Below the pieces are notes generated by a model. That model saw only the letters and a list, made by a program, of their open reading frames with translations, was not told the origin of the DNA and ran no database searches. Of a stretch of DNA of 64,000 nt, positions 1 to 64,000 are shown in pieces. The position numbers and the translations under genes were made by a program. How positions within the stretch are numbered: position 1 is the stretch's first letter; every line of letters begins with the position of its first letter. This DNA is from Candidatus Peribacteria bacterium (lineage in GTDB: Bacteria > Patescibacteriota > Gracilibacteria > UBA1369 > 2-02-FULL-48-14), in the NCBI GenBank assembly GCA_943349825.1, contig CALQZQ010000006.1, positions 17,582 through 81,581 on the forward strand. The letters run 5' to 3'.

Positions 1-636
1 TTGGAAGTCCGCTTTAAGGACCTCTTGAATGTCCACAGTCACTTCGTCGATGGATTTTTCACCGTTCACGATGAGCATTTTCCCGTCGGTTTTGTAGGCT
101 TCGAGCACAGGGACTGTTTTTTCTAGGAAAGTGTCTAGGCGTACACGAATGGCATCGGGAGTGTCGTCTTGGCGTGTGATCAAGGTGCTGCCGTCTTTTT
201 CACAGGTTTCTGCAGTGTAGGCGGCGGGATAGATGGTTTTGCAGGCAGGGCACATGCGGCGGGTGGTGAGACGTTTTACTGCTTCTGGTTCTGAAAGTTC
301 AATGAGAAGTCCTTTGAAACTGCGGCCTTCCTTGAGCATGAGTTCATCGAAGAGTTTTTTTTGATCGTCGCTACGAGGAATTCCGTCGAAGAGGGCAGAT
401 TTGCCAGCGGGAAGCTTGTGTAAAAAGTCCGCTATGATTTCCATCACGACTTCGGTGGGGACGAGGCGGCCGGATTCGATTATCCCTTTCACTTTGATGC
501 CTAGGTCGCTGCCATCGGAACCGAGACGGCGGAGTTCTGCTCCGGTTTCGAAAATTTGAAGACCGCAATGCTCGGCGATACGCTGGCTTTGTGTGCCTTT
601 CCCAGAACCTTGCATTCCAAAGAGTACGAGATCCAT
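1..636 (-). CDS. adk: adenylate kinase (C-terminal end cut by window edge)
   Basis: My own minus-strand translation from the ATG at 634-636 gives MDLVLFGMQGSGKGTQSQRIAEHCGL... It has a P-loop GxxGxGKGT and a LID segment with CPAC..C..D. It is missing from the ORF track because no stop lies inside the window. Confidence 0.9.
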   Translation of the reverse strand, partial: MDLVLFGMQGSGKGTQSQRIAEHCGLQIFETGAELRRLGSDGSDLGIKVKGIIESGRLVPTEVVMEIIADFLHKLPAGKSALFDGIPRSDDQKKLFDELMLKEGRSFKGLLIELSEPEAVKRLTTRRMCPACKTIYPAAYTAETCEKDGSTLITRQDDTPDAIRVRLDTFLEKTVPVLEAYKTDGKMLIVNGEKSIDEVTVDIQEVLKADFQ

Positions 637-649
637 GGCGGGTGGTCTG

Positions 650-1954
650 TTAGCCTTTATAGAAGCGCTCGTAGTGGTGCGTGAGCAACTGAGCGTTGAT
701 TTGACGGATGAGGTCGAGGACTACACCGACGATGATGATGATACCGGCGCCGCTGATCATAGAGGAAACGGAACCCACGCTGAGTTCTGAGAAAACCAGT
801 TGCAATACGATGGGCAGTACTCCTACGAAAGCGATCATGGATCCTCCGAAGAGATTCATACGGTTGGATACTTTAGCCAGGTAGTCTGCGGTTTCTTTTC
901 CTGGACGAAGTCCGGGGACAAAACCACCACGCTTTTGAATGTTCTCAGCCACTTCTTCGGGCTTGAAGACGATGCTCACGTAGAAGTAGGTGAAGGCAAT
1001 GACCAAGAAGAAGTAGAGGAAAATGTAGGTCCAGTTGGTTTGAGTGAACTGCGTTGTGGCAAAGCGGCCGATGGATTTGACCCATTCGGAGTCTGCATAG
1101 AGCAGGAATTGTCCAATGATGGAAGGGAAGGTGATGAGGGAGACTGCGAAGATGATCGGGATCATACCGGCTTGGTTGATGCGAATGGGCAAGAAAGACT
1201 GTTCAGCCTTAGCTCGTCCACGTTGGCCCGCATAGGTGATGGGAATACGACGTTGACCTTCTGTGAAGAGGACCACGAGCAGTGTGAAAAGTAAGCTGAA
1301 CAAGAGCATTGCGAGGAGAGGAAGCAAACGATCGGGTTCAGTCTCGGCAAGTTTCAAAGTAGGACCCAGTACATTGGGTATGGCGGCGATGATACCTGCA
1401 AAAATGAGGAGCGAAGTTCCGTTTCCGATTCCTTTCTCGGTGATCACTTCACCGATCCACATGAGCACGAGAGTTCCCACGCTCACCGTGAGCATGATGG
1501 GCAGGATGGTTTGCCAGCTGCCGATATCTTTGATGATTTCCACTTGAGCCTGGGAGTTGATCAAAGCGATCATTCCGTAGGATTGGAGCACAGCCAAAGG
1601 CAGGGTGAGCCAACGAGTGTAGCGGTTCAGAGTGCGGCGGCCTTGGTCGCCTTCTTTAGAAATTTCTTCTAGTTTTGGGATGATGACGGTGAGCAGCTGA
1701 ATGATGATGGAGGCATTGATGTACGGGGAAAGTCCCATCAGTACGATGGAGAAGTTTTCTGCGCTTCCTCCTGTGAGAAGACTGAAAGCGCCGAGCAGAG
1801 AGTTTCGTTCAAACACGTATTCCAAAGCGGCCTGGTCTACACCGGGGATGGTGATGTGCGTCATCAAACGATAGACGGCAATCATTCCCAAAGTGAACAG
1901 GATCTTGTTGCGGATATCTTTCGAGTTCCAGATCTGTTTGAGGACGTTCAGCAC
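650..1954 (-). CDS. secY: preprotein translocase subunit SecY
   Basis: 434 aa, multi-TM. It has the LMGLSPYINASIIIQLL motif and sits between rplO and adk. Confidence 0.97.
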   Translation of the reverse strand: MLNVLKQIWNSKDIRNKILFTLGMIAVYRLMTHITIPGVDQAALEYVFERNSLLGAFSLLTGGSAENFSIVLMGLSPYINASIIIQLLTVIIPKLEEISKEGDQGRRTLNRYTRWLTLPLAVLQSYGMIALINSQAQVEIIKDIGSWQTILPIMLTVSVGTLVLMWIGEVITEKGIGNGTSLLIFAGIIAAIPNVLGPTLKLAETEPDRLLPLLAMLLFSLLFTLLVVLFTEGQRRIPITYAGQRGRAKAEQSFLPIRINQAGMIPIIFAVSLITFPSIIGQFLLYADSEWVKSIGRFATTQFTQTNWTYIFLYFFLVIAFTYFYVSIVFKPEEVAENIQKRGGFVPGLRPGKETADYLAKVSNRMNLFGGSMIAFVGVLPIVLQLVFSELSVGSVSSMISGAGIIIIVGVVLDLIRQINAQLLTHHYERFYKG

Positions 1955-1973
1955 GGAGGGAAAAAGTTAGGAG

Positions 1974-2435
1974 TTAAGCTGTTTTCTCAGTGCGCACTTT
2001 CTGCGTGAGAGTCACTTTTGCGCCTGCCTTTTCTGCTTTTTCGAGGGCACTCTTAGAAGCTTTGTCCACAGTGATGCTCAACTTAGCTTTGAGTTCACCG
2101 TCACCGAGCAATTTGATTTTGCCGACTTTCTTGGTCACGTTTTTTTCTTTCAAAGTCTTTGCATTCACGGTGTCTCCATCAGCGAAAACATCCAGTTGGT
2201 CCAAGTTCACGGAAATGTACGTGATCTTGTTGGGGTTCAAGAATCCTTTGAGCTTAGGCATACGGCGGATGAGGGGAGTTTGACCTCCTTCGAATCCAGG
2301 ACGAACGCCACCGCCGGAGCGAGCATTTTGACCTTTCATCCCTTTACCGGAGTAGTTACCACGGGTTTGACCGCGACCACGGCGCTTTGCGCTTTTGGTG
2401 CTGCCAGGAAATGCTTTGAGAGAATTTTGCTTCAT
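1974..2435 (-). CDS. rplO: 50S ribosomal protein L15
   Basis: Gly/Arg/Lys-rich N-terminus (RRGRGQTRGNYSGKGMKGQ) and GGQTPLIRRMPK. Its operon position also fits. Confidence 0.95.
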   Translation of the reverse strand: MKQNSLKAFPGSTKSAKRRGRGQTRGNYSGKGMKGQNARSGGGVRPGFEGGQTPLIRRMPKLKGFLNPNKITYISVNLDQLDVFADGDTVNAKTLKEKNVTKKVGKIKLLGDGELKAKLSITVDKASKSALEKAEKAGAKVTLTQKVRTEKTA

Positions 2436-2443
2436 AGTATTAA

Positions 2444-3082
2444 TTATTCTTTAGATTTTGTTGAGGCTTCGAGCTTTGTTGCAGTGGGGCGATTGAGACG
2501 TTTGTCTGCGTGGACCATTTCTTTAGCATCGGAACGAGAGATTTTTTTCAATTCTGGGGCTGCACGGTCGCTGTTTTCTATCTTCTCTTCTTTCACGCGA
2601 TCCACTTCCATGTCAGGACGAACGCGGAGTTTGGTGAGGGCGAGGTAAGTGGCTTTAGCGGCGTTGATGCGATTCGTAGAACCCAAGGATTTGGACAATA
2701 CATTGTGCACACCAGCCATCTCAAGCATTTGACGAACGGCTCCACCGGCAATGATTCCAGTACCTTCACTAGCAGGTTTCATGAAGACTTTTGAAGCCTT
2801 GAATTTAACCTGGATTTGGTGAGGAATGGTGCCTTTGTAGATGGGGACCTTGATCAATTTTTTACGAGCTTGAGCGACTGCCTTTTGAATAGCTTGTTGT
2901 ACTTCAGCCGCTTTTCCAATTCCGTAACCCATGGTTCCTTTCTTATTTCCAATCACTACGGTTGCACGGAAACGCATACGGCGTCCTCCTTTTACCACGC
3001 GCGTTACACGAGCCACTTCGATGACCTGTTCTTCGAATTCTTTGGCTTCTCTCGGCATTGGTTTTTTAGAACGTTTTTCCAT
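2444..3082 (-). CDS. rpsE: 30S ribosomal protein S5 with ~50 aa C-terminal extension
   Basis: S5 core GRRMRFRATVVIGNKKGTMGYGIGKA. At 212 aa it is longer than the usual ~165 aa, and the tail is charged (VDRVKEEKIENSDRAAPELKK...). Confidence 0.95.
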   Translation of the reverse strand: MEKRSKKPMPREAKEFEEQVIEVARVTRVVKGGRRMRFRATVVIGNKKGTMGYGIGKAAEVQQAIQKAVAQARKKLIKVPIYKGTIPHQIQVKFKASKVFMKPASEGTGIIAGGAVRQMLEMAGVHNVLSKSLGSTNRINAAKATYLALTKLRVRPDMEVDRVKEEKIENSDRAAPELKKISRSDAKEMVHADKRLNRPTATKLEASTKSKE

Positions 3083-3100
3083 ACAGGGTTGAAAGGATGA

Positions 3101-3445
3101 TTAGAATTTAAGGCCACCTTCACGAGCGCCGTCTGCTACTGCAGCGATGCGACCATGATACTTATAGCCGTTTCGATCGAAGACGCAAGTTTTGATGCCT
3201 GCTTTCGTGGCTTTTTCAGAAAGTTCAGTACCTACCGCTTTAGCACGTTCCACTTTGGTGCCTTTGGTCACTTTCATGTCGTGAGCGGCCACCAAGATTT
3301 TTCCGGAAACATCATCGATGAGTTGAGCGTAGGTGAAGCGCAAGCTGCGGAATACGATCAAGCGAGGTTTTTGAGTGCTTCCTTCCACACGCGCACGAAT
3401 GCGGTGGTGACGAGCGGTACGTTTTTGAGCTTTAGTAGTTTTCAT
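3101..3445 (-). CDS. rplR: 50S ribosomal protein L18
   Basis: RLIVFRSLRFTYAQLIDD core, plus operon position. Confidence 0.95.
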   Translation of the reverse strand: MKTTKAQKRTARHHRIRARVEGSTQKPRLIVFRSLRFTYAQLIDDVSGKILVAAHDMKVTKGTKVERAKAVGTELSEKATKAGIKTCVFDRNGYKYHGRIAAVADGAREGGLKF

Positions 3446-3457
3446 GTCTAGTTAATG

Positions 3458-4015
3458 TTAGGCAGCGGCTTTAGAAGCAGCTTTACCAGCCTTGCGGCGG
3501 ATGTGTTCGTCGGAGTATTTGATACCCTTCCCGAGATACGGTTCAGGAGGTCTGAATCCACGGATTTCTGCGCTGACCTGGCCGACGAGTTGTTTGTCGA
3601 TGCCGGAAACAGTGAGAATGTTCTTCTTTTCTTCGTCGAATTTGAAGGTGATTCCAGCAGGAATGGGGTATTCAATGGGGTGAGAGTAACCGAGGCTGAG
3701 TACCAGCTTGGTGCCGGCTACGTTTCCGCGGTAACCTACTCCGTTGATTTCCAGAATCTTGCTGAAGCCTTTGGTGACTCCCGTGATCATGTTTTGAATG
3801 AGTGTACGGGTGAGACCATGCAAAGACTTTTGAAGACGGTCTTCGGTTTCTCGAGTCACTGCGACTTCGTTTTCAGAAACCGTAACGGTGATCGCGGGAT
3901 TGGGCTTGTATTTGAGTTCCCCCTTGGGACCTTTCACCACGAGGGTTCCGTCAGCGTCTCTAGAGACAGTGACTCCTGTGGGGATGAGGACGGGATGTTT
4001 ACCGATTCGAGACAT
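3458..4015 (-). CDS. rplF: 50S ribosomal protein L6
   Basis: MSRIGKHPVLIPTGVTV N-terminus, plus operon position. Confidence 0.95.
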   Translation of the reverse strand: MSRIGKHPVLIPTGVTVSRDADGTLVVKGPKGELKYKPNPAITVTVSENEVAVTRETEDRLQKSLHGLTRTLIQNMITGVTKGFSKILEINGVGYRGNVAGTKLVLSLGYSHPIEYPIPAGITFKFDEEKKNILTVSGIDKQLVGQVSAEIRGFRPPEPYLGKGIKYSDEHIRRKAGKAASKAAA

Positions 4016-4035
4016 AAAGTAGAGTAAGTATAATC

Positions 4036-4422
4036 TTAGTAAATTTCACAGATGAATTCTCCACCGACTTTGGCTTTGCGAGCCGCGTTTCCACTCATGA
4101 TTCCTTTCGGAGTAGAGAGAATAGCGAGACCGAGACCACTGAGTACACGAGGAATTTCACGAGACTTCACGTAAATGCGTTGACCTGGCTTGCTCACGGA
4201 TTTGAGAGTGATGTCGCGGTGGTCGTCGCTGAGTTCGATGAGCAGCTCTTTAGCTACACCTTCACCCGTAGCTTTCACTTCGGTCACGTAGCCGGCTTGC
4301 TTCAAAACCTGCGCAATGGATTCCTTCATTTGAGAGTAAGGAACGTGCACGAAGTTTTTGCGAGCGCGCGCAGCGTTGCGGATTCTCGTGAGAAGGTCGG
4401 CGATAGGGTCGGTCATTGTCAT
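4036..4422 (-). CDS. rpsH: 30S ribosomal protein S8
   Basis: DPIADLLTRIRNA motif, plus operon position. Confidence 0.95.
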   Translation of the reverse strand: MTMTDPIADLLTRIRNAARARKNFVHVPYSQMKESIAQVLKQAGYVTEVKATGEGVAKELLIELSDDHRDITLKSVSKPGQRIYVKSREIPRVLSGLGLAILSTPKGIMSGNAARKAKVGGEFICEIY

Positions 4423-4479
4423 GTTAGTAGAGTCAGAAGTGAGGTAGATGTAGTAATTGAGGGGGGCGGAGCCGAAGGC

Positions 4480-4710
4480 TTACCAAGAAGATTTTTTGAG
4501 TCCCATGATGGCTCCTTTGCGAGCCAATTCTCGGAAACAAATACGGCAGAGGTCGAACTTTCTCATGTATCCGCGAACGCGTCCACATTTTCCACAACGG
4601 TTGTACATGCGTACCGCTTGTCCAGGCTTAGGTTTGAGCCCCAGCTTGATGCGGTGCTTCACTTCAGCTTTGCGCTTGTTGGTCTTGTTGATGAGAGAAA
4701 GTTTTGCCAT
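4480..4710 (-). CDS. rpsN: 30S ribosomal protein S14, zinc-ribbon type (76 aa)
   Basis: [25 protein letters not shown] provides two CxxC pairs. It lies between rplE and rpsH. Confidence 0.93.
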
Positions 4711-4715
4711 GAGGA

Positions 4716-5297
4716 TTATTGAGCTTTACGGGTTACTTTGCCTTCCTTGTTGACTTCGTCACGGAAGGGGAAGCCCAGGGCTTTCAAAAGGAGGTAGGTC
4801 TCGCGGCTGTTTCGAGCCGTGGTGCATACATTCACTTGAAGGCCATGTACTTTAGTGAGGTTTTCTTGATTCACTTCGGGGAAAATAGTGCAGTCTTCGA
4901 GTCCGAGAGCAAAGTTTCCATGTCCATCCACACCGCGAGCCGTGATTCCACGGAAGTCGCGAACGCGGGGGAGAGCGATGTTCACAAGACGGTTGATGAA
5001 GTCTTCCATACGTTTTCCACGGAGTGTCACGTGCATTCCCACAGGGAGACCGGCACGCAGCTTGAAGTTGGAAATCGCTTTCTTGGACTTACGAGTCACG
5101 GGCTTTTGGCCGGTGATGTCCATGAGGTTTTTTTCCACGAAGGAGGTGTCTTTGTTTCCACCGGTGACCATGCTACCGATTCCCACGTGCACGCTCACTT
5201 TGGTGAGACGAGGAAGGGACATAACATTGTCGCGACCGAGCTCAGCTTTGAGCATTTCTAGGGTTGCGTTTTCGGATTGTGCTTTCTTGGTAGCCAT
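4716..5297 (-). CDS. rplE: 50S ribosomal protein L5
   Basis: [18 protein letters not shown] motif, plus operon position. Confidence 0.95.
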
Positions 5298-5301
5298 TGT
5301 A

Positions 5302-5607
5302 TTAGATTACGGTTTTACTTTTTTTAGCGATGCGTTCCTTCTTGCCTTCTTTAGTGATGTTGTAGCCCACACGAGTGGGTTTCTTCGTCTTAGGGTCGAT
5401 GAACATTACGTTGGAAGCACTGAGAGGAGCATTGAACTGCACTTTCTGTCCTTTCTGAGTCTTGGTTTTGCGCATGTGACGAGTAGCGACATTGATGCCT
5501 TCTACTACGACACGATTGGACTTTTCGAGTACACGGAGTACTTTTCCAGTCTTATTGCGATCCTTTCCTGCGATGATGACCACTTGGTCATTGACTTTGA
5601 TCTTCAT
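5302..5607 (-). CDS. rplX: 50S ribosomal protein L24
   Basis: KOW-like VNDQVVIIAGKDRNKTGKV, plus operon position. Confidence 0.93.
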   Translation of the reverse strand: MKIKVNDQVVIIAGKDRNKTGKVLRVLEKSNRVVVEGINVATRHMRKTKTQKGQKVQFNAPLSASNVMFIDPKTKKPTRVGYNITKEGKKERIAKKSKTVI

Positions 5608-5611
5608 ATTC

Positions 5612-5980
5612 TTAAAGTACTTCAGGGGCTAAAGAGATGATTTTCTGGTATCCGCGTTCACGGAGTTCGCGAGCGACAGGTCCGAAGACACGAGTTCCTT
5701 TGGGCACTCCATCTTTACCGACGATCACTACAGCGTTTTCATCGAAACGAATGGAGGAGCCATCTTTACGTGACATGTTCTTCTTCATACGAACGATCAC
5801 AGCACGTTGTACAGTCTTTTGCTTCACGGCTCCTTTTGGGGCAGCCTTCTTGATGCTCACCACGATTTCATCACCGATGTAAGCGTAACGGCTCTTAGAG
5901 TGACCGAGCACTTTGATGCACATGGCCTCTTTGGCTCCGCTGTTGTCGGCAACGACGAGAATGGTATTTTGCTGAATCAT
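5612..5980 (-). CDS. rplN: 50S ribosomal protein L14
   Basis: [18 protein letters not shown]-terminus. Confidence 0.97.
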
Positions 5981-5981
5981 A

Positions 5982-6227
5982 TTATTTCTTGGTGATTTCG
6001 GTTGCAGGAGCGGTTAGAGTCCAACGTTTGAGACGGGAGAGGGGACGGGTTTCATAGATCATAACGAGGTCTCCTACTTTAGCTTCATTGGCTTCGTCGT
6101 GCGCGTGGAACTTATTGTTCACGCTGTAACGCTTCTTGTATTTAGGATGCACCTTGGAGGTGGACACTTGAACGACGATGGTCTTGTTGCCGGATTTTGA
6201 GACGACAACGCCTTTTTTACTGCGCAT
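5982..6227 (-). CDS. rpsQ: 30S ribosomal protein S17
   Basis: [18 protein letters not shown] and RPLSRLKRW. Confidence 0.95.
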
Positions 6228-6426
6228 TTTTTTGAGAATTATTTAAGGTGTGAATACGAGCGATCTGTTTACGAAGCATGTTCACCTTGTGATTCTGCTT
6301 GTCTTTCCCCGTGGAGATGAGAGGAGCCAGCTTAGCGCTTTCCTTCTGCAGATCCAAGAGCAATTTAGCACGATCCTTCTCGTTCATTTTCTTGATTTCA
6401 TCCATGGTCGTTTTCGTGTCGGACAT
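6217..6426 (-). CDS. rpmC: 50S ribosomal protein L29
   Basis: 69-aa helical protein between rplP and rpsQ. Its end overlaps the rpsQ start by 11 nt. Confidence 0.88.
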   Translation of the reverse strand: MSDTKTTMDEIKKMNEKDRAKLLLDLQKESAKLAPLISTGKDKQNHKVNMLRKQIARIHTLNNSQKNAQ

Positions 6427-6434
6427 AAAAGTAA

Positions 6435-6854
6435 TTATAAGTCTTTAGCAGATACAAATTTGGTCTTCACGGGGAGTTTGAATCCGGCCAGCTTCAGAGC
6501 TGTTCTGGCCGTTTTCTCATCGATACCGTCCATCTCAAACAGCATGGTTCCCGGCTTCACCAGTACGGTGTAGCGGTCGACGGTTCCTTTTCCGGATCCC
6601 ATCGGGACTTCAGCAGCTTTTGCGGTGATCGGCTTGTGAGGGAAGATACGGATCCAAATTTTTCCTACGCGTTGAATGTGGTGAGCAAGCACACGACGAG
6701 CGGCTTCAATCTGACGAGAAGAGATTTCTCGGATTTCCATGCTCTTGAGTCCATAGCTTCCGAAGGAAACTTTGGATCCACCCTTTGCGACTCCTTTAAA
6801 CGAGCCTCGCAGGCGGTGTGATTTTCGGTATTTGGCTCTTGAAGGCAGTAACAT
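6435..6854 (-). CDS. rplP: 50S ribosomal protein L16
   Basis: MLLPSRAKYRKSHRLR N-terminus. Confidence 0.96.
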   Translation of the reverse strand: MLLPSRAKYRKSHRLRGSFKGVAKGGSKVSFGSYGLKSMEIREISSRQIEAARRVLAHHIQRVGKIWIRIFPHKPITAKAAEVPMGSGKGTVDRYTVLVKPGTMLFEMDGIDEKTARTALKLAGFKLPVKTKFVSAKDL

Positions 6855-6856
6855 GA

Positions 6857-7495
6857 TTACTTCTTGGTATTAAATACTAATCCTTTGTTGATCCAGACTT
6901 TCACTCCAATCGCACCGTAGGTCGTTTTGGCGGTAGCCTTGGCGAAGTCGATATCGGCACGGAAGGTATGCAAGGGGATTTGCCCTTCTGCATAGAACTC
7001 TGTACGTGCGATTTCAACTCCGTTCAAACGTCCACTCACACGAATCTTGATTCCTTTTGCTCCAGATTCAATCGCTTTCTTCAGGGCCATCTTGGCAGCA
7101 CGGCGGTAAGATACACGTCGTTCCACTTGCATGGCGATGTTTTCAGCCACGAGCCAAGCATCGAGTTCAGGCTTCTTGATTTCTTTGATGTTGATCGTGA
7201 ACTTGTGTCCGAATTTCTTTTCGAGAGCCGCTTTGAGGTCTTCTACGCTAGCACCTTGACGTCCGATGATCACACCCGGCTTAGCAGAGTGGATGTTGAG
7301 GATGATGTCTTTAGCGTTGCGTTGCAGTTCTACTTTGGAGACTCCACAGTCGTTCAACTTGACACGTACGAAGTCACGGATTTGGATGTCTTCTTTTAGC
7401 ATCTTGCCAAACGCACGGTCGCTGGCGTACCAGCTGGAATCCCAGGTTCGGATGATACCGATTCGCAGCCCAATTGGATCAACTTTACTTCCCAT
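6857..7495 (-). CDS. rpsC: 30S ribosomal protein S3
   Basis: MGSKVDPIGLRIGI N-terminus with a KH-domain pattern. Confidence 0.96.
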   Translation of the reverse strand: MGSKVDPIGLRIGIIRTWDSSWYASDRAFGKMLKEDIQIRDFVRVKLNDCGVSKVELQRNAKDIILNIHSAKPGVIIGRQGASVEDLKAALEKKFGHKFTINIKEIKKPELDAWLVAENIAMQVERRVSYRRAAKMALKKAIESGAKGIKIRVSGRLNGVEIARTEFYAEGQIPLHTFRADIDFAKATAKTTYGAIGVKVWINKGLVFNTKK

Positions 7496-7497
7496 GG

Positions 7498-7911
7498 TTA
7501 TGCTTGAGGGTTAGAGGAGACGCTGGGGTCAGCGGAGACGCTTCGCGTCGACTTTTTTGTAGTAGTAGCTTTCGCTGGCGCTGCAGCTCTGACATCAACA
7601 CGAACACGGATTTGAGCGGTCTTCTTCAGAATAGGGTGGACACGTCCGCGGGAAACGGAGACGCCACGCTTGTACATAGGGCCTTTCGTTACTACGATTT
7701 CTTTGATGTAGAGACGAGCGCGGTCTTGTTTCAGGTTGTGCTCTGCATTCGCAGCAGCGGAAGCGATGACTTTGTACAGGATGCGAGCACCTTTTTTAGG
7801 AGTGAACTCGAGCTGACTGAGGGCATCAGTGACCATTGCCCCACGGACCAATCCTGCAACGAGGTTGGCTTTTTCAGGGGAGATGCGAATGTTTCGAAGG
7901 ATAGCTTGCAT
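7498..7911 (-). CDS. rplV: 50S ribosomal protein L22 with basic/Ala-rich C-terminal tail
   Basis: ISPEKANLVAGLVRG motif. The tail reads RVDVRAAAPAKATTTKKSTRSVSADPSV. Confidence 0.93.
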   Translation of the reverse strand: MQAILRNIRISPEKANLVAGLVRGAMVTDALSQLEFTPKKGARILYKVIASAAANAEHNLKQDRARLYIKEIVVTKGPMYKRGVSVSRGRVHPILKKTAQIRVRVDVRAAAPAKATTTKKSTRSVSADPSVSSNPQA

Positions 7912-7920
7912 GTGATGTTA

Positions 7921-8205
7921 TTAAGCTGCGGCTGTAGCAGTTTCTTTAGCTTTGAGAGGGTGACCACGGAACTTGCGAGTGTAGGCGAATTCTCCGAGAC
8001 GGTGACCGACCATGGCTTCTGTAACGAAGACAGGAACATGATCTTTACCGTTGTGCACAGCGATGGTGTGACCTACGAATTCCGGAGCGATCTGAGATCG
8101 GCGGGACCAAGTCTTCACTACCTTTTTGCTGTCAGCACCGAGCGCAAGCACTTTTTTCATGAGCTTGGCGTCAACGTACGGACCTTTGAAACTACTTCGT
8201 GCCAT
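7921..8205 (-). CDS. rpsS: 30S ribosomal protein S19
   Basis: [12 protein letters not shown] and [10 protein letters not shown]. Confidence 0.96.
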
Positions 8206-8211
8206 AAATAT

Positions 8212-9069
8212 TTAAATGTTATCGATATCAGCGACCATCTTGCCCTTTCGAGTCTTAACAATCCAGCGATTGCTGTATTTGCGGTTTCGTGTGGCCACGC
8301 CGAGTGCGTGCAGACCCCACGGAGTCTTAGGATATTTCATACCGATAGGACAGTGCCCTTCTCCTCCTCCGTGTGGATGGTCATTCGGGTTCATGGATTT
8401 ACCCAGAACCGTAGGACGCCATCCCATGTGGCGGCGGATACCGGCTTTACCGAGACGTACATTGGAGTGATCGATGTTGGACACACGTCCAATGGATGCG
8501 AAACACCCTTTGTGTACAAAACGCACTTCTCCAGAGGGGAGTTGCACTTGAGCATACTCACCATCCAGGGAAACAAGTTTTGCGTAGGAACCAGCGGACT
8601 TAGTGATCTGACCTTTCCCGGTGATGTCGGTTTGTACGTTGTGGATTTCAAATCCGATCGGAATGTTTTCGAGCATCATACGGTTTCCGATACGAGCTTT
8701 GAGCTTGTTGGCCGCCATGACTTTGTCTCCGACTTTGATTCCGGCGGGGGCAAGGTGATAACGGAATTCTCCATCCTTGTAGCAAACGAGAATGATGAAA
8801 GCAGTTCGATTTGGGTCGTATTCTACAGATTTCACGGTGCCTTCAATGTTCAGTTTGTCGCGTTGATCGAAGTCGATTTTGCGCAATTTGATCTGATTTC
8901 CTGATCCACGGTGACGAGTGGTGATGACACCAGTGTTGTTGCGTCCAGCCGCTTCTTTCTTCGTGGTCAACAAAGCCTTGTGAGGTTTGCTACCGCTCAG
9001 CTCCACATAAGTGAGACTGCGCTTTTCGCGTTGTCCGTTCGTCGTTTTTTTAGAGATCTTGATAGGCAT
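8212..9069 (-). CDS. rplB: 50S ribosomal protein L2
   Basis: NPNDHPHGGGEG motif, 285 aa. Confidence 0.97.
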   Translation of the reverse strand: MPIKISKKTTNGQREKRSLTYVELSGSKPHKALLTTKKEAAGRNNTGVITTRHRGSGNQIKLRKIDFDQRDKLNIEGTVKSVEYDPNRTAFIILVCYKDGEFRYHLAPAGIKVGDKVMAANKLKARIGNRMMLENIPIGFEIHNVQTDITGKGQITKSAGSYAKLVSLDGEYAQVQLPSGEVRFVHKGCFASIGRVSNIDHSNVRLGKAGIRRHMGWRPTVLGKSMNPNDHPHGGGEGHCPIGMKYPKTPWGLHALGVATRNRKYSNRWIVKTRKGKMVADIDNI

Positions 9070-9071
9070 AA

Positions 9072-9422
9072 TTACTTGGTAGCGGCAGCCGTTTTGGCTT
9101 TAGCAGGTTTAGAGGTTTCTTTCTTCTCAGTACGCACTTCGCGCGTCAGGTCGAGCTTGGATCCTTCCTTGAGAGTGACAATCGCGCGGCGAAGTCCTTG
9201 ACGCTTTTCGAGGAGGTTCTTTCCTTTACCCATACGGTACTTGGGGAGGGTGTGAAGGATATTGACCTTCTCCACTTCCACTCCGTAGAGAGACATCAGC
9301 GCATTCTTCACGTCGATTTTAGTAGCATCATCGTGCACCACGAAGGTGAACTTGTTGATAGCTTCTTGGCCGACGCTTTTTTCCGTCATGACCGGTCGAA
9401 TGAGAGTTTGTGCGATGTTCAT
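9072..9422 (-). CDS. rplW: 50S ribosomal protein L23 with Lys/Ala-rich tail
   Basis: Lies between rplD and rplB and has an L23-like core. The tail reads EKKETSKPAKAKTAAATK. Confidence 0.9.
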   Translation of the reverse strand: MNIAQTLIRPVMTEKSVGQEAINKFTFVVHDDATKIDVKNALMSLYGVEVEKVNILHTLPKYRMGKGKNLLEKRQGLRRAIVTLKEGSKLDLTREVRTEKKETSKPAKAKTAAATK

Positions 9423-9425
9423 AGA

Positions 9426-10049
9426 CTATTTGTAAGTAGCTTCAAGGTCTTTCAGAGCGGTTGCGGTGAAGAGAATGGTATCGTACTTGAGCAAATCTCC
9501 AGGATTGAGGTAGCTTGAGAGGATGGTCTTGCTGCGGGCGAAGTTGCGAGAAGACGTTTTGAGGGTCTTTTCTTCGCGGCTGCCCACCACGAGCACATCT
9601 CTTTTAACAGGAAGCTTCCCAATCAAATCAGCAAATACTTTAGTCTTAGGAGCATCGAGTTCGAACTTGTCGAGAGCGAGCACTTTTCCATCCTTAGCCT
9701 TAGAAGAAAGGATTTGGAAGAGGGCTTTGTTACGCATCTTCTTGGGCATCTGAATTTCAAAGTTCTGCCATTTCTTAGGGCCGAACACCACTCCTCCTCC
9801 TCGCATGTGTGGGTTCTTGGTAGAACCTTGACGAGCGCGGCCAGTACCTTTTTGAGCAAAGGGCTTTTTACCTCCTCCGCGAACAAATCCTTTAGTGAGG
9901 GTGTGGGCGATGGGCATACGAGCGCTCTTCTGTTGATACATCAGATAGCTGTGCACGAGTCCTTCTGCGCCTTCCACCTCGAAGATGTTTTTCGCGAGAG
10001 CGACTTCGCCCTTGTGTTCTCCGGTTTGGTTGTAAAGAGGTGCTTTCAT
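9426..10049 (-). CDS. rplD: 50S ribosomal protein L4
   Basis: QKGTGRARQGSTKNPHMRGGGVVFGP motif. Confidence 0.95.
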   Translation of the reverse strand: MKAPLYNQTGEHKGEVALAKNIFEVEGAEGLVHSYLMYQQKSARMPIAHTLTKGFVRGGGKKPFAQKGTGRARQGSTKNPHMRGGGVVFGPKKWQNFEIQMPKKMRNKALFQILSSKAKDGKVLALDKFELDAPKTKVFADLIGKLPVKRDVLVVGSREEKTLKTSSRNFARSKTILSSYLNPGDLLKYDTILFTATALKDLEATYK

Positions 10050-10058
10050 GATAGGTTA

Positions 10059-10646
10059 CTAATCTTTTTTACGAATGATGACGAGAGAGCCTTTGGAACC
10101 GGCTATAGGTCCTTTTATACCGAGCAAGTTCTTTTCTTTGTCCACGTACACAACTTCTACATCCATGAGCGTCTTTGTATCGAGACCCATGTGCCCAGCC
10201 ATGCGCATGTTTTTCCACACTTTACCTGGACGAGCACGGGCTCCGATGGAACCTGCCTCGCGCATGAAGTGAGAACCGTGAGTACGGGGACCTCCACGGA
10301 AATTGTGACGTTTCATCACTCCTTGGAAACCCTTACCTTTGGATACGCTGGTGATCTTAGCTCGTTCTCCTACCTCGAAGATATCAAGGGACATACTGTC
10401 TCCAGCCTTGAAAGAACTTTCTCCTTCAGGGAGGCGGAATTCACGGAGGTGCTTGAACTTCTTGTTCTTGCTCGGTTTCTTTAATGCGTCGAACCCAAGG
10501 ACTAACGCCGGATATCCATCTTTTTCAGTGGTTTTGATCTGTACTACCGCATTGGGAGTACATTCCACCACTGTAAGGGGGATCACGCGACCGTCGTCTT
10601 GTATGAGACGTGTCATACCGATTTTTCTACCTAGAATTCCTGACAT
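10059..10646 (-). CDS. rplC: 50S ribosomal protein L3
   Basis: GILGRKIGMTR and GKGFQGVMKRHNFRGGPRTHGS. Confidence 0.96.
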   Translation of the reverse strand: MSGILGRKIGMTRLIQDDGRVIPLTVVECTPNAVVQIKTTEKDGYPALVLGFDALKKPSKNKKFKHLREFRLPEGESSFKAGDSMSLDIFEVGERAKITSVSKGKGFQGVMKRHNFRGGPRTHGSHFMREAGSIGARARPGKVWKNMRMAGHMGLDTKTLMDVEVVYVDKEKNLLGIKGPIAGSKGSLVIIRKKD

Positions 10647-10769
10647 GCTTTAGAGCTTTAAAAGTTTGGAGGGTAGGTCTTATCCCCAGTGGGGTCCTCT
10701 TGCGAGGAGCCTTTCTCCTTACGAAGGTAAATGCTGGGAGATACTACTGAAGGGCTAAACTGATGTCAA
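10647..10769 (-). promoter_or_regulatory. internal promoter (TTGACA-17-TAGTAT) plus ~88-nt hairpin-rich leader between rpsJ and rplC
   Basis: On the minus strand the -35 TTGACA is at 10764-10769 and the -10 TAGTAT at 10741-10746, with a 17-nt spacer. The leader carries three consecutive small hairpins: CCUUCGUAAGG, UCCUC-GCAA-GAGGA and CCCC-ACU-GGGG. Confidence 0.5.
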
Positions 10770-10771
10770 TA

Positions 10772-11185
10772 CTATTTTGTCGACGTCTTAGCGGCTTTCT
10801 TAGGAGCTGCAGCCTTTTTTGCGGGTTTTTTCTCTGTCGATTCTGTTGAGGAAGACTTTTCTTCTCCAGCCTCCATGATCATCTTGATTTCGATGTCCAC
10901 TCCAGAAGGCAGGGACAGGTTGGAAAGTTCTTCAATAGTGGCGCTGGTGCTTTCTGTGATGTCGATGAGACGCTTGTGGGTACGGATTTCGTACTGTTCA
11001 CGAGAATTCTTGTGTACGAAAGTGGATTTGTTCACGGTGATTTTGTCGATGTTGGTAGGCAGGGGAATAGGACCCATGACGATGGCGCCGGTCTTTTCTG
11101 CGGTTTCGAGAATGAGACGGCAAGCCTCATCGATCACTTTGTGGTCGAAGGACTTCACTTTGATACGAATCTTTTGCTTAGCCAT
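10772..11185 (-). CDS. rpsJ: 30S ribosomal protein S10 with ~35 aa Lys/Ala/Ser-rich C-terminal extension
   Basis: [19 protein letters not shown]-terminus. At 137 aa it exceeds the usual ~103 aa. The tail reads [33 protein letters not shown]. Confidence 0.95.
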
Positions 11186-11208
11186 AGAAGATAAGAGTTA
11201 GAGATGAA

Positions 11209-11241
11209 GATTTAAAAATGCCGAGACTTTTACATCTCGGC
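11209..11241 (-). terminator. attenuator-like hairpin + U-tract inside the rpsJ leader
   Basis: The minus-strand RNA reads GCCGAGA-UGUAAAAG-UCUCGGC followed by AUUUUUAAAUC. It lies downstream of the putative rpsJ promoter and 24 nt upstream of the rpsJ ATG. Confidence 0.55.
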
Positions 11242-11348
11242 TCGGCAGGCTTTAGGCCTGAAGACAAAGTTGAGATGTCCCGCAGAGACTCGGCTACGCC
11301 GAGTGCGAGGAGGTCCTAAAAACAGGACGCTGCATTTTGTACGGGGTA

Positions 11349-11377
11349 TTTTTAAAGGAAAAGGGACGAGGTGTCAA
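11349..11377 (-). promoter_or_regulatory. putative rpsJ promoter (TTGACA-17-TAAAAA)
   Basis: On the minus strand TTGACA is at 11372-11377, directly after the stop of the upstream gene. An A/T-rich -10 lies at 11349-11354. Confidence 0.5.
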
Positions 11378-11381
11378 ATTT

Positions 11382-11795
11382 TTAGCGGCTTTCCACATAC
11401 TTTTTGAAGTTGTCCAAAATGGACTGCCAACCGCTTTGCTGCATTTCTCGGGAGTTTTCGGATTCGGCTTCGAAATCTTCTTTTACCAGAGTGACGTTGC
11501 CGAGTGGAACGAAAGTGACGCGGACTTGGCGGCCGTCGCCCATGGTGTAGGCGATAAGTTCGTGTTCTTTTACTTCGTCGTAGGTGCCGCCAAAATCAAA
11601 ACCGAAGCTGCCGTCTTTGGCTTCCATGCGGGAACTGAATTTTCCGCCGGTGCGCAAATCGTTTTCGGCGCGAGGGGTGTGCCAGTCGTCGGAAGCGGCG
11701 TTCCACTGGGTGATGTGTTCGGGCTGGGTCCAGAGTTCCCACACTTTTTCGAGTGGGGCTTTTACACTGACTTCAACGGTGATGGGGTTTTGCAT
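11382..11795 (-). CDS. SRPBCC superfamily protein, AHSA1 (Activator of Hsp90 ATPase homolog 1-like) family
   Basis: 137 aa. The VSVKAPLEKVWELWTQPEHITQW... pattern is typical of AHSA1/SRPBCC small proteins. Confidence 0.75.
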   Translation of the reverse strand: MQNPITVEVSVKAPLEKVWELWTQPEHITQWNAASDDWHTPRAENDLRTGGKFSSRMEAKDGSFGFDFGGTYDEVKEHELIAYTMGDGRQVRVTFVPLGNVTLVKEDFEAESENSREMQQSGWQSILDNFKKYVESR

Positions 11796-11806
11796 GGTAT
11801 AAGTGG

Positions 11807-12772
11807 TTAGAGGCGTTGTAACTTTAGTACATCGATGAGGAGAAATACCTCGTGCATTTGCTGGAGAAAGGTATGGAGGTCATCTACCTGGAGAGCCGAC
11901 TGTGCAATGCCGCGGGGTTCGAAAAGATCTTGTCGGCAGGGAATGGAGATGATGAGACTGTTTTTTTCAAACACACACTGGACCTTGGGAGTGCTGCTCG
12001 GAGAGCGGAGTTTGGCGAGACTCAAAAGGCGTTCCATGAAAGCGGTGGTGAGTAGAAAACGGGCCTCCACTTGATCTGAACCAAAGACTTGGAAGATTTT
12101 TTCGAACTCAGGATCTTCCAGCGAAATACGTTGCAGTCCTTTGAAATCGTCACCTTCAAAAAAGTTTCCGATGGTGCCGCCGTCTTTGATGAGTAGAGTT
12201 TTTCCTTGGAAGTTTTTGGGAAAACCGATGTCGATGACGAGGCCTTGGAACACGGTTACGGTATGTTTCCCTTGGCGTTGTTTGAGCGTTGTTTCATGCA
12301 AATTCATTTTGATTGCTTTGTATTCGCCTGCCACAAAATCTTCCGTGACACAGGAAGTGAAAGAAGGAAAAATTTCTCCACTGTACTGCGTTTCAACGGA
12401 GCTGGTTCCGGTGAGGGAGTACGTCATGGTGCCAAAGAATTCACAAATCACCGGCATGAATTTGGACTTCACCTCTTGTTTGTATAAGCGGATGGGAATA
12501 TAGACCCACCCTCCTATGAGGGCGCATAAAAATAGGGCCACCTTAAAAATATCTTCGCCGTCTCCATTAGTCTGGGCTGACATGAAGCCTGCTCCTAAAA
12601 AAATGGCGATTCCTAAGGGGATGCCAATGGCCAGACGCTTTTTGTAAGCGGCGTATTGAACGAGACGCATCGACTCCAGGTTCTCCAGAATGGGAGCGAT
12701 TTTTGCTTTAAAGTGGCTCGCAAATCCTTTCTCGTAATCTGCATTTTCAGTGAATTCTGGCAGGGTGATCAT
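11807..12772 (-). CDS. membrane protein, DUF3137-like (tentative)
   Basis: 321 aa with two N-proximal TM segments and a soluble C-terminal domain. It sits immediately downstream of a LemA gene, which is a known pairing for DUF3137-type genes. Confidence 0.55.
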   Translation of the reverse strand: MITLPEFTENADYEKGFASHFKAKIAPILENLESMRLVQYAAYKKRLAIGIPLGIAIFLGAGFMSAQTNGDGEDIFKVALFLCALIGGWVYIPIRLYKQEVKSKFMPVICEFFGTMTYSLTGTSSVETQYSGEIFPSFTSCVTEDFVAGEYKAIKMNLHETTLKQRQGKHTVTVFQGLVIDIGFPKNFQGKTLLIKDGGTIGNFFEGDDFKGLQRISLEDPEFEKIFQVFGSDQVEARFLLTTAFMERLLSLAKLRSPSSTPKVQCVFEKNSLIISIPCRQDLFEPRGIAQSALQVDDLHTFLQQMHEVFLLIDVLKLQRL

Positions 12773-12786
12773 AGTCTGGTTTCAAG

Positions 12787-13347
12787 CTAGGCAAACATCT
12801 TGGCGACGTTGGGCACTTCTTTGGCGTCTTTATCCGCTTCAAAGTAAGGATAGGCTTTTACTCCAATCCAGCCGGCGACCATGCTCATGGGCCAGACTTG
12901 AACGGTATCGTTCAGCACGCGTGTGGCTGAGTTGTAGAAACGACGAGATGCAGCGATGTGTTCCTCCACATCTTCCAGAGCTTCTTGTACGTTGAGCATG
13001 GTGGTGTCGCTTTTGAGCGTGGGGTAGTTTTCCACGGCAATCATCAGTTGGCCCAGCTTGTTACTGAGCTCATTCTCCGTTTTCACTGCAGCGGGAATAT
13101 CTTTTCCATGGGCGACTTGCATTGCAGCGGTACGTAGCTTGGTGATGTCCTCCATCAGCCCTTTTTCATGAGTCATGAATTTTTGAGCGGTGGCGAGCAC
13201 ATTGGGAATGAGGTCGTGACGCTTGGTGAGTTGTACGTCGATTCCGGAGTAAGCTTCTTGCACGCCGTTTCTTTTGCGAATGATGCCGGCATACATGAAA
13301 TATCCAATTAAAAGGAGAGCCACGAGAATACCAATAGCGACGTACAT
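12787..13347 (-). CDS. lemA: LemA family membrane protein
   Basis: An N-terminal TM followed by RNGVQEAYSGIDVQLTKRHDLIPNVL...ENYPTLKS...RRFYN, all LemA hallmarks. Confidence 0.9.
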   Translation of the reverse strand: MYVAIGILVALLLIGYFMYAGIIRKRNGVQEAYSGIDVQLTKRHDLIPNVLATAQKFMTHEKGLMEDITKLRTAAMQVAHGKDIPAAVKTENELSNKLGQLMIAVENYPTLKSDTTMLNVQEALEDVEEHIAASRRFYNSATRVLNDTVQVWPMSMVAGWIGVKAYPYFEADKDAKEVPNVAKMFA

Positions 13348-13404
13348 GATGATCTTTGTTAAAGCACCGTGAATATAACACTACAGGGTGGCTTCTGAAT
13401 AGCT

Positions 13405-13638
13405 TTATTGGCTTTGTTTTTGCCACTTGAACCAGCGTCTCTGTAGGCATTGTGGGCAAGTGCGGTAGCTCATTTTTCCGGCCGAGGCGGCTTTGTAACG
13501 GATGCCGCCGAGTTCCCAGATGGATTTTTTAAAACCGCAGGTTCCGCAGATCAAAAACCAACGCTTGGAATCGGCTTCCATCACGGCAAAAAGGGAAGTG
13601 GGGAGGAGGAAGTGGAGGAGTTTTTGAAGGAAACTCAT
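13405..13638 (-). CDS. small membrane-associated zinc-ribbon protein
   Basis: 77 aa with a hydrophobic N-terminus and two CxxC pairs (CGTC...CPQC). Confidence 0.55.
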   Translation of the reverse strand: MSFLQKLLHFLLPTSLFAVMEADSKRWFLICGTCGFKKSIWELGGIRYKAASAGKMSYRTCPQCLQRRWFKWQKQSQ

Positions 13639-13644
13639 GGGCTA

Positions 13645-14385
13645 TTAATAGCGGAATTTTTCTTCCACCGCCATTATTTTACGATGATTATCTTTCAATT
13701 GTTCCCACACAGTGGCGCCGAATAGGGCTGGGCCGTCGATTCTTTTATTGAATAGTTTGGCTCTTCGGTAGGTCCCTTCCATGAAAGGTTTGTAGGTGGC
13801 GGATGCGTCTACTTTGGGTCGGTGTTCGCCCAGGTACCATAGTGCGAGGTTGGCTGCATGGACTCTTGTGATCCTGTCAGGTAGAGGGGTGTAAGTTCCA
13901 TCGGGGTTCCTTTTTTCCAAACTGCTCAGGTGAATACCCCGGCCGTTTTTTACGTAGGCCCACTCCAGGTAAAAGCCGAAGGGAAGTTTGAAAGGGGCTT
14001 GTCTATAGGAAAGCTTCCCATCTTCACCCGTGAAGACACGTGCGAGACTCATCGGTGTCCATGGGTCTCCGTCTTCCGCTTCTTCGTACAAAGTAGCTAT
14101 GTTGAGGCCCGGTATGACTACACTAGCCCGATCTTTTAAGGGGCCGTCGTTTAGGAAAAGACGCGTAGAGTGATTCTCGTCTGCAGCGTCTCTCACGAGG
14201 TTTCGAAATGCTAAAGAAGCCGGTTTGAACTCGGATGCTTCTTCGAAGTCAACTGCGTGGTTTGTTCGATGGGGCACATCTAAAAGTCCATCGACTCTTC
14301 GGAGGTGTTTATATCCTATGTCAACTTTAATGATGGCCTTGGCTTCACCGCGTCGCTCTTCTGGATTGTGTTGATCTCGGTTCAT
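13645..14385 (-). CDS. hypothetical protein (246 aa, soluble, no recognised motif)
   Basis: A long ORF with its own promoter-like element. It follows the tuf terminator. Confidence 0.6.
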   Translation of the reverse strand: MNRDQHNPEERRGEAKAIIKVDIGYKHLRRVDGLLDVPHRTNHAVDFEEASEFKPASLAFRNLVRDAADENHSTRLFLNDGPLKDRASVVIPGLNIATLYEEAEDGDPWTPMSLARVFTGEDGKLSYRQAPFKLPFGFYLEWAYVKNGRGIHLSSLEKRNPDGTYTPLPDRITRVHAANLALWYLGEHRPKVDASATYKPFMEGTYRRAKLFNKRIDGPALFGATVWEQLKDNHRKIMAVEEKFRY

Positions 14386-14395
14386 AGAAGGGCTG

Positions 14396-14424
14396 AGTAT
14401 TGCAACTCATTTTGATTTCGTCAA
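14396..14424 (-). promoter_or_regulatory. promoter TTGACG-17-AATACT, 10 nt before ATG (near-leaderless)
   Basis: On the minus strand the -35 is at 14419-14424 and the -10 at 14396-14401. The ATG is at 14385. Confidence 0.5.
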
Positions 14425-14425
14425 C

Positions 14426-14457
14426 AACAAAAAAGCCCCCGTATTGCTACGAGGGCT
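14426..14457 (-). terminator. rho-independent terminator after tuf
   Basis: The minus-strand RNA is AGCCCUCGUA-GCAA-UACGGGGGCU, a 10-bp stem with a GNRA loop, followed by UUUUUUGUUGUUG. Confidence 0.85.
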
Positions 14458-14484
14458 CTGATGTTAGCTTAGCTTTATTTAGGA

Positions 14485-15669
14485 CTAGGCAATGATTTTT
14501 CCAACTACTCCGGAACCAACCGTGCGACCTCCTTCGCGGATAGCGAAACGAGTTCCGTGTTCGAGAGCTACTGGAGCTCCGAGTTCTACTGACACGCTGA
14601 TGTTGTCTCCAGGCATGACCATCTCTACTCCAGCAGGGAGTTCGATAGCGCCGGTAACGTCAGTGGTACGGATGTAGAATTGAGGTTTGTATCCTTTGAA
14701 GAAAGGAGTGTGACGTCCACCTTCTTCTTTGCTGAGGACGTAGATTTCTCCTTCAAACTTCGTGTGAGGTTTGATGGATCCAGGCTTACAAATAACCTGA
14801 CCACGTTCCACATCTTCACGTTCCACACCACGGAGGAGGAGTCCTACGTTGTCTCCAGCTTGACCTTGGTCGAGCTGCTTGCGGAACATTTCAACTCCAG
14901 TACAAACTACTTTCTTGGTGTCCTTGAGACCGACGATTTCAACTTCGTCGTTGATCTTACAGATACCTTGTTCGATACGTCCGGTAGCTACCGTTCCACG
15001 TCCCTTGATGGAGAACACATCTTCTACAGACATGAGCAGAGGTTTGTCCAAAGCACGTTCTGGCATAGGGATGTATTCATCGAGGGTCTTGAGCAATTCC
15101 ACTACTGGAGCTGCATCAGGTCCGGAGGGGTCTTGAAGCGCCTTGAGAGCGGATCCTTTGATGAAAGGAGTCGTGTCTCCAGGGTATCCATACTTGTTGA
15201 GAAGTTCGCGAACTTCCATTTCGGAAAGTTCTGCGATTTCTGGGTCTGCCATATCCATCTTGTTCAAGAACACGATGATGTAAGGCACGTTCACTTGGTG
15301 AGCGAGCAAGATGTGTTCACGAGTTTGAGGCATGGGGCCGTCTGCTGCAGAAACCACGAGAATGGCACCGTCCATTTGAGCGGCTCCAGTGATCATGTTC
15401 TTTACGTAGTCGGCGTGACCGGGACAATCCACGTGAGCGTAGTGACGCTTGTCCGTGGTGTATTCCTGGTGAGAGGTTGCAATCGTAATACCGCGTGCCT
15501 TTTCTTCGGGCGCGTTATCGATTTGGTCGAATGCTACTGCTTTGTTGTCTCCGCCGAATTTGGCGGCAGCAACGGCAGTGAGAGCCGCAGAGAGCGTGGT
15601 TTTTCCATGGTCGACGTGACCGATGGTTCCGACGTTCAAGTGAGGCTTAGATCTGTCAAATGTGGCCAT
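14485..15669 (-). CDS. tuf: elongation factor Tu
   Basis: [18 protein letters not shown] and NKMD motifs, 394 aa. Confidence 0.99.
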
Positions 15670-15742
15670 AAGATGCTAAGCTAAAAAATATAAATAAAGC
15701 GAGGTGATTTTAGTGGATGCAAACGCCTTATGCAAGCCGAAA

Positions 15743-17836
15743 TTAGTTCTTCACTCCACGGTCTGCCTTGATCTTGGCGATCACGTTGGCAGGCGCCTGA
15801 GCGTAATGACTGAATTCCATGCTGTAGCTACCACGACCTTGGGTCATGGAGCGTAGGTCCGTTGCATACCCAAACATTTCGGAAAGAGGAACGGTACAGT
15901 TGATCACTTTAGCCATACCACGCGCGGTGGTTTCGCTGATTTGTCCACGGCGGGAAGAAATGTTTCCCATCACGTCTCCAAAGTAATCTTCCGCCACCAC
16001 TACTTCCACTTTCATGATCGGTTCGAGAATCACGGGGTCTGCCTTAGCAGCGCCGGATTTGAAGGCGATGGAAGCGGCCAGTTTGAACGCCAATTCGGAG
16101 GAATCCACATCGTGGTAAGAACCGTCGGTGAGCTCGGCCTTGATGTCTACTACCGGGTAACCGGCAATGATTCCACGAGTGAGGGCTTCTTTAATACCTT
16201 TGTCTACAGCGGGGATGAATTCACGAGGAATTTTTCCTCCGACGATGGAGTTGATGAACTCGTAACCCTTTCCAGGTTCGTTGGGGGAGAGCGTCATCAC
16301 CACGTGTCCATACTGTCCACGACCTCCTGTTTGCTTGGAGTATTTTTCTTCACATTCCACTTCTTTGCGGATGGTTTCACGGTAAGCCACTTGAGGCGCG
16401 CCCACGTTGGCTTCCACTTTGAATTCGCGCTTCATACGATCCACGATGATTTCCAAGTGGAGTTCTCCCATTCCGGCGATCAAAGTTTGACCGGTTTCTT
16501 CGTCGGAAGAAATACGGAACGTAGGATCTTCTTCAGCGAGTTTCTGCATGGCCATACCCATTTTTTCTTGGTCGGCTTTGGTCTTAGGTTCGATGGCGAT
16601 TTGGATAACGGGTTCTGGGAAGTCGATGGATTCCAGACGAATTGGGTGATCCATATCACAGAGCGTGTCTCCGGTGAAAGTACGTTTGAGACCGATAGCG
16701 GCCGCGATGTCCCCCGCTTCCACTCCCGTGATTTCTTCACGAGTGTTGGCGTGCATACGAACGAGACGGCTGATGCGTTCTTTTTCTCCAGTGGAAGCGT
16801 TGAGCACGTAAGAACCGGATTCCATTTTTCCTGAGTAGACACGGAAGAAACAGAGTTTTCCTACGAAAGGATCGGTAGCGATTTTGAACGCGAGACCGGA
16901 GAACGGAGCGTCAAGTTTGAATTCACGAACTTCTTCGGCTTCGGTGTCTGGGTTGTGTCCTTTGATGGAACCCACATCTTGAGGAGAAGGAAGGTAATCT
17001 CGAACCCCGTCGATGATGAGCTGAACTCCCATGTCGTGCAGAGCGGACCCACAGAACACAGGGTAGTGAGCGCCGGAAACGGTTCCTTTGCGCACTCCAT
17101 GTTTGATTTCGTCGATGGTCAGGTCTTCTCCGTTGATGAATTTGTTCATCAGGTCGTCGTCTTGTTCCGCGGCGGCTTCCACCATTTTCGCACGGTAGTC
17201 TTCCACTTTGGCTTTCATGTCTTCGGGAATGTCCATTTCGATGATGTTTTCACCGTGCTTTCCTTCGAAGCGGTAGGCCTTGCGTTCTACAAGGTCGATG
17301 ATTCCGCTGAAGCTGCTGTCTTGCCCGATAGGGAGTTGGATAGCGAAAGCTTTCTTGGAAAGACGTTTCCAAATGGAGTCGAGGGACATGTAGAAGTCAG
17401 CACCCATTTTGTCCATCTTGTTGATGAAGGCGATACGGGGCACGTTGTATTTGTCCGCTTGACGCCATACGGTTTCGGACTGAGGTTCCACACCTTGAGA
17501 TCCGTCGAATACCGCTACGGCTCCGTCGAGCACACGCATGGAACGCTCTACTTCCACCGTGAAATCCACGTGACCGGGAGTGTCGATAATATTGATGCGA
17601 ATGTCTTTCCAGTAACAAGTTGTTGCCGCTGCTGTAATCGTGATTCCACGTTCCTTCTCTTGCTCCATCCAGTCCATGGTGGCGGCACCTTCGTGCACTT
17701 CTCCAATTTTGTGGCTGCGGCCCGTGTAGAACAAAATACGTTCTGTGGTCGTGGTTTTACCGGCATCGATGTGCGCAGCAATTCCGATGTTACGAATATG
17801 AGCCAGGTCGTACTTTTGGGTAGCAGGGTCAGCCAT
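15743..17836 (-). CDS. fusA: elongation factor G
   Basis: [23 protein letters not shown] and NKMD motifs, 697 aa. Confidence 0.99.
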
Positions 17837-17865
17837 AAAGGGAAGTCATTTTTAAAAGCTTTGGC

Positions 17866-17893
17866 ATTATAGGGAAGCCAAAAGGGAAGTCAA
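17866..17893 (-). promoter_or_regulatory. fusA-tuf promoter TTGACT-16-TATAAT
   Basis: On the minus strand the -35 is at 17888-17893 and the -10 at 17866-17871. It lies between the stop of the upstream membrane-protein gene and the fusA ATG. Confidence 0.65.
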
Positions 17894-17901
17894 GGAAGCG
17901 C

Positions 17902-18333
17902 TTAAGATTTGGATAAGTTCAAGTACTCCTGGCTGGATTTTTGCAGCATGAGAATTAGTATCGCCAGGGTAGCCAAAGAGTAACCGGTGATGAAATTCAA
18001 GCCATTGCAAATCAAACTGGTGATAGCCCAAGCTTTGCTGCGGCGAGAGATGGCGAGGATGGCAAATATGGGGCCCAGGAAACTCGGGAGGGTGACTCCC
18101 AGTAGATAACCGATACCTTCAGGGGTGGTGAAAAAGAATGTATAGTTTTCCAACCCTTGCCCACCGAGCCCGTTTGTCATCTCTGAAATGAGTGTGGTGT
18201 TGGGGCCAAAATTGAAGGCCCAGATCAGGAAAACTATAGTGAGTGCACCTATAATGATTTGAAATATCGCTAGGCCTTTGGCCCATTTGAGAGGAGTGGG
18301 TAGAGTGGTGAGATTTGAGGGTATAGATGGCAT
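17902..18333 (-). CDS. small integral membrane protein (4 predicted TM)
   Basis: 143 aa and strongly hydrophobic. Only 1 nt separates it from the upstream lipoprotein gene. Confidence 0.65.
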   Translation of the reverse strand: MPSIPSNLTTLPTPLKWAKGLAIFQIIIGALTIVFLIWAFNFGPNTTLISEMTNGLGGQGLENYTFFFTTPEGIGYLLGVTLPSFLGPIFAILAISRRSKAWAITSLICNGLNFITGYSLATLAILILMLQKSSQEYLNLSKS

Positions 18334-18334
18334 A

Positions 18335-18850
18335 TTATTCTGCCGCTACAAAGCTCTCCAGAGTGTCCACTAGATCGTTGTTGGCTTGAATGAAAGTGGT
18401 GTAGCCGGTGTGTAAACTCTCATCGATGGTTTTTACCTTTGAAATGTCGTTTTGATATTCGTTGGTGCTGTAGTAGTTCAGCATGTCACTGTAGGTTTGA
18501 AGGTACTGCTCACCGGCAGTTTGATAGGTTTCCAGATCGGTTCGAATCGAATTTTGTTGCTCTATGTCACGGGCTTCCAGTGTGACTAGGTCGGCAATAT
18601 CTTCCAAGGCTGTTTTCGCTTCGTCGTAACTGATTTGCATGGCTGCGGTATCTATGACGTCGGTTTCGTTCACGACGTTAGGAACGGTGTCGTTGTAGAG
18701 CGTGGCGGTGGTTTCGATGATGGTGGAAGTGGCGTTTACACTTTCCACTACCTGATTGTTGTAATCCACATCGGAGAGTTTTTCGAATACGGAACAAGCG
18801 CTGAGCAGTACACTTGCAGAAAGAATGAGGGCGAGAAGGGATTTTTTCAT
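18335..18850 (-). CDS. lipoprotein (171 aa from ATG at 18850)
   Basis: The internal Met gives MKKSLLALILSASVLLSAC, a signal peptide plus L-S-A-C lipobox. The longer track ORF reaching 19168 has an implausible Ser/Pro/Arg-rich N-terminus. Confidence 0.75.
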   Translation of the reverse strand: MKKSLLALILSASVLLSACSVFEKLSDVDYNNQVVESVNATSTIIETTATLYNDTVPNVVNETDVIDTAAMQISYDEAKTALEDIADLVTLEARDIEQQNSIRTDLETYQTAGEQYLQTYSDMLNYYSTNEYQNDISKVKTIDESLHTGYTTFIQANNDLVDTLESFVAAE

Positions 18851-18895
18851 GGCGTGAAAAATGGATGAGCTGAGTTTAACAGAGGGAGCGCTGGT

Positions 18896-18923
18896 TTGAC
18901 AAATCTTAGTTTTGCGGTAATAT
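18896..18923 (+). promoter_or_regulatory. strong promoter TTGACA-16-TAATAT facing away from the ribosomal genes
   Basis: TTGACA at 18896-18901 and TAATAT at 18918-18923. Confidence 0.6.
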
Positions 18924-18944
18924 TTGCGCTTGTTTTTATTGCTT

Positions 18945-19178
18945 ATGAGCTTAGACACTAATCCAGGATTCAGGGAAGGAACGGTAGAAACTAGGGATCT
19001 TCCTAGAGGTGCCGAAGCAGTAACTGTGTTAAGAGATTTACAAGGAACGCTTGGGGTGGAAGGGGCGCGACTTACGATTGAACGGCACGTGGGCGCTACG
19101 CTCCCGGAGCTTTTGAAGAACTGTGAGACAATTCGTTTGCCCGCACCGGGTTGCCAAGACTGGCTCACTTATCGCTAA
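18945..19178 (+). CDS. orphan 77-aa ORF or ~280-nt structured RNA (independent transcription unit)
   Basis: The ATG at 18945 is ~15 nt after the predicted transcription start. The stop at 19176-19178 is 6 nt before a bidirectional terminator. The 5' GCUUAG (18949-18954) can pair with the 3' CUAAGC (19175-19180), and several internal hairpins are possible. Confidence 0.35.
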   Translation: MSLDTNPGFREGTVETRDLPRGAEAVTVLRDLQGTLGVEGARLTIERHVGATLPELLKNCETIRLPAPGCQDWLTYR

Positions 19179-19183
19179 GCACT

Positions 19184-19215
19184 AAAAAACCCTTCTTTCG
19201 AAGGGCTTTTATTTT
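19184..19215. terminator. bidirectional rho-independent terminator (ends rpsL-rpsG on minus strand and the 18945 unit on plus strand)
   Basis: AAAAAACCCTTC-TTTC-GAAGGGCTTTTATTTT, with a T-tract on both strands. Confidence 0.85.
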
Positions 19216-19232
19216 GAGTTGAGGTTCTTCGA

Positions 19233-19700
19233 CTACTTCTTCTTGGTGAAGCGAGCGTAGTGAGCGAAGGCGCGGTTGGCTTGAGCCATACGTTCCACGT
19301 CATCTTTTTTCTTTACAGCGGCACCGGTGCCTTCTGAAGCTTCCAGAATTTCGATGGAAAGACGGCGAGCCATAGGCATACCTTTGCGTCCGCGAGCGGC
19401 GGTGATGATCCAACGGAAGGACAACATGCGTTGTCGCTTGGGTTGTACTTCAAAAGGAACTTGGTAGACAGCACCTCCTACACGTTTAGGACGGACTTCC
19501 ATCGTGGGTTTGGTGTTTTCCAAAGCCTTGAAGAAAGTAGCCTTAGGTTCTTTGTGTCCACGTTTTTCGAGTTCAGCGAGCATTTCGTTGAAGATACGGC
19601 GAGCCGTATTCTTCTTTCCTTGCTTCATGATGGTGTTGATGAACTTTTCGCTCATCTCATCTGAATGCGGGGGAATGTAGGTTGTGATCTTCGTTTTCAT
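19233..19700 (-). CDS. rpsG: 30S ribosomal protein S7
   Basis: The track ORF is 155 aa, and the conserved block begins at MSEKFINTIMKQGKKNTARRIF. Other S7 features are VRPKRVGGAVYQVP and ANRAFAHYRF-like. The true start may be the internal Met. Confidence 0.95.
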   Translation of the reverse strand: MKTKITTYIPPHSDEMSEKFINTIMKQGKKNTARRIFNEMLAELEKRGHKEPKATFFKALENTKPTMEVRPKRVGGAVYQVPFEVQPKRQRMLSFRWIITAARGRKGMPMARRLSIEILEASEGTGAAVKKKDDVERMAQANRAFAHYARFTKKK

Positions 19701-19703
19701 GGT

Positions 19704-20117
19704 TTATTTCTTAGGTTTCTTAGCACCGTAGCGAGAACGACTTTGACGTCGGTTCTGAACACCTTGAGTGTCGAGACTTCCGCGAACGATATGGTAACGT
19801 ACTCCAGGTAGATCTTTTACACGGCCTCCACGTACGAGTACGATGGAGTGTTCTTGCAAATTGTGTCCTTCACCTCCGATGTAAGCAGTTACTTCGATTC
19901 CGTTGGTCAAACGCACACGTGCGATTTTTCGCAGAGCGGAGTTAGGTTTCTTAGGAGTCATGGTCGTTACTTTCGTGCACACACCACGTTTGAAAGGGCA
20001 GGCGAGTCCGTTGCTCTTGGATTTCAAAGTGTTGAAAATGCTCTGAAGCGCAGGAGCCTTACTTTTGCGAGTTTGGGCCGTGCGAGGCTTGCGAATGAGT
20101 TGATTGATGGTGGGCAT
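19704..20117 (-). CDS. rpsL: 30S ribosomal protein S12
   Basis: [10 protein letters not shown] and [10 protein letters not shown] motifs. Confidence 0.98.
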
Positions 20118-20165
20118 TGAACGAAAATTGTCTAAAAGCTGAGGCAGTTTAGTAGAGTTTAAGGC

Positions 20166-20540
20166 TTAGTGCAAGAGATTTTGCATGAGTAAGCCAAGTA
20201 AGAAGGAAATTAGGTTACATGTGAAGGAGAGGAACAGGGCTTTTTTGGGGCTGACCCGGAGCACGAAAAAGTAAATGACGGCTTCTACTAGGAACACACT
20301 GAGTTCGCCGATGGTGAGAAAGACAGTGTAGTCGTGGATGAGCGCGGGCAGAATGAACCAGAGGCAGGGCAATGTGAGTCCGGAAGCGACACAGGAAGCG
20401 AGGAGGAGTTTTTGTGTGGATAGTTTTGTCGCTGGAATTTTAAAACTGCTTCTTATGATCAGGAAAAGAATGGTGGTTTCCGCAAGAAGCGTGAGGAAGA
20501 GGGCTCTGAAAAACTCTAAAAAATAAGCTTCACTGGGCAT
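20166..20540 (-). CDS. small integral membrane protein (4 TM), unknown function
   Basis: 124 aa and hydrophobic. Only 2 nt separate it from the upstream SLH gene. Confidence 0.6.
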   Translation of the reverse strand: MPSEAYFLEFFRALFLTLLAETTILFLIIRSSFKIPATKLSTQKLLLASCVASGLTLPCLWFILPALIHDYTVFLTIGELSVFLVEAVIYFFVLRVSPKKALFLSFTCNLISFLLGLLMQNLLH

Positions 20541-20542
20541 AG

Positions 20543-21142
20543 TTATTGAGCTTCACGCGCCTGGGCGGTTTCGTAAATCATGACGGCCATTTCTGCTCGT
20601 GTGATGAGCTGATCAGGGCTTGTAATGGATTCAGGGGTTGCGCCTAGATCCTCTACCATGTCCACGTAGGGCTGGTACCAGGCTCCGTTGCTGGAGAGTT
20701 CTCCGGAGTCGAAAGCCAGCATGGTCATTTTTGCCGCTTCGGCAAAGTTCACGTCGTTGTCTGGTTTAAAGCTCTTGTCGGAGTAACCGCTGATCACGTT
20801 TTCATCGTAGAGTTTGTGGAGATAAGGAGCGTACCAAGCGTCTTGATCGATGTCATAAAAATCGAGCCAAGAAGTGAAGTCGGCACTTTCAGCATCGAAT
20901 TCGTAGGCAGCAATAGCGAGTATTTTTGAGAATTCAGCGCGATTGATGGTGTCGTCGGGATGGAAGCTCCCATCGGGGTAGCCACTCAAGATTCCATCTT
21001 CTTTGAGCCAGCGAATTTCCCAGTAGGCATCGTCGTATTCCTGAACGTCTGTAAAAACGTCTGGTTCAGGGGCGATATCTGCCAGCACGATGGAAGGCAG
21101 GGCAGTGAGTGTGAACAGCAGCAGTGTGAAGAGTTTTTTCAT
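20543..21142 (-). CDS. secreted protein made of three SLH (S-layer homology) repeats
   Basis: Signal peptide MKKLFTLLLFTLTALPSIVLA. The SLH pattern is FTDV...YWEIRWLKEDGILSGYPDGSFHPDDTINRAEFSKIL, seen three times. Confidence 0.8.
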   Translation of the reverse strand: MKKLFTLLLFTLTALPSIVLADIAPEPDVFTDVQEYDDAYWEIRWLKEDGILSGYPDGSFHPDDTINRAEFSKILAIAAYEFDAESADFTSWLDFYDIDQDAWYAPYLHKLYDENVISGYSDKSFKPDNDVNFAEAAKMTMLAFDSGELSSNGAWYQPYVDMVEDLGATPESITSPDQLITRAEMAVMIYETAQAREAQ

Positions 21143-21163
21143 GGCGTTGAGTTAAGGGTGAAT

Positions 21164-21805
21164 TTAATTAGAAGGACAGACTCCGTCGTTGTCCTCGGTG
21201 ACGTCTTCCATGCCGTCCACCAGTTGAGCCATTTCGACTCGAGTGACTTCTTTAGCGTACCAAGGGCTGGTGTCTTCTTGGATGGAGTCGGGCACTACTT
21301 CTAGGTCGAGGAGTTTGGTGGTGTAAGGTTCCCACCAAGAATCGTAGCCTTCTGTGATGACAAAACATTCGTAAGAATTCACGAGGACTTTCGCCGCTTC
21401 GGCGAAGTTGATGGTGTTGCTTGGTTTGAAAGTGCCGTCGTCGTAGCCGGAAATCACGTTTTGAGTGAATAACTTGTGGATATAGGGTTCAAACCAATCT
21501 GAAACATTGATGTCGCTGAAGGGAAGTTCGCCGCCCAGCGTGTCTGTGGAGGGGTCATGATCCCAAGCTGCGGTAGAAACGATTTTGGCGAACTCGGCGC
21601 GATTCACGGTATTGTTGGGTTTGAAACTGCCGTCGGCATAGCCGGAAATGATGCCAGCTTCTTTCAAATCATAGATTTCCCAGTAGCCTTCGTCTCCGTA
21701 TTCCACATCGTTGAAAAGGTTGGGTGGAGGCGCATCGTCTGCTAATGCCATTGAGGGGATGGCGCTGAGTGAAAGCAGCAGAAGGCCAGCGAGGAGTTTA
21801 TTCAT
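21164..21805 (-). CDS. secreted SLH-repeat protein, tandem paralog of 20543-21142
   Basis: Signal peptide, then FNDV...YWEIYDLKEAGIISGYADGSFKPNNTVNRAEFAKIV. It has the same three-repeat layout as its neighbour. Confidence 0.8.
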   Translation of the reverse strand: MNKLLAGLLLLSLSAIPSMALADDAPPPNLFNDVEYGDEGYWEIYDLKEAGIISGYADGSFKPNNTVNRAEFAKIVSTAAWDHDPSTDTLGGELPFSDINVSDWFEPYIHKLFTQNVISGYDDGTFKPSNTINFAEAAKVLVNSYECFVITEGYDSWWEPYTTKLLDLEVVPDSIQEDTSPWYAKEVTRVEMAQLVDGMEDVTEDNDGVCPSN

Positions 21806-21838
21806 GGAGTGGGATGAGATACTTCTAGTGTGCTCCTT

Positions 21839-22750
21839 TTAGAGCACAGATTCCAGTTCATCGATGTGATCGACGGAATCTTTGCAGCTTTCTATTTGAG
21901 TGCTGTTGAGTGTTTCGCACATAGTGTGGGATTTGTTCGTGTCTTGCGCGGTTGACGTTAGAATCTTTTCAGCGAGACCGAGGAGGCAGGCGTTTTGGAA
22001 TTCGGTGGGTGCGGCCAGGCAGCTTTGGGCGGTTTCTGTGAAGGGTTCTGTGGTGGGTAGGTATTGGTGATAGCTGCTCATAGAAGGGTAGCAGCTGCTT
22101 TGGTAGGGCGCGTCGACTTCAGCGCAAGGGAGCAAGATGCTTCCGACGGGGGGCTCGTGAGTGTGGTGCCCGGTGCCGTGAACGCCGGTGGAAAATTCCA
22201 TGAAGACGCCGGTGACGCAGGCGTGGTTGAGGGCTGAATCAGTGAGGGTGCAGAGGGGAAGTGTTTCGTTCAAATCGCCTGTGGTTTTTGCCGCCAGCAC
22301 GTGGCCGATGCCGTGGATGCAGTTGGAGTAATAGGTGGGGTTGGACTCGGCAAAGTCGCAGAAAGCGAAGTCGACGGTGGGGAGCTCGTCTAAATATTCC
22401 ATCACTACGCCGTGGAGACAGCCGGCTTTGAAGTTGAGCGGGCAGAGCTCGAAGGCTTCGGCGGGCGGAATTTTATTGAACGCGAGTTCCATGCCCACTT
22501 CGTGAACGATCGGTGAAAAAATGCGTGGGTCGTCCGTGATGGTTTTGTTTTTGAGGAGCGTGGAGAACTCCGTGAAAAGGGGAATGAGTTGCTCGGGATT
22601 TTGTTTGGTGATGGCCAGGATTTCTATGCTGAGGCAGGTGGTGCGATCTTCGACTTGGCAGCGGTTGGAGAGGGAGAGGGCTTCATTCGGTGTTGGTGTG
22701 ACTAGGAAGATTTGGAGCACGAGCGGCAAGAGCAGCAGGAGTTTTTTCAT
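21839..22750 (-). CDS. secreted Cys-rich repeat protein (C-x-H/T-G-x-G/F-H/M motif three times)
   Basis: The ATG at 22750 gives the signal peptide MKKLLLLLPLVLQIFLV. The track start at 22768 is a TTG. The protein has 18 Cys and the repeats GCLHGVVMEY, NCIHGIGHVL and ACVTGVFMEF. Confidence 0.7.
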   Translation of the reverse strand: MKKLLLLLPLVLQIFLVTPTPNEALSLSNRCQVEDRTTCLSIEILAITKQNPEQLIPLFTEFSTLLKNKTITDDPRIFSPIVHEVGMELAFNKIPPAEAFELCPLNFKAGCLHGVVMEYLDELPTVDFAFCDFAESNPTYYSNCIHGIGHVLAAKTTGDLNETLPLCTLTDSALNHACVTGVFMEFSTGVHGTGHHTHEPPVGSILLPCAEVDAPYQSSCYPSMSSYHQYLPTTEPFTETAQSCLAAPTEFQNACLLGLAEKILTSTAQDTNKSHTMCETLNSTQIESCKDSVDHIDELESVL

Positions 22751-22808
22751 GGACTTATTAAAGCACAAACTGTGCAGTAAACTGTATATTTCAAAATAAG
22801 TTGACCTC

Positions 22809-22833
22809 TAAAAATCTTTGCACGTGCAAAGAT
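22809..22833 (-). promoter_or_regulatory. perfect 20-bp palindrome ATCTTTGCAC|GTGCAAAGAT (operator or hairpin terminator)
   Basis: The palindrome spans 22814-22833. On the minus strand it is followed by UUUUU (22809-22813). Confidence 0.5.
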
Positions 22834-22861
22834 GTGCATTTAAGTGTGCAGTTCGTGGCGC

Positions 22862-22892
22862 AAACAAAAAAGTCCTCCAGAGTAGGACATAA
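22862..22892 (-). terminator. hairpin + U6 terminator
   Basis: The minus-strand RNA is GUCCU-ACUCUGG-AGGAC followed by UUUUUUGUUUG. Confidence 0.65.
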
Positions 22893-22994
22893 CGGGACAC
22901 GTCATTTTGTGACCATTTCTTAATCTGTTAAAGTCCCCCTTGGCGGTAGATTTGCAGGTTGGGAATGTGTCGCTAAGTGACGTAGCCCGTTATG
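22888..22994 (-). other. 107-nt element closed by a 17-nt imperfect inverted repeat (candidate structured RNA or MITE-like insert)
   Basis: The arm 22888-22904 (cataacgggacacgtca) and the arm 22978-22994 (tgacgtagcccgttatg) pair at 15 of 17 positions and enclose 73 nt. The element abuts the 22862-22892 terminator. Confidence 0.4.
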
Positions 22995-23002
22995 GGTGGT
23001 GC

Positions 23003-23033
23003 AAAAAGAGCCCCATTTCTGGAGCTCTTTTTG
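23003..23033. terminator. bidirectional hairpin terminator after lipoprotein gene
   Basis: AAAAAGAGCcccatttctggaGCTCTTTTTG, with A/T tracts on both sides. Confidence 0.65.
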
Positions 23034-23044
23034 TGAAGCTTCAT

Positions 23045-23413
23045 TTATTCTTCAATGGTGACCTCTGCTTCACAAACAATCTTACCTTCATTCTTAGGGC
23101 TGGGACTGGTTTCCACACAACTGATGTCTGTGGCGCCGTTTAAGCCGCAGTACTGGACTTCACCACTAGGAAGTACAGACCCTTTTAAATCCCAAGCGGA
23201 TCCATTTTCTATTGCGAAGCAAGCCATGCCGTTTCCATCTGCAGGGTTGCTTTTAAGCGTGAATGTCACACAGTCGCTGGTGGCTTCTTCTACTTCCAGT
23301 ACTGCACTGCTTTGCTCTTTTGCTGCGTCATTGAGACAGGATAGGGCTTCTGATTCTGGTGCGCACCCTGCTGCGAATGTACTGAGTACTGCTGCTTGTA
23401 TGAGTTTTCCCAT
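23045..23413 (-). CDS. small lipoprotein (122 aa, 6 Cys)
   Basis: MGKLIQAAVLSTFAAGC, a signal peptide plus A-A-G-C lipobox. Confidence 0.7.
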   Translation of the reverse strand: MGKLIQAAVLSTFAAGCAPESEALSCLNDAAKEQSSAVLEVEEATSDCVTFTLKSNPADGNGMACFAIENGSAWDLKGSVLPSGEVQYCGLNGATDISCVETSPSPKNEGKIVCEAEVTIEE

Positions 23414-23494
23414 AGGTGATATTTTTACGATTTACCTTAATTATACATTTATTCCTATTTTTGTACAGCTTATAATTGACGTAACCATAAAATA

Positions 23495-23503
23495 TGGTAC
23501 TAT
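23495..23503 (+). promoter_or_regulatory. extended -10 (TGgTACTAT) 6 nt before ATG: leaderless start
   Basis: TG at 23495-23496, TACTAT at 23498-23503, ATG at 23510. Confidence 0.5.
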
Positions 23504-23509
23504 CTATCT

Positions 23510-24412
23510 ATGAAAGTTTGCCTCGATAGGCCACTACCCCTCCTTATAAAGAGTCAGAACAAGGCTAAAGTGCTTTCTTTTGACCTTGAGAGAGGTGAAA
23601 GTCGTGCGCGGTTTTTGGGGATGGTTCACTTGGCTGAACCTGCTTTTTATGAACAAAGAAATCAGGAGCTGGAAGAGGATCCTGAGAGCACGGTTTTGGC
23701 CGAAGGAATTTATGACGAACAGGGTGCTTGTGAAGGTGAATCTTCTCAGGAAACTACAGCTCTCAGAAAAATGTACTCTATTTTGGCAGAACCTTTCCAA
23801 GGGGATCCCATTTTACAAACTCGAGTTTTTCCTCGCAGACAAGATGTAGAATCTTGTGATTTGAGTATGCAAGAACTTTTGCAGGGTTTGGATCTGGGTC
23901 GACATGGACAGGTTCCAGGGGAACTCATGGCGATGTTTTCTGCTTCGATTCAAGCGGTGGGTGCTGTTCCGTCCGTTCCAGAGGAGATTTTGCCTGCAGC
24001 GAGAGGTCTCTTAAAAAAACAACTTGCTGATAAGCTCGTCGGATTGGGAGAGGCTCCTGAGTGGTTGCTGAAGCGGATTCCAGGTTATAAAACGATCGTG
24101 GTTCGAAGGAATCATGGTGTTGCTCAGTATTTGAACGATGGTGTCCATGGAGCTCAAACGGTACTGGTTCCTTGGGGAGTCATGCATTTCCCAGATATGG
24201 TCAGGCATTTGTACCCTCAGGGTTGGAACTATGTTCCTGGAAGTGCCGCTTATACACCGTTTATGACAATGCCTACTTTTTTAGAACAGTTGAAGTGGAC
24301 TGCTACAACCGCTCTTTATGGTGTTGGAAAGGCGGTTGAATTGGGGGAGTGGGTATACAGGGAGGGTGCGAAACAGCTTGAAGCGCTGGGGGATAGAAAA
24401 GAGAAGAATTAA
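23510..24412 (+). CDS. hypothetical protein, possibly TraB/GumN-like (tentative)
   Basis: 300 aa. FLGMVHLAEPAFYE near the N-terminus and VVRRNHGVAQYL...TVLVPWGVMHFPDM near the C-terminus resemble the TraB/GumN pattern G-x-x-H ... R-N ... G-x-x-H. Confidence 0.4.
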   Translation: MKVCLDRPLPLLIKSQNKAKVLSFDLERGESRARFLGMVHLAEPAFYEQRNQELEEDPESTVLAEGIYDEQGACEGESSQETTALRKMYSILAEPFQGDPILQTRVFPRRQDVESCDLSMQELLQGLDLGRHGQVPGELMAMFSASIQAVGAVPSVPEEILPAARGLLKKQLADKLVGLGEAPEWLLKRIPGYKTIVVRRNHGVAQYLNDGVHGAQTVLVPWGVMHFPDMVRHLYPQGWNYVPGSAAYTPFMTMPTFLEQLKWTATTALYGVGKAVELGEWVYREGAKQLEALGDRKEKN

Positions 24413-24441
24413 AAAGCCCCACCGTTTGGCAGGGCTTTTTT
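24411..24441. terminator. bidirectional terminator between 23510 gene and rpoC
   Basis: AAAAAGCCCcaccgtttggcaGGGCTTTTTTG. Confidence 0.7.
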
Positions 24442-24456
24442 GAATTGCGATACGGA

Positions 24457-27400
24457 TTAATCTTCACGAGTATCGATCGCTTCGCCACGCATCTTCTTGC
24501 GGAAGGTTTCTCCGGCAGGGATGAGGCGGCCGATGATGACGTTTTCTTTGAGACCGTCGAGCATGTCCACACGGTGAGTGGTGGAGGCTTCCACGAGCAC
24601 GCGGATCGTTTCCTGGAACGAAGCGGCAGAGAGCCAGCTTCGAGTGTGGAGAGCGATACGAGTGAGACCGAGGAGCAGACGTTCGAACTTGATGAGTTCC
24701 TGGTGTTTCTTGTCGAACTTCTGGTTTTCTTCGAACACGGTTTGGTAATCCATGACTTCGCCAGGGAGGAAGTTGCTGGCTCCGGGTTCCACGATGCGAA
24801 CCTTGGAGAACATCTGACGAGTGATGATTTCGATGTGTTTGTCGTTGATGGACTGACCTTGAGAAGCATAGATGCTCTGCACTTCGCTCATGATGTACTT
24901 TTGAGTGGTGTAGATGTCTGAAAGCTTCATGAGCTTGCGGAGATTGAGGTGTCCACTGGTGAGCGGAGTTCCACGAGCCACGAGATCGCCATTCTTTACT
25001 TTGATCGTCTTTCCTGCGTCCACTTTGTAGACTTGTTCGGTGAGATCCGGTTGAATCACGATTTCCTTTTTGCCGGCCTTCACCACCACTCCATCCATAG
25101 GGGAGCGCAGCTTCTTGCCTTTCTTTTCTGCGAGCACGTCCTTCATGCTGATTTTGTCGTCCTTCTTCACCACGACCTCCATGCCGTCTTCTACATCGAG
25201 AGTTTCGGTGGGGATGTCGGTAGGAGTGAGAGTGATGTGGATTTGATTTCCTTTGGAGACCACGGTGGCCTTCCCATCGATTTCAGCGAGTACGGCAGGC
25301 TTCTTGGGCGTGCGAGCTTCGAAGAGTTCTTCCACACGGGTGAGACCCTGCGTAATATCGTCTTCGTTGGCGATACCTCCCATGTGGAAGGTACGCATGG
25401 TGAGCTGAGTACCAGGTTCTCCAATGGATTGAGCGGCGATGATTCCCACCGCGACTCCCATGTCTACGGACTTGCTGGAACCGAGATCGCGACCGTAACA
25501 CTTTTGGCAAACTCCATTCAGAGTGAGACAAGTCATCACGGAACGTACGCGAACGGTTTGAGTCTTGTGTTCGATGAGTACCTTAACGGCAGCTTTGTCG
25601 ATTTCGATTCCGGCCTTGAGCGCCACTTTTCCTTTGGCATCCGGCACGTCTTCACCCAGGGTGCGTCCGAAGATACGGTTTTCAAACGGTTCACCGATTT
25701 TTTCGCTTTCAGCGCGAGTCACCAAGTGAGTTTCTGTGGAACCACAATCGTCTTCTTTAATGATGATGTCTTGGACAGCATCCACGAGACGACGAGTGAG
25801 GTAACCGGCCTCAGCGGTCTTAAGAGCCGTATCGGATTTACCTTTACGTCCTCCGTGCGTCGCGATGAAGTACTCGAGAATGGAGAATCCTTCTTTGAGG
25901 TTGGATTTAATAGGAAGTTCGATGGTCTTACCGGCGGGATTCGCCACGAGACCTTTCATTCCACAGAGCTGAGTGATCTGTCCCCAGTTACCACGAGCGC
26001 CCGAGTCCACTTGGTAGTAGATGTCGTTTTCTTCCGTGAAGTTGGCTTGCATGGCCTTTGCGATGTCGTTCTTGGTCTTGGACCAGATTTTGATGGATTG
26101 GTTGTAACGTTCGTCTTCGGTGATGAAACCGCTGTTGAAGTATTCGTGCACTTGGTCGATCAAGTCTTCGGATTCCTTCATGATCTTGCCCTTTTCTTTG
26201 GGGATCAAAAGGTCGGCGCTGGCCATGGAAATTCCAGAGCGAGTGGCGTAGGTGAACCCGAGGAGCTTGAGGTCGTCACAGAATTTAGCCGTGATTTCCA
26301 GGCCGAAGCGTTCGAAGACGAGGGCCACGATTTCGGAAATTTCGCGTTTTTTGAGAGTGAGATTTTGGTAACCCATCGCTTCAGGCACCACGGTGTTGTA
26401 TATGGCGCGGCCGAGGGTTGTTTCCACCATTTCTCCATTGAAGCGGATCTTGATGGGGGACTGGAGGTGCAGTTCGTCGAACTGTTCGGCGATGACGGCT
26501 TCTTCCAAATTTCCAAAGACTTTCCCTTCGCCCTTCTTATTCTTGCGGAGAGCGGTGAGGTAGTAGAGCCCCAGCACCATGTCTTGAGTAGGAACGGTGA
26601 TTGGCTCTCCGGCGGAAGGCTTGAGCAAGTTGCGGGCGCTGCACATGAGCTCCTTCGCTTCTTCCTGAGCTTTTCCGGAAAGAGGAACGTGCACAGCCAT
26701 CTGATCTCCATCGAAGTCGGCGTTGAAGGCCGCACACACGAGAGGGTGAACTTGAATGGCTTTTCCTTCCACGAGCACGGGACGGAACGCTTGAATTCCA
26801 AGACGGTGCAAAGTAGGCGCACGGTTGAGGAGCACGTAACGGTCTTTGGTGACTTCTTCGAGCATGTCCCAAATGATGCGGTCGCTGTTTTGCAGCATCT
26901 TTTCAGCGCTCTTGATGTTGTGAGCGTAACCGTCGGTGATGAGTTTTCCGATGACGAAAGGCTTGAAGAGTTCCAAAGCCATGAGCTTGGGAAGTCCACA
27001 TTGGTCGAGGTTGAGTTTGGGTCCGATCACAATTACGGAACGTCCGGAGTAATCCACACGTTTTCCGAGCAAGTTCTGGCGGAAGCGTCCTTGCTTTCCT
27101 TTGAGCATGTCGGAAAGAGAGCGGAGCTTGCGTTTGTCGCCGGAATTGAAGACGGTCTTGCCTTGGCGAGCGCTGTTGTTGATGAGCGTGTCCACGGCTT
27201 CCTGGAGCATACGTTTCTCGTTACGGCAGATCACTTCGGGAGCTCCGATTTGAATGAGACGTTTGAGACGGTTGTTACGGTTGATGACACGACGGTAGAG
27301 GTCGTTGAGATCGGAAGCGGCGAAACGTCCTCCGTCGAGTTGCACCATCGGACGAAGGTCGGGAGGGATGACAGGGAGTACGGTAAGGATCATCCATTCG

Positions 27401-28266
27401 GGGTTGATGCCGGCCTTCACGAGAGATCCCATGAGCTTGATGCGCTTCATGAGCTTCACGCGTTTTTGACCGGTGGATTTTTCCATTTCACCTTCCATCT
27501 TCTTCATTTCACCTTCCATGTTCATGTCGCGGATGAGCTTGTGCAAAGATTCCGCACCGGTGCCGGCCTTGAAGACGTGACCGAATTTCATGGACATGTC
27601 GCGGTAGTCGATTTCGGATAAGACTTTGCTGCTTTCGAGAGATTCCAAATCCTTTTTGGCTTGTTCCCCGGTTTCTACCAATTCTTCTACCTTTGCAGCC
27701 ATTTCTTTTTCGATGTCTTTGGTGTTTCCGGTGCCGGTTTTGATGCGTTCCTCGTACTCACGAATCAAATCCTTTTTGTGGCTCTTGAATTCTTCCTCGA
27801 GTTGAGTGATGGCTTCTTTCTTGGCGTTGTCGTCGACTTCCGTGATGACGTAAGCGGCAAAGTAAACGATTTGCTCCAAGATCTTCACGGGCAAGTTGAG
27901 TAAAAGCCCGATGCGGCTCGGGGTGGAGCGTAGGAACCAAATGTGCGTCACGGGCACGGCGAGGGTGATGTGACCCATGCGTGTGCGGCGGACGATGGAA
28001 CGAGTGACTTCCACTCCACATTTTTCACAAATAACGCCCTTGTAACGGATGCGCTTGTATTTTCCGCAGGCACATTCCCAGTTCTTGGTAGGACCGAAAA
28101 TGCGTTCGCAGAAAAGACCGTCACGTTCCGGTTTTTGAGTGCGGTAGTTGATGGTTTCCGGTTTCTTCACTTCTCCGTGGGACCACGAGAGAATTTGCTC
28201 CGGCGAAGCCACAGCAATCGCGATGGCATCGAAGAGAACGGGAGCTTTCTTTGGATCAGTCATCAT
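24457..28266 (-). CDS. rpoC: DNA-directed RNA polymerase subunit beta'
   Basis: 1269 aa with the NADFDGDQM catalytic motif and a zinc-binding CxC..C..C N-terminal region. Confidence 0.99.
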
Positions 28267-29210
28267 GAGAACAAAGGATTAAGAAATTGTACGAGGAAGA
28301 CGAGGTAAATGAGGATCAGCGCAGCGCCTTCGTAGGCTGTCCATTTGCGCTTGAACAGAGTGAGTGAGAATAGAATCACGGCAAAGAGTAGGAAGGGAGT
28401 GCTGATTTTGAGCACGTCGTCCAGCACGTTCAAAGGTTTGATGAAGGAGGGAAGTGCGAGTACCAGAGTGGAATTGATGATGGTGGAGGTGATGAGCACC
28501 GTTACGGCGCTGTCGCCACGGCCGGCTTTGGTGGCGCGGTAGGCAAAGATCAATTCTGGAATGGACACCGCGAGAGCAATCACGCTGCTGGCCAGGTAGC
28601 CTGGGTTGAAGTTTTCCACCTCGGAGATGGCTACGACTCCAGTCACCGTGTAATAGGTACCGGCGCAGAGTACGAGGAGCCAGAACAAGAGAGGAGCGAG
28701 GGTGCGCTCACTTTTTCCAAAGGAGAACCAGTGTTCGATGCGTTCCCAGAGTCCTTCGCGGTATTCGCTGCGCTTGGCTGCCACAAAGGCCACGAAAGCG
28801 GTGAGGAGTACCAGGCCTTCCCAAAGGCTGATCTCTCCATCGAAGGAGAGCACGAGCAGAAGTACGATGCTGGAGAACAGCAGGGGCAGCTGCTTCATGG
28901 CATTCTCTTTATTCACGGTGAGCGAACCCAGCGCGAGAGCGATGATGCCGGGAATGAGCAGAAGGTTGATGAGGTTTGCTCCCGTTACATAAGTGGGCAC
29001 CATGGAGGAGTAATCCTGAGTGGTGGCAAATATGGAAATGAAGAGTTCAGGCAGAGCTACTAAGAAAGTGGCGATGACTACGTCTTTGAAGAACGGGGAA
29101 AAACTCGTTTTTTTAACGAGTTTTTCGGCTTGAGCGCTGAAGAGCTGGGAAGCTGCTACGGTGGCTCCCACCGCAAGGACGAAAATGAAGATCCAAAGCA
29201 TTGTGTTCAT
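28263..29210 (-). CDS. divergent CaCA (Na+/Ca2+ exchanger, YrbG-like) family membrane transporter
   Basis: 315 aa, ~10 TM. There are two internal repeats, each with a x-x-L/I-P-E-L motif ([10 protein letters not shown] and [10 protein letters not shown]) followed by GANLINLL or STIINSTL, like the CaCA alpha-repeats. Confidence 0.7.
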
Positions 29211-29221
29211 GAATGAAAAGG

Positions 29222-32761
<3,540 letters not shown>

Positions 32762-32881
32762 GAGCCGAGCGATTTTAGGGAAATAAAAGCTGAACTCGAC
32801 AGATTAAGCCTGTTGGGGGCCTTGCTGTCCATTCATGCTCTCTTTCGCAACACAATCAGAACTGAGAGCTTTATCGCTGAC

Positions 32882-32909
32882 ATTTTAAGGATAAAGTTCC
32901 AAATGTCAA
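32882..32909 (-). promoter_or_regulatory. rpoB promoter TTGACA-16-TAAAAT, ~113-nt leader
   Basis: On the minus strand the -35 is at 32904-32909 and the -10 at 32882-32887. Confidence 0.65.
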
Positions 32910-32981
32910 ATCGATTTTTGTAACGTAGGAAGCCGAGTGGGCTAGACAAAGCCAAAAAATAGTGGTCTGCGAAATAAAATC

Positions 32982-32990
32982 TGCTAAAAT
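32982..32990 (+). promoter_or_regulatory. extended -10 (TGcTAAAAT) 6 nt before ATG: leaderless start of ABC gene
   Basis: TAAAAT at 32985-32990 and ATG at 32997. Confidence 0.55.
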
Positions 32991-32996
32991 GCCGTC

Positions 32997-34784
32997 ATGC
33001 AGATCAATACTAAATTCACGTTCCGGTACTTTTTGCGACAAATTGGGACTTATCCCCTGCTTTTTGTCGCTTCAATGTTTGGAGTGGCGCTGGGAGTGGT
33101 GGGCGGGATGGTCACGCCGTGGTTTTTTAAAGCCTTCGTCGACTTGCTGGCGAGTGGCGCGGAGGCGGGTGATATTTTTGAAAAAGGATTTTGGCTTTTG
33201 GTCGGTTTGGAAATTATGGATTTGATTTCGTGGTGCGGATGGTCCGTGTCGCGTTACACTATTCCTTATATGCAGACGCGTGTGATGAAAAACATCGCGG
33301 ATCATTGTTTTTATCAACTCCATCAACATTCCTTCCGTTTCTTCAACAACCAATTTGTGGGCGCTTTGGTGAAGCGCGTGAACCGTATGGTGCGAGCCTT
33401 TGAAGAACTCACCGACGAAATTTATTATCAATTTTTTCCTTTGGCCCTGCGTGTGATCGTGATCGTGGGAGTTTTATGGTGGGTCGACTGGTTGATGGGT
33501 CTTGTGGTTTTACTGTGGGTCATCGCTTTTCTGGGTCTGCAAGCTTTGTTGTCTCGTTATAAACTCAAGCGCTACGATTTGGACAAGGCCTCGGCGGACA
33601 CGCGTGTGACGGCGCAACTGGCGGATACGGTGACGAATCATTCTACGATTCAGCTTTTTGCTCATCTGCCTTTTGAGCGTAAAGAATTTAAAAAAGTCAC
33701 TGACCATTGGTACGACAAACAAATCGCTTCGTGGATTTTTAATTCGCACATTGAGGGAGGGCAGGCTTTGTTCATGTCGGTGCTCAACTTTGGCGTTTTG
33801 TATTTGGCGCTGCGTTTGTTCCGAGAAGGTTCACTCACAGTGGGGACTTTCATTTTGATTCAATCGTATTTGTGGGAGCTTTACCACGCGGTCTGGGACT
33901 TCGGTCGTACGCTGCGTCATGCGTATGAACATTTGGCGGACGCGAATGAAATGTCGGAAATTTTGATGACGCCGATTGAAGTGGTGGACGGTGCCGGGGC
34001 GCGCAATTTGAAGGCGACTCGTGGGGTGGTTGAATTTAAAAACGTGACTTTTTCTTACTCACAAAAAAAGATAGAGGGCGACGGCGAAGTGGAGCGCGAA
34101 GTTTTGAAGCATCTTTCTTTTGCGGTGAAGCCGGGTGAACGCATTGCACTCATTGGGCCTTCGGGCGGAGGAAAAACAACGATCACAAAGTTATTGCTGA
34201 GACTGTTCGATGTGCAGCATGGAGAAATTTTGATCGACGGGCAGAACGTTTCTAAAGTGAAGCAGGACAGTTTGCGCGCGCAGATTGCATTGGTGCCGCA
34301 GGATCCGATTTTGTTCCACCGCAGTGTTATGGAGAATATTCGTTACGGACGACTCGATGCCACGGACAAGGAAGTTTTTGCTGCGGCGAAATTGGCGCAC
34401 TGTCATGAATTCATTTCACATTTTCCCGCTGGTTATGAAACGTTTGTGGGCGAACGTGGAGTGAAGCTTTCCGGCGGAGAGCGTCAGCGTGTGGCAATAG
34501 CGCGGGCGATTTTAGCGAATACGCGCATTCTCATTTTGGATGAAGCCACTTCCAGTTTGGACAGTGAGTCTGAAAAATACATTAAAGACGCGCTCAAAGT
34601 TTTGATGAAAGGAAAGACAGTGTTTGTGATCGCGCATCGACTCTCTACGGTGGTGGACATGGACCGGATTCTGGTTTTGGAACGCGGAAAAATTGTGGAG
34701 CAAGGTGCCCACGCCGATTTGCTCGCGGGCGGTGGGCTCTACAAACGCCTCTGGGATTTGCAAGTGGGCGGGTATTTGGCTTAA
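32997..34784 (+). CDS. ABC exporter, fused permease/ATPase (MsbA/multidrug type)
   Basis: 595 aa with a 6-TM N-terminal domain, Walker A GPSGGGKTT, signature LSGGERQR and Walker B ILILDEATS. Confidence 0.93.
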   Translation: MQINTKFTFRYFLRQIGTYPLLFVASMFGVALGVVGGMVTPWFFKAFVDLLASGAEAGDIFEKGFWLLVGLEIMDLISWCGWSVSRYTIPYMQTRVMKNIADHCFYQLHQHSFRFFNNQFVGALVKRVNRMVRAFEELTDEIYYQFFPLALRVIVIVGVLWWVDWLMGLVVLLWVIAFLGLQALLSRYKLKRYDLDKASADTRVTAQLADTVTNHSTIQLFAHLPFERKEFKKVTDHWYDKQIASWIFNSHIEGGQALFMSVLNFGVLYLALRLFREGSLTVGTFILIQSYLWELYHAVWDFGRTLRHAYEHLADANEMSEILMTPIEVVDGAGARNLKATRGVVEFKNVTFSYSQKKIEGDGEVEREVLKHLSFAVKPGERIALIGPSGGGKTTITKLLLRLFDVQHGEILIDGQNVSKVKQDSLRAQIALVPQDPILFHRSVMENIRYGRLDATDKEVFAAAKLAHCHEFISHFPAGYETFVGERGVKLSGGERQRVAIARAILANTRILILDEATSSLDSESEKYIKDALKVLMKGKTVFVIAHRLSTVVDMDRILVLERGKIVEQGAHADLLAGGGLYKRLWDLQVGGYLA

Positions 34785-34981
34785 TCCTCTTTTTCTACTT
34801 CGCTAGGTGTGTCGGAGGGAGCGATCCAATTGGCGAGTTTTTCCATGACGTCTCCATGAGACAAAGCCAATGCTGCTAATAGAGGCAGGGCAATTCCCGT
34901 TGTTGCGGCTGCCAGGCCTATTTTTGTAGGAGACGGTTTTTCAGGGTTGGCCCTTGAAACTAGTCTTTGATTGAGGTGCAT
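34781..34981 (-). CDS. small single-TM protein (66 aa)
   Basis: The TM segment is IGLAAATTGIALPLLAALAL and the tail is acidic. Its stop overlaps the ABC gene stop within the tetranucleotide TTAA. Confidence 0.4.
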   Translation of the reverse strand: MHLNQRLVSRANPEKPSPTKIGLAAATTGIALPLLAALALSHGDVMEKLANWIAPSDTPSEVEKED

Positions 34982-34990
34982 ATTGAGAGA

Positions 34991-35260
34991 TTAATGTTTG
35001 TGGCTGGCCCAGCGCGATTGTATTGCAGTTCCGTGACGATGCTCCGTAATGGCTTGCGCTGCGGTGTGACGGATGTGATGCAGGGCTTCGCCAGCTGAGA
35101 TTTTTTTGTGAATGGGTTGGTGCGCGTGTTTGGGCTCAGCTGCCCGATGATTTTCGTGGTGAGATATTTCGTGTAGGAATTTAAAAAATGCTCGTAGGAA
35201 GCGATAGCTGAATCGCTTACTCTTACGCCACCACCGTATTGATCGGCGCTTGATACGCAT
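34991..35260 (-). CDS. very basic, His-rich 89-aa ORF
   Basis: 13 His fall in the last 60 aa, and the N-terminus is Arg/Lys/Trp-rich. It overlaps the upstream ORF by 38 nt. Coding status is uncertain. Confidence 0.3.
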   Translation of the reverse strand: MRIKRRSIRWWRKSKRFSYRFLRAFFKFLHEISHHENHRAAEPKHAHQPIHKKISAGEALHHIRHTAAQAITEHRHGTAIQSRWASHKH

Positions 35261-35618
35261 CGAAAGTACTGTAAGTCGTATAGAAATTGGTGAATTCTTG
35301 GGTTTGATCTCCGATCAATTCTGCGGCGCTTACAGTGTGGGTTTCCATGGGGCCGGCGCTTGGACTGGTGCTTATTTCCGTGGCCGCCTCGGGCAGTTCC
35401 CCGGAACGGTCTTCTACGAAAACCACGGTGTTGGTGCCTTCCAAAGGTTCTGCATGAGGAAGGTCCATGGTCTCTCCGGCGACGAGCGCCATCATTCCTA
35501 CAGCGAGTTTTCGGAATAAACTTTGAGTCCCGCCTACTTCCGCATGTACCGTTCTACGGACTGGTCCGGTGGAGAGGGTGGCGTTATGATCGATGGAATT
35601 GTGGGTATTGATGTTCAT
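35223..35618 (-). CDS. hypothetical 131-aa protein with one hydrophobic segment
   Basis: A TTGCTT-17-GAAAAT promoter-like element lies upstream. There is no recognisable motif. Confidence 0.45.
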   Translation of the reverse strand: MNINTHNSIDHNATLSTGPVRRTVHAEVGGTQSLFRKLAVGMMALVAGETMDLPHAEPLEGTNTVVFVEDRSGELPEAATEISTSPSAGPMETHTVSAAELIGDQTQEFTNFYTTYSTFDAYQAPINTVVA

Positions 35619-35741
35619 AGTTTTTTATTAAGAACGCGCCGATTTTCTCAGTAGGATGCGGTTAAAGCAAGGAACTGCCGGTAACAAGGATTGGTTGTCA
35701 GGGGGTGCGGTTCAGGCCCTTGCTAAATTCTCGTTTTGTTA

Positions 35742-35747
35742 TAGAAT
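35742..35747 (+). promoter_or_regulatory. -10 TAGAAT 7 nt before ATG 35755 (leaderless), with TTGCTA -35
   Basis: TTGCTA-16-TAGAAT-atcttct-ATG. Confidence 0.5.
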
Positions 35748-35754
35748 ATCTTCT

Positions 35755-36939
35755 ATGCAAAAACCTCTCGAGGGATGGGATGACTTGCCTTTAAATCCTG
35801 GTGATCGCCAGGCCTTACAGCAGTTGATGATGTCTGTGCTTTTGAAAAATCCGGATGCGATTGGAGGAATCCTTGGGCGTCCTTTGTCATCTCCTTATAA
35901 TGCCTATCAAGCTTTGAGTGAGTTGCCCGGGCTGCCTTTTATCACTGCATTTACAAACGCTATAAGAGCTACCCTCAGTGCTGGTCAGCCCATCTCTCTC
36001 GATGACATTTACCGTAGAGGCATTAGTCGTGCTGTAGTGGACATGCGTGCGGATGGTTTTTACAGGGGCTTTTCTTTAGCCCATATGGTTCCTGGAATCC
36101 GCGTCGATCAGTTTGAGGGGAGCAAGGATGTGTCGAAACGGTTTCCTCCAAAAGCAATGACTTGCGTGGAAAATTGGATGGATGCCACTTATCTTGAGGG
36201 GGAGCAAAAATATCCTCATTACAATCGTATTTTAAAAAAACATTTGCCGGAAGAGTTGGAGTCACCGAGGGTGACGTGGTCTACCATCTCCGTGGACGAC
36301 GAACTGGCGGCCGTGGCTAAATATACGGACGATTCTTTCTTCGGCACTCACTATGTGGATCCCCGTTACCAACGTGGTTACAGTTTTGGGAGCATTGTTC
36401 GGTCACTGGCCCTTGGGCATGTGCCTTCAAAGACTTTGGTTCGTGGCCATGTTGCTCCACACAATCCCGCTTTAGCTCGTCATTTTCGTGTGGATCGTTT
36501 GGCCTACAACAATGCTACTTTGGGCACTGGGTTAGTGAGAGAGAGGGACGAGCAGGGTGAGAGTGAGGATCTTTTGGAGACGGTGATTGCTGCTAAACTC
36601 TGTGGCTTTCAATCGGTACATGAGAGTCGGCATTCTGATGAATTAGTGGATTCTTGGGCGGCGGGCGCCCCCCTCCCTACGGATGAAAGAACTCAAGGAC
36701 GTCTAAGAGTTTATCCAGCGGAAGCTTTAAAGGGGGATGCTTTGATTCAAACTTTGCGAGACAATTTTGACGACGATTACATCCTTACGCGTCGAACTTC
36801 GAAGGCGTGGCTTTTTGAAGATCGTTTCTTAGCTAATCCTTTTATGGGTGGAAGAATTTACTGGGATTTTGATCAACGTATGAGGGAGGTGGCTTCCTAT
36901 GGCTATTCGGCAATCGATAGTAAACGATCAAAGGCTTGA
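35755..36939 (+). CDS. orphan soluble protein (394 aa from ATG 35755)
   Basis: The track ORF starts at 35656, but the promoter geometry favours the internal Met (MQKPLEGWDDL). No recognised motif. Confidence 0.6.
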   Translation: MQKPLEGWDDLPLNPGDRQALQQLMMSVLLKNPDAIGGILGRPLSSPYNAYQALSELPGLPFITAFTNAIRATLSAGQPISLDDIYRRGISRAVVDMRADGFYRGFSLAHMVPGIRVDQFEGSKDVSKRFPPKAMTCVENWMDATYLEGEQKYPHYNRILKKHLPEELESPRVTWSTISVDDELAAVAKYTDDSFFGTHYVDPRYQRGYSFGSIVRSLALGHVPSKTLVRGHVAPHNPALARHFRVDRLAYNNATLGTGLVRERDEQGESEDLLETVIAAKLCGFQSVHESRHSDELVDSWAAGAPLPTDERTQGRLRVYPAEALKGDALIQTLRDNFDDDYILTRRTSKAWLFEDRFLANPFMGGRIYWDFDQRMREVASYGYSAIDSKRSKA

Positions 36940-37728
36940 GTTCTTGTCGGCTTTATTCTCGGGCAAGGATCGGGCAAAATTCCAGGCCATTTTGAAGAGG
37001 GAGAACATCATTTTACTGATGTGCGGATTGTTGATGATCACTCCGCTGGTGTCTGATTTTCGGTGTGAGTAGAAGGCTACCTTTTCTCCGTAGATGTGCA
37101 GACAAACGTCAAAGGGGGAATCTTCTTTAGGAATGAAAAGCGTCGTTCTCTTCATGGCGGCGTCCAGTTTGCTGTAGTCGCGCATTTTGCCTTCGTCGTT
37201 GAAAATCATTTTGGCAGTGAAGTCTAAGCGTTTGCGCTCTGGAATGTAGCGCTCTTTCCAGTAATGTTCGATGGTGGGATGAATGTCGTCCGAAATGGAA
37301 AGCGCGCCGTAGAGAGGCTGGTTTTCTTTCAGTACGTCCTCCAACATTTCGCACACGCCTTCCGCCCCTTCGTAATAGGTGATGTTGGGGAGCGTATTGC
37401 CAGGTTGATAGAGTTCCAAAAAGCGGCCCATGGTTTTTTTGAGGATCTTGCGTTTTTCATCCAGCTTGCGATTTTCTTCATCTAAAATTTCCTCGAGTTT
37501 TTTTGGGTCGTTGGGATAATAAAAAATAGTTTGATTTTTTTGTGAGCGTGAAAAAAGTTTTTTCTCAGCGAGTTGTTCGCAAGTGTATTTGGCGGTGGAG
37601 CGGGGCACGTGAAGACGGCGGCTGAGCACGGAAGCAGGCAAAGGGCCGAGGGGAAGCAGGGTCAAATAGGCTTTGATTTCAGTCTCGTTGAGCCCGAGTA
37701 GTTTGAGGATGTCTAGAGTCGTTTCCAT
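36928..37728 (-). CDS. TrmB-family transcriptional regulator
   Basis: N-terminal winged HTH LGLNETEIKAYLTLLPLGPLPASVLSRRLHVPRSTAKYTCEQLAEKKLF. 266 aa. Confidence 0.8.
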   Translation of the reverse strand: METTLDILKLLGLNETEIKAYLTLLPLGPLPASVLSRRLHVPRSTAKYTCEQLAEKKLFSRSQKNQTIFYYPNDPKKLEEILDEENRKLDEKRKILKKTMGRFLELYQPGNTLPNITYYEGAEGVCEMLEDVLKENQPLYGALSISDDIHPTIEHYWKERYIPERKRLDFTAKMIFNDEGKMRDYSKLDAAMKRTTLFIPKEDSPFDVCLHIYGEKVAFYSHRKSDTSGVIINNPHISKMMFSLFKMAWNFARSLPENKADKNSSL

Positions 37729-37803
37729 GGGTGACGAAATTATGTTGTCACTTCTAAATCTGTAATTTAGTCATGTATTCTAACAACGTCAACTTGTTGC
37801 TGT

Positions 37804-37819
37804 CAACCAAGCGTGGTTG
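37804..37819. promoter_or_regulatory. inverted repeat CAACCA-AGCG-TGGTTG in the trmB-like divergent intergenic region
   Basis: 6-bp arms. Additional GTCAAC/GTTG repeats lie at 37788-37808. Confidence 0.3.
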
Positions 37820-37863
37820 TCGGCGGATTTGCAGGTGCTTGAAGTTTTGGTTAAAGTAGCTTC

Positions 37864-38202
37864 ATGAAATCCTCCCACACCACGTATTCCGTTTTAGGAT
37901 TCTTTGTCCCGTTGGTTTTTTTCGTCGGACTTCTTTATGTCGCGGTTGAATATTCTGCGACCTATGCGCTTTTGGGAGCGAGCGGGCCGGCTTTATTCAA
38001 AATCTATCGTTTGCTCATGCAGGTGCCTCCGATTCGGGCCTTTGTAGGGCGCACGTTGCGGACAAAAAGTGATGCCTTGGTGCGCGCGGAAAAAACTCAG
38101 CACTTTTTTAGTGGGCTCACGATTTTCTATTTTCTACTCATCAGTCCTTTTGTGGCAGTGGTTTTGTTCGCGATCTGGTTTTATTTAAGCCAGCTTTTTT
38201 AG
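37864..38202 (+). CDS. small membrane protein (112 aa, 3 TM)
   Basis: Hydrophobic profile. A TAAAGT hexamer lies 6 nt before the ATG. Confidence 0.55.
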   Translation: MKSSHTTYSVLGFFVPLVFFVGLLYVAVEYSATYALLGASGPALFKIYRLLMQVPPIRAFVGRTLRTKSDALVRAEKTQHFFSGLTIFYFLLISPFVAVVLFAIWFYLSQLF

Positions 38203-38904
38203 CTCCTCGTCAGTGAGTTCGCGCCATTCGCCCACGCGGAGTTTTCCGAGTTCCACACCACTGATGTCCACGCGGATGAGTCTGAGTACGGGGTGGCCAA
38301 ACCATTCCATCACGCGGCGGATTTGGCGTTTGCGGCCTTCTTTCAATTTGATTTCGAGCCAGGAATTTCCTTCATCCTCACCCATGATACGAGCGCCCAT
38401 GGGACGCAGGGTGTACTCGTCCAGTTTCATGCCGCCTTTGCGGATGCCTTCGATCACGTCTTCACCGGGATTTCCGAGCACCAGCACTTCGTAGGTTTTT
38501 TCGTGGTCGTAGCTGGGGTGGGTGAGGCGTTCGAGCAGGGCGCCGTCCGAGGTGAAAAGGAGTAGGCCTTCACTGTCTTTGTCCAGACGACCCACCGGGT
38601 TGAGGTGCGCGTATTCGGGGGGCAATAAATCCATCACGGTTTGCTTGTGGAAGGGATCGCTTTTGCTGGTGAGCACTCCGCGGGGTTTGTGCAATGCGAG
38701 GGTGAGTGCGGCGCCTTTTTGGGGAAGGTCTTGGCCGTCCACTTGCACGCGATCGGAGGAGGTGACTTTCACGCCCATTTTATTGATGCGTTTTCCATTC
38801 ACGCTCACGCGGCCGTCGGCGATGAGCAGCTCGGCTTCGCGGCGGGAACATATGCCGCTGGCAGCGATGACTTTGTGCAAACGGTCTCGGGGTTCGAAGT
38901 TCAT
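38185..38904 (-). CDS. rluB: pseudouridine synthase, RsuA/RluB family
   Basis: An S4 domain (CSRREAELLIADGRVSVNG) plus the catalytic NPVGRLDKDSEGLLLFTSDG. Confidence 0.9.
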   Translation of the reverse strand: MNFEPRDRLHKVIAASGICSRREAELLIADGRVSVNGKRINKMGVKVTSSDRVQVDGQDLPQKGAALTLALHKPRGVLTSKSDPFHKQTVMDLLPPEYAHLNPVGRLDKDSEGLLLFTSDGALLERLTHPSYDHEKTYEVLVLGNPGEDVIEGIRKGGMKLDEYTLRPMGARIMGEDEGNSWLEIKLKEGRKRQIRRVMEWFGHPVLRLIRVDISGVELGKLRVGEWRELTDEELKKLA

Positions 38905-38927
38905 AGTGGCGCCACTCTACACTTTTT

Positions 38928-38936
38928 TGTTAGAAT
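38928..38936 (+). promoter_or_regulatory. extended -10 (TGtTAGAAT) 6 nt before ung ATG: leaderless
   Basis: TAGAAT at 38931-38936 and ATG at 38943. Confidence 0.55.
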
Positions 38937-38942
38937 CGTCGC

Positions 38943-39608
38943 ATGAATGTGAAAATCCACGACTCATGGAAGCGGCATCTGGAAGGCGAATTTGAGAAAC
39001 CCTACTTCAAAGAGCTCACGGAATTTGTGAAGGGCGAGTATGCGGCGAAGAAAGTTTTCCCGTCGCCTGCAAATATTTTTAGAGCCTTTGAACTCTGCCC
39101 GTTTGAAAATGTAAAAGTGGTGATTTTAGGGCAGGATCCTTACCACGGTCCGGGCCAGGCAAACGGACTGTGTTTTTCCGTGAACGATGGAGTGCAAAAT
39201 CCACCCTCGTTGCAAAATATTTTTAAAGAACTTCGCGACGACATGGGTGGGGACATTCGCACGACCGGCAATTTGGACGATTGGGCGAAGCAGGGGGTTT
39301 TACTTTTGAATGCCACGCTCACGGTGCTGGCTCATCAAGCGGGTTCGCACCAAAAAAAGGGTTGGGAGCAATTCACGGATGCGGTGGTGGACTCGGTCTC
39401 GCGCGAAAAAGAGCAGGTGGTTTTTATTTTGTGGGGAAGGTACGCACAAGACAAAGGCGCAAAGATCGACACAGAAAAACATCTGGTTATAAAGTCCGCG
39501 CACCCTTCGCCGCTGTCTGCTTATGCGGGATTTTTTGGCAGTAAGCCTTTCAGCAAAGCCAACGAGTATTTGGAGTGGAACGAGAAGGGACCAGTGAAGT
39601 GGGCGTGA
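38943..39608 (+). CDS. ung: uracil-DNA glycosylase, family 1
   Basis: VVILGQDPYHGPGQANGLCFSV and HPSPLSA motifs. Confidence 0.96.
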   Translation: MNVKIHDSWKRHLEGEFEKPYFKELTEFVKGEYAAKKVFPSPANIFRAFELCPFENVKVVILGQDPYHGPGQANGLCFSVNDGVQNPPSLQNIFKELRDDMGGDIRTTGNLDDWAKQGVLLLNATLTVLAHQAGSHQKKGWEQFTDAVVDSVSREKEQVVFILWGRYAQDKGAKIDTEKHLVIKSAHPSPLSAYAGFFGSKPFSKANEYLEWNEKGPVKWA

Positions 39609-39983
39609 TCAACAGGAAGATCCAGAGTCCATAGCGCCGATACAGACCATAAACCAAAAGAAAATGAAGATCAGAGTGAGGATATAGCTTGCGATCGTTG
39701 CTCCTATTGCTCTGACCAGTATTCCTAGCAAATACCTCAAAACACCTTTTTCTTGTTTAAACTTTAGTGTGTAGGAAAGGGCAAAACAAATGAATAAATT
39801 GCTAATACTAAAAAACTTAAAAACTATCCAAAAGAGCTGGCTGTCTGCTTGCCAAGGATCTTTGATCGTGTGAGAAGCAGGCCAAATGCTTAACAAGGCA
39901 GCGCAAAGAACAATCAAAAAGAAGTTGGCCCAGTGCTCCTTTGTTGTTGGCTCGGTGGAGTTTTGAAGAGCTTCTGTTGGCAT
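39609..39983 (-). CDS. small membrane protein (124 aa, 4 TM)
   Basis: Hydrophobic profile. It lies directly downstream of serS. Confidence 0.55.
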   Translation of the reverse strand: MPTEALQNSTEPTTKEHWANFFLIVLCAALLSIWPASHTIKDPWQADSQLFWIVFKFFSISNLFICFALSYTLKFKQEKGVLRYLLGILVRAIGATIASYILTLIFIFFWFMVCIGAMDSGSSC

Positions 39984-39992
39984 GTGCCCTTA

Positions 39993-41294
39993 TTATTTCA
40001 CTTCGATCTTTGCCTGTCCACCCATGTACGGTCTGAGCACTTCCGGGATGGTCACGCTGCCGTCGGCGTTTTGGTACATTTCCAAAATGGGAATGAGGAT
40101 GCGGGGGGAAGCCACGCAGGTGTTGTTGAGGGTGTGCACGAACTTGGTTTTGCCCTCCGCGTCTTTGTAGCGGATGTTGAGGCGGCGGGATTGGAAATCC
40201 AAGAACGTGGAGCAGGAATGTGTTTCGCCGTAACTGTTGCGGGAAGGCATCCAGGTTTCGATGTCGTTTTTGTAGTATTGGCCCAGGCCCATGTCTCCGC
40301 TGCACACGGCCACCACTCGGTAGGGAAGTTTTAAATCTTGCAGCACTTCTTCTGCATTTTTAAGCAAGAAGGCATGGAGGCGTTTGTCTTCTTCGGGATC
40401 GTCGGTGCTCAGCACCACTTGTTCCACTTTTTGGAATTGGTGGATGCGGTAGAGTCCGCGGGTGTCCTTGCCGTAAGTACCGGCTTCACGGCGGAAACAG
40501 TAAGAGTAACCGGCGTAAAGTTTGGGCAGATCTTTTTCTGCAAGAATTTCGTCCGCGTGGTAGGAAGCTACGGAAACTTCGCTGGTTCCAATCAAATATT
40601 TCTCGTCGCTTTCTATGTGCTCCATTTCGGGGCGTTTCACTCCGAGCGCATAGGCTTGTTCTTCGCCGCCGGGGAAGTAGCTGGTGCCCACCATTGCGTC
40701 GCGGTTCACCATGAGCGGAGGCAGGAAGAGCGTAAAGCCTTTGGCGATGAGTTTGTCCACGGTGTAGCGCATGATGGCCAGTTCCAAAAGGGCGCCTTGG
40801 TTTTTGAGGAAATAGCTGCGGGAGCCGCCGATTTTTACGCCGCGTTCTACGTCGATGAGGTCGAGTTCTTCGCCGAGGGTGATGTGGTCTTTGATTTCAA
40901 AATCCCATTGGGGGAGTTCACCCCAGGTGTACATTTCCACATTTTCGCTGTCGTCTTTGCCTTCGGGAGTTTCGGGTGAAATGAGCCCGGGAGCGCGGAG
41001 CAAAAGGCCTTTCCATTCTTCGTTCAGACGGTTCATTTCTTCGTCGAGGCGTTTTTCATCGCTGCCCACGGCACGCATGTCTTCGATCGCGCGTTTTTTT
41101 TCATCTCCGGTGAGTTTTTGAATCTGTTCGCTGGCCGCATTTTTCTTCGCGCGAATTCCTTCAATTTCGGCTAGGAGTTTGCGGCGTTTTTCATCCACTT
41201 CAATAAAATGATCCACGTCGAATTTGGAATGCTTTTTGCGAGCCGCTTCTTTAACGGCCTCGGGGTTTTGAACGATGTATTTGGGGTCGATCAT
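39993..41294 (-). CDS. serS: seryl-tRNA synthetase
   Basis: 433 aa with an N-terminal coiled-coil arm. Class II motifs include FRREAG and GLGQ..YKNDIETW. Confidence 0.96.
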   Translation of the reverse strand: MIDPKYIVQNPEAVKEAARKKHSKFDVDHFIEVDEKRRKLLAEIEGIRAKKNAASEQIQKLTGDEKKRAIEDMRAVGSDEKRLDEEMNRLNEEWKGLLLRAPGLISPETPEGKDDSENVEMYTWGELPQWDFEIKDHITLGEELDLIDVERGVKIGGSRSYFLKNQGALLELAIMRYTVDKLIAKGFTLFLPPLMVNRDAMVGTSYFPGGEEQAYALGVKRPEMEHIESDEKYLIGTSEVSVASYHADEILAEKDLPKLYAGYSYCFRREAGTYGKDTRGLYRIHQFQKVEQVVLSTDDPEEDKRLHAFLLKNAEEVLQDLKLPYRVVAVCSGDMGLGQYYKNDIETWMPSRNSYGETHSCSTFLDFQSRRLNIRYKDAEGKTKFVHTLNNTCVASPRILIPILEMYQNADGSVTIPEVLRPYMGGQAKIEVK

Positions 41295-41351
41295 GGGGAA
41301 AATAAAGACCCCGCCAGGATAGCGAAGAAGGAGAGTGGCAGCAAGGGGATG

Positions 41352-41537
41352 CTATTTTTCTTCCCAATCTTGATCGTCAGTGCCTGAAGCGCCAACGCTG
41401 GCACATTTTATGCCTACCGCATTACGGACTTCTTCAGGTACGCCCTCACCAGGTTTTTGAGGGTCGATAGGGAGTCCTTTCGTTAAACGATTTAGGTCTA
41501 CTCGTTCTTGGGCTTTGTCTTCTCGAAGTTCTGACAT
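41352..41537 (-). CDS. small acidic protein (61 aa)
   Basis: From the ORF track. No motif. Confidence 0.35.
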   Translation of the reverse strand: MSELREDKAQERVDLNRLTKGLPIDPQKPGEGVPEEVRNAVGIKCASVGASGTDDQDWEEK

Positions 41538-41592
41538 AGTGTTGTATTAGTCGTCACTAATTAAACACTATTTCGTAATTAAGTCAATCGCC

Positions 41593-41772
41593 TTACTGTC
41601 TTTGGTCCATTGAGTCTATGCGATCTGTACTGTTGCTCACGGACATGGTGCTGATTTGTTCTAAAGCGAGTATGATGCCTGCGGTTACGTCTACTACATC
41701 TCCTCCCATTCTTCTGCTTAGAGCGCGTTCGTCATCTGTTCGGGATTCGCCATCGTGGGTTTCTGTGGACAT
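41593..41772 (-). CDS. small acidic protein (59 aa, below ORF-track cutoff)
   Basis: My own translation: MSTETHDGESRTDDERALSRRMGGDVVDVTAGIILALEQISTMSVSNSTDRIDSMDQRQ. Confidence 0.3.
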   Translation of the reverse strand: MSTETHDGESRTDDERALSRRMGGDVVDVTAGIILALEQISTMSVSNSTDRIDSMDQRQ

Positions 41773-41828
41773 AAGGTGAGTTTAAAGTAGGCGCATTTAA
41801 TCTGTAGTTCTTCATCAAGTCAAGTGCA

Positions 41829-42407
41829 CTATAGAAATTCTATCGAATCCATCATAGCCTGTAGCGCATCCAGATCCTCTTGCAAAGAAGTGAGCTCTTT
41901 GGTGGTTTGGATGACGTGCATGTGCTTATTGTAGGAGAAGTTGCTTCGTGTGGTTTCGAATTGTTTTTGGGAACCCCAAGTCCATGTAACGTAGTAGGCG
42001 GCTTGTTCGCCGATCGTCGTCAGTCCTTCCGATGTCAGTGTGGCGGTGGCGTCTTCGTCGAAATCTGCGCGCAGGACTTGACTGAAGGACTGGAGCTCGG
42101 CGTCATCCAGGGCGTCGATTTCTTTCTTGAACCGGCTGAATTCAAAAGTGATTTGGGATTGATCGTCTGTTTTCACTATTTTGATCCCGCTTTCCGAAGT
42201 GCTTTCGTTGTAGGAGGTTTCCCAGTTGATGGGAACCTCTATTGTTAAACCATAGTCTGCGTAGATTTTTTCTTGTGTGGCCGTGCTTGTGGCGCTGGTT
42301 TCTGTCGGGCCGCTGTTGTCGCTGGTGCTGCCAAAGTACTTCGCACAGCCGGAAAGTAGGAAAAGGCTGGTCAAAACTAAGCTCAGTGAACTTTTGCGGA
42401 AATTCAT
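41829..42407 (-). CDS. lipoprotein (192 aa)
   Basis: MNFRKSSLSLVLTSLFLLSGC, a signal peptide plus lipobox. Confidence 0.7.
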   Translation of the reverse strand: MNFRKSSLSLVLTSLFLLSGCAKYFGSTSDNSGPTETSATSTATQEKIYADYGLTIEVPINWETSYNESTSESGIKIVKTDDQSQITFEFSRFKKEIDALDDAELQSFSQVLRADFDEDATATLTSEGLTTIGEQAAYYVTWTWGSQKQFETTRSNFSYNKHMHVIQTTKELTSLQEDLDALQAMMDSIEFL

Positions 42408-42494
42408 GGGAGGGAGGTGAGGAGTGTCTGAATATTACTGGAGGCTCTGGGTGTCGCCAAGTGAGCGGCTTTGACAGAATTTTAAAATTACAGA

Positions 42495-42530
42495 GAAAAT
42501 ACCGCCAGCGGGTTGCGCGGCAATATTTTC
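42495..42530 (-). terminator. long hairpin terminator after the 42542 paralog
   Basis: The minus-strand RNA is GAAAAUAUUGCCGC...GCGGUAUUUUC, a ~13-bp stem, followed by UCUGUAAUUUUAAAAUU. Confidence 0.6.
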
Positions 42531-42541
42531 TGAGTTGTCAA

Positions 42542-42937
42542 TTAGGCCTTTTTCTCCTTCTTCTCCACTTTCACAATAGGCAGACGCTTCACGAGTACCT
42601 GTTTGCCTTCGATCAGCACCTGGAGTTCGATGGGATCCATGCTTTCGATCTTTAGGCCTTGGATGCCCCAGAAGTGGTTGTGCACGGCGAGTTCCTGCTC
42701 GATTTCTTTGTCGAACTGAGCCTTGGCGAGCACTTTGTCCTGCTGCATCAGCGTGAACGTGATGGAGTGCTTGCCCTTGGGCAAGAAGAGTTTGCTGACC
42801 ACGAACATTTGAGGGTGCACGGCGGGCACTTGCTCGGTCATGATGCGGTCGAAGATGCCGCTCATGTTGAGCTTGCCGTCCATGGACACATTGGCGTAGT
42901 CACAGAACAGAGCGTATTCAATAGGTTGGATTTGCAT
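42542..42937 (-). CDS. uncharacterised 131-aa protein, paralog B
   Basis: Shares CD(Y/H)A..S.DGKLN..GIF....(T/M)E.P..HPQM(F/Y)V...L.L.KG.H.....L.Q.DKVLAK with 43033-43437. Confidence 0.65.
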   Translation of the reverse strand: MQIQPIEYALFCDYANVSMDGKLNMSGIFDRIMTEQVPAVHPQMFVVSKLFLPKGKHSITFTLMQQDKVLAKAQFDKEIEQELAVHNHFWGIQGLKIESMDPIELQVLIEGKQVLVKRLPIVKVEKKEKKA

Positions 42938-43032
42938 AGAGGGTGAAGATTAAGTGGGTAAGTTGGTGAGGCGTAAGTCTGTGCGCACAGAGATTTTGGT
43001 CTATTTTTTGGCTTTAATAAGCCATTTCGTCT

Positions 43033-43437
43033 TCAATTTTCTTTCGTGGGTTTCTTGAAGGGCTTGGGCAGACGATAGATGGGCAGCGTGGCGGAGTCAA
43101 TTTCATCGCCGTTTTCGTAGACTTTGAGAGTGAGCGGAGCGTAGGACTCCAGCGTGAGATCGAAGACACCCCAGAGGTGATTTTGCTCCTGCGTTTTTTG
43201 TGTCACGGTGAGTTCGAAGCTGGTCTTCGCGAGGACTTTGTCTTCCTGCTGCAGCGTGAGCATGAATTGGTGCTCGCCCTTGCCGAGGTGAAGGCGCGTG
43301 AGCACATACATCTGCGGATGTTTGGTGGGCGTTTCCATGGCGAAGAGACTTTCGAAGATGCCATTGAGATTCAACTTCCCGTCCGTGCTCATAGAAGCAT
43401 GGTCGCAGAAGTGGACAAAGGGGACGGTGGTTTTCAT
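43033..43437 (-). CDS. uncharacterised 134-aa protein, paralog A
   Basis: Paralog of 42542-42937. Its start overlaps the hicA stop by 4 nt. Confidence 0.65.
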   Translation of the reverse strand: MKTTVPFVHFCDHASMSTDGKLNLNGIFESLFAMETPTKHPQMYVLTRLHLGKGEHQFMLTLQQEDKVLAKTSFELTVTQKTQEQNHLWGVFDLTLESYAPLTLKVYENGDEIDSATLPIYRLPKPFKKPTKEN

Positions 43438-43646
43438 AGAAATGCGGATTCTTCTAAATGGGATTGTTTGAGGATGGATCGAAAAGTTCCTTGAGGGATT
43501 TCTTTTTTATTCATGGGAAGTATGACGGTGAGAGTGGGGTCGCCATTCTTCCTAAACTTCCCATGACTGCCGTGCTGTCCGACGAAAAAGAAGCCGTCTG
43601 ATTCCAATACTTTTGCGATTTTCTTGGAAGAGTACAGCTTAGGCAT
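43434..43646 (-). CDS. hicA: HicA-family mRNA interferase toxin
   Basis: 70 aa. KKIAKVLESDGFFFVGQHGSHGKFRK is the HicA/YcfA dsRBD-like pattern with the catalytic GSH. Confidence 0.85.
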   Translation of the reverse strand: MPKLYSSKKIAKVLESDGFFFVGQHGSHGKFRKNGDPTLTVILPMNKKEIPQGTFRSILKQSHLEESAFL

Positions 43647-43851
43647 AGCTCCAAGGCATAGAAATCAGTTCCGGTTTTTCTACTTTTGTCACGGTGTGAT
43701 CGTCCTGGAAGTATAATTCCAGTGCTTCTTTGAGATTCTTCACCGCTTCATCCTTTGTTTTTCCAAAGCTAGAAACTTCCACATTGAGACACTGAGAAAC
43801 ATAGTATTTCCCTTCTTTCCAGACCAGGACTTGTAGATTGGATAGGTTCAT
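43639..43851 (-). CDS. hicB: HicB-like antitoxin (short form, no DNA-binding domain)
   Basis: 70 aa. KEGKYYVSQCLNVEVSSFGKTKDEAVKNLKEALELYF is the HicB N-domain pattern. It overlaps hicA by 8 nt. Confidence 0.75.
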   Translation of the reverse strand: MNLSNLQVLVWKEGKYYVSQCLNVEVSSFGKTKDEAVKNLKEALELYFQDDHTVTKVEKPELISMPWSYA

Positions 43852-43857
43852 GGGTTT

Positions 43858-43866
43858 ATTTTAGCA
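43858..43866 (-). promoter_or_regulatory. extended -10 (TGcTAAAAT) 6 nt before hicB ATG: leaderless
   Basis: On the minus strand TAAAAT is at 43858-43863 and the ATG at 43851. Confidence 0.5.
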
Positions 43867-43893
43867 TGAAATAGTGAAGTGAACATTCAATCT

Positions 43894-45822
43894 CTACTTC
43901 GCCTCTCCCTCCACAACAGATCCTTCTTCCGCCGGCTTGTCGTCCGCAGGTTTTTCGTCCTTCGGGTAAACCTTCACATCGGGGTCGTTGGTGGCGCCGG
44001 CTTCGGCACCGGCAGCATCGGGCTGGGCGTACATGGCGGCGCCGATTTTTTGGAGTTCGGTGGAGAGAGCGTCGCTGGCGGACTTCAAGTCTTCCTGAGA
44101 AGCCTCTGCGTTTTCGAGGAGTTTTTTGAGGGCGGAAAGTTTTTCATCTACGACGGGTTTCACGTCTGCGGGGACTTTGTCTCCGAGGTCTTTGAGGGTG
44201 CGTTCGGTTTGGGAAACGAGGGATTCAGCGGTGACGCGAGCCTCCACGGATTCCTTCTTTTTCTTGTCTTCGTCCGCGTGCATTTCGGCTTCTTTTTTCA
44301 TCTTTTCAATCTCTTCTTTGGAGAGTCCGGAGTGGCCGGTGATGGTGATGTGCTGCACTTTGTTGGTGGCTTTGTCCGTGGCTTTCACGTTCATGATTCC
44401 GTTGGCGTCGATGTCGAAGCTCACTTCAATTTGAGGCACGCCGCGAGGAGCGGGGGGGATGCCGTCGAGTTGGAAAGTTCCGAGGAATTTGTTGTCCTTC
44501 GCGATGGGGCGTTCTCCTTGGTAAATGCGCACTTCCACGGAAGGTTGGCTGTCCGCTGCGGTGGAGAAGGTTTGTGATTTGGAAGTGGGGATGGTGGAGT
44601 TGCGTTCGATCATCGGGGTGAGCACGCCGCCGAGGGTTTCGATGCCAAGGGTGAGGGGAGTCACGTCGAGGAGCAAAATGTCTTTCACGTCGCCTTGCAG
44701 CACTCCACCTTGAATCGCGGCGCCGAGGGCCACGACTTCATCCGGGTTGATTCCGCGGTGAGGTTCACGGCCGAAAATTTCTTTGGCCTTGGCTTGCACG
44801 GAAGGCATACGCGTCATACCTCCCACGAGCACCACTTCCGCGATGTCGCTGACAAAGACGCCGGAATCGTCGATGGCCTTTTTGCAAGGGCCGGCGAGTT
44901 TTTCGAGCAGTTCGGCACAGAGGTCTTCCAACTTGCTGCGAGACAGTTTGATCACCATGTGTTTGGGACCGTTTTTGTCTGCGGTGAGGAAGGGCAGGTT
45001 GATTTCGGTTTCGTGTTGGCTGGAGAGTTCGATCTTTGCTTTTTCTGCGGCTTCTTTGAGACGTTGCAGCGCGACCTTGTCGTCCTTGAGGTCGATGCCT
45101 TCTTGTTTTTTGAATTCAGCCACGAGCCATTCGATGACGACGTTGTCGAAATCGTCTCCTCCCAAGAAGGTGTCTCCGTTGGTGGAGAGCACTTGGAATA
45201 CACCTTCACCGAGTTCCAAAATGGACACGTCGAAGGTTCCTCCTCCCAAATCGAAGACGGCGATTTTTTTGTCGCCGGTGTGTTTGTCCAGGCCGTAGGC
45301 GAGAGCCGCGGCGGTGGGTTCGTTGATGATGCGTTCCACGGTGAGTCCAGCAATTTCTCCGGCGTCTTTGGTGGCTTGGCGCTGCGCGTCGTTGAAGTAG
45401 GCGGGCACGGTGATCACTGCGCGAGTCACGGGTTCACCCAAGAATTTTTCCGCATCGGCTTTTACTTTTTGCAGCACCATCGCGCCGATTTCTGCGGGGC
45501 GACGATTTTTGCCTTCGAGCATGATGTCCACTTCGCCGTCTTTGCCGGTTTTGCATTCAAAAGGGAAGCGCTTGATGAGCTCGCTGACTTCGCTGGATTG
45601 GCGGCCGATGAGACGTTTGGAAGAGAAGATGGTGTTTTTTTCGTTCATCACCATTTGGCGTTTGGCAGAATCTCCCACCAGACGTTCACCGTCTTTGATG
45701 GCGACGATGGAAGGGGTGGTGTTTTTGCCTTCCACGTTTGGGATCACCGTGGCTTCTCCGCCTTGCATCACGGCGAAACAGGTGTTGGTGGTTCCGAGAT
45801 CGATTCCAATGATACGAGACAT
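43894..45822 (-). CDS. dnaK: molecular chaperone DnaK (Hsp70)
   Basis: GIDLGTTNT and [10 protein letters not shown] motifs, 642 aa. Confidence 0.99.
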
Positions 45823-45837
45823 AGTTTGTTTGTTAAA

Positions 45838-45864
45838 TTAGCACTCAGCATATTAGTGTGCTAA
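45838..45864. promoter_or_regulatory. CIRCE operator (HrcA binding site)
   Basis: TTAGCACTC-N9-GTGTGCTAA differs at one position from the consensus TTAGCACTC-N9-GAGTGCTAA. It lies 16 nt upstream of the dnaK ATG. Confidence 0.85.
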
Positions 45865-45874
45865 GTGCGGGGCG

Positions 45875-46306
45875 TCAAGAGTTTATGAGTCTATGGAGAC
45901 GCATGCCCGCCTCGAAACTTTTGCAGCTCAGTAAATCTTTTATTATGGGTTCAAGTTTTATTCGGAGGGGATTGTCAGAGGGAAGATCCTCTATTTCATC
46001 CATCAATCGCTTTAAACGGGTTGGGTCCTGAGTCCCCATGCCGAGACAACTCACGTAGGAGCTTGCTGCGTTGGCTACCCGTGCGATGAGGCTGGTGGGT
46101 GCCGTTACGGAGTCGATTTGCTCTCGACTTCTGGCGCGTTGAGCGGCCAGAGCCCTTTCTTGAGCTGCCGCTCTTTGCGTGGATTCTAATCCTCTTAGGC
46201 GCGCTTCTTCGGCTCTTTGAGCCACTCGTGTTTTTTGTCGATCGAGCATGCTTCCTCCGTCTTTGATCATGGGCGCATCCGCTTTGTTCCATTCAGGCTC
46301 CTTCAT
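45875..46306 (-). CDS. hypothetical 143-aa protein inserted between grpE and dnaK
   Basis: Arg/Ala/Gln-rich helical N-half. No motif. Confidence 0.5.
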   Translation of the reverse strand: MKEPEWNKADAPMIKDGGSMLDRQKTRVAQRAEEARLRGLESTQRAAAQERALAAQRARSREQIDSVTAPTSLIARVANAASSYVSCLGMGTQDPTRLKRLMDEIEDLPSDNPLRIKLEPIIKDLLSCKSFEAGMRLHRLINS

Positions 46307-46371
46307 GTTGTTTTCCTTAGTTGCTAAGGACTAATTCTGCACGATTTCCTCCGCTGCGTCCATAGCCTGGT

Positions 46372-46857
46372 TCACAATTTCCCCACCATTACTTTGGCGG
46401 GGCGGATGGTTTTTCCGTTGAAAGCGTAGCCTTTTTCAAAAATCTGAACCACGTGGCCGGCGGTGCCGTCTCCTTCCATCAGCATTTCGTGGCGATGAGG
46501 GTCGGCGGGCACATCGATTTGATCGATGACTTCCAGGCCCAGATCAGTGAGGGCTTTCAAAAGGTTGGACTCGATGGCTTCGACTCCTTTCACCCATTCG
46601 TTGCTTTTGAGTTCTTCGGGCATGCTGCCGAAGGCGCGGGCAAAGTTATCGAGGGCGGGGAAGAGGGCTTCCAGAAATTTGCGGTTGGCAAAGACTTGGA
46701 TTTCGCCCCGTTCTTCGTCGGTGCGGCGTTTGAAGTTTTGCAAATCGGCCATGGCGCGCTTGGCGGTTTCGGTCATCGCGGCCAGGTCCGCTTGGAGCTG
46801 GGTGACTATGGGGTCCTGGGTGGTGTTGTCCTGAGGGGGGTTTTGGTTGGTGTTCAT
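46372..46857 (-). CDS. grpE: nucleotide exchange factor GrpE
   Basis: DLQNFKRRTDEE and the C-terminal GYAFNGKTIRPAKV pattern. Confidence 0.93.
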   Translation of the reverse strand: MNTNQNPPQDNTTQDPIVTQLQADLAAMTETAKRAMADLQNFKRRTDEERGEIQVFANRKFLEALFPALDNFARAFGSMPEELKSNEWVKGVEAIESNLLKALTDLGLEVIDQIDVPADPHRHEMLMEGDGTAGHVVQIFEKGYAFNGKTIRPAKVMVGKL

Positions 46858-46901
46858 GGCTGCATTGTATTACACTTTTCGTGACTATTTAATCACAAAT
46901 T

Positions 46902-47717
46902 ATGAAACGTCTTTTATCCCTCGCTTTCTTGCTCGCGTTTTCAATGAATATTTTCAGTGTCGCAGCGGTAGAAACCGATCCTACGGACCAGCCTTGCGGG
47001 GAATGGGACGACGTGTCTTCCACTTATATGGATGTGATCACCGACGTTTGTGAACGTGGAATCATGGCGGGCTTGGGATCCTCCAATTTTGACGGTGACT
47101 TTGGTATTTCTCGCGCTATGGCGGCTACGGTGGGCAGCCGTATTGCCATGGGGCCCGATGATTTTAATAGCATGGAAGATGCCAACAGTTTTTATATCGA
47201 TCAGTTGCAAAACTATTTCACGGATGTGCCCACGAACGACGAGTGGAACAATTGGCTGCTCAAGGCCATGTACTATGCTAGGACTCAGCATGTTATGAGT
47301 GGAGATGCCAATTCGGGTGGAGTTACGACTTTTCGCTATAATGATGATGTGACCACCGCAGAGATCTTGAAAATTTTATTCGAAGCGGCGGATGCCAGGG
47401 ACGTACTCAATGTTTCGGATGCTTCTTCGGTGAGTTACGATGGCAGCCCTTGGTATGCGGATGTCGTTGCGGAATATTACGCTATGGGAGTGATCAATAG
47501 TTATAGTGCTGATGGCGGTGAGGGCGATTATATCCAGTTTTACATTTACTACGACACGTCGGACAGCTCTAAAAAGAACCTCATTCGTTTGGGGCTCAAT
47601 GACGAGATCACTCGCCAGAATGTGGCTTTCCTCGTTTACGAAATGATCGATCAAGGCATGATGGAGGATCCGAATGGAGATCTTCAGGAAGTTCCGGATA
47701 CGATAGGGAGGCTTTAA
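46902..47717 (+). CDS. secreted SLH-repeat protein (third SLH gene in window)
   Basis: A signal peptide and three SLH-like repeats (W.DV....I..V...GIM.G......F.G...ISRA). Confidence 0.7.
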   Translation: MKRLLSLAFLLAFSMNIFSVAAVETDPTDQPCGEWDDVSSTYMDVITDVCERGIMAGLGSSNFDGDFGISRAMAATVGSRIAMGPDDFNSMEDANSFYIDQLQNYFTDVPTNDEWNNWLLKAMYYARTQHVMSGDANSGGVTTFRYNDDVTTAEILKILFEAADARDVLNVSDASSVSYDGSPWYADVVAEYYAMGVINSYSADGGEGDYIQFYIYYDTSDSSKKNLIRLGLNDEITRQNVAFLVYEMIDQGMMEDPNGDLQEVPDTIGRL

Positions 47718-47805
47718 AGCCCGCCGCTTTCCAGCAAGTCTCTCACCTGCGTGAGGATAGCGCTGTTGTAGGCATAAGGCATACGCTTGGGGCCGAGGAG
47801 CCCAG
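47714..47805 (-). pseudogene. remnant copy of the last ~28 codons of hrcA
   Basis: About 82% nt identity (64/78) with 49181-49259. It translates as [29 protein letters not shown], against [29 protein letters not shown] at the end of the intact hrcA. Confidence 0.85.
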
Positions 47806-47830
47806 CGGGGTCTTGCTTATTTTGATATTA

Positions 47831-47839
47831 TGTTATAAT
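47831..47839 (+). promoter_or_regulatory. extended -10 (TGtTATAAT) upstream of 47860 gene
   Basis: TATAAT at 47834-47839. The ATG is 20 nt downstream. Confidence 0.55.
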
Positions 47840-47859
47840 ATGCACTTCTAATCTAAAGT

Positions 47860-49170
47860 ATGCCTGAGAGAGTCGCCACTATTACAGGAGTAAGAGATCC
47901 CATTCCTTTGGTTCTGGCGCAACGTTATCGAAGAGGTGAAGAAGAAGATGAGGACGGTTTCCATGTCGAAGGGGATACATTTGGTGGATCTTACCTTAGT
48001 GCTATCAAAAGGATTGCACGTTTCGAGAACATACAAGCTAAGCCTATGCTTTTGGAGATTGAAAGGGGAAGAAGTGCCGTACTTCTGACTCAGACTCTCG
48101 GTACCATGAAGGAGTTATCCAATCGTCCTGTTACCCGCCCTTTGGTGGAGCGGTGGCTTAGCGCTTTGCATGAACCTATTGCCACTCAGACTACAGTTCC
48201 ACAGGCTTTGCAATTTTTTCAAAATACGCCCTATCCTCCTCAAGAGGTTCCTGACATTCTCAGGGTAGCTTTTCGTATCCAGAGTTTAGCAGAATCGATG
48301 GGTAAAGGTGAAATGGCTCCTGAACTTCTTTATCCTTTGCTTGCTGCATCAGAGACAAAAAATAACTTGGCCCAAGGAAAGCTTGAAATCTTTCTTGCTG
48401 CCCATTGGAACCGCTTGGTAGAACAAGTGGTTCAACATTTTTGCCGTGAACTCCCCGGGTCTGAAGCTTTGATTCGTGAACGGATAAAAGCAAGGGCTGC
48501 TTTTATTCATTTTAAAATCACCGATTTTTTGGCTTTGGTGGATTTGGACGACGATGTACGTCGATTGAGTGGGACTTGGAGTGTCACTAACGGTGAGATG
48601 ATGCTTTCGAGTGCTTTATTTACCCGAGATCTAGGAAAGCTGGAGCATGTGATTCTTCATGAACTGTCTCACGCTGTTTCTGGGGTGAATTTAGAGGTTT
48701 CCGTTTACGATGATGACAGTCTCTTGGATGGTGAAATGCCACGAAATCACGATGAACTTGTGGAAGCTCTTTACGACACTCCTCTTGATCTTGGGTATAA
48801 AAGAGCTTTGGATTTGGGGAACGGTTATCCTACGTGGCTGGTGGAGGCCATTACGGAGGGCGAAGTGGTTGATATGATGCAAGCTGAGGAGCCGGAATCT
48901 TTTTACCCACATGAGCGTGGTTTGCGGGCCTTTTTACAGAGCGCTCCTACGGTAAGAAGGGCTTTGCCGGCGGCCTATTTGGAGTTGCATGATGATGACA
49001 GTGGTTTTGCGGGTTTACATGTAGCTTGTTCGCAGCATTTTGGAGAGAATTCACTCCGTCTTTTGGACAGTGTGGTCGCCAAACATCGCCCCGAAGGGGC
49101 TCTCACAGTTGTGCGAGGATTTCATGGAAAGTCGGTTGATTTTGCTCGATATCTGAAGAGTCAACTCTAG
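47860..49170 (+). CDS. orphan soluble protein with HExxH zinc-metallopeptidase-like motif
   Basis: 436 aa. [12 protein letters not shown], plus downstream [10 protein letters not shown] as a possible third ligand. There is no signal peptide. Confidence 0.55.
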
Positions 49171-49892
49171 AGTAAATTGTTTTCCAGTAAGTCTCTCACC
49201 TGCGTTAAAATCGAACTGTTGTAGGCGTAGGGCATGCGCTTGGGGCCCAGGAGTCCGATGATGCCTTGGTAGCCGTCGTAATCGTAGCGGGTGAGAATGA
49301 TGGAGCAGCTTTCGATGCCCTGGAGTACGTTTTCTTCGCCGATGAAAATTTTGGCTTCGGCGTCTACTTCAATGTTTTGCAGCGAATGGAGAAAATGGCT
49401 TTGGTCTTCAATCACCTCCATTACTTGGCTGGCTTTGAGCGGAGCTTCCATGAACTCGGGTTGGCGCAGCATTTTTGAAAAGCCCATGAAGAAGGTGCGG
49501 TCGTTTTCGGGAATGGTGGCGAAGGCCATGTTGGGGCTGGCTTGCGACAAAAGGGCCACGGCGTCGTTCACGCGTTGCTTGGCGTTTTGAGCGCGGTGCT
49601 GGTTCATCAGCGTGTGCAAGGTTTGCGTGGCCAGAGCTTGGGCGCGGCCGTAATCGGCGAGTTCGTCCACATAAAGACGGTAGCCTTTGTCGGTGGGCAC
49701 GCGGCCGGCAGAGGTGTGGGGCTGCATGATGAGTCCGGCCTCTTCCAAATCCGCCATGTCGTTGCGCACGGTGGCGGGGCTCACTTTAAAATTGTAGGTG
49801 AGGATGATGGTTTTGGATCCCACCGGTTCCGCCGTCTGAACAAAGTGCTCAATGATGGCGCTGAGGATTTGGTTTTTGCGGGTGTCGGTCAT
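49167..49892 (-). CDS. hrcA: heat-inducible transcription repressor HrcA (short, 241 aa)
   Basis: N-terminal w[28 protein letters not shown]...[18 protein letters not shown]. Confidence 0.9.
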
Positions 49893-49907
49893 GTTCCTAG
49901 TATAGCA

Positions 49908-50915
49908 TTATTCGCGGCTCGCCATGTACGCGGCGAGGTCGATGCAGCGCAGGGAATAGCCCCATTCGTTGTCGTACCACGCGAGGATTTTCACGAAGTT
50001 GCCGGTTTTGCCGAGCACTTGAGTTTCTCCGGCGTCGAAGATGCTGGAGTGTTTGTCGCCTTTGAAATCCATGGAGACCAGAGGTTGATCGGTATAGCCC
50101 AAAATGCCTTTCATTTCTCCTTCGGAAGCGGCTTTCATGGCGGCGTTGATTTCTTCGGCGGTCACGTCTTTCTCGAGTTCAGCGGTGAGATCCACGAGGG
50201 AAACTACGGGAGTGGGCACGCGTAGGGCGATGCCGTGGAATTTGCCGGTGAGTTCAGGCAGCACGAGCCCGATGGCTTTGGCGGCACCGGTGGACGTGGG
50301 GATGATGTTGAGGGCGGCGGCACGGGCGCGGCGGAAATCTTTATGGTCGTTGTCGGTGAGGTTCTGGTCGTTGGTGTAGGAGTGCACGGTGGTCATGAGT
50401 CCACGTTTGATTCCGAAGTTTTTGCTGAGCACTTTGGCCACAGGAGCGAGACAGTTCGTGGTGCAGCTGGCGTTGCTCACAATGAAGTCTTTGGCGGGAT
50501 CGTACTCGGTGTGGTTCACGCCCATCAGCAAAGTGTGGTCGATTTCATCCTTGGCGGGAGCAGAAATCATCACGCGTTTGGCGCCGGCGGTGATGTGTTT
50601 GGAAGCGCCTTCCTTACTAGTGAAAGCTCCGGTGCATTCGATCACGAGGTCGATTTTGAGATCTTTCCAAGGGAGAGCCAGAGGGTCTCGGTTTTGCACC
50701 AGGATGGTTTCTTTGCCGTCGACAGTCAGTTTTCCGGGTTCACCCTTGATCTCCATGGGAATGGTGCCGTAGTTGGAATCGTATTTGAGCAAATGCGCGG
50801 TTTGTACGGGGTCTCCGAGGTCATTCACTGCCACGATGTCGATGGTGGGGTTCATTAAATTCGCACGAAAGATCATTCGTCCGATTCGGCCAAAGCCATT
50901 GATGGCAACACGCAT
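49908..50915 (-). CDS. gap: glyceraldehyde-3-phosphate dehydrogenase
   Basis: INGFGRIGR and SNASCTTNCLAP motifs. Confidence 0.98.
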   Translation of the reverse strand: MRVAINGFGRIGRMIFRANLMNPTIDIVAVNDLGDPVQTAHLLKYDSNYGTIPMEIKGEPGKLTVDGKETILVQNRDPLALPWKDLKIDLVIECTGAFTSKEGASKHITAGAKRVMISAPAKDEIDHTLLMGVNHTEYDPAKDFIVSNASCTTNCLAPVAKVLSKNFGIKRGLMTTVHSYTNDQNLTDNDHKDFRRARAAALNIIPTSTGAAKAIGLVLPELTGKFHGIALRVPTPVVSLVDLTAELEKDVTAEEINAAMKAASEGEMKGILGYTDQPLVSMDFKGDKHSSIFDAGETQVLGKTGNFVKILAWYDNEWGYSLRCIDLAAYMASRE

Positions 50916-50937
50916 GATGGAGGGGTTAATCGCGGGT

Positions 50938-50965
50938 AGTATAATGATTTTTGGCTTGGGTTCAA
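50938..50965 (-). promoter_or_regulatory. gap-hrcA promoter TTGAAC-16-TATACT
   Basis: On the minus strand the -35 is at 50960-50965 and the -10 at 50938-50943. Confidence 0.6.
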
Positions 50966-50994
50966 ACGCTAATTTTAGCTATATTGTCCTCGTT

Positions 50995-51219
50995 ATGGTC
51001 CATCGCCTAAAAAAGTTTCATTCTCGCTTCAAAACCTTTGGTTTTGTTTTGACCACTGTTTTAGGGGTTGTACTTTTTTGGAGAGGAGTATGGGGCCTCA
51101 TGGATATTTACCTTTTCCCCGATCAGCCTACGCTGAGTTATCTCTTATCTATTTTAGGAGGTTTGCTAGTTTTGTGGATTGATGATGGAGAGATTGAGGA
51201 ATTGGTCCATCACTCCTAG
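50995..51219 (+). CDS. small 2-TM membrane protein (74 aa from internal ATG)
   Basis: The track ORF 50773-51219 overlaps gap. The Met at 50995 (MVHRLKKFHSRF...) follows a TATATT hexamer by 9 nt. Confidence 0.5.
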   Translation: MVHRLKKFHSRFKTFGFVLTTVLGVVLFWRGVWGLMDIYLFPDQPTLSYLLSILGGLLVLWIDDGEIEELVHHS

Positions 51220-52277
51220 AGTTTAAGTTCTGCCGCAGGCTCGGTGTATTGCTTGGCTTTGCTGAAATAAGTGGAATGGAGCCAGCGGGTTTCTTGGGTG
51301 CCGTCGCCGTGGGTGAGGAGGTATTTCCAGACGATTTCTCCGATGCCCAGGTCGCCGACATTGCTTAGGGTTTCCTCGGTTTCGTTGCTGGCGGTGTAGG
51401 GCCCGATCAGGGTGGTTTCGCGCCCGTCATCTTGTCCATAAAAACGGATCGTGGCTTCGTAGTAGCCTTCTTCTTGCGCCACCATCAAAAGGTAGTTGGG
51501 AGTGTTATTCACAAATTTGAGGTCTTGTTCGTCGGGGAAGACAGTGGCGTCCAGGCCGTCGCCGTAATCGTTGTAGTAAATGACATAGAGGCTGTGGTTG
51601 CGTTGCTCGGTGATTTCGAGCGCGGCGTCGAGTGCGGCGCGGTAAACGGTGGTGGAGACTTGGCACACGCCACCGGCGGGAGCGGGTTCTGCCACTTTGC
51701 CATCCACAATCACGAGCGCACGCTTCCAGCCTCCGTACTCAATCGGGCCGAGGAAATCCAGGTAAGAAAATTCGCCTCCTGGTGGAATGAGCACGCCGTT
51801 GAATTTTTCGTTGAGAGCCTTTCTTATATTGAACTCGCGCTCGGGTGAAGATCCCCAAAAGGTGGATTTCCCCTCGCCGAGCAGTTGCAGTGGGCCTAGG
51901 TCCACGCCGGTTTCATTGAGGATTTGCCCGGGCAGCTTTTGGATGAAGGGTGTGTTTCGCCCCAGGGTGATTTGCAGGCGAGTGAGGAAGTCGATGAGGT
52001 GGTATCCGTCCGCTATTGTGCCGGTTTGGGTGACCTTGGAAACTTGCGTGGGATCGGCGGCGGTGATGTGGATGTCTTTCGCGGGCGAGTCCACGAGAGA
52101 GTGCAGCGTGCTGGTGACGTAGCTGAGGAAGGCCGGCGTGAAGCCCGTGGGAGTGAGATCTTTTTCTTGAGTGGGGAAGGTGTAGGTGGTTCCGTTGGCC
52201 TCTATTAAAAGATCCGCGTGGGCGGTGGGGGCGGCGAGCAGGAGTGCTGTTGCCAGCGTGAGGTAGGCGATTTTCAT
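51216..52277 (-). CDS. VanW-family protein, secreted
   Basis: The ATG at 52277 gives the signal peptide MKIAYLTLATALLLAAPTAHA. VanW core PAGGVCQVSTTVYRAAL. Confidence 0.8.
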   Translation of the reverse strand: MKIAYLTLATALLLAAPTAHADLLIEANGTTYTFPTQEKDLTPTGFTPAFLSYVTSTLHSLVDSPAKDIHITAADPTQVSKVTQTGTIADGYHLIDFLTRLQITLGRNTPFIQKLPGQILNETGVDLGPLQLLGEGKSTFWGSSPEREFNIRKALNEKFNGVLIPPGGEFSYLDFLGPIEYGGWKRALVIVDGKVAEPAPAGGVCQVSTTVYRAALDAALEITEQRNHSLYVIYYNDYGDGLDATVFPDEQDLKFVNNTPNYLLMVAQEEGYYEATIRFYGQDDGRETTLIGPYTASNETEETLSNVGDLGIGEIVWKYLLTHGDGTQETRWLHSTYFSKAKQYTEPAAELKL

Positions 52278-52403
52278 GGATTCAATTGTAGCAGTGTTGG
52301 GGCTTGCGCCAATGGTGAGTATAGCCTCACCACAATTGTGCAAAACGAGCCAGTCGAAGTATGTTTTTTGTCAGGACTTTTGGTGACGGGTGGGGGTAAA
52401 ATT

Positions 52404-53237
52404 ATGGCGTCTTTTAATCTGTTAAATATGACTGATGAACAACTCCTTCGGCTCTGCGAAAAATTTGGGAAACGGGCACTGCTGTGGCGGCAAAAGTTTA
52501 CAGGACTACTGCCGGAAGTGAATCGGCGGCGGCTTTATGAGAAGCGTGGGTGTCAGAGTATTTTTGAGTTTGCCTACAAACTTGCCGGACTTTCCAAGGA
52601 ACAAGTTCAGAGGGCTGTTCAGTTGGAAAGGACCTTTTTGGACAAACCGGCGCTTCACGAACTCTTGGTGCGGGGTCAGGCGAGTTTGAGCAAGCTCGCT
52701 AAAATAGCCTCCGTTGCTACTTTGGAAAATGAGGAATTTTTGGCCGAGCAGGTGAAACGTTTACCCAGAAAAGCCTTGGAAACTTTGGTGAGGGACGAGC
52801 GTGTTTTTGAAAAGCAAAATGGCGTACCAAAGCCATTATTTGCGGTAAAAGTTGTTCCCGGGAACAACTTTGAATTGTCCGATGAAGTGGTGCAAAAGCT
52901 GAGGCGCCTCCACGAGCAGGGGCAGGATGTGGATGCGATTCTTTTGGGGCTTCTTGAGCTACGCGAGGAAAGGATCGCTCGAGAGAAAGAAGAAGTTGCG
53001 AGCGGGTTGAAGGCTACGGATTCTCATTATATTCCGGTGAGGGTACGCCGCGTGCTTCGGGAGGAATTCGGCAAAAAATGCTCCATTATGACTTGCCCAA
53101 AACCCGCTGAAGAAATCCACCATACTCAACGGTTTTTTTTGGGACGTTCACATGACCCGCACTATCTTGCGCCCCTTTGTCACGAGCATCATCAGCTGGC
53201 GCATGCCGTGGATGTGCGCGTGAGGGAGCATTGGTAG
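52404..53237 (+). CDS. HNH endonuclease with N-terminal helical (DUF222-like) domain
   Basis: The ATG at 52404 gives MASFNLLNMTDEQLL. The C-terminal HNH motif is EIHHTQRF...APLCHEHHQLAH. Confidence 0.75.
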   Translation: MASFNLLNMTDEQLLRLCEKFGKRALLWRQKFTGLLPEVNRRRLYEKRGCQSIFEFAYKLAGLSKEQVQRAVQLERTFLDKPALHELLVRGQASLSKLAKIASVATLENEEFLAEQVKRLPRKALETLVRDERVFEKQNGVPKPLFAVKVVPGNNFELSDEVVQKLRRLHEQGQDVDAILLGLLELREERIAREKEEVASGLKATDSHYIPVRVRRVLREEFGKKCSIMTCPKPAEEIHHTQRFFLGRSHDPHYLAPLCHEHHQLAHAVDVRVREHW

Positions 53238-53250
53238 TGTAGTGAGCACG

Positions 53251-53286
53251 CCCTCACCACGACCGGTAGTGGGAGGGTGATTTTTG
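53251..53286 (+). terminator. terminator after HNH gene
   Basis: CCCTC(A)CCAC-gaccggta-GTGGGAGGG followed by TGATTTTTGG. Confidence 0.65.
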
Positions 53287-53529
53287 GAGCCACTATTGCC
53301 GTGTCGTGTGCAAAATAGTTGTGCAATGAGTGCGGCGCTTTAGCAAGTAGTTTTTCTTGAAAAGTTGCGCCCCCACTTAACAGGTTTAAAATCGCGCAAT
53401 CTGCAAACTGTTGCATACAAATTGTGCACATCTTCCGCATCCAATTTAAGCATTGTCTTGACGGTGAATATTCTGCGTCCTAGGGTGGGCTTACTTTCTA
53501 CAGCTCGTTCAAAAAACTTATACAAGGTT

Positions 53530-54486
53530 GTGCATAAAAGTTATCCAGCTTCTGAGCCGCATCATGAGTCCGTCCTTCTAAAGGAATCACTCGAAATGCT
53601 GGGCCTGAAGCCGGGGATGACCGTAGTGGATTGCACCTTGGGACTCGGAGGACATTCAGCAGAAATACTGAAAGCCATCGGACCCAAAGGACATCTCTAC
53701 GCCTTCGAAAAGGATGCAAGAAACCTGAAAGTTGCAAAGGAACGACTTGGGAAGATCGCGAAAAATTTCACTATTTTCCACGATTCATTCAGCTCATTGA
53801 CAGATCGGCTAAGGAGGGAAGGGGCATCGTTGTTCGATGCTATTCTCTTTGATCTAGGACTCTCCTCCCCACATGTTGACGATGCTGCCCGCGGATTTTC
53901 TTTCTCCAAAGAAGGCCCGCTGGATATGCGCTTCGACCCCCGACAGAAGAAAACAGCTGCCGACGTTCTCAATTCCTACACGGAATCGGACCTCGCGGAT
54001 GTGTTCTATAAGTACGGGGAAGAACGACAATCGCGAAAACTCGCGCGTGCCGTTGTCGATGACCGTCGAAAGGGACCGTTTGTCTCCACGCAACAGTTTC
54101 TATCCTTTTTGGATCGTGTTCTCGGGAGAGCCAAGTCCGGCAAGAACCGGGCCCCCCAAATTTTTCAAGCCCTCCGCATGGAGGTGAATGAGGAACTGTT
54201 GGCCCTGGAGCTTGGTCTCAATCAAGCGATTGAGCTTTTAGCTCCTCACGGACGCGTGGTTGTGCTCAGTTACCACTCTCTTGAAGACCGCTTTGTTAAG
54301 CAGCTCTTCAAGCAACTGGCCACAGACCTCCGCGATCCGAATGACATCTTTGGGCGCAGAGTCCTCAGGTCAAAGAGCCTTTCCCTCCTTACTAAAAAGC
54401 CGATCAAACCCTCCGCAGAGGAGGTATCCCGTAACCCGCGAGCTCGCAGCGCTGTGCTGAGAGCCGTAGAAAAACTCCCCACATGA
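53530..54486 (+). CDS. rsmH: 16S rRNA (cytosine1402-N4)-methyltransferase RsmH
   Basis: HESVLLKESLE, DCTLGLGGHS and FDLGLSSPHVDD motifs. The GTG start at 53530 was chosen to keep the conserved N-terminus, so the start is uncertain. Confidence 0.9.
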   Translation: MHKSYPASEPHHESVLLKESLEMLGLKPGMTVVDCTLGLGGHSAEILKAIGPKGHLYAFEKDARNLKVAKERLGKIAKNFTIFHDSFSSLTDRLRREGASLFDAILFDLGLSSPHVDDAARGFSFSKEGPLDMRFDPRQKKTAADVLNSYTESDLADVFYKYGEERQSRKLARAVVDDRRKGPFVSTQQFLSFLDRVLGRAKSGKNRAPQIFQALRMEVNEELLALELGLNQAIELLAPHGRVVVLSYHSLEDRFVKQLFKQLATDLRDPNDIFGRRVLRSKSLSLLTKKPIKPSAEEVSRNPRARSAVLRAVEKLPT

Positions 54487-54830
54487 TTCCGTTTATTTCT
54501 AATCTCCGCGCCCTCTTCATTCGTAATGAACGGCTCAGTTTTGCGTCCGCCGGAGCTCTCATGCTCCTGATGGTGGTGGGCATGGGCATGGTCTCGCTCA
54601 CGTCGCTCAACGACAAAGCCATGAAGGGTTATCAGCTCAACAAATTGGAAACTTCACACGAACAGTTGGTGCAGGATGGGGAAGTGACAGACATGCTGTC
54701 GCTCCGCGCGCGCTCCATGAGTGTGATCGAGGCCGCCACGACTTATATGGTGAAGCCCGACCGTACAGATATTACTTATGTACTGCCGGTGGCCGTGGTG
54801 GCATCGAACGATTCCGAGCTCAGTTATTAA
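54483..54830 (+). CDS. FtsL-like single-TM division protein (tentative)
   Basis: 115 aa with one TM then a coiled segment. It overlaps the rsmH stop by 4 nt, which is the usual FtsL position. Confidence 0.45.
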   Translation: MIPFISNLRALFIRNERLSFASAGALMLLMVVGMGMVSLTSLNDKAMKGYQLNKLETSHEQLVQDGEVTDMLSLRARSMSVIEAATTYMVKPDRTDITYVLPVAVVASNDSELSY

Positions 54831-54873
54831 AAACGACACCCCATTTTAATGGGGCTTAAGGGGAAATCGCACA

Positions 54874-54902
54874 AAGCCCTCCGCAAGGAGGGTTTTGTGT
54901 TT
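54874..54902 (+). terminator. rho-independent terminator
   Basis: CCCTCC-GCAA-GGAGGG followed by TTTTGTGTTTG. Confidence 0.8.
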
Positions 54903-54956
54903 GACGTGCCCGGTGGTGGCTTTGCCTGCGCTATGCCGCGCGCTGCTGAGTGGTAC

Positions 54957-54984
54957 TTGACATAACAAATAAAATGGGTATAGT
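54957..54984 (+). promoter_or_regulatory. promoter TTGACA-16-TATAGT for the thioredoxin-led cluster
   Basis: TTGACA at 54957-54962 and TATAGT at 54979-54984. Confidence 0.6.
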
Positions 54985-55007
54985 ATGCCTACTTCTCTTT
55001 ATAAAAA

Positions 55008-55811
55008 ATGCCTAAAACTCCTGATCCTTTTCGTAGCTCTCGGCCCGGTGAAAGTGAAGCAGCTGCGCTTGCTTCTTTGCATAAAACATTAGGCGTTCCA
55101 GCAGTAGCTCCTAGTCGTTCGGCGGCTGTGGATTCTGTTGTTCGAAGGGATATGGCTGGCTTGGCTGCGCGTGCTAAGGCCATTGCTCCTAATCCTGCAC
55201 CGCTCGCGATTGCGGCGCCTGCGCTTCCCCCAGATCTTCCCGTAGAACCGGCTCCTTCGGGCCGTTGGATGCTTCCCTTGGCTATTGTTAGCTCTTTTGG
55301 GATGACGATGTGTTGTGCCGGATCGTGTGGAGGGCTTTTTACGGCCGCTCAGTTTGGAATGTTTTCGAGCGACGAAGTGTCTGATCATGAGGCTGTGCCT
55401 TATAGCCCTCGTCGAGCTTCTACAAGAACTACTACGTTGCCTAGTCCTAGTGCTGGAGGATCTAAATCGCCGACGACTAAAGGTAAAGGTGTGGAAGAGG
55501 CTACGGATGCGAATTTTGACCAAGCCATTGAAAGAGGGGACACGCCCGTGTTCGTTGATTTTTATGCGACTTGGTGTGGACCTTGTAAGGTTGAAGCACC
55601 CTTATTGGAGCAGATGGCTGCAAAATATGCCGGTAAAGTAGTGGTGTTGAAGGTGGATGCGGAGGCTTCTCCTGAAACTGCGAAACAATATGGGATCAAT
55701 GCGTATCCTACTTTGGTGGAATTCAAACATGGCAAAGAAGTGAAACGCATAGAGGGCGCTCTGGATTTATCTGAACTGGATGCTGAATTTGCAGCTCTTA
55801 TTAAAAAATAA
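55008..55811 (+). CDS. membrane-anchored thioredoxin (N-in, Trx domain outside)
   Basis: 267 aa. It has an ~85 aa Pro/Ala-rich N-terminus, the TM segment WMLPLAIVSSFGMTMCCAGSCGGLF, a Ser/Thr/Pro linker, then a canonical Trx domain FVDFYATWCGPCK. Confidence 0.85.
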   Translation: MPKTPDPFRSSRPGESEAAALASLHKTLGVPAVAPSRSAAVDSVVRRDMAGLAARAKAIAPNPAPLAIAAPALPPDLPVEPAPSGRWMLPLAIVSSFGMTMCCAGSCGGLFTAAQFGMFSSDEVSDHEAVPYSPRRASTRTTTLPSPSAGGSKSPTTKGKGVEEATDANFDQAIERGDTPVFVDFYATWCGPCKVEAPLLEQMAAKYAGKVVVLKVDAEASPETAKQYGINAYPTLVEFKHGKEVKRIEGALDLSELDAEFAALIKK

Positions 55812-55814
55812 ACC

Positions 55815-57122
55815 ATGTCTACTGCTTTGGATCAGCAACGGGAGGGCCAAGAAGGGGTTTTGCTAAAGAAGCTGGGTTTGGGTGCGGCCATCGGTCTTTT
55901 TACCGGTACTGTTGCAGCGACTTCTTTGGCGGTGTGCGCCGGTGTGGGTTATGAAGTGCTCACGCATGAGAGTGACAACTCCGAGGCTTTGCCCCAGGTG
56001 CCGGTTTCTCGTAGAGAAGCGGCTCGACAGTCGCGAGCTCCCCATGCTCCTAGTACTCCCAGGAGTACGGCCAGTTCCTCGAGGCCTACTGCTTCTTCTG
56101 CCGTACCGGCCCAGGTGCCCACTCCTACACTCACTCCCACAGTGCTCCCCGATACCTTGCCTGCCAGCATTACGGCTTCGCTTGCCGAGAAAATTCGAGC
56201 TCGATTGGAACAATTGGATGCGGCGGATGGCTTTGACGGACCTTTGTTTTTGGGTATGCAAGAGAGTGGTTTGCCTGATGGGCGAGACCAATATATCGGT
56301 ACTCCGGGCTTGAAGATTGTCCCTTATCAGGAAGTGGCCGATCTCGCTAAGCCGGGGGAATACCTGACTTTTTTGATCGATACGATGGATTCGCCTCAGG
56401 ATGCAGCTGAACTCACGCACCCTTTTTTCTTGCGACCGGGGGACAGCACTCAGTATCCCGGTTTCCCCCAAGATATTATCCAGCGTGAACAGGGAGATTG
56501 TGATGATTATTCGATTTTAACGCAGTTGGCTTTGAGCCGTTTGGGCCAGAGAAAAGGAGTGGATTATCACCCTCGTGTTATTGGTGAAGTTCCTAAAGGG
56601 ACCACTGTGGGTCATGCAGTAACGATCTATGATGAGAATGGAGTTCCTTTTACCATCGATCAAAATCTCCCCAGACCTTTCCATGGTATTTCCGAGGCTT
56701 CTTCTTTCTTTCCTCGTGTGGACAGGGCCCATTGGATTGAAATAACGGTTGCTACTCCGAACCGCAGCTACCGTTTGCCCATCAGCGGAGGAACTCTACA
56801 ACCTGACTATAGAAAGGAAATGGTGGCGCGCTTGAACGGTGAGACTTATGCTGGTGAGGGGTTTGACTTTTCTAGTTTGCCCTCCGGCTGGGATCACTAT
56901 AGTGGTGGATTGTTATGTTTTGCACCGGATGCTGATGCGGAGTGTGCCCAAATGGTTATTTTACAAGATGGCAAACTGAATCAGGTTTCTTATGAGACCG
57001 GGGCTTTGGCTTGGCAGAAGTACGATCGGAATGGGAAGTTGGAGGCTGAAATTTTCCGCTCGGGGTCCACTCGTGTGATTGAATATCGCGATGGGCAAAA
57101 GGTAAATGTGGTCCCTTTTTAA
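55815..57122 (+). CDS. membrane-anchored protein with transglutaminase/papain-like Cys-His core and MORN/YwqK-like C-terminal repeats (tentative)
   Basis: 435 aa with a TM at ~20-44 and a Pro/Ser/Thr linker. Motifs are QGDCDDYSILTQLAL ... VGHAVTIYDENG ... IDQN, and the C-terminus reads YETGALAWQKYDRNGKLEAEIFRSGSTRVIEYRDGQKV. Confidence 0.45.
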   Translation: MSTALDQQREGQEGVLLKKLGLGAAIGLFTGTVAATSLAVCAGVGYEVLTHESDNSEALPQVPVSRREAARQSRAPHAPSTPRSTASSSRPTASSAVPAQVPTPTLTPTVLPDTLPASITASLAEKIRARLEQLDAADGFDGPLFLGMQESGLPDGRDQYIGTPGLKIVPYQEVADLAKPGEYLTFLIDTMDSPQDAAELTHPFFLRPGDSTQYPGFPQDIIQREQGDCDDYSILTQLALSRLGQRKGVDYHPRVIGEVPKGTTVGHAVTIYDENGVPFTIDQNLPRPFHGISEASSFFPRVDRAHWIEITVATPNRSYRLPISGGTLQPDYRKEMVARLNGETYAGEGFDFSSLPSGWDHYSGGLLCFAPDADAECAQMVILQDGKLNQVSYETGALAWQKYDRNGKLEAEIFRSGSTRVIEYRDGQKVNVVPF

Positions 57123-57150
57123 GGTTCAATAGTTTGATTAAAACAAATAC

Positions 57151-57179
57151 TTGACAATGTGTATATCTTGTATTATATT
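57151..57179 (+). promoter_or_regulatory. promoter TTGACA-17-TATATT
   Basis: TTGACA at 57151-57156 and TATATT at 57174-57179. The ATG is 23 nt downstream. Confidence 0.65.
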
Positions 57180-57202
57180 GACACTCTCTAACTTCTATTT
57201 CT

Positions 57203-59434
57203 ATGTCTAGTCCAGCAGCTCCAGATGACGCTTTGGTTCCAGTGGCTCCCGGTGATTCCACCGACGTGGTTGTAAGCCCTCGTCCTGGTCGCAGAGAACT
57301 GGCGAATGTGGTGGATGAACTCAGAAGTGGCGGGAAACGCCCTAATATTGCTCGTATTCTTCGTCAAGCAGGGAATACCGATTTGGGTGCAATGGCTGGG
57401 GACTTGTCTTCTTATAAAGACGCTATAGCCAGCATGCTTCGTGACATCGCGGATGTAGAAGCTTTGGGGGATTCAACTTTGCAAGACCATGGAGCTAAGG
57501 CCGCAGCGGTACGCCGTTTGTTCGTTATGTTCATGAACCGTGAGCCTCAAGCCAATGAAGATGTGGGCACGATGATGGCTGAAATTCACCGTGTGCGAGA
57601 AACTTTAGTGCAACGTGAACAAGACCTTATTAAACAAGAAGGAGCACTCACTCAGACTCGACGTGAAACAGAACTGGGCACCGCCATGGCTTTAAGTGGG
57701 CATGTGGGCGCTCTTGAAGAAGAAGAAATTAGTGCAGCCAGCGACAGAGCTGGCAGAGCAGATCGTCTTCATGGAGCACGTATGGCTTTAGCCAAACGAC
57801 GTGCTGGCCATGGGGTGGCTTTGCGTCAAACGGAAGATGAAGGAGAGTTGGCTTTGCGTGCTCAGGAATTGGCTAGAAAGCGTGGTGAACGCCCTATTGC
57901 TGAAGATCTTCTGATTTTAGCCGCTGATGAGAGACATGCAGCTGATGTTTTGAAGGAAGCCGCTCAAATTCGCTTGGATCGTGCTAAGGATGGCATTGCC
58001 GGAGCGGTTGCTGTGGATGAAAACAAGAGAGCTAAAGAAAACCATGAAGCGAATACAGCGAATGAACGCAATAAAAACTTGAGTTTGTACGCCATGTTCC
58101 TTGCTCAAACGGTATCCGGTTACTTGGCTGCTCAAGGTGTGCATGGAATGTCCTTGCACCCGGATAGTGCCAGTTCTTGGATTTTCCCTATTGGTGCTTC
58201 TGCGGCTTTGAATGGGACGATCTTTGTGGCTACGTCTCAATACTTACGTCAAAACTGGGAAATGCGTAAAAATCCTCTCCTCGCAGCTGGATTCTTGGCT
58301 GCAGCAGGTCTTACAGCCATCTCCGGTTATACGGGAGCTGCTCGTGAAATGATCCCTGAAACAGTGCTTGCGGATGCCGTTAAGGATCGTGTGGTGGCTA
58401 CCACGGAATTTGTAGAAGCCGCTCGTCCTGTAGTGGCGCAGAAATTTACTGCTCCCGCCAACTCTTTGGTGTTGGACATGAAGCAGGCAGGTGCCGCTCT
58501 CTACGACGAAGCGACAGGAAGAGGACCTTCTCATCAGTATGGTTTTAGAAACCATTCCATTGAGGCTTTGGCACGCTACCGTGTGACGGTGGACACTGCT
58601 TCTCGTGGTTTGGCCAGTGCTGGAATGTGCGATGACCTTCGTCTTATGGCTACGGATTACCAGGCTTTGGCTGACCGTTTCCAATACGAATACGAGCACC
58701 CCAGCCAAGCCGGTGGCTTTGCAGACACGTCCTTTGTGACTGTGGATGCTGATGGAAAAAAGGCTTACGACATGACTTTTGATTCTCAAGTCACCGCTTG
58801 TGATGCTGCTTACCCACTTTCACCTACAGAACTGATCACTTCTATCGATAGCGACCTTGCTTCTATCCGTGAAGGCTTGGGCGATGGAAGTATTCAGGAC
58901 ACTCCTCAACTCAACGAGCACATTCGAAACTTGAATGCTAGCCTGCAAAAACTGGCCAGTGCTCTCAAGTTGGACACCACTAAACTGGCTGATCTGGCTT
59001 CTGGTGTGACTCCTCATACCACTGAAGACGGTGCGCCTGCTGGCACAGCAGGCGAGGAAGATTCTGACGTCGACGAAGAAGTGGCTATGGATGGTTTGAT
59101 CGCTCCTGATCTTAAAGAATTGGAACCGATGACCTATGAAGCTTTGGGACTGCTTGTGGAGCACTTGGTGAACTTCTACGAAGCTGATTGGGATCACTTC
59201 TCCCTGAAGTATCCGTCTATGTTCGTGGTGGCTTCTGTCATCGATCAATTGGGTCTTATCTTGGCCATGATCGCGATTGCCACTAGCAAACGTGTGGATC
59301 AAAAAAATGCTGCTTATATTGAATCTCTCTCTCGTGTGCAGAAAGGTGAAGAACGGGCTCGCGGTCTCTTGGACCGTTTGAAGGCACGTCTTACCCCTGC
59401 AGCAAAACCTGTAGATGACGATCCTTTGGCCTGA
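57203..59434 (+). CDS. large orphan membrane protein (743 aa): ~290 aa charged coiled-coil N-domain, 3 TM, ~300 aa outside domain, 1 TM, charged tail
   Basis: Hydrophobic segments are LSLYAMFLAQTVSGYLAA, WIFPIGASAALNGTIFVATSQYL, LLAAGFLAAAGLTAISGYTGAA and FVVASVIDQLGLILAMIAIATS. No enzymatic motif. Confidence 0.65.
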   Translation: MSSPAAPDDALVPVAPGDSTDVVVSPRPGRRELANVVDELRSGGKRPNIARILRQAGNTDLGAMAGDLSSYKDAIASMLRDIADVEALGDSTLQDHGAKAAAVRRLFVMFMNREPQANEDVGTMMAEIHRVRETLVQREQDLIKQEGALTQTRRETELGTAMALSGHVGALEEEEISAASDRAGRADRLHGARMALAKRRAGHGVALRQTEDEGELALRAQELARKRGERPIAEDLLILAADERHAADVLKEAAQIRLDRAKDGIAGAVAVDENKRAKENHEANTANERNKNLSLYAMFLAQTVSGYLAAQGVHGMSLHPDSASSWIFPIGASAALNGTIFVATSQYLRQNWEMRKNPLLAAGFLAAAGLTAISGYTGAAREMIPETVLADAVKDRVVATTEFVEAARPVVAQKFTAPANSLVLDMKQAGAALYDEATGRGPSHQYGFRNHSIEALARYRVTVDTASRGLASAGMCDDLRLMATDYQALADRFQYEYEHPSQAGGFADTSFVTVDADGKKAYDMTFDSQVTACDAAYPLSPTELITSIDSDLASIREGLGDGSIQDTPQLNEHIRNLNASLQKLASALKLDTTKLADLASGVTPHTTEDGAPAGTAGEEDSDVDEEVAMDGLIAPDLKELEPMTYEALGLLVEHLVNFYEADWDHFSLKYPSMFVVASVIDQLGLILAMIAIATSKRVDQKNAAYIESLSRVQKGEERARGLLDRLKARLTPAAKPVDDDPLA

Positions 59435-59466
59435 TTCATTCCACCTTACAATAACTTTCTCTATTT

Positions 59467-61428
59467 ATGGCAACTCGTACAACCGATCTCACCGACGCTG
59501 AATTGGAGCCTACTCCAGAATACGAAGTGGCTGATGCCCCTCGTTTGGCTCAAGAATTAGTGATTGATTTGCAAAATGATGTCCAACATCCTGCTTTGGA
59601 GCTTCTCAGTATTCGAAACGCGGAATTGGGGGCGGCTTTGGACTTGGATCAGCGCATTGCAGACGCTGTTTTGCGTGATACTTATCCTCATTTGCGCCGT
59701 TTGTTGGAGCAGAAGATTCGTGTTCGTAATGCTCAGATGAAGGACCCTTTCCTTGTGGAACAGCGTAGAGACAAATTAGACCGTTTGCGTCAGCAACGTC
59801 AGGAGCGTAGCGATGCTGCAGCTCGCAGGGCTATGGTTCGTCGTGCGACTCCGTTGGCGCTTGTGGGAGGAGCTCTCCTTGCAGGTGGAGTGACCGCTTT
59901 TAACGTGGCGCGTCCGGAAATTTTGCGCATCTTGGCTCAAAATCAAATCAATATTGTGGCGACTGACAATTTGAGCAATCGAGAACTGGCCACGACCACT
60001 CCTAGTAGAGTAGATCTGAAGGGTGTGCCTATTCGTTTTGCCTGTATTAAAACCGCTGATGGAACTTGGGAAGCAGGCGATATTCGAGATGTCTTTACGG
60101 ATGAGACTTTGGAATCCAGTTCTTATCCCTACCAGGTTAAGTTTGGGGGAGGGGTAGATCCTGATTTGAGTGTGGCAGAGGCGGGTTGGGGGACTACGGT
60201 CCTTTTCCCTCCTGCGAAAGTGAGCGCGAATTTCCCGGCAGCCTATGGGGCTACTGCGGTGCTCGCCAATGGGTCTGCTGTTTACAGCATTCCTACGGGA
60301 CAATTTATCACTGATCCGGAGCATGTACTCCCTGCTGAATTCACTACAGGCGAACACGCGCAAGATGGTTCTTTGGTTCATTACGTTCTCGTCAGTCCGG
60401 ATGGTCCTGCTTGTGCCGGTGCCGCCACGGATGCTGATCCTGAGCTGAAAATGGTGGATGCGACTTTGGACACCGAGTACCCTGAACTCTCTTTGGAAAA
60501 CTTGGCTGGCGAAATGCCGGAAGTGGATGGAGCTTATACGGAACAGTTTGCCAAATATGGCTTAGATACTTGGTATAGCCGTACTTTCTACCCCAACTTG
60601 GTACTTTCTTTTGACACTGCTGTGCGTGAAGCCAGTAAATCGGGAGTGTCTCGTGACAAACTGCAGATCATGGCCGACTTTTTGACCAATCATACCTTTG
60701 AAAAGAGTCTTCTCCGACTCTTGCAATACTTGCAAGCTAACGTGAAGAAAGACACCTTCCAACAATTTGTGGACCAGCTCAAAAAGAGCAATGCTCCTCA
60801 TTTTGCCATCAATGTGGACGAAGCCTACGAAACTACTGGTTCACATGCCCACGAGCCTGATCGTGTGGACGAAGCACGCCAGGGTTGGGTTACGGCCTAT
60901 CCTTCCGACTTGAACGAAGGAGTGCTGTTCGATGGACTCATTCGAGAAATTTCCCATGCAGCGCCCACTCCAGGGATGGCTGCTTATTTCACGGGAAATC
61001 CTTTGGAAAACCGTCCTCAAGATTACGTCTTTGATCAAGGTATTGGATATTTCCTTACTGAAAAAGGTATTGGTACTGCTGCGGGTACCCCTAGCCAGCA
61101 GCTTATCGAGCGCTTGGTGGATAAAGGCCAAGTGGATGAAGTGATCCGTTTCTGGACTTACAATCCAGACGACAAATTGAGCGAAAACGGAACGGCCCTC
61201 TTCAATGATACGACCCTTTCTCTTCCTGCATCTCTTCGACAACAGGATATTTACGATGCGATCCTTGAGGCTTCCACTTTGGACAAACCTCTTGCAGAAG
61301 TGACTCCCGACGAAAAAGCTCAGCTCACAATCTTTGTTCAGGCGCATGATAAATCTGTTTCAGGAGATGAAACTATTGAAGGCGCGGCTCAAACAATGCT
61401 GGGAGCTCTGGAGACACTGAGCCAGTAA
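59467..61428 (+). CDS. large orphan bitopic membrane protein (653 aa): ~125 aa charged N-domain, 1 TM, ~500 aa outside domain
   Basis: The TM segment is ATPLALVGGALLAGGVTAFNVA. No recognised motif. Confidence 0.65.
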   Translation: MATRTTDLTDAELEPTPEYEVADAPRLAQELVIDLQNDVQHPALELLSIRNAELGAALDLDQRIADAVLRDTYPHLRRLLEQKIRVRNAQMKDPFLVEQRRDKLDRLRQQRQERSDAAARRAMVRRATPLALVGGALLAGGVTAFNVARPEILRILAQNQINIVATDNLSNRELATTTPSRVDLKGVPIRFACIKTADGTWEAGDIRDVFTDETLESSSYPYQVKFGGGVDPDLSVAEAGWGTTVLFPPAKVSANFPAAYGATAVLANGSAVYSIPTGQFITDPEHVLPAEFTTGEHAQDGSLVHYVLVSPDGPACAGAATDADPELKMVDATLDTEYPELSLENLAGEMPEVDGAYTEQFAKYGLDTWYSRTFYPNLVLSFDTAVREASKSGVSRDKLQIMADFLTNHTFEKSLLRLLQYLQANVKKDTFQQFVDQLKKSNAPHFAINVDEAYETTGSHAHEPDRVDEARQGWVTAYPSDLNEGVLFDGLIREISHAAPTPGMAAYFTGNPLENRPQDYVFDQGIGYFLTEKGIGTAAGTPSQQLIERLVDKGQVDEVIRFWTYNPDDKLSENGTALFNDTTLSLPASLRQQDIYDAILEASTLDKPLAEVTPDEKAQLTIFVQAHDKSVSGDETIEGAAQTMLGALETLSQ

Positions 61429-61435
61429 AAAGAGG

Positions 61436-62260
61436 CTATTCCCCCCTGCGTGGCGCCGGCTTTGTAGTTGGCGCTGCAGGTGGGGTAGTATCTCTTGGGG
61501 GGGTCGCAGGTGTAACAGGAGCTGCAGGCACTGGAGGAGGATTTTGTGCGGGTGCAGTAGGTGTGGCTGAAGGCGCCCCGTCTGTCACGGTTTTTGAACC
61601 AGGAGCTGCAGGCACTGGAGGAGGATTTTGTGCTGGTGTGGTAGGAGGTAGTGAGGGTGCTGCGTCAGGCGCGGTTTTTGAACCAGGAGCTGCAGGCACT
61701 GGAGGAGGATTTTGTGCGGGGGCTCCAGGTACAGCTGGGGGAGTTGCAGTCTTAGCATCCGGTAGGTAGGGGAAAATATCTACGCTTACGTTGCTAAATC
61801 CACTCGCTACACTTGAGGCGGCGCGGGTGATGGTCAGTTTACCTCCCACTACGGTCATGGTGTCTCCGGGGAAGAGGGAGTTGATTTCCTTGCCACTGGG
61901 TTGGCTGAGCATGTAGCGGTAAGCCAAGAGCATCAGTTTTGAGGTACTCAATTGGGCAGCCGGTACTTTGTCGAGGAGTACTTTCGTCACGCTATCGCCG
62001 GATTTTGCAGTATAGCCAGGCATGTTTAGCGCAATTTTTGGAGGAATAGCGCTGGCGACGTCGGTTGCTAATTTGTCTCGCTGAGTAGGCGTATTTTTAG
62101 CGTACTCTAAGGCGTGCGTAGTCGCTTTACCGGAACTAGCATCGGTCCAACGTTCTCCTCCCGCCGCTTCCAAATACATTTGTCGGGAGGGATTTTCGAA
62201 GTGGGAAAGACGTTTGCAGCGCAGCATTTTGTTTTTGTTAAATTCTTTACATTCTAACAC
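61436..62260 (-). CDS. protein with C-terminal Pro-rich 28-aa tandem repeats
   Basis: 274 aa. The repeat (T/A)PAQNPPPVPAAPGSKT occurs three times. The N-terminal start is uncertain because several Met lie in the first 30 aa. Confidence 0.55.
   Translation of the reverse strand: MLECKEFNKNKMLRCKRLSHFENPSRQMYLEAAGGERWTDASSGKATTHALEYAKNTPTQRDKLATDVASAIPPKIALNMPGYTAKSGDSVTKVLLDKVPAAQLSTSKLMLLAYRYMLSQPSGKEINSLFPGDTMTVVGGKLTITRAASSVASGFSNVSVDIFPYLPDAKTATPPAVPGAPAQNPPPVPAAPGSKTAPDAAPSLPPTTPAQNPPPVPAAPGSKTVTDGAPSATPTAPAQNPPPVPAAPVTPATPPRDTTPPAAPTTKPAPRRGE
61518..61720. repeat. three copies of an 84-bp tandem repeat (in-frame, coding)
   Basis: The core ggagctgcaggcactggaggaggattttgtgc recurs at 61518, 61602 and 61686. 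Confidence 0.9.
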
Positions 62261-62299
62261 AAAAGAAGCTTTGTTTCAAGCTTCTGAAGTGCGGGGACT

Positions 62300-63007
62300 T
62301 TATTTTGCGGTTTTGAGGTAGTGGATCACGCGATCATTTATTCCTGGAACTTGAGGGCAGAGGTCGGCAGGAGCGGTCATGGCTTTGTCGTATACGCCGT
62401 CCCCTTTTGCGGTGACAGTGACAGGTGTTCCACTGGTCCATCCCGTCCAGTCGATGCCTGGAGTGGGGCACCCATCGAGGAAAGTGAAACTGGCGCTGCC
62501 GGCTTTAAATGTACCGTCTTCACAGATGAACGTATAAGCGGCACAAGAGCCTTCGGCTTTTACGCGGTCCGCTTTTTGAGCGTCTGTGCCTTTATCAAAG
62601 ATATCAGGAGCCAATTCCCATCCTTTAGGGAGGGCTGTGTTTTTAACAGGTTCGGCAGCAGGTGTAGCGGGTACAACGGTAGGGGTCGCAGGTGCGACAG
62701 GAGCTTCAGGAGCTGGAACTGCAGGTACGGGCGCCGCTGGCAGTACTGGATCTGCCGGTACTACAGGGGCAGCCGGAATAGCCTCAGTTGAGGGAACTGC
62801 CGCCGCATCGTCTGCAGCATCGGCCACGGGAGCAGCTTCAGGAATGATTTGCTCGTTTGTGGCGAAAACTCCGAGTTTTACGGCGGCCAGTAGTGCTGCA
62901 AGACCTACCGTTCCAAAAGAGACAGTACTGCAGCCCACTGCGGCGCAGCCAGCTGCGAGTCGGTTGGATTTCTTGGGAGCGCCGACATTACGAATGATTT
63001 CAGGCAT
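62300..63007 (-). CDS. membrane-anchored protein: TM, Pro/Ala/Val-rich linker, Cys-containing C-terminal domain
   Basis: 235 aa. The TM is FGTVGLAALLAAVKLGVF and the linker is AAPVVPADPVLPAAPVPAVPAPEAPVAPATP. The globular end has 4 Cys. Confidence 0.6.
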   Translation of the reverse strand: MPEIIRNVGAPKKSNRLAAGCAAVGCSTVSFGTVGLAALLAAVKLGVFATNEQIIPEAAPVADAADDAAAVPSTEAIPAAPVVPADPVLPAAPVPAVPAPEAPVAPATPTVVPATPAAEPVKNTALPKGWELAPDIFDKGTDAQKADRVKAEGSCAAYTFICEDGTFKAGSASFTFLDGCPTPGIDWTGWTSGTPVTVTAKGDGVYDKAMTAPADLCPQVPGINDRVIHYLKTAK

Positions 63008-63086
63008 AGTAGAGGATATTTTAAGAGAGCTCTCTTTTTACCATAATCCTTTGAATACGTCAAGCGGAATAAAATTTAGCTGCCAG

Positions 63087-63115
63087 TTGCGATCTGGAGC
63101 GCGCTGGTTTATAGT
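63087..63115 (+). promoter_or_regulatory. promoter TTGCGA-17-TATAGT for aldolase gene
   Basis: The -35 is at 63087-63092 and the -10 at 63110-63115. Confidence 0.5.
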
Positions 63116-63141
63116 CGGCTCACCTTTATTTTGCATGTTTT

Positions 63142-64000
63142 ATGGACCTTTCTGCTTTACAAGAAACGGCTCGTGCTATGGTGGCGCCGGGCAAGGGAGT
63201 CTTAGCCATTGATGAGAGCCATGCCACCTGTAAAAAGCGCTTTGAGGCGCTGGGTGTGGAGTGCACGGAAGACACGCGCCGTGAATACCGCGAACTTTTG
63301 GTGGCGGCACCGGGAATTGGCCAGTACCTGGGTGGGATGATTTTGTTCGATGAGACTTTGCGCCAAAGCGCTCGTGATGGGCGAAAATTTGTGGATGTGC
63401 TGAAAGCGGCCGGGATTTTGCCTGGGATCAAAGTGGATACCGGCGCGAAGGATTTGGCCCTGCACGCGGGCGAACAAGTGACGGAAGGTTTGGATGGACT
63501 CCGCGACCGTTTGGGGGAATATAAAGCCTTGGGCGCGGCTTTTGCCAAATGGCGCGCGGTGATTAATATTTCTGACGTTTTACCGAGTGAAGCTTTAGTG
63601 ATGGCCAATGCGCACGCGCTGGCTCGTTATGCGGCTTTGTGCCAAGAAGCGGGAATCGTGCCCATGGTGGAGCCGGAAATGATCATGGAGGGCAGCCACA
63701 GCGTGGAGCGTTGTTATGAAGTGACGGCCCGTGTCTTAAAGGCCTTGTTTGGCCAGCTCGCGGAGCAGGGTGTGGCCTTGGAAGGAACGATTTTGAAGGT
63801 CAGTATGGTGCTGCCAGGGAAAGCGTGTCCAGTGCAGGTGAGCGATGAAGAGGTGGCCAAATGGACGGTTCGGGTTTTGAAGGAAAATGTGCCCGCAAAC
63901 GTAGCGGGTGTGGTGTTCCTATCTGGTGGGCAGAGCGATTCTCAGTCGACCTTACGTTTGAATGCTATGCATCAATTGGGTGAAGCGTTGCCTTGGCCTT
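63142..64000 (+). CDS. fba: fructose-bisphosphate aldolase, class I (3' end beyond window)
   Basis: My own translation from the ATG at 63142 gives MDLSALQETARAMVAPGKGVLAIDES...GIKVDTGAK...VEPEMIMEG...LKVSMVLPG...FLSGGQS. It is absent from the ORF track because no stop lies inside the window. Confidence 0.9.
   Translation, partial: MDLSALQETARAMVAPGKGVLAIDESHATCKKRFEALGVECTEDTRREYRELLVAAPGIGQYLGGMILFDETLRQSARDGRKFVDVLKAAGILPGIKVDTGAKDLALHAGEQVTEGLDGLRDRLGEYKALGAAFAKWRAVINISDVLPSEALVMANAHALARYAALCQEAGIVPMVEPEMIMEGSHSVERCYEVTARVLKALFGQLAEQGVALEGTILKVSMVLPGKACPVQVSDEEVAKWTVRVLKENVPANVAGVVFLSGGQSDSQSTLRLNAMHQLGEALPWP

Follow-up and report, generated by a model that had tools for sequence, protein, structure and literature searches.

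A displaced hrcA 3' end beside an HExxH orphan gene as a probable recombination scar in a Candidatus Peribacteria genome

The window, a 64-kb stretch of the genome of an uncultivated Candidatus Peribacteria (CPR) bacterium, carries two copies of the hrcA 3' end, one functional and one headless, with a single orphan HExxH gene between them. The arrangement is probably a scar left by recombination in the variable interval that separates hrcA from grpE, and the repeat-bounded unit would later have moved or cycled via hrcA tails. A displaced hrcA tail of this sort would belong to a known general kind of scar. What appears to be unusual and new, as judged from the comparison with a sister contig (L001) that has the identical junction, is that the remnant changes like a working gene and that the orphan looks much younger than its surroundings. 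The locus records gene gain inside a conserved heat-shock cluster, and it points to fine-scale recombination as a way in which related Peribacteria exchange DNA.

Gene order between gap and dnaK

The features of the locus are listed in Table 1. HrcA has the length usual in its clade (277 homologues were retrieved). Both elements of an HrcA/CIRCE regulon are present, the repressor itself and, ahead of the chaperone gene dnaK, a CIRCE inverted repeat. This CIRCE is the only one in the whole window (chance expectation, 0.02), and none was found upstream of hrcA or grpE.

Table 1. Features of the hrcA-grpE-dnaK region, in window coordinates
Feature	Position	Strand	Remarks
dnaK (642 aa)	43894..45822	-	ORF; HSP70 Pfam annotation at the identical locus L002
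CIRCE operator (predicted HrcA binding site)	45838..45864		just upstream of dnaK; TTAGCACTC-N9-GTGTGCTAA, 1 mismatch
143-aa ORF without family match	45875..46306	-	between grpE and dnaK
grpE (161 aa)	46372..46857	-	Pfam GrpE, E=1e-33
SLH-like secreted protein gene (271 aa, signal peptide)	46902..47717	+	SLH, E=0.0019, below cutoff
Headless hrcA 3'-end remnant	47714..47805	-	codons 213-241 and stop; repeat core 47728-47803
Junction, abrupt end of hrcA homology	47805..47806		identical in window and L001
Putative orphan promoter	47813..47839	+	TTGCTT, 15-nt spacer, extended -10 TGTTATAAT
Orphan HExxH gene (436 aa)	47860..49170	+	HELSH 48658-48672; WLVEAITE 48835-48858
Functional repeat copy, true hrcA 3' end	49167..49259	-	repeat core 49181-49256
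hrcA (241 aa)	49167..49892	-	Pfam HrcA C-terminal domain, E=6.6e-24, and HTH_DeoR
gap (glyceraldehyde-3-phosphate dehydrogenase)	49908..50915	-	Pfam Gp_dh_N and Gp_dh_C; 15 nt upstream of hrcA

In 18 relatives, 13 at the species level (L004-L016) and five closer contigs (L087-L090 and L093; HrcA 90-98% identical, with L087 the nearest at 98%), hrcA is followed by grpE without interruption, the two genes usually overlapping or lying at most 25 nt apart. The orphan, the SLH-like gene and the remnant were absent from the hrcA-grpE site in all 18. It was therefore deduced that the lineage of the window gained 2.3 kb, made up, in the direction of hrcA, of the HExxH orphan, its promoter, the headless hrcA tail, the SLH-like gene and 44 nt. 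The view that hrcA-grpE adjacency is ancestral and was interrupted in the window is supported by these comparisons of gene order.

The original prediction had described the entry of a single gene, possibly together with gap and hrcA, that split an ancestral hrcA-grpE-dnaK operon. The break between hrcA and grpE was borne out. dnaK was already separate, as it has a CIRCE of its own and the spacer between grpE and dnaK is variable, relatives carrying other genes where the window has the 143-aa ORF. The count of one inserted gene had to be revised, because two genes interrupt the junction, the SLH-like gene also being absent from this site in relatives, and the remnant sits between the two inserted genes and does not adjoin grpE. 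Nothing points to gap having arrived with the insert. The SLH-like gene has a GC3 of 0.54, and its dS against L086 (0.73) is at the level of host genes.

Independent ENA and Logan assemblies (L002 and L003) show the same arrangement, as does a JGI contig (L001) at 6-13% divergence, and an assembly artefact is thereby ruled out. Identical copies in a relative with this arrangement had been named beforehand as evidence for an artefact or a recent tandem duplication; the copies in L001 are diverged. No comparable scar was found in a scan of 16 related loci (~180 kb). Of two metagenome scans, one gave no match and the other a chance match in an unrelated high-GC contig (L097).

The two copies of the hrcA 3' end

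The repeat cores are identical at 64 of 76 nt (84%), with an offset of 1453. Over 131 nt, 85 positions match at this offset, compared with 29-33 at neighbouring offsets. The repeat is unique of its kind in the window, the other two families of at least 40 nt being intragenic repeats. The repeat as first described is real, and its 64/78 identity is reached if the core is extended to 47805; the second range given for it (49181-49259) was one base too long. The longest identical runs inside the repeat are 17, 11 and 11 nt, none of them marked as an att core, and upstream of the junction there is at most a weak CAAG similarity. The convergent stop overlaps were as described, namely, TTAA at 47714-47717 between the remnant and the SLH-like gene and CTAG at 49167-49170, within CTCTAG, between hrcA and the orphan.

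The proposal that the copies differ mostly at synonymous sites was confirmed. In the 25 aligned core codons there are 10 synonymous differences and 1 nonsynonymous difference (Ala/Ser), giving a dN/dS of ~0.035, and the last four codons show unconstrained differences. The functional copy is of allele type NSS..ENNLL, with AGT TCG ATT TTA at codons 14-17 and nucleotides that match L089. The remnant is of type NSA..ESGGL, with AGC GCT ATC CTC at the same codons; its E-x-G-x-L tail has counterparts in relatives, ENGAL in L088 and ENGTL in L093. Since the copies carry alternative natural allele states at such a low dN/dS, the earlier argument against in situ duplication followed by decay holds. 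The interpretation that they are two diverged, formerly functional hrcA ends is supported by the sequences. The further claim that they diverged while both were functional agrees with the allele types and the dN/dS, with the exception of a part that arose after the join, as five changes lie on the branch of the window's functional copy.

The 3' end of hrcA also appears to have a different history from the body of the gene. Against L087, the closest relative, its last 66 nt show 20 differences, whereas the remainder of the gene has ~6 over the same length. The remnant differs from L087 at 17 of 75 nt, the same as the functional end, and by this measure it therefore does not look native, which speaks against the course of events proposed below. 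The hrcA end of L087 may itself be recombinant, because its grpE is also more diverged.

Divergence along the locus and the orphan gene

The window and L001 were compared along the locus, with the population inference covering these two lineages; L001 is a metagenome contig of 5 kb and may be a mosaic of strains. The dS values were 0.55 for hrcA, 0.31 for gap, 0.55 for vanW, 0.65 for the remnant core and only 0.12 for the orphan. The insert is therefore younger than both flanks or was exchanged more recently. At fourfold sites, 8-9% differed in the orphan compared with 20-67% in the flanks, and the orphan was overall 3-5 times less diverged than the flanks (Fisher tests, p=1e-9 for orphan versus hrcA and p=0.005 for remnant versus orphan). 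Base composition was ruled out as the cause, as GC- and AT-ending fourfold sites gave the same 8-9%. The low-divergence block extends from ~47806 to ~49220, which is one repeat period, and both of its edges coincide with the repeats.

The remnant core differs between the two genomes by 8 synonymous changes and 1 nonsynonymous change (dN/dS, 0.03), with a dS like that of hrcA. The probability that at least 8 of 9 random substitutions are synonymous is 8e-5 to 4e-4, and the excess of changes at third over first-plus-second positions has p=0.005. A single old insertion followed by decay fails to explain this coding-type pattern together with the low divergence of the orphan. The branch lengths are lopsided, at 1 versus 8 for the remnant and 5 versus 0 for the functional end. 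An explicit crossover fit to the four tails gave a consistent mosaic, with crossovers at about codon 10-13 in the window and about codon 1 in L001, from too few sites for a preference over branch-length differences. Gene conversion within a genome was rejected, there being no excess of similarity between the copies except at one AGA/AGG site.

The orphan is foreign by its composition, its GC3 of 0.39 standing against 0.66-0.72 in neighbouring genes, and its dN/dS of 0.36 marks it as a real coding gene. Its original description (the HELSH motif, TGTTATAAT at 47831-47839 and the absence of a signal peptide) matched the sequence, the N terminus not being hydrophobic (maximum 19-residue Kyte-Doolittle hydropathy, 1.1). 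The putative promoter was not listed by a consensus scan on account of its short spacer. HELxHA(V/I)S and WL(N/V)E(G/A)xTE are kept in all four homologues that extend across this part of the protein; P0004, a fragment from the N terminus, stops short of it. Profile matches were below threshold (SprT-like and DUF6782), a PDB sequence search with the protein gave no match, and the AlphaFold model was unusable (pLDDT, 39). The product is predicted to be cytosolic and has a zincin-like HExxH...E motif.

A more distant homologue (P0003 in L094, 45% identical) is likewise convergent with hrcA, and the stops again overlap in CTCTAG. L094 belongs to a different clade, its nearest relatives, L007 and L009, are without the orphan, and its hrcA end is native-like for its own clade and not a shared, element-borne end. 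Together with the two allele types, this distant homologue with the same overlap supports a join between two diverged functional alleles. Of the idea that the segment entered by recombination from a related lineage, this join was retained and the gene content assigned to the insert was not.

Origin of the arrangement

The following course of events is proposed. hrcA would originally have led directly into grpE, and two alternative fillings would have existed in related lineages, one with the HExxH gene converging on hrcA (CTCTAG) and the other with the SLH-like gene doing so (TTAA). Recombination anchored by hrcA homology on one side, with an illegitimate join at 47805/47806 on the other, would have placed an hrcA end, the HExxH gene and its promoter ahead of the final 29 codons belonging to the other allele, which would have lost its head and become the remnant. 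The copies would differ mostly at synonymous sites because both ends had been working genes. The hrcA-orphan parent arrangement was observed in L094. A genome with the other parent arrangement, in which an hrcA of the E-S/Q-GGL tail type is convergent with the SLH-like gene and the orphan is missing, was not found, and all HrcA matches of at least 86% identity have other tails.

Later, the 1453-nt unit between the hrcA ends may have acted as a cassette that was either exchanged between backgrounds or excised and later reinserted, with the host's homologous recombination acting on the repeated ends in a Campbell-like manner and no integrase involved. Each genome's remnant would then have been the host's own functional hrcA end until recently or intermittently, which would explain both its coding-type pattern and an orphan several-fold younger than the flanks. 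Either tail could become the working end after excision, so that both copies would be under purifying selection. That an integrase-free 1.45-kb cassette of hrcA tail, HExxH gene and promoter spreads among Peribacteria, cycling via its portable hrcA tail, is a tentative suggestion which we regard as possible but doubtful. The functional 3' end, with 6 synonymous differences between the window and L001, is intermediate in divergence (p=0.02 versus the orphan), which speaks against a cassette, and a wholly host-derived L001 remnant needs a crossover at most ~16 nt from the junction, which is improbable for plain homologous recombination.

In Campbell-type integration and excision, a circle enters by a single homologous crossover and comes to be flanked by direct repeats. 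The hrcA locus is similar in that the copy with a head is functional and its counterpart headless, and in that the proposed mobile unit would span one repeat period, in agreement with the low-divergence block; in contrast, the homology here is only ~92 nt at ~85% identity. The one-sided homology anchor and the abrupt nonhomologous junction resemble homology-facilitated illegitimate recombination. Experimental events of this kind usually delete recipient DNA and do not duplicate a stretch, whereas the hrcA locus keeps a duplicated stretch. Such recombination has been described in naturally transformable bacteria (de Vries and Wackernagel 2002; Prudhomme et al. 2002; Meier and Wackernagel 2003, all as cited in PMC5361080) and in E. 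coli during conjugation (PMC3240628). It has also been proposed for the displaced "orphan" 3' modules of Rhs, CDI and T6SS effector-immunity arrays (PMC5361080). These modules and the hrcA locus share a conserved upstream coding anchor, an old 3' part pushed downstream and the absence of an integrase, and in both, successive events would stack genes at one spot. The arrays, however, consist of polymorphic toxin and immunity genes under diversifying selection, while the hrcA anchor is the conserved 3' end of a heat-shock repressor gene and the displaced piece comprises 29 codons of no obvious selective value.

In E. coli, icd extends into the e14 prophage, the C-terminal pseudogene icdC lies at its far end, and recombination between icd and icdC at excision yields a functional chimera (PMC13626634); both e14 and phage 21 integrate in the icd 3' end and leave icdC (Hill et al. 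1989, as cited in PMC13626634). In the hrcA locus, likewise, the working 3' end of a housekeeping gene enters the insert, a headless copy lies opposite, and excision between the copies would yield a functional chimera. At icd, too, most differences between the copies are synonymous. A relic of such an integrase-driven element, inserted at the hrcA 3' end with a replacement end and later deprived by deletion of its integrase and most of its length, would account for this architecture and for the empty site in close relatives (L087 and 17 others). It would also fit a crossover that must be very near the repeat edge, a junction that is identical in two genomes with diverged flanks and an hrcA-orphan junction that recurs in two clades whose relatives are without it. 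We nevertheless consider it unlikely. Unlike e14, a 15-kb prophage with a site-specific recombination system, the insert is 1.36 kb and consists of one ORF without a recombinase domain (Pfam and PHROGs). The annotation shows no integrase in the 10 kb to the left or right, searches of phage collections (tblastn) and viral contigs gave no relative, and the native-like hrcA end of L094 is not what an element-borne end would give.

About equally unlikely is one old insertion inherited vertically by the window and L001, in which the remnant is a plain pseudogene with its pattern due to chance and the orphan was replaced later. The two genomes are indeed sisters in gap relative to L087 (37 versus 64 differences), their junction is identical, the core substitutions number only 9, and dS among host genes ranges from 0.31 to 0.73, so the genealogies at the locus are mosaic anyway. 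The excess of synonymous and third-position changes, the lopsided branches and the coincidence of both block edges with the repeats argue against it. Far less probable is a duplication in place, for instance by staggered repair or by duplication of the target upon entry of the orphan, with copies identical at birth and subsequent decay of the remnant. The block ACG CAG GTG AGA GAC, common to both copies and absent from all relatives, and the finding that the copies are nearer each other than any outgroup would be expected from it. However, the tails differ at 9 of 15 nt and codons 14-17 at 6 of 12 nt, still as natural allele variants, and neither the dN/dS between the copies nor the codon positions of the remnant's changes (8 of 9 synonymous) are those of decay.

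Purifying selection on the remnant itself, as a microprotein mimicking the HrcA C terminus or as a 3' untranslated region of the SLH-like gene antisense to hrcA mRNA, is similarly remote. The dN/dS between the two genomes and a frame open over 29 codons in both would agree with such selection, and a transcript of the plus strand would pair with the end of the hrcA mRNA at 84% complementarity. Upstream of the internal Met there is no in-frame ATG, GTG or TTG, although three of the synonymous changes are located in that part, and a Shine-Dalgarno-like sequence before this Met is absent. Pairing selection would require the changes in the remnant to track those in the functional copy, which they do not. 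No RNA structure signal (folding z=-0.3) and no Rfam match were found. A longer minus-strand ORF was rejected: L001 has a 43-codon GTG ORF that includes the remnant, but an in-frame upstream CAA in L001 is TAA in the window, and the upstream codons are not conserved. A plus-strand ORF was rejected as well. The SLH-like frame shares the wobble positions of the remnant; TAG and TAA occur within 20 codons, and in-phase changes continue beyond them.

Were the proposed unit truly to move via a borrowed hrcA tail, no dedicated recombinase would be needed for small accessory genes to spread. This would also account for the appearance of selection on a gene fragment that is not expressed, and it would amount to a minimal, gene-end-borne mobility in bacteria with tiny genomes. 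As for grpE, the insertion left it 44 nt from a divergent gene and with no CIRCE of its own, which raises the question of how it is transcribed and regulated. The N terminus of GrpE reads MNTN... in the window, compared with MTDD... in relatives in which the grpE start overlaps the hrcA stop.

Two hrcA ends at one locus

The direct repeat of the hrcA 3' end reported in the original prediction was real and correctly spotted. Positions 47728-47803 and 49181-49256 were identical at 64 of 76 nt with an offset of 1453, none of the neighbouring offsets around 1453 scored, the 64-kb window held no second repeat like this pair, and the arrangement of the locus was also present in independent assemblies.

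Features of the locus in minus-strand reading order
Feature	Position	Strand	Remarks
gap	49908-50915	-	
hrcA	49167-49892	-	241 aa
Orphan gene	47860-49170	+	436 aa; converges on hrcA; stops overlap at CTAG
Promoter-like TGTTATAAT of orphan	47831-47839		putative
hrcA remnant	47714-47805	-	headless copy, last 29 hrcA codons
SLH-like gene	46902-47717	+	271 aa, signal peptide, weak SLH match; converges on remnant, TTAA overlap
Spacer			44 nt, between SLH-like gene and grpE
grpE	46372-46857	-	
143-aa ORF			between grpE and CIRCE operator
CIRCE operator	45838-45864		directly upstream of dnaK; only CIRCE in window
dnaK			last in order, beyond CIRCE operator

Over the 25 core codons, the functional tail and the remnant differed by 10 synonymous changes and a single change from Ala to Ser (dN/dS ~0.035, dS ~1), and the final four codons of both had diverged freely. 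The functional tail was characterized by NSS-IL and ENNLL, the nucleotides of the latter being those of the metagenome contig L089 except in the last two codons, Leu and stop (CTC TAG vs CTA TGA). The remnant was characterized by NSA-IL and ESGGL (EQGGL in L001, a JGI sister contig), close to the ENGAL of L088 and the ENGTL of L093. Both states occur naturally among Peribacteria HrcA proteins. Judged from sequence, the remnant and the functional tail are two alleles and not one decayed copy, and the core of the original prediction, that two diverged functional hrcA ends had been joined by recombination, stands.

Typical HrcA proteins are roughly 340 aa in length. Across this clade HrcA has only ~241 aa, and the match of the window protein to the Pfam HrcA C-terminal domain begins at profile position 82 of 215. 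No CIRCE operator was found before gap-hrcA or grpE in the window.

Divergence between the window and its sister contig

The junction and the remnant were the same in L001 as in the window, with HrcA 99% and the orphan 90% identical. The two remnant cores differed by 8 synonymous and 1 nonsynonymous change (dS 0.65, dN/dS 0.03), which was indistinguishable from hrcA (dS 0.55, dN/dS 0.016); the chance of at least 8 of 9 changes being synonymous under random substitution was p 8e-5 to 4e-4. Going by its codons, the remnant has no normal start for translation: its internal Met is not preceded by ATG, GTG or TTG, an in-frame TAA in the window was CAA in L001, and the codons upstream were not conserved.

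The orphan gave a dS of 0.12 (dN/dS 0.36); the values of gap, hrcA, vanW, grpE and the SLH-like gene ranged from 0.31 to 0.73. Fourfold sites differed at 8-9% in the orphan and at 20-67% in the flanks (Fisher p=1e-9 to 5e-5). Composition was ruled out as the cause of the low orphan dS, as GC- and AT-ending fourfold sites were alike at 8-9%. The low-divergence block ran from ~47806 to ~49220, one repeat period, and divergence of the functional tail was intermediate. This contrast, drawn from two lineages only (the window and L001), was interpreted as pointing to a younger history for the repeat-bounded unit than for its flanks. Within the orphan, a hypervariable patch at 48259-48303 showed 16 differences in 45 nt (L001 reads RVDFEVTNLVDSIGK), the remainder was ~4% different, and a 12-nt indel was observed at 48799-48810.

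In L086, another contig from the JGI sample of L001, grpE was followed by the same 44-nt spacer and an SLH-like gene 89% identical to that of the window. It departed from the window ~27 nt ahead of the SLH-like stop (L086:1630-1751), beyond which the antisense, apparent N-terminal part of a transketolase (…AAGSGHPRGSLSAVEIL…) replaced the hrcA remnant; the window has no transketolase. Either L086 is chimeric, or it shows the locus in a third arrangement.

Ancestral junction and origin of the scar

By its HrcA the window belongs to Candidatus Peribacteria. hrcA and grpE were immediate neighbours, in that order and on one strand, in 13 species-level relatives and in five closer metagenome contigs, among them L087 (HrcA 98% identical). 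The usual junction was CTATGA, the grpE start overlapping the hrcA stop; L093 has a 198-aa gene there instead. Since neither the orphan, the SLH-like gene nor a second hrcA tail was found at this site in the 13 relatives and five contigs, the window lineage carries 2.3 kb extra from the hrcA stop to the grpE start. Within this insertion the remnant has a central position and does not form an edge. SLH-like homologues (~50% identity) were found at unrelated loci. The grpE upstream region in the window consists of the 44 nt shared with the divergent SLH-like gene. GrpE begins with MNTNQN in the window (46828-46857) and in L086, and with MTDD in all relatives having the hrcA-stop/grpE-start overlap; hence the first grpE codons were remodelled as well by the right-hand edge of the insertion.

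The junction at 47805/47806 was interpreted as illegitimate, the join having brought into one locus two fillings that had been alternatives at the hrcA-grpE spot. The unit would then have been transferred, or excised and reinserted, via the repeated hrcA tails, so that the remnant in each genome would be that host's own hrcA end, functional until recently. Such passage through the tails appears the most economical way to join the youth of the unit with the coding-type divergence of the remnant. A breakpoint lies at the repeat start, judging by the last 66 nt of hrcA, where 20 sites differed from L087 compared with ~6 per 66 nt elsewhere. Against transfer through the tails, the remnant was no nearer to L087 than the functional tail was, a crossover within ~16 nt of the junction would be needed, no parent lacking the orphan, as this reading predicts, turned up among HrcA homologues, and the evidence comes from two lineages only. 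The logic of such a transfer is that of e14 (icd/icdC) (PMC13626634) and of the displaced 3' modules of T6SS and Rhs arrays (PMC5361080), although the window locus is without integrase or toxin. The scar belongs to a known kind; its population-genetic twist is intriguing and thinly sampled.

The orphan protein and neighbouring features

Among billions of proteins, the only relatives of the orphan were P0002-P0005. A zincin-like motif pair, HELxHA(V/I)S with WL(N/V)E(G/A)xTE, is common to those relatives that extend across this part of the protein, and a putative metallopeptidase is the best guess. No significant match was obtained against Pfam, PHROG, PDB, or phage and viral collections, the predicted structure was too poor in quality for use, and neither a signal peptide nor a membrane segment was found. 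P0003 (45% identical, on contig L094) is likewise convergent with an hrcA, one from the clade of L007 and L009, and the stops again overlap at CTCTAG; in L007 and L009 themselves the hrcA-grpE junction is uninterrupted. The pairing of hrcA with the orphan is therefore either old or has arisen repeatedly. In another genome the most distant full-length homologue, P0005 (24% identity), and a 172-aa ORF are placed between rpsG and fusA (L095:7469-9329), within an otherwise conserved str operon; no duplicated gene ends were seen around this insertion. Members of the family seem to occur as insertions within housekeeping operons. In L095, a 39-nt palindromic, terminator-like element flanks rpsL-rpsG on both sides (6243-6281 and 7392-7430).

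A related Peribacteria locus, L021, carries a 170-nt direct repeat (1-170 and 2449-2618; 87% identity, spacing 2448 nt) that could reflect paralogous genes or another scar. In the window, a 339-aa plus-strand ORF at 52218-53237 with an HNH-endonuclease-like C terminus (PHROG E=1.6e-6) overlaps the opposite-strand vanW-like gene at its start. Three tandem 84-nt repeats, 67-80% identical, at 61511-61762 and three dispersed 69-nt repeats at 20726-21649 probably lie inside genes for repeat-containing proteins.

Follow-up and report, generated by a model that had tools for sequence, protein, structure and literature searches.

A predicted two-layer envelope gene cluster in Peribacteria, pairing an anchored thioredoxin and a transglutaminase-like protein with two unclassified membrane proteins

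In a 64,000-nucleotide stretch of a Candidatus Peribacteria genome (the whole stretch analysed, called the window below), we noted four neighbouring genes that are best read as a lineage-specific envelope-processing module under thiol-redox control, built in two layers. We give this reading a probability of about 0.4, a joint figure that also covers its setting, a cluster of chromosomal cell-envelope genes confined to Peribacteria and related Peregrinibacteria. In the core layer, the products of gene 3 and gene 4 would form a complex in the membrane, probably joined by that of the convergent gene that follows them; the second layer would be an accessory operon, genes 1 and 2, that joined upstream in the window clade. 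In the core, gene 3 would be a polytopic protein whose helical outside domain is held by a stabilising disulfide, and gene 4 a single-pass protein whose outside domain derives from an HExxH...E zinc hydrolase. Because all three metal and catalytic residues are lost in the window clade, gene 4 would there most likely be a non-catalytic binding or regulatory subunit. Gene 2 would be an outside-facing, stalked Cys-His-Asp enzyme, encoded directly after the gene for an anchored thioredoxin, and the thioredoxin would set the thiol state of the gene 2 catalytic cysteine, of the cysteine pairs in the outside domains, or of both. Gene 2 would then cleave or cross-link a peptide substrate of the wall or surface layer, and the gene 3-4 complex would position or gate that activity. 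The topology, physical association, redox coupling, substrate and mechanism in this model are what we infer.

What we observed is the gene structure, the family assignments, the conservation and loss of motifs and the pattern of gene order, with the following features in the window:

54874-54902, forward strand: terminator-like hairpin of the intrinsic type, CCCTCC-GCAA-GGAGGG and then TTTTGTGTTT, read directly
54957-54984, forward strand: promoter P1 of genes 1-2, TTGACA, 16 nt, TATAGT, 11/12 match
55008-55811, forward strand: gene 1 (267 aa), membrane-anchored canonical thioredoxin, by PF00085 and TIGR01068
55815-57122, forward strand: gene 2 (435 aa), predicted N-in single-pass protein whose outside domain, on a Pro/Ser/Thr stalk, is transglutaminase-like (papain-fold), by PF04473
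56460-56672, forward strand: catalytic core of gene 2, residues 216-286, by the PF04473 match
57151-57179, forward strand: promoter P2 of genes 3-4, TTGACA, 17 nt, TATATT, 11/12 match
57203-59434, forward strand: gene 3 (743 aa), polytopic membrane protein of an unclassified family, by hydropathy and alignment
58343-59218, forward strand: predicted helical outside domain of gene 3, residues ~381-672, by hydropathy and a low-confidence model
59467-61428, forward strand: gene 4 (653 aa), predicted N-in single-pass membrane protein of an unclassified family, by alignment and motif table
60925-60954, forward strand: degenerate HExxH site of gene 4, LFDGLIREIS, residues 487-496, by the family alignment
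61436-62260, reverse strand: convergent downstream gene, called product 263 aa, with homologues beside the gene 3-4 pair

All four open reading frames were found again exactly where an earlier note on this DNA had placed them, co-directional and with 3 nt between genes 1 and 2, a spacing that is 2-3 nt across all relatives. A Shine-Dalgarno sequence, on direct reading, is present at 0/4 start codons. Hydropathy agrees, in 4/4 proteins, with the shared architecture that the note had described, in which an N-terminal region is followed by one or more hydrophobic segments and a large C-terminal domain. An unrelated downstream gene at 62300-63007 repeats this layout with an anchor, a Pro/Ala stalk and a Cys-containing domain.

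Two units, each with its own promoter, make up the set: genes 1-2 and genes 3-4. The end of the -10 box lies 23 nt from the ATG in both. Sites matching at least 11 of 12 promoter positions number five in the 64-kb window, where 0.55 are expected in order-1 Markov random sequence, and 5/5 are intergenic and immediately upstream of genes. The -35 and -10 boxes of P1 are invariant in relatives L003 and L006, and those of P2 in L003, L006 and L012, while the flanking intergenic DNA has diverged, so both near-consensus promoters of the earlier note stand. So does its upstream terminator: the hairpin at 54874-54902 sits 3' of the rsmH / FtsL-like operon, insulating the cluster upstream, and is kept in L003 and L006; an automatic scan left it unlisted. 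Between gene 2 and gene 3 the scan and direct reading found no terminator.

Gene 1 ends in the WCGPC thioredoxin that had been read from the letters, and PF00085 (100.5 bits, cutoff 23.5, E 6e-29) and TIGR01068 (103.9 bits, cutoff 96.8) both confirm it. The domain covers residues 162-259, with WCGPC at 189-193; the orthologues have WCPPC instead. It is 43% identical to E. coli TrxA in a gapless alignment in which VDF..WCGPCK and YPT are equivalent and WCGPC, the buried Asp and the cis-Pro loop are matched. The protein begins with an 88-aa, net positive region holding 10 K/R, followed by a hydrophobic stretch of ~30 aa (residues 87-118) and a Ser/Thr/Pro linker that leads to the thioredoxin domain. 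Three cysteines in the hydrophobic stretch, Cys102, Cys103 and Cys107, form a CC..C cluster that is invariant among orthologues.

The membrane side of the gene 1 domain is ambiguous by flanking charge (K/R flanks of the anchor are 1 vs 0 over 15 aa and 1 vs 3 over 25 aa), and we place it outside mainly because export of an 88-aa tail with 10 K/R is unlikely. In genes 2-4 the large domains are more likely outside, judging by hydropathy and charge, with K/R flanks of 3 vs 0 at the gene 2 membrane segment. The outside topology proposed earlier for the whole set fares well for three of the proteins and is left ambiguous for the first.

Anchored extracytoplasmic thioredoxin-like oxidoreductases include ResA and StoA of Bacillus, TlpA, CcmG/DsbE, Etrx1/2 of S. 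pneumoniae and MdbA of Actinobacteria. Gene 1 is like the ResA/TlpA/DsbE class, to which it has weak NCBIfam matches, in its N-terminal anchor, thioredoxin fold and W-C-x-P-C, and in adjoining the gene of its presumed client. Unlike that class, it has a classical, fully canonical thioredoxin domain resembling the cytoplasmic type, an unusual N-terminal region of 88 aa that is predicted to be cytoplasmic, and invariant cysteines clustered within the anchor, and no CcdA or DsbD is found near it in the window or in the relatives' flanks. As a member of the ResA, DsbE, TlpA or StoA subfamily it was rejected, with scores of 32 (cutoff 170), 29 (123), 24 (230) and 18.5 (210) bits, all far under the cutoffs. 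Among the called genes, which make up most of the 64-kb window, and in the 22-kb flanks of the relatives, none encodes CcdA, DsbD, DsbB or VKOR.

Gene 2 matches PF04473 (DUF553) over residues 216-286 with 25.2 bits against a gathering cutoff of 20.5 (E 1.2e-5), and 4/4 of its homologues match the same family. GDCDDYS, GHAVT and IDQN are all present, and the triad of Cys229, His267 and Asp282 is invariant across homologues at 48%, 47% and 28% identity, which bears out the Cys-His-Asp, transglutaminase- or papain-like assignment proposed from the sequence. MORN/YwqK repeats, proposed for the C-terminus at the same time, were rejected: MORN_2 scores 14.8 bits against a cutoff of 29.6 (E 0.034), no stretch passes alone, and the match recurs in only 1/4 homologues. 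DUF553 belongs to the transglutaminase-like superfamily of Makarova, Aravind and Koonin 1999, reviewed in PMC10318531, which relates it to, among others, the C71 pseudomurein endoisopeptidases and C93 BTLCP proteinases. Gene 2 resembles these enzymes in its above-gathering HMM score and in having the triad in the expected motifs. Unlike them, it is membrane-anchored through a Pro/Ser/Thr stalk, has ~100 aa before and ~145 aa after the core that match nothing, and is found in a CPR bacterium, not in archaea. It is the sole predicted active enzyme of the cluster and may either cut or cross-link its substrate.

Gene 3 starts with ~290 aa that are predicted to be cytoplasmic and, at low confidence, helical or coiled-coil. 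Hydropathy then gives three moderately hydrophobic segments at ~292-377 and, beyond the predicted outside domain, a strong transmembrane segment (674-692), after which the tail is rich in K/R. The outside domain holds the invariant pair Cys476/Cys533 and an EATGxG...GF motif. The family comprises only 3 clusters among 5.8 billion proteins; distant homologues are L015_643 (32% identity, E 2e-61), L019_647 (88.8 bits to the A7 profile) and L014_640. Searches of gene 3 against Pfam, NCBIfam, PADLOC and PDB gave no match.

Gene 4 is similarly isolated, with 14 representatives among 1.84 billion proteins. The view that genes 3 and 4 stand outside characterised families holds for Pfam, NCBIfam, PADLOC and PDB. 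Its predicted outside part consists of a beta-rich domain at ~183-340, with the near-invariant Cys193/Cys316, and then a helical domain. The earlier statement that gene 4 has no nameable motif needs correcting, since its family carries HExxH...E and the window clade has lost it. Six full-length distant members (P0011, P0012, P0014-P0017) have HExxH and the downstream Glu together, and a seventh, P0018, has HExxxH plus Glu. The Glu is found 28-40 residues after HExxH, invariant in the motif-bearing members, in the context xEG(M/F)(T/N)E. P0013, P0023 and the members of the window clade lack both at once: at the HExxH column, (V)LFD(G/A)LIR is found in the window protein and in close orthologues of it, and at the Glu column the clade has Gln, Ala or Leu (Gln at ~residue 523 in the window). 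Both motifs fall in predicted helices in a low-confidence model. Gene 4 thus looks like an inactivated zinc hydrolase, because the joint loss of HExxH and Glu is the usual signature of a dead enzyme. HExxH is itself a short motif.

In the gluzincins M1, M61 and Peptidase_MA_2, the third-ligand motif is xEG(F/M)(T/A); ImmA/IrrE are M78. Distant gene 4 members may resemble the gluzincins in having HExxH and then Glu 28-40 residues on. Unlike gluzincins, the window protein has none of the three residues, and no significant HMM or PDB match links the family to them. No Pfam or NCBIfam match ties any member to peptidases, PDB profile searches gave nothing below E 0.08 (the best peptidase, IrrE, had E 2.8), and Foldseek on a poor model found nothing. 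The AlphaFold models are poor (pLDDT 41 and 45), and therefore give no fold-level link to a known machine.

Each predicted outside domain of genes 2-4 has one invariant cysteine pair: Cys368/Cys377 in gene 2, invariant down to 28% identity, and the pairs of genes 3 and 4 given above. No such pair exists in the parts of genes 3 and 4 that are predicted to be cytoplasmic. The most conserved regions are the predicted outside domains; in gene 3, identity to orthologues is 74-80% there and 49% in the N-terminal region. The coiled-coil relay scaffold suggested earlier is not favoured, as constraint is strongest on the outside domains and not on the cytoplasmic coiled coils.

In every close relative the order of the four genes is kept, but so is the whole 20-kb neighbourhood, which makes this synteny weak evidence. 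In three distant relatives, where gene 4 is about 28-30% identical and the surroundings are rearranged, gene 3, gene 4 and the convergent gene remain adjacent, with genes 3 and 4 overlapping by 4 nt in L019. Homologues of the convergent gene follow the gene 4 homologue on the opposite strand in L015 (39%, E 7e-28), L013 (E 7e-19) and L019 (E 8e-11). The convergent gene matches no Pfam family; its product combines a conserved domain of ~150 aa at the N-terminus with a tail that is rich in Pro and Ala and contains a tandem repeat of 28 aa. Since the gene adjoins the gene 3-4 pair in distant relatives, it is probably a member of the conserved core. Gene 2 has a homologue in only 1/3 of the distant relatives (L015, where it adjoins the pair divergently on the opposite strand) and the thioredoxin gene in 0/3, so the four genes are not an obligate unit, and the thioredoxin-led set claimed earlier is syntenic in close relatives only. 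In L019, an M23 peptidase fills the slot after the FtsL-like gene where genes 1-2 sit in the window. Because gene order is kept over long ranges in these small genomes, adjacency speaks no more than moderately for a shared function.

The gene 4 family is associated with thioredoxin folds in two forms, as a separate gene in the window and as a fused C-terminal glutaredoxin domain with CxxC in P0013 (Pfam 1.7e-7); judged from sequence, this association arose twice in different forms.

These data also bear on other readings. Instead of controlling a catalytic thiol, the anchored thioredoxin could be a dedicated folding factor, an oxidase or isomerase for the structural disulfides of the gene 2, 3 and 4 outside domains that would resemble MdbA or BdbD of Gram-positive bacteria and would not serve to hold a catalytic thiol in the reduced state. 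That every outside domain has just one invariant Cys pair, kept down to 21-30% identity, argues for this, as do the direct fusion of a gene 4 homologue to a glutaredoxin-fold CxxC domain and the fact that no CcdA/DsbD to supply reductant was seen nearby. We nevertheless consider it unlikely: WCGPC/WCPPC and the 43% identity to TrxA typify reductases, not DsbA-like oxidases, the same pairs are kept in distant relatives with no thioredoxin gene nearby, and no DsbB or VKOR re-oxidiser was seen in the window or the relatives' flanks. We are equally doubtful that there is no integrated system at all, and that the envelope genes 1-2 function apart from genes 3-4 (and the convergent gene), the two sets being neighbours only by inherited order. 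The two separate strong promoters, the persistence of genes 3-4 in distant relatives where genes 1 and 2 are missing or relocated, the collinearity of close relatives over the whole neighbourhood and the same layout in the unrelated gene 62300-63007 are all consistent with it, while the L015 gene 2 homologue that still adjoins the pair despite inversion and rearranged surroundings, the twofold origin of the thioredoxin-fold association and the fact that no terminator lies between genes 2 and 3 argue for a connection. If there were no such system, the shared layout of anchor, stalk and outside domain would simply be the way in which this Gram-positive-like organism makes its exported proteins.

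The FtsEX/EnvC-type system has established dead-peptidase activators, and gene 3 with a dead gene 4 might by analogy control gene 2 as a cysteine peptidase cutting peptidoglycan cross-links at the septum, a division-time regulator of wall hydrolysis as FtsEX is with EnvC, PcsB or RipC. Gene 4, like the dLytM proteins EnvC and NlpD, would be a dead metallopeptidase-like protein beside a polytopic partner, with division and wall genes adjacent and a separate active hydrolase (predicted gene 2); this is analogy and not membership. The position directly after rsmH and the FtsL-like gene, the proximity of mraY, S11 carboxypeptidase, LytR-CpsA-Psr and VanW in several lineages, the replacement of genes 1-2 by an M23 peptidase in L019 and the placing of DUF553 among papain-fold enzymes that cut cell walls, for example pseudomurein endoisopeptidase (PMC10318531), all point this way. 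Unlike EnvC and NlpD with FtsEX, the cluster has no sequence relationship and no demonstrated structural one to that system, and no ABC ATPase; searches of Pfam, NCBIfam and PDB linked it to neither FtsX, EnvC, PcsB nor any other division protein. Proximity to an FtsL-like gene is weak evidence where gene order is broadly conserved, and a dead regulator is not the ancestral state because distant relatives retain an intact HExxH, so we find this reading distinctly improbable. Least probable is the apparatus for surface remodelling or for host or cell attachment suggested at first, with genes 3 and 4 as scaffolds signalling through cytoplasmic coiled coils. The long helical N-terminal region of gene 3 (low-confidence model) would fit it, and Peribacteria, which are inferred to be symbionts, have unusual extracellular proteins that are large and rich in cysteine (PMC4736985). 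Against this, the outside domains are modest (~300 aa in gene 3 and ~500 aa in gene 4) beside those very large surface proteins (PMC4736985), no adhesin-type repeats or domains are present in Pfam or NCBIfam searches, and the cytoplasmic regions are the least conserved parts. The outside domains are highly conserved, not variable as in typical host-contact proteins, and are under strong purifying selection with no strain variation. Nothing points to attachment or host contact.

A broader reading, which we regard as a long shot, has genes 3, 4 and the convergent gene making up a transmembrane machine specific to Peregrinibacteria, around an unrecognised zincin-like family that twice independently lost its metal site and gained a thioredoxin-fold partner. 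The two lineages would be the window clade, with its separate anchored TrxA gene, and P0013, with its fused glutaredoxin. If true, metal-dependent hydrolysis would have given way to a thiol-redox-gated function. In its boldest version the TrxA domain would be cytoplasmic and the Cys cluster in the long hydrophobic stretch would carry electrons across the membrane, which would make gene 1 a minimal one-protein counterpart of DsbD/CcdA.

The module favoured here sits in core chromosome. In tblastn against mobile-element records, gene 4 had no match among phages and gene 3 none among plasmids, PADLOC defence-protein models gave zero matches, and Pfam and NCBIfam scans that covered the four genes with their neighbours, together with precomputed Pfam matches of flanking genes, show no ATPase, secretin, pilin or sortase in the cluster, as claimed earlier, and none beside it. 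Wall genes near it are rsmH, the FtsL-like gene, VanW, mraY and S11 carboxypeptidase, and also nearby are an ECF sigma factor with FecR and SLH-domain proteins.

The four-gene cluster is a real feature, and the earlier note, made by a model from the sequence alone, described it largely accurately, while its system-level interpretation found only partial support. All four open reading frames were found exactly where that note had placed them, in the same direction and with gaps of 3, 80 and 32 nt between successive genes.

Features of the cluster
54874-54902, terminator hairpin
54957-54984, promoter P1 (genes 1 and 2)
55008-55811, + strand, gene 1, open reading frame of 267 aa, anchored thioredoxin
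55815-57122, + strand, gene 2, open reading frame of 435 aa, transglutaminase-like protein
57151-57179, promoter P2 (genes 3 and 4)
57203-59434, + strand, gene 3, open reading frame of 743 aa, orphan membrane protein
59467-61428, + strand, gene 4, open reading frame of 653 aa, orphan membrane protein
61436-62260, - strand, convergent gene directly downstream of gene 4

The terminator proposed to insulate the cluster can be read directly in the sequence and is kept in relatives, and the two promoters called near-consensus each match 11/12 consensus positions, with -35/-10 pairs that are unchanged in relatives while the flanking intergenic DNA has diverged. In the promoter scan overall, sites were no more numerous than in shuffled sequence; at 11/12 or better, 5 were observed in the 64-kb window versus 0.55 expected, all of them intergenic and just 5' of genes (the remaining three lie ahead of rpoB, the EF-G gene and a TrmB-like gene). 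At both P1 and P2 the end of the -10 box lies 23 nt from the ATG, which implies very short leaders of ~16 nt, and a Shine-Dalgarno sequence is absent. We also noted a second hairpin at 54838-54855, just 3' of the stop codon of the upstream FtsL-like gene (CCCCAT-TTTA-ATGGGG), whose pairing is preserved in the close relatives L003 and L006 despite changes in both arms (CCCAAT..ATTGGG). In the same two loci (7689-7715), the thioredoxin orthologue is annotated with a start that overlaps the conserved -10 box; translation probably begins nine codons further on, at a Met that aligns with the start of gene 1 in the window.

Close relatives, in which gene 3 has 58-62% identity, carry the four genes in identical order, but this synteny says little alone because their whole 20-kb neighbourhood is also shared. 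This order does not extend to three distant lineages. On the 206-kb contig of L015, which has rearranged surroundings, a gene-2 homologue (E 2e-27) and a gene-3 homologue (32% identity, E 2e-61) are divergently transcribed; the gene-3 homologue is followed by the gene-4 homologue P0011 and then by a homologue of the convergent gene on the opposite strand (39% identity); a thioredoxin was not found within 22 kb. In L019, rsmH and the FtsL-like gene are followed by the gene for an 872-aa M23-peptidase protein, which takes the slot held by genes 1-2 in the window clade, and then by the aldolase and FBPase genes. Further on come a gene-3 homologue (88.8 bits to the gene-3 profile) and the gene-4 homologue P0016, which share a 4-nt overlap at the start of P0016, and then the convergent gene; gene 1 and gene 2 are both absent. 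In L014, a gene-3 homologue is followed by a short gene-4 paralogue and by P0013, a gene-4 homologue with a C-terminal glutaredoxin domain (CGAC, Pfam 1.7e-7) and no membrane segment between its two parts. From the gene order in these lineages we conclude that genes 3 and 4 and the convergent gene make up the conserved unit, with gene 2 as an accessory; the distant loci rule out genes 1-4 as one obligate conserved unit. Scanning metagenome contigs with the gene-3 and gene-4 alignments gave no more loci, and a scan of genome contigs gave one. The M23 protein of L019 (2001-4619) combines Peptidase_M23 with DUF1615 and has no obvious signal or anchor.

Genes 3 and 4, for which the earlier note could name no family, indeed have no match among Pfam, NCBIfam or PADLOC models or PDB sequences, and no PADLOC model matched any of the proteins. 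Both are rare: a word-indexed search of 5.8 billion proteins added two clusters to gene 3 and three to gene 4, and HMMER, run in full with the gene-4 profile against 1.84 billion proteins, yielded 14 representatives, 9 of them with E 1e-30 or better. PDB sequence-profile searches with genes 2, 3 and 4, the 17-member gene-4 family and its HExxH-bearing subset gave only coiled-coil or chance matches, and Pfam and NCBIfam searches of the distant gene-2, -3 and -4 homologues found only the glutaredoxin domain of P0013. The AlphaFold2 models of gene 3 (3-sequence alignment, pLDDT 45) and gene 4 (4-sequence alignment, pLDDT 41) were unusable, so the Foldseek results obtained with them are meaningless: there was no PDB match at E <=0.001, and we disregarded the top matches (alpha-pore-forming toxins and chemoreceptor sensor domains) as merely long helices.

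Six full-length distant members of the gene-4 family have an HExxH motif at one aligned column (HELTH, HELFH, HELIH, HELMH, HEFAH and HEYNH), and a seventh has HEIFGH. All seven also have an invariant Glu 28-40 residues downstream, in the context xEG(M/F)(T/N)E. In the window clade, gene 4 has LFDGLIREIS at the HExxH columns and Gln, Ala or Leu at the Glu column; P0013 and the fragment P0023 lack both. The HExxH and the Glu are present or lost jointly, as would be expected of an active site and its inactivation, and we therefore propose, from motifs only, that gene 4 is a catalytically dead protein derived from an uncharacterised family of HExxH...E hydrolases. None of the profile searches ties the family to any peptidase, the best result being a non-significant alignment to the IrrE active site (E 2.8). 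A thioredoxin-fold partner was gained twice, in different forms, both times in lineages without the HExxH. Upstream of the motif region is a beta-rich domain with near-invariant Cys193 and Cys316, which also stands alone in short paralogues of 313-368 aa.

Gene 3 begins with a variable helical region, followed by three moderately hydrophobic segments, a strongly conserved predicted-helical domain of ~290 aa (invariant Cys476 and Cys533, and an EATGxG...GF motif), one strong membrane segment and, at the end, a K/R-rich tail. This tail and a K/R-rich loop at 346-358 fit a predicted topology of four spans, N-in/C-in, with the conserved domain outside.

The product of the convergent gene has neither a signal peptide nor a membrane segment. 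It has a LysM-like look (YTAKSGDSVTKVL ... FPGDTMTV) that we could not confirm, with no Pfam match even at E 10; in hhalign, a LysM consensus aligned over just 14 columns (73% probability). Within the gene, an 84-nt tandem repeat at 61516-61720 (2.4 copies, 87% matches) encodes a 28-aa Pro/Ala-rich unit (..PAQNPPPVPAAPGSKT..) with one Gln and one Lys per unit. Gln and Lys are the residues cross-linked by transglutaminases.

In gene 2, a short N-terminal region with three K/R, a single membrane segment and a Pro/Ser/Thr stalk clearly favour a predicted N-in, C-out topology. The proposed transglutaminase- or papain-like Cys...His...Asp arrangement is well founded: Pfam DUF553 ('transglutaminase-like domain') is matched above its gathering score by residues 216-286 and is also matched by 4/4 homologues, and Cys229, His267 and Asp282 do not vary, even at 28% identity. 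Cys368 and Cys377 form a second invariant pair. Among the papain-fold enzymes, DUF553 falls in the transglutaminase branch, which also includes wall-cutting enzymes such as pseudomurein endoisopeptidase (PMC10318531). The MORN/YwqK repeats suggested for the same protein were not borne out (14.8 bits against a cutoff of 29.6, in one homologue only).

Gene 1 carries the canonical WCGPC thioredoxin that had been claimed for it, at residues 162-259 (Pfam 6e-29). It passes the NCBIfam thioredoxin equivalog cutoff (103.9 versus 96.8 bits) and falls far below the cutoffs of ResA, DsbE, TlpA and StoA, so it is a thioredoxin proper rather than a member of those subfamilies. Aligned without gaps to E. 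coli TrxA, the domain has 43% identity and retains the buried Asp, WCGPCK and the cis-Pro loop; its orthologues have WCPPC. The domain is preceded by an 88-aa Pro/Ala-rich, net-positive region, a hydrophobic stretch of ~30 aa and a Ser/Thr/Pro linker. The hydrophobic stretch has 24% identity between orthologues, yet Cys102, Cys103 and Cys107 are invariant (residues 100-107, 55305-55328: CCxxxC in the window, CCGC in orthologues). The outside location given to this domain in the earlier note draws no clear support from the charges flanking the anchor, but it is probable, chiefly since the cell would be unlikely to export an 88-aa tail carrying ten K/R.

In every protein of the cluster, conservation is highest in the predicted outside domains (74-80% identity to orthologues versus 49% in the N-terminal region for gene 3; 60-69% versus 38-44% for gene 4). 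There is one invariant cysteine pair per outside domain, and no cysteine occurs in those parts of genes 3 and 4 that are predicted to be cytoplasmic. This pattern fits extracytoplasmic, disulfide-bearing domains and a possible role for a local thiol-disulfide oxidoreductase.

We tentatively propose, at a probability of roughly 0.4, that the cluster is a lineage-specific envelope-processing module made up of a gene 3-4 complex, an accessory enzyme operon and an anchored thioredoxin. Genes 3 and 4 would form a conserved membrane complex, probably with the product of the convergent gene, in which gene 4 of the window clade would be a dead-hydrolase subunit. The accessory operon would supply gene 2, an outside-facing Cys-His-Asp protein and the sole predicted active enzyme, beside which gene 1, as a dedicated anchored thioredoxin, would control catalytic or structural thiols. 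Such a module would vary two known themes: the pairing of an exported, anchored thioredoxin with a client enzyme, and the membrane complex in which one subunit is a dead enzyme.

We think it rather unlikely that this thioredoxin instead acts as a folding oxidase or isomerase for the cysteine pairs of the outside domains. It is similarly doubtful that genes 1-2 and genes 3-4 are neighbours without functional relation; in favour of this, genes 3-4 occur without genes 1-2 in L019, and against it, a thioredoxin fold is linked to the gene-4 family a second time, in P0013. That the module regulates wall hydrolysis at division, by analogy with FtsEX-EnvC, seems less likely still: what speaks for it is that the cluster follows the FtsL-like gene and that an M23 protein fills the corresponding slot of L019, but homology support is absent. 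The attachment scaffold of the earlier note is very improbable; we found nothing specific in its favour. Secretion of the type VII, type IV or Tad-like kinds was rejected because an ATPase and other hallmark genes are absent.

A large part of bacterial diversity falls within the CPR, whose members live attached to other cells and, with very few exceptions, have not been cultured. To our knowledge, how their envelopes are built and remodelled is largely unknown, and about half of CPR genes have no assigned function. The cluster, built from two orphan families and restricted to a narrow CPR lineage, gives a first foothold on both families through the conserved gene 3-4 partnership, a recognisable hydrolase site that is degenerate in the window clade, the invariant disulfide candidates of the outside domains and the repeated thioredoxin-fold link. 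A fully canonical thioredoxin tethered to the membrane beside a cysteine-dependent enzyme is also a testable candidate example of extracellular redox control. The reach of these predicted functions is limited by the narrow lineage and by the rarity of gene 4.

Candidatus Peribacteria is a class within Candidatus Peregrinibacteriota, in the Candidate Phyla Radiation. The cluster lies in core chromosome, directly downstream of rsmH and the 115-aa FtsL-like gene, among the ribosomal-protein operon, the genes for EF-G and EF-Tu, rpoB/rpoC, dnaK, grpE, hrcA, the gap, fructose-bisphosphate aldolase and FBPase genes, an ECF sigma factor with a FecR-like partner, and mraY. It is not carried by a mobile element; tblastn found no matches in phages (gene 4) or plasmids (gene 3), and Rfam gave none over 52000-64000.

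Several other genes in the window deserve mention. Upstream of rsmH, in the usual mraZ position, 52404-53237 (+) encodes a 277-aa protein with an HNH-like C-terminus (HHTQRF..CHEHHQLAH) and no Pfam match. Beyond the convergent gene, 62300-63007 (-) encodes a 235-aa protein laid out like genes 1 and 2, with an anchor at the N-terminus, then a Pro/Ala stalk and, at the C-terminus, a small domain containing several cysteines; it is kept in close relatives (215-230 aa), and no homologue was detected in L015 or L019. Although rpoB and rpoC are normally adjacent, a gene for a 312-315-aa membrane protein of the Na+/Ca2+ exchanger family (PF01699; 28263-29210, -) sits here between rpoC (24457-28266), which it overlaps by 4 nt, and rpoB (29222-32761). 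Just downstream of dnaK, at ~42500-44000 (-), two tandem DUF6941 genes lie next to a HicA-toxin gene and its 70-aa partner, and DUF6941 adjoins dnaK in L015 too. Two adjoining SLH-domain proteins of 199 and 213 aa (20543-21805, -) suggest that this organism has an anchoring system of the S-layer or secondary-wall-polymer kind.
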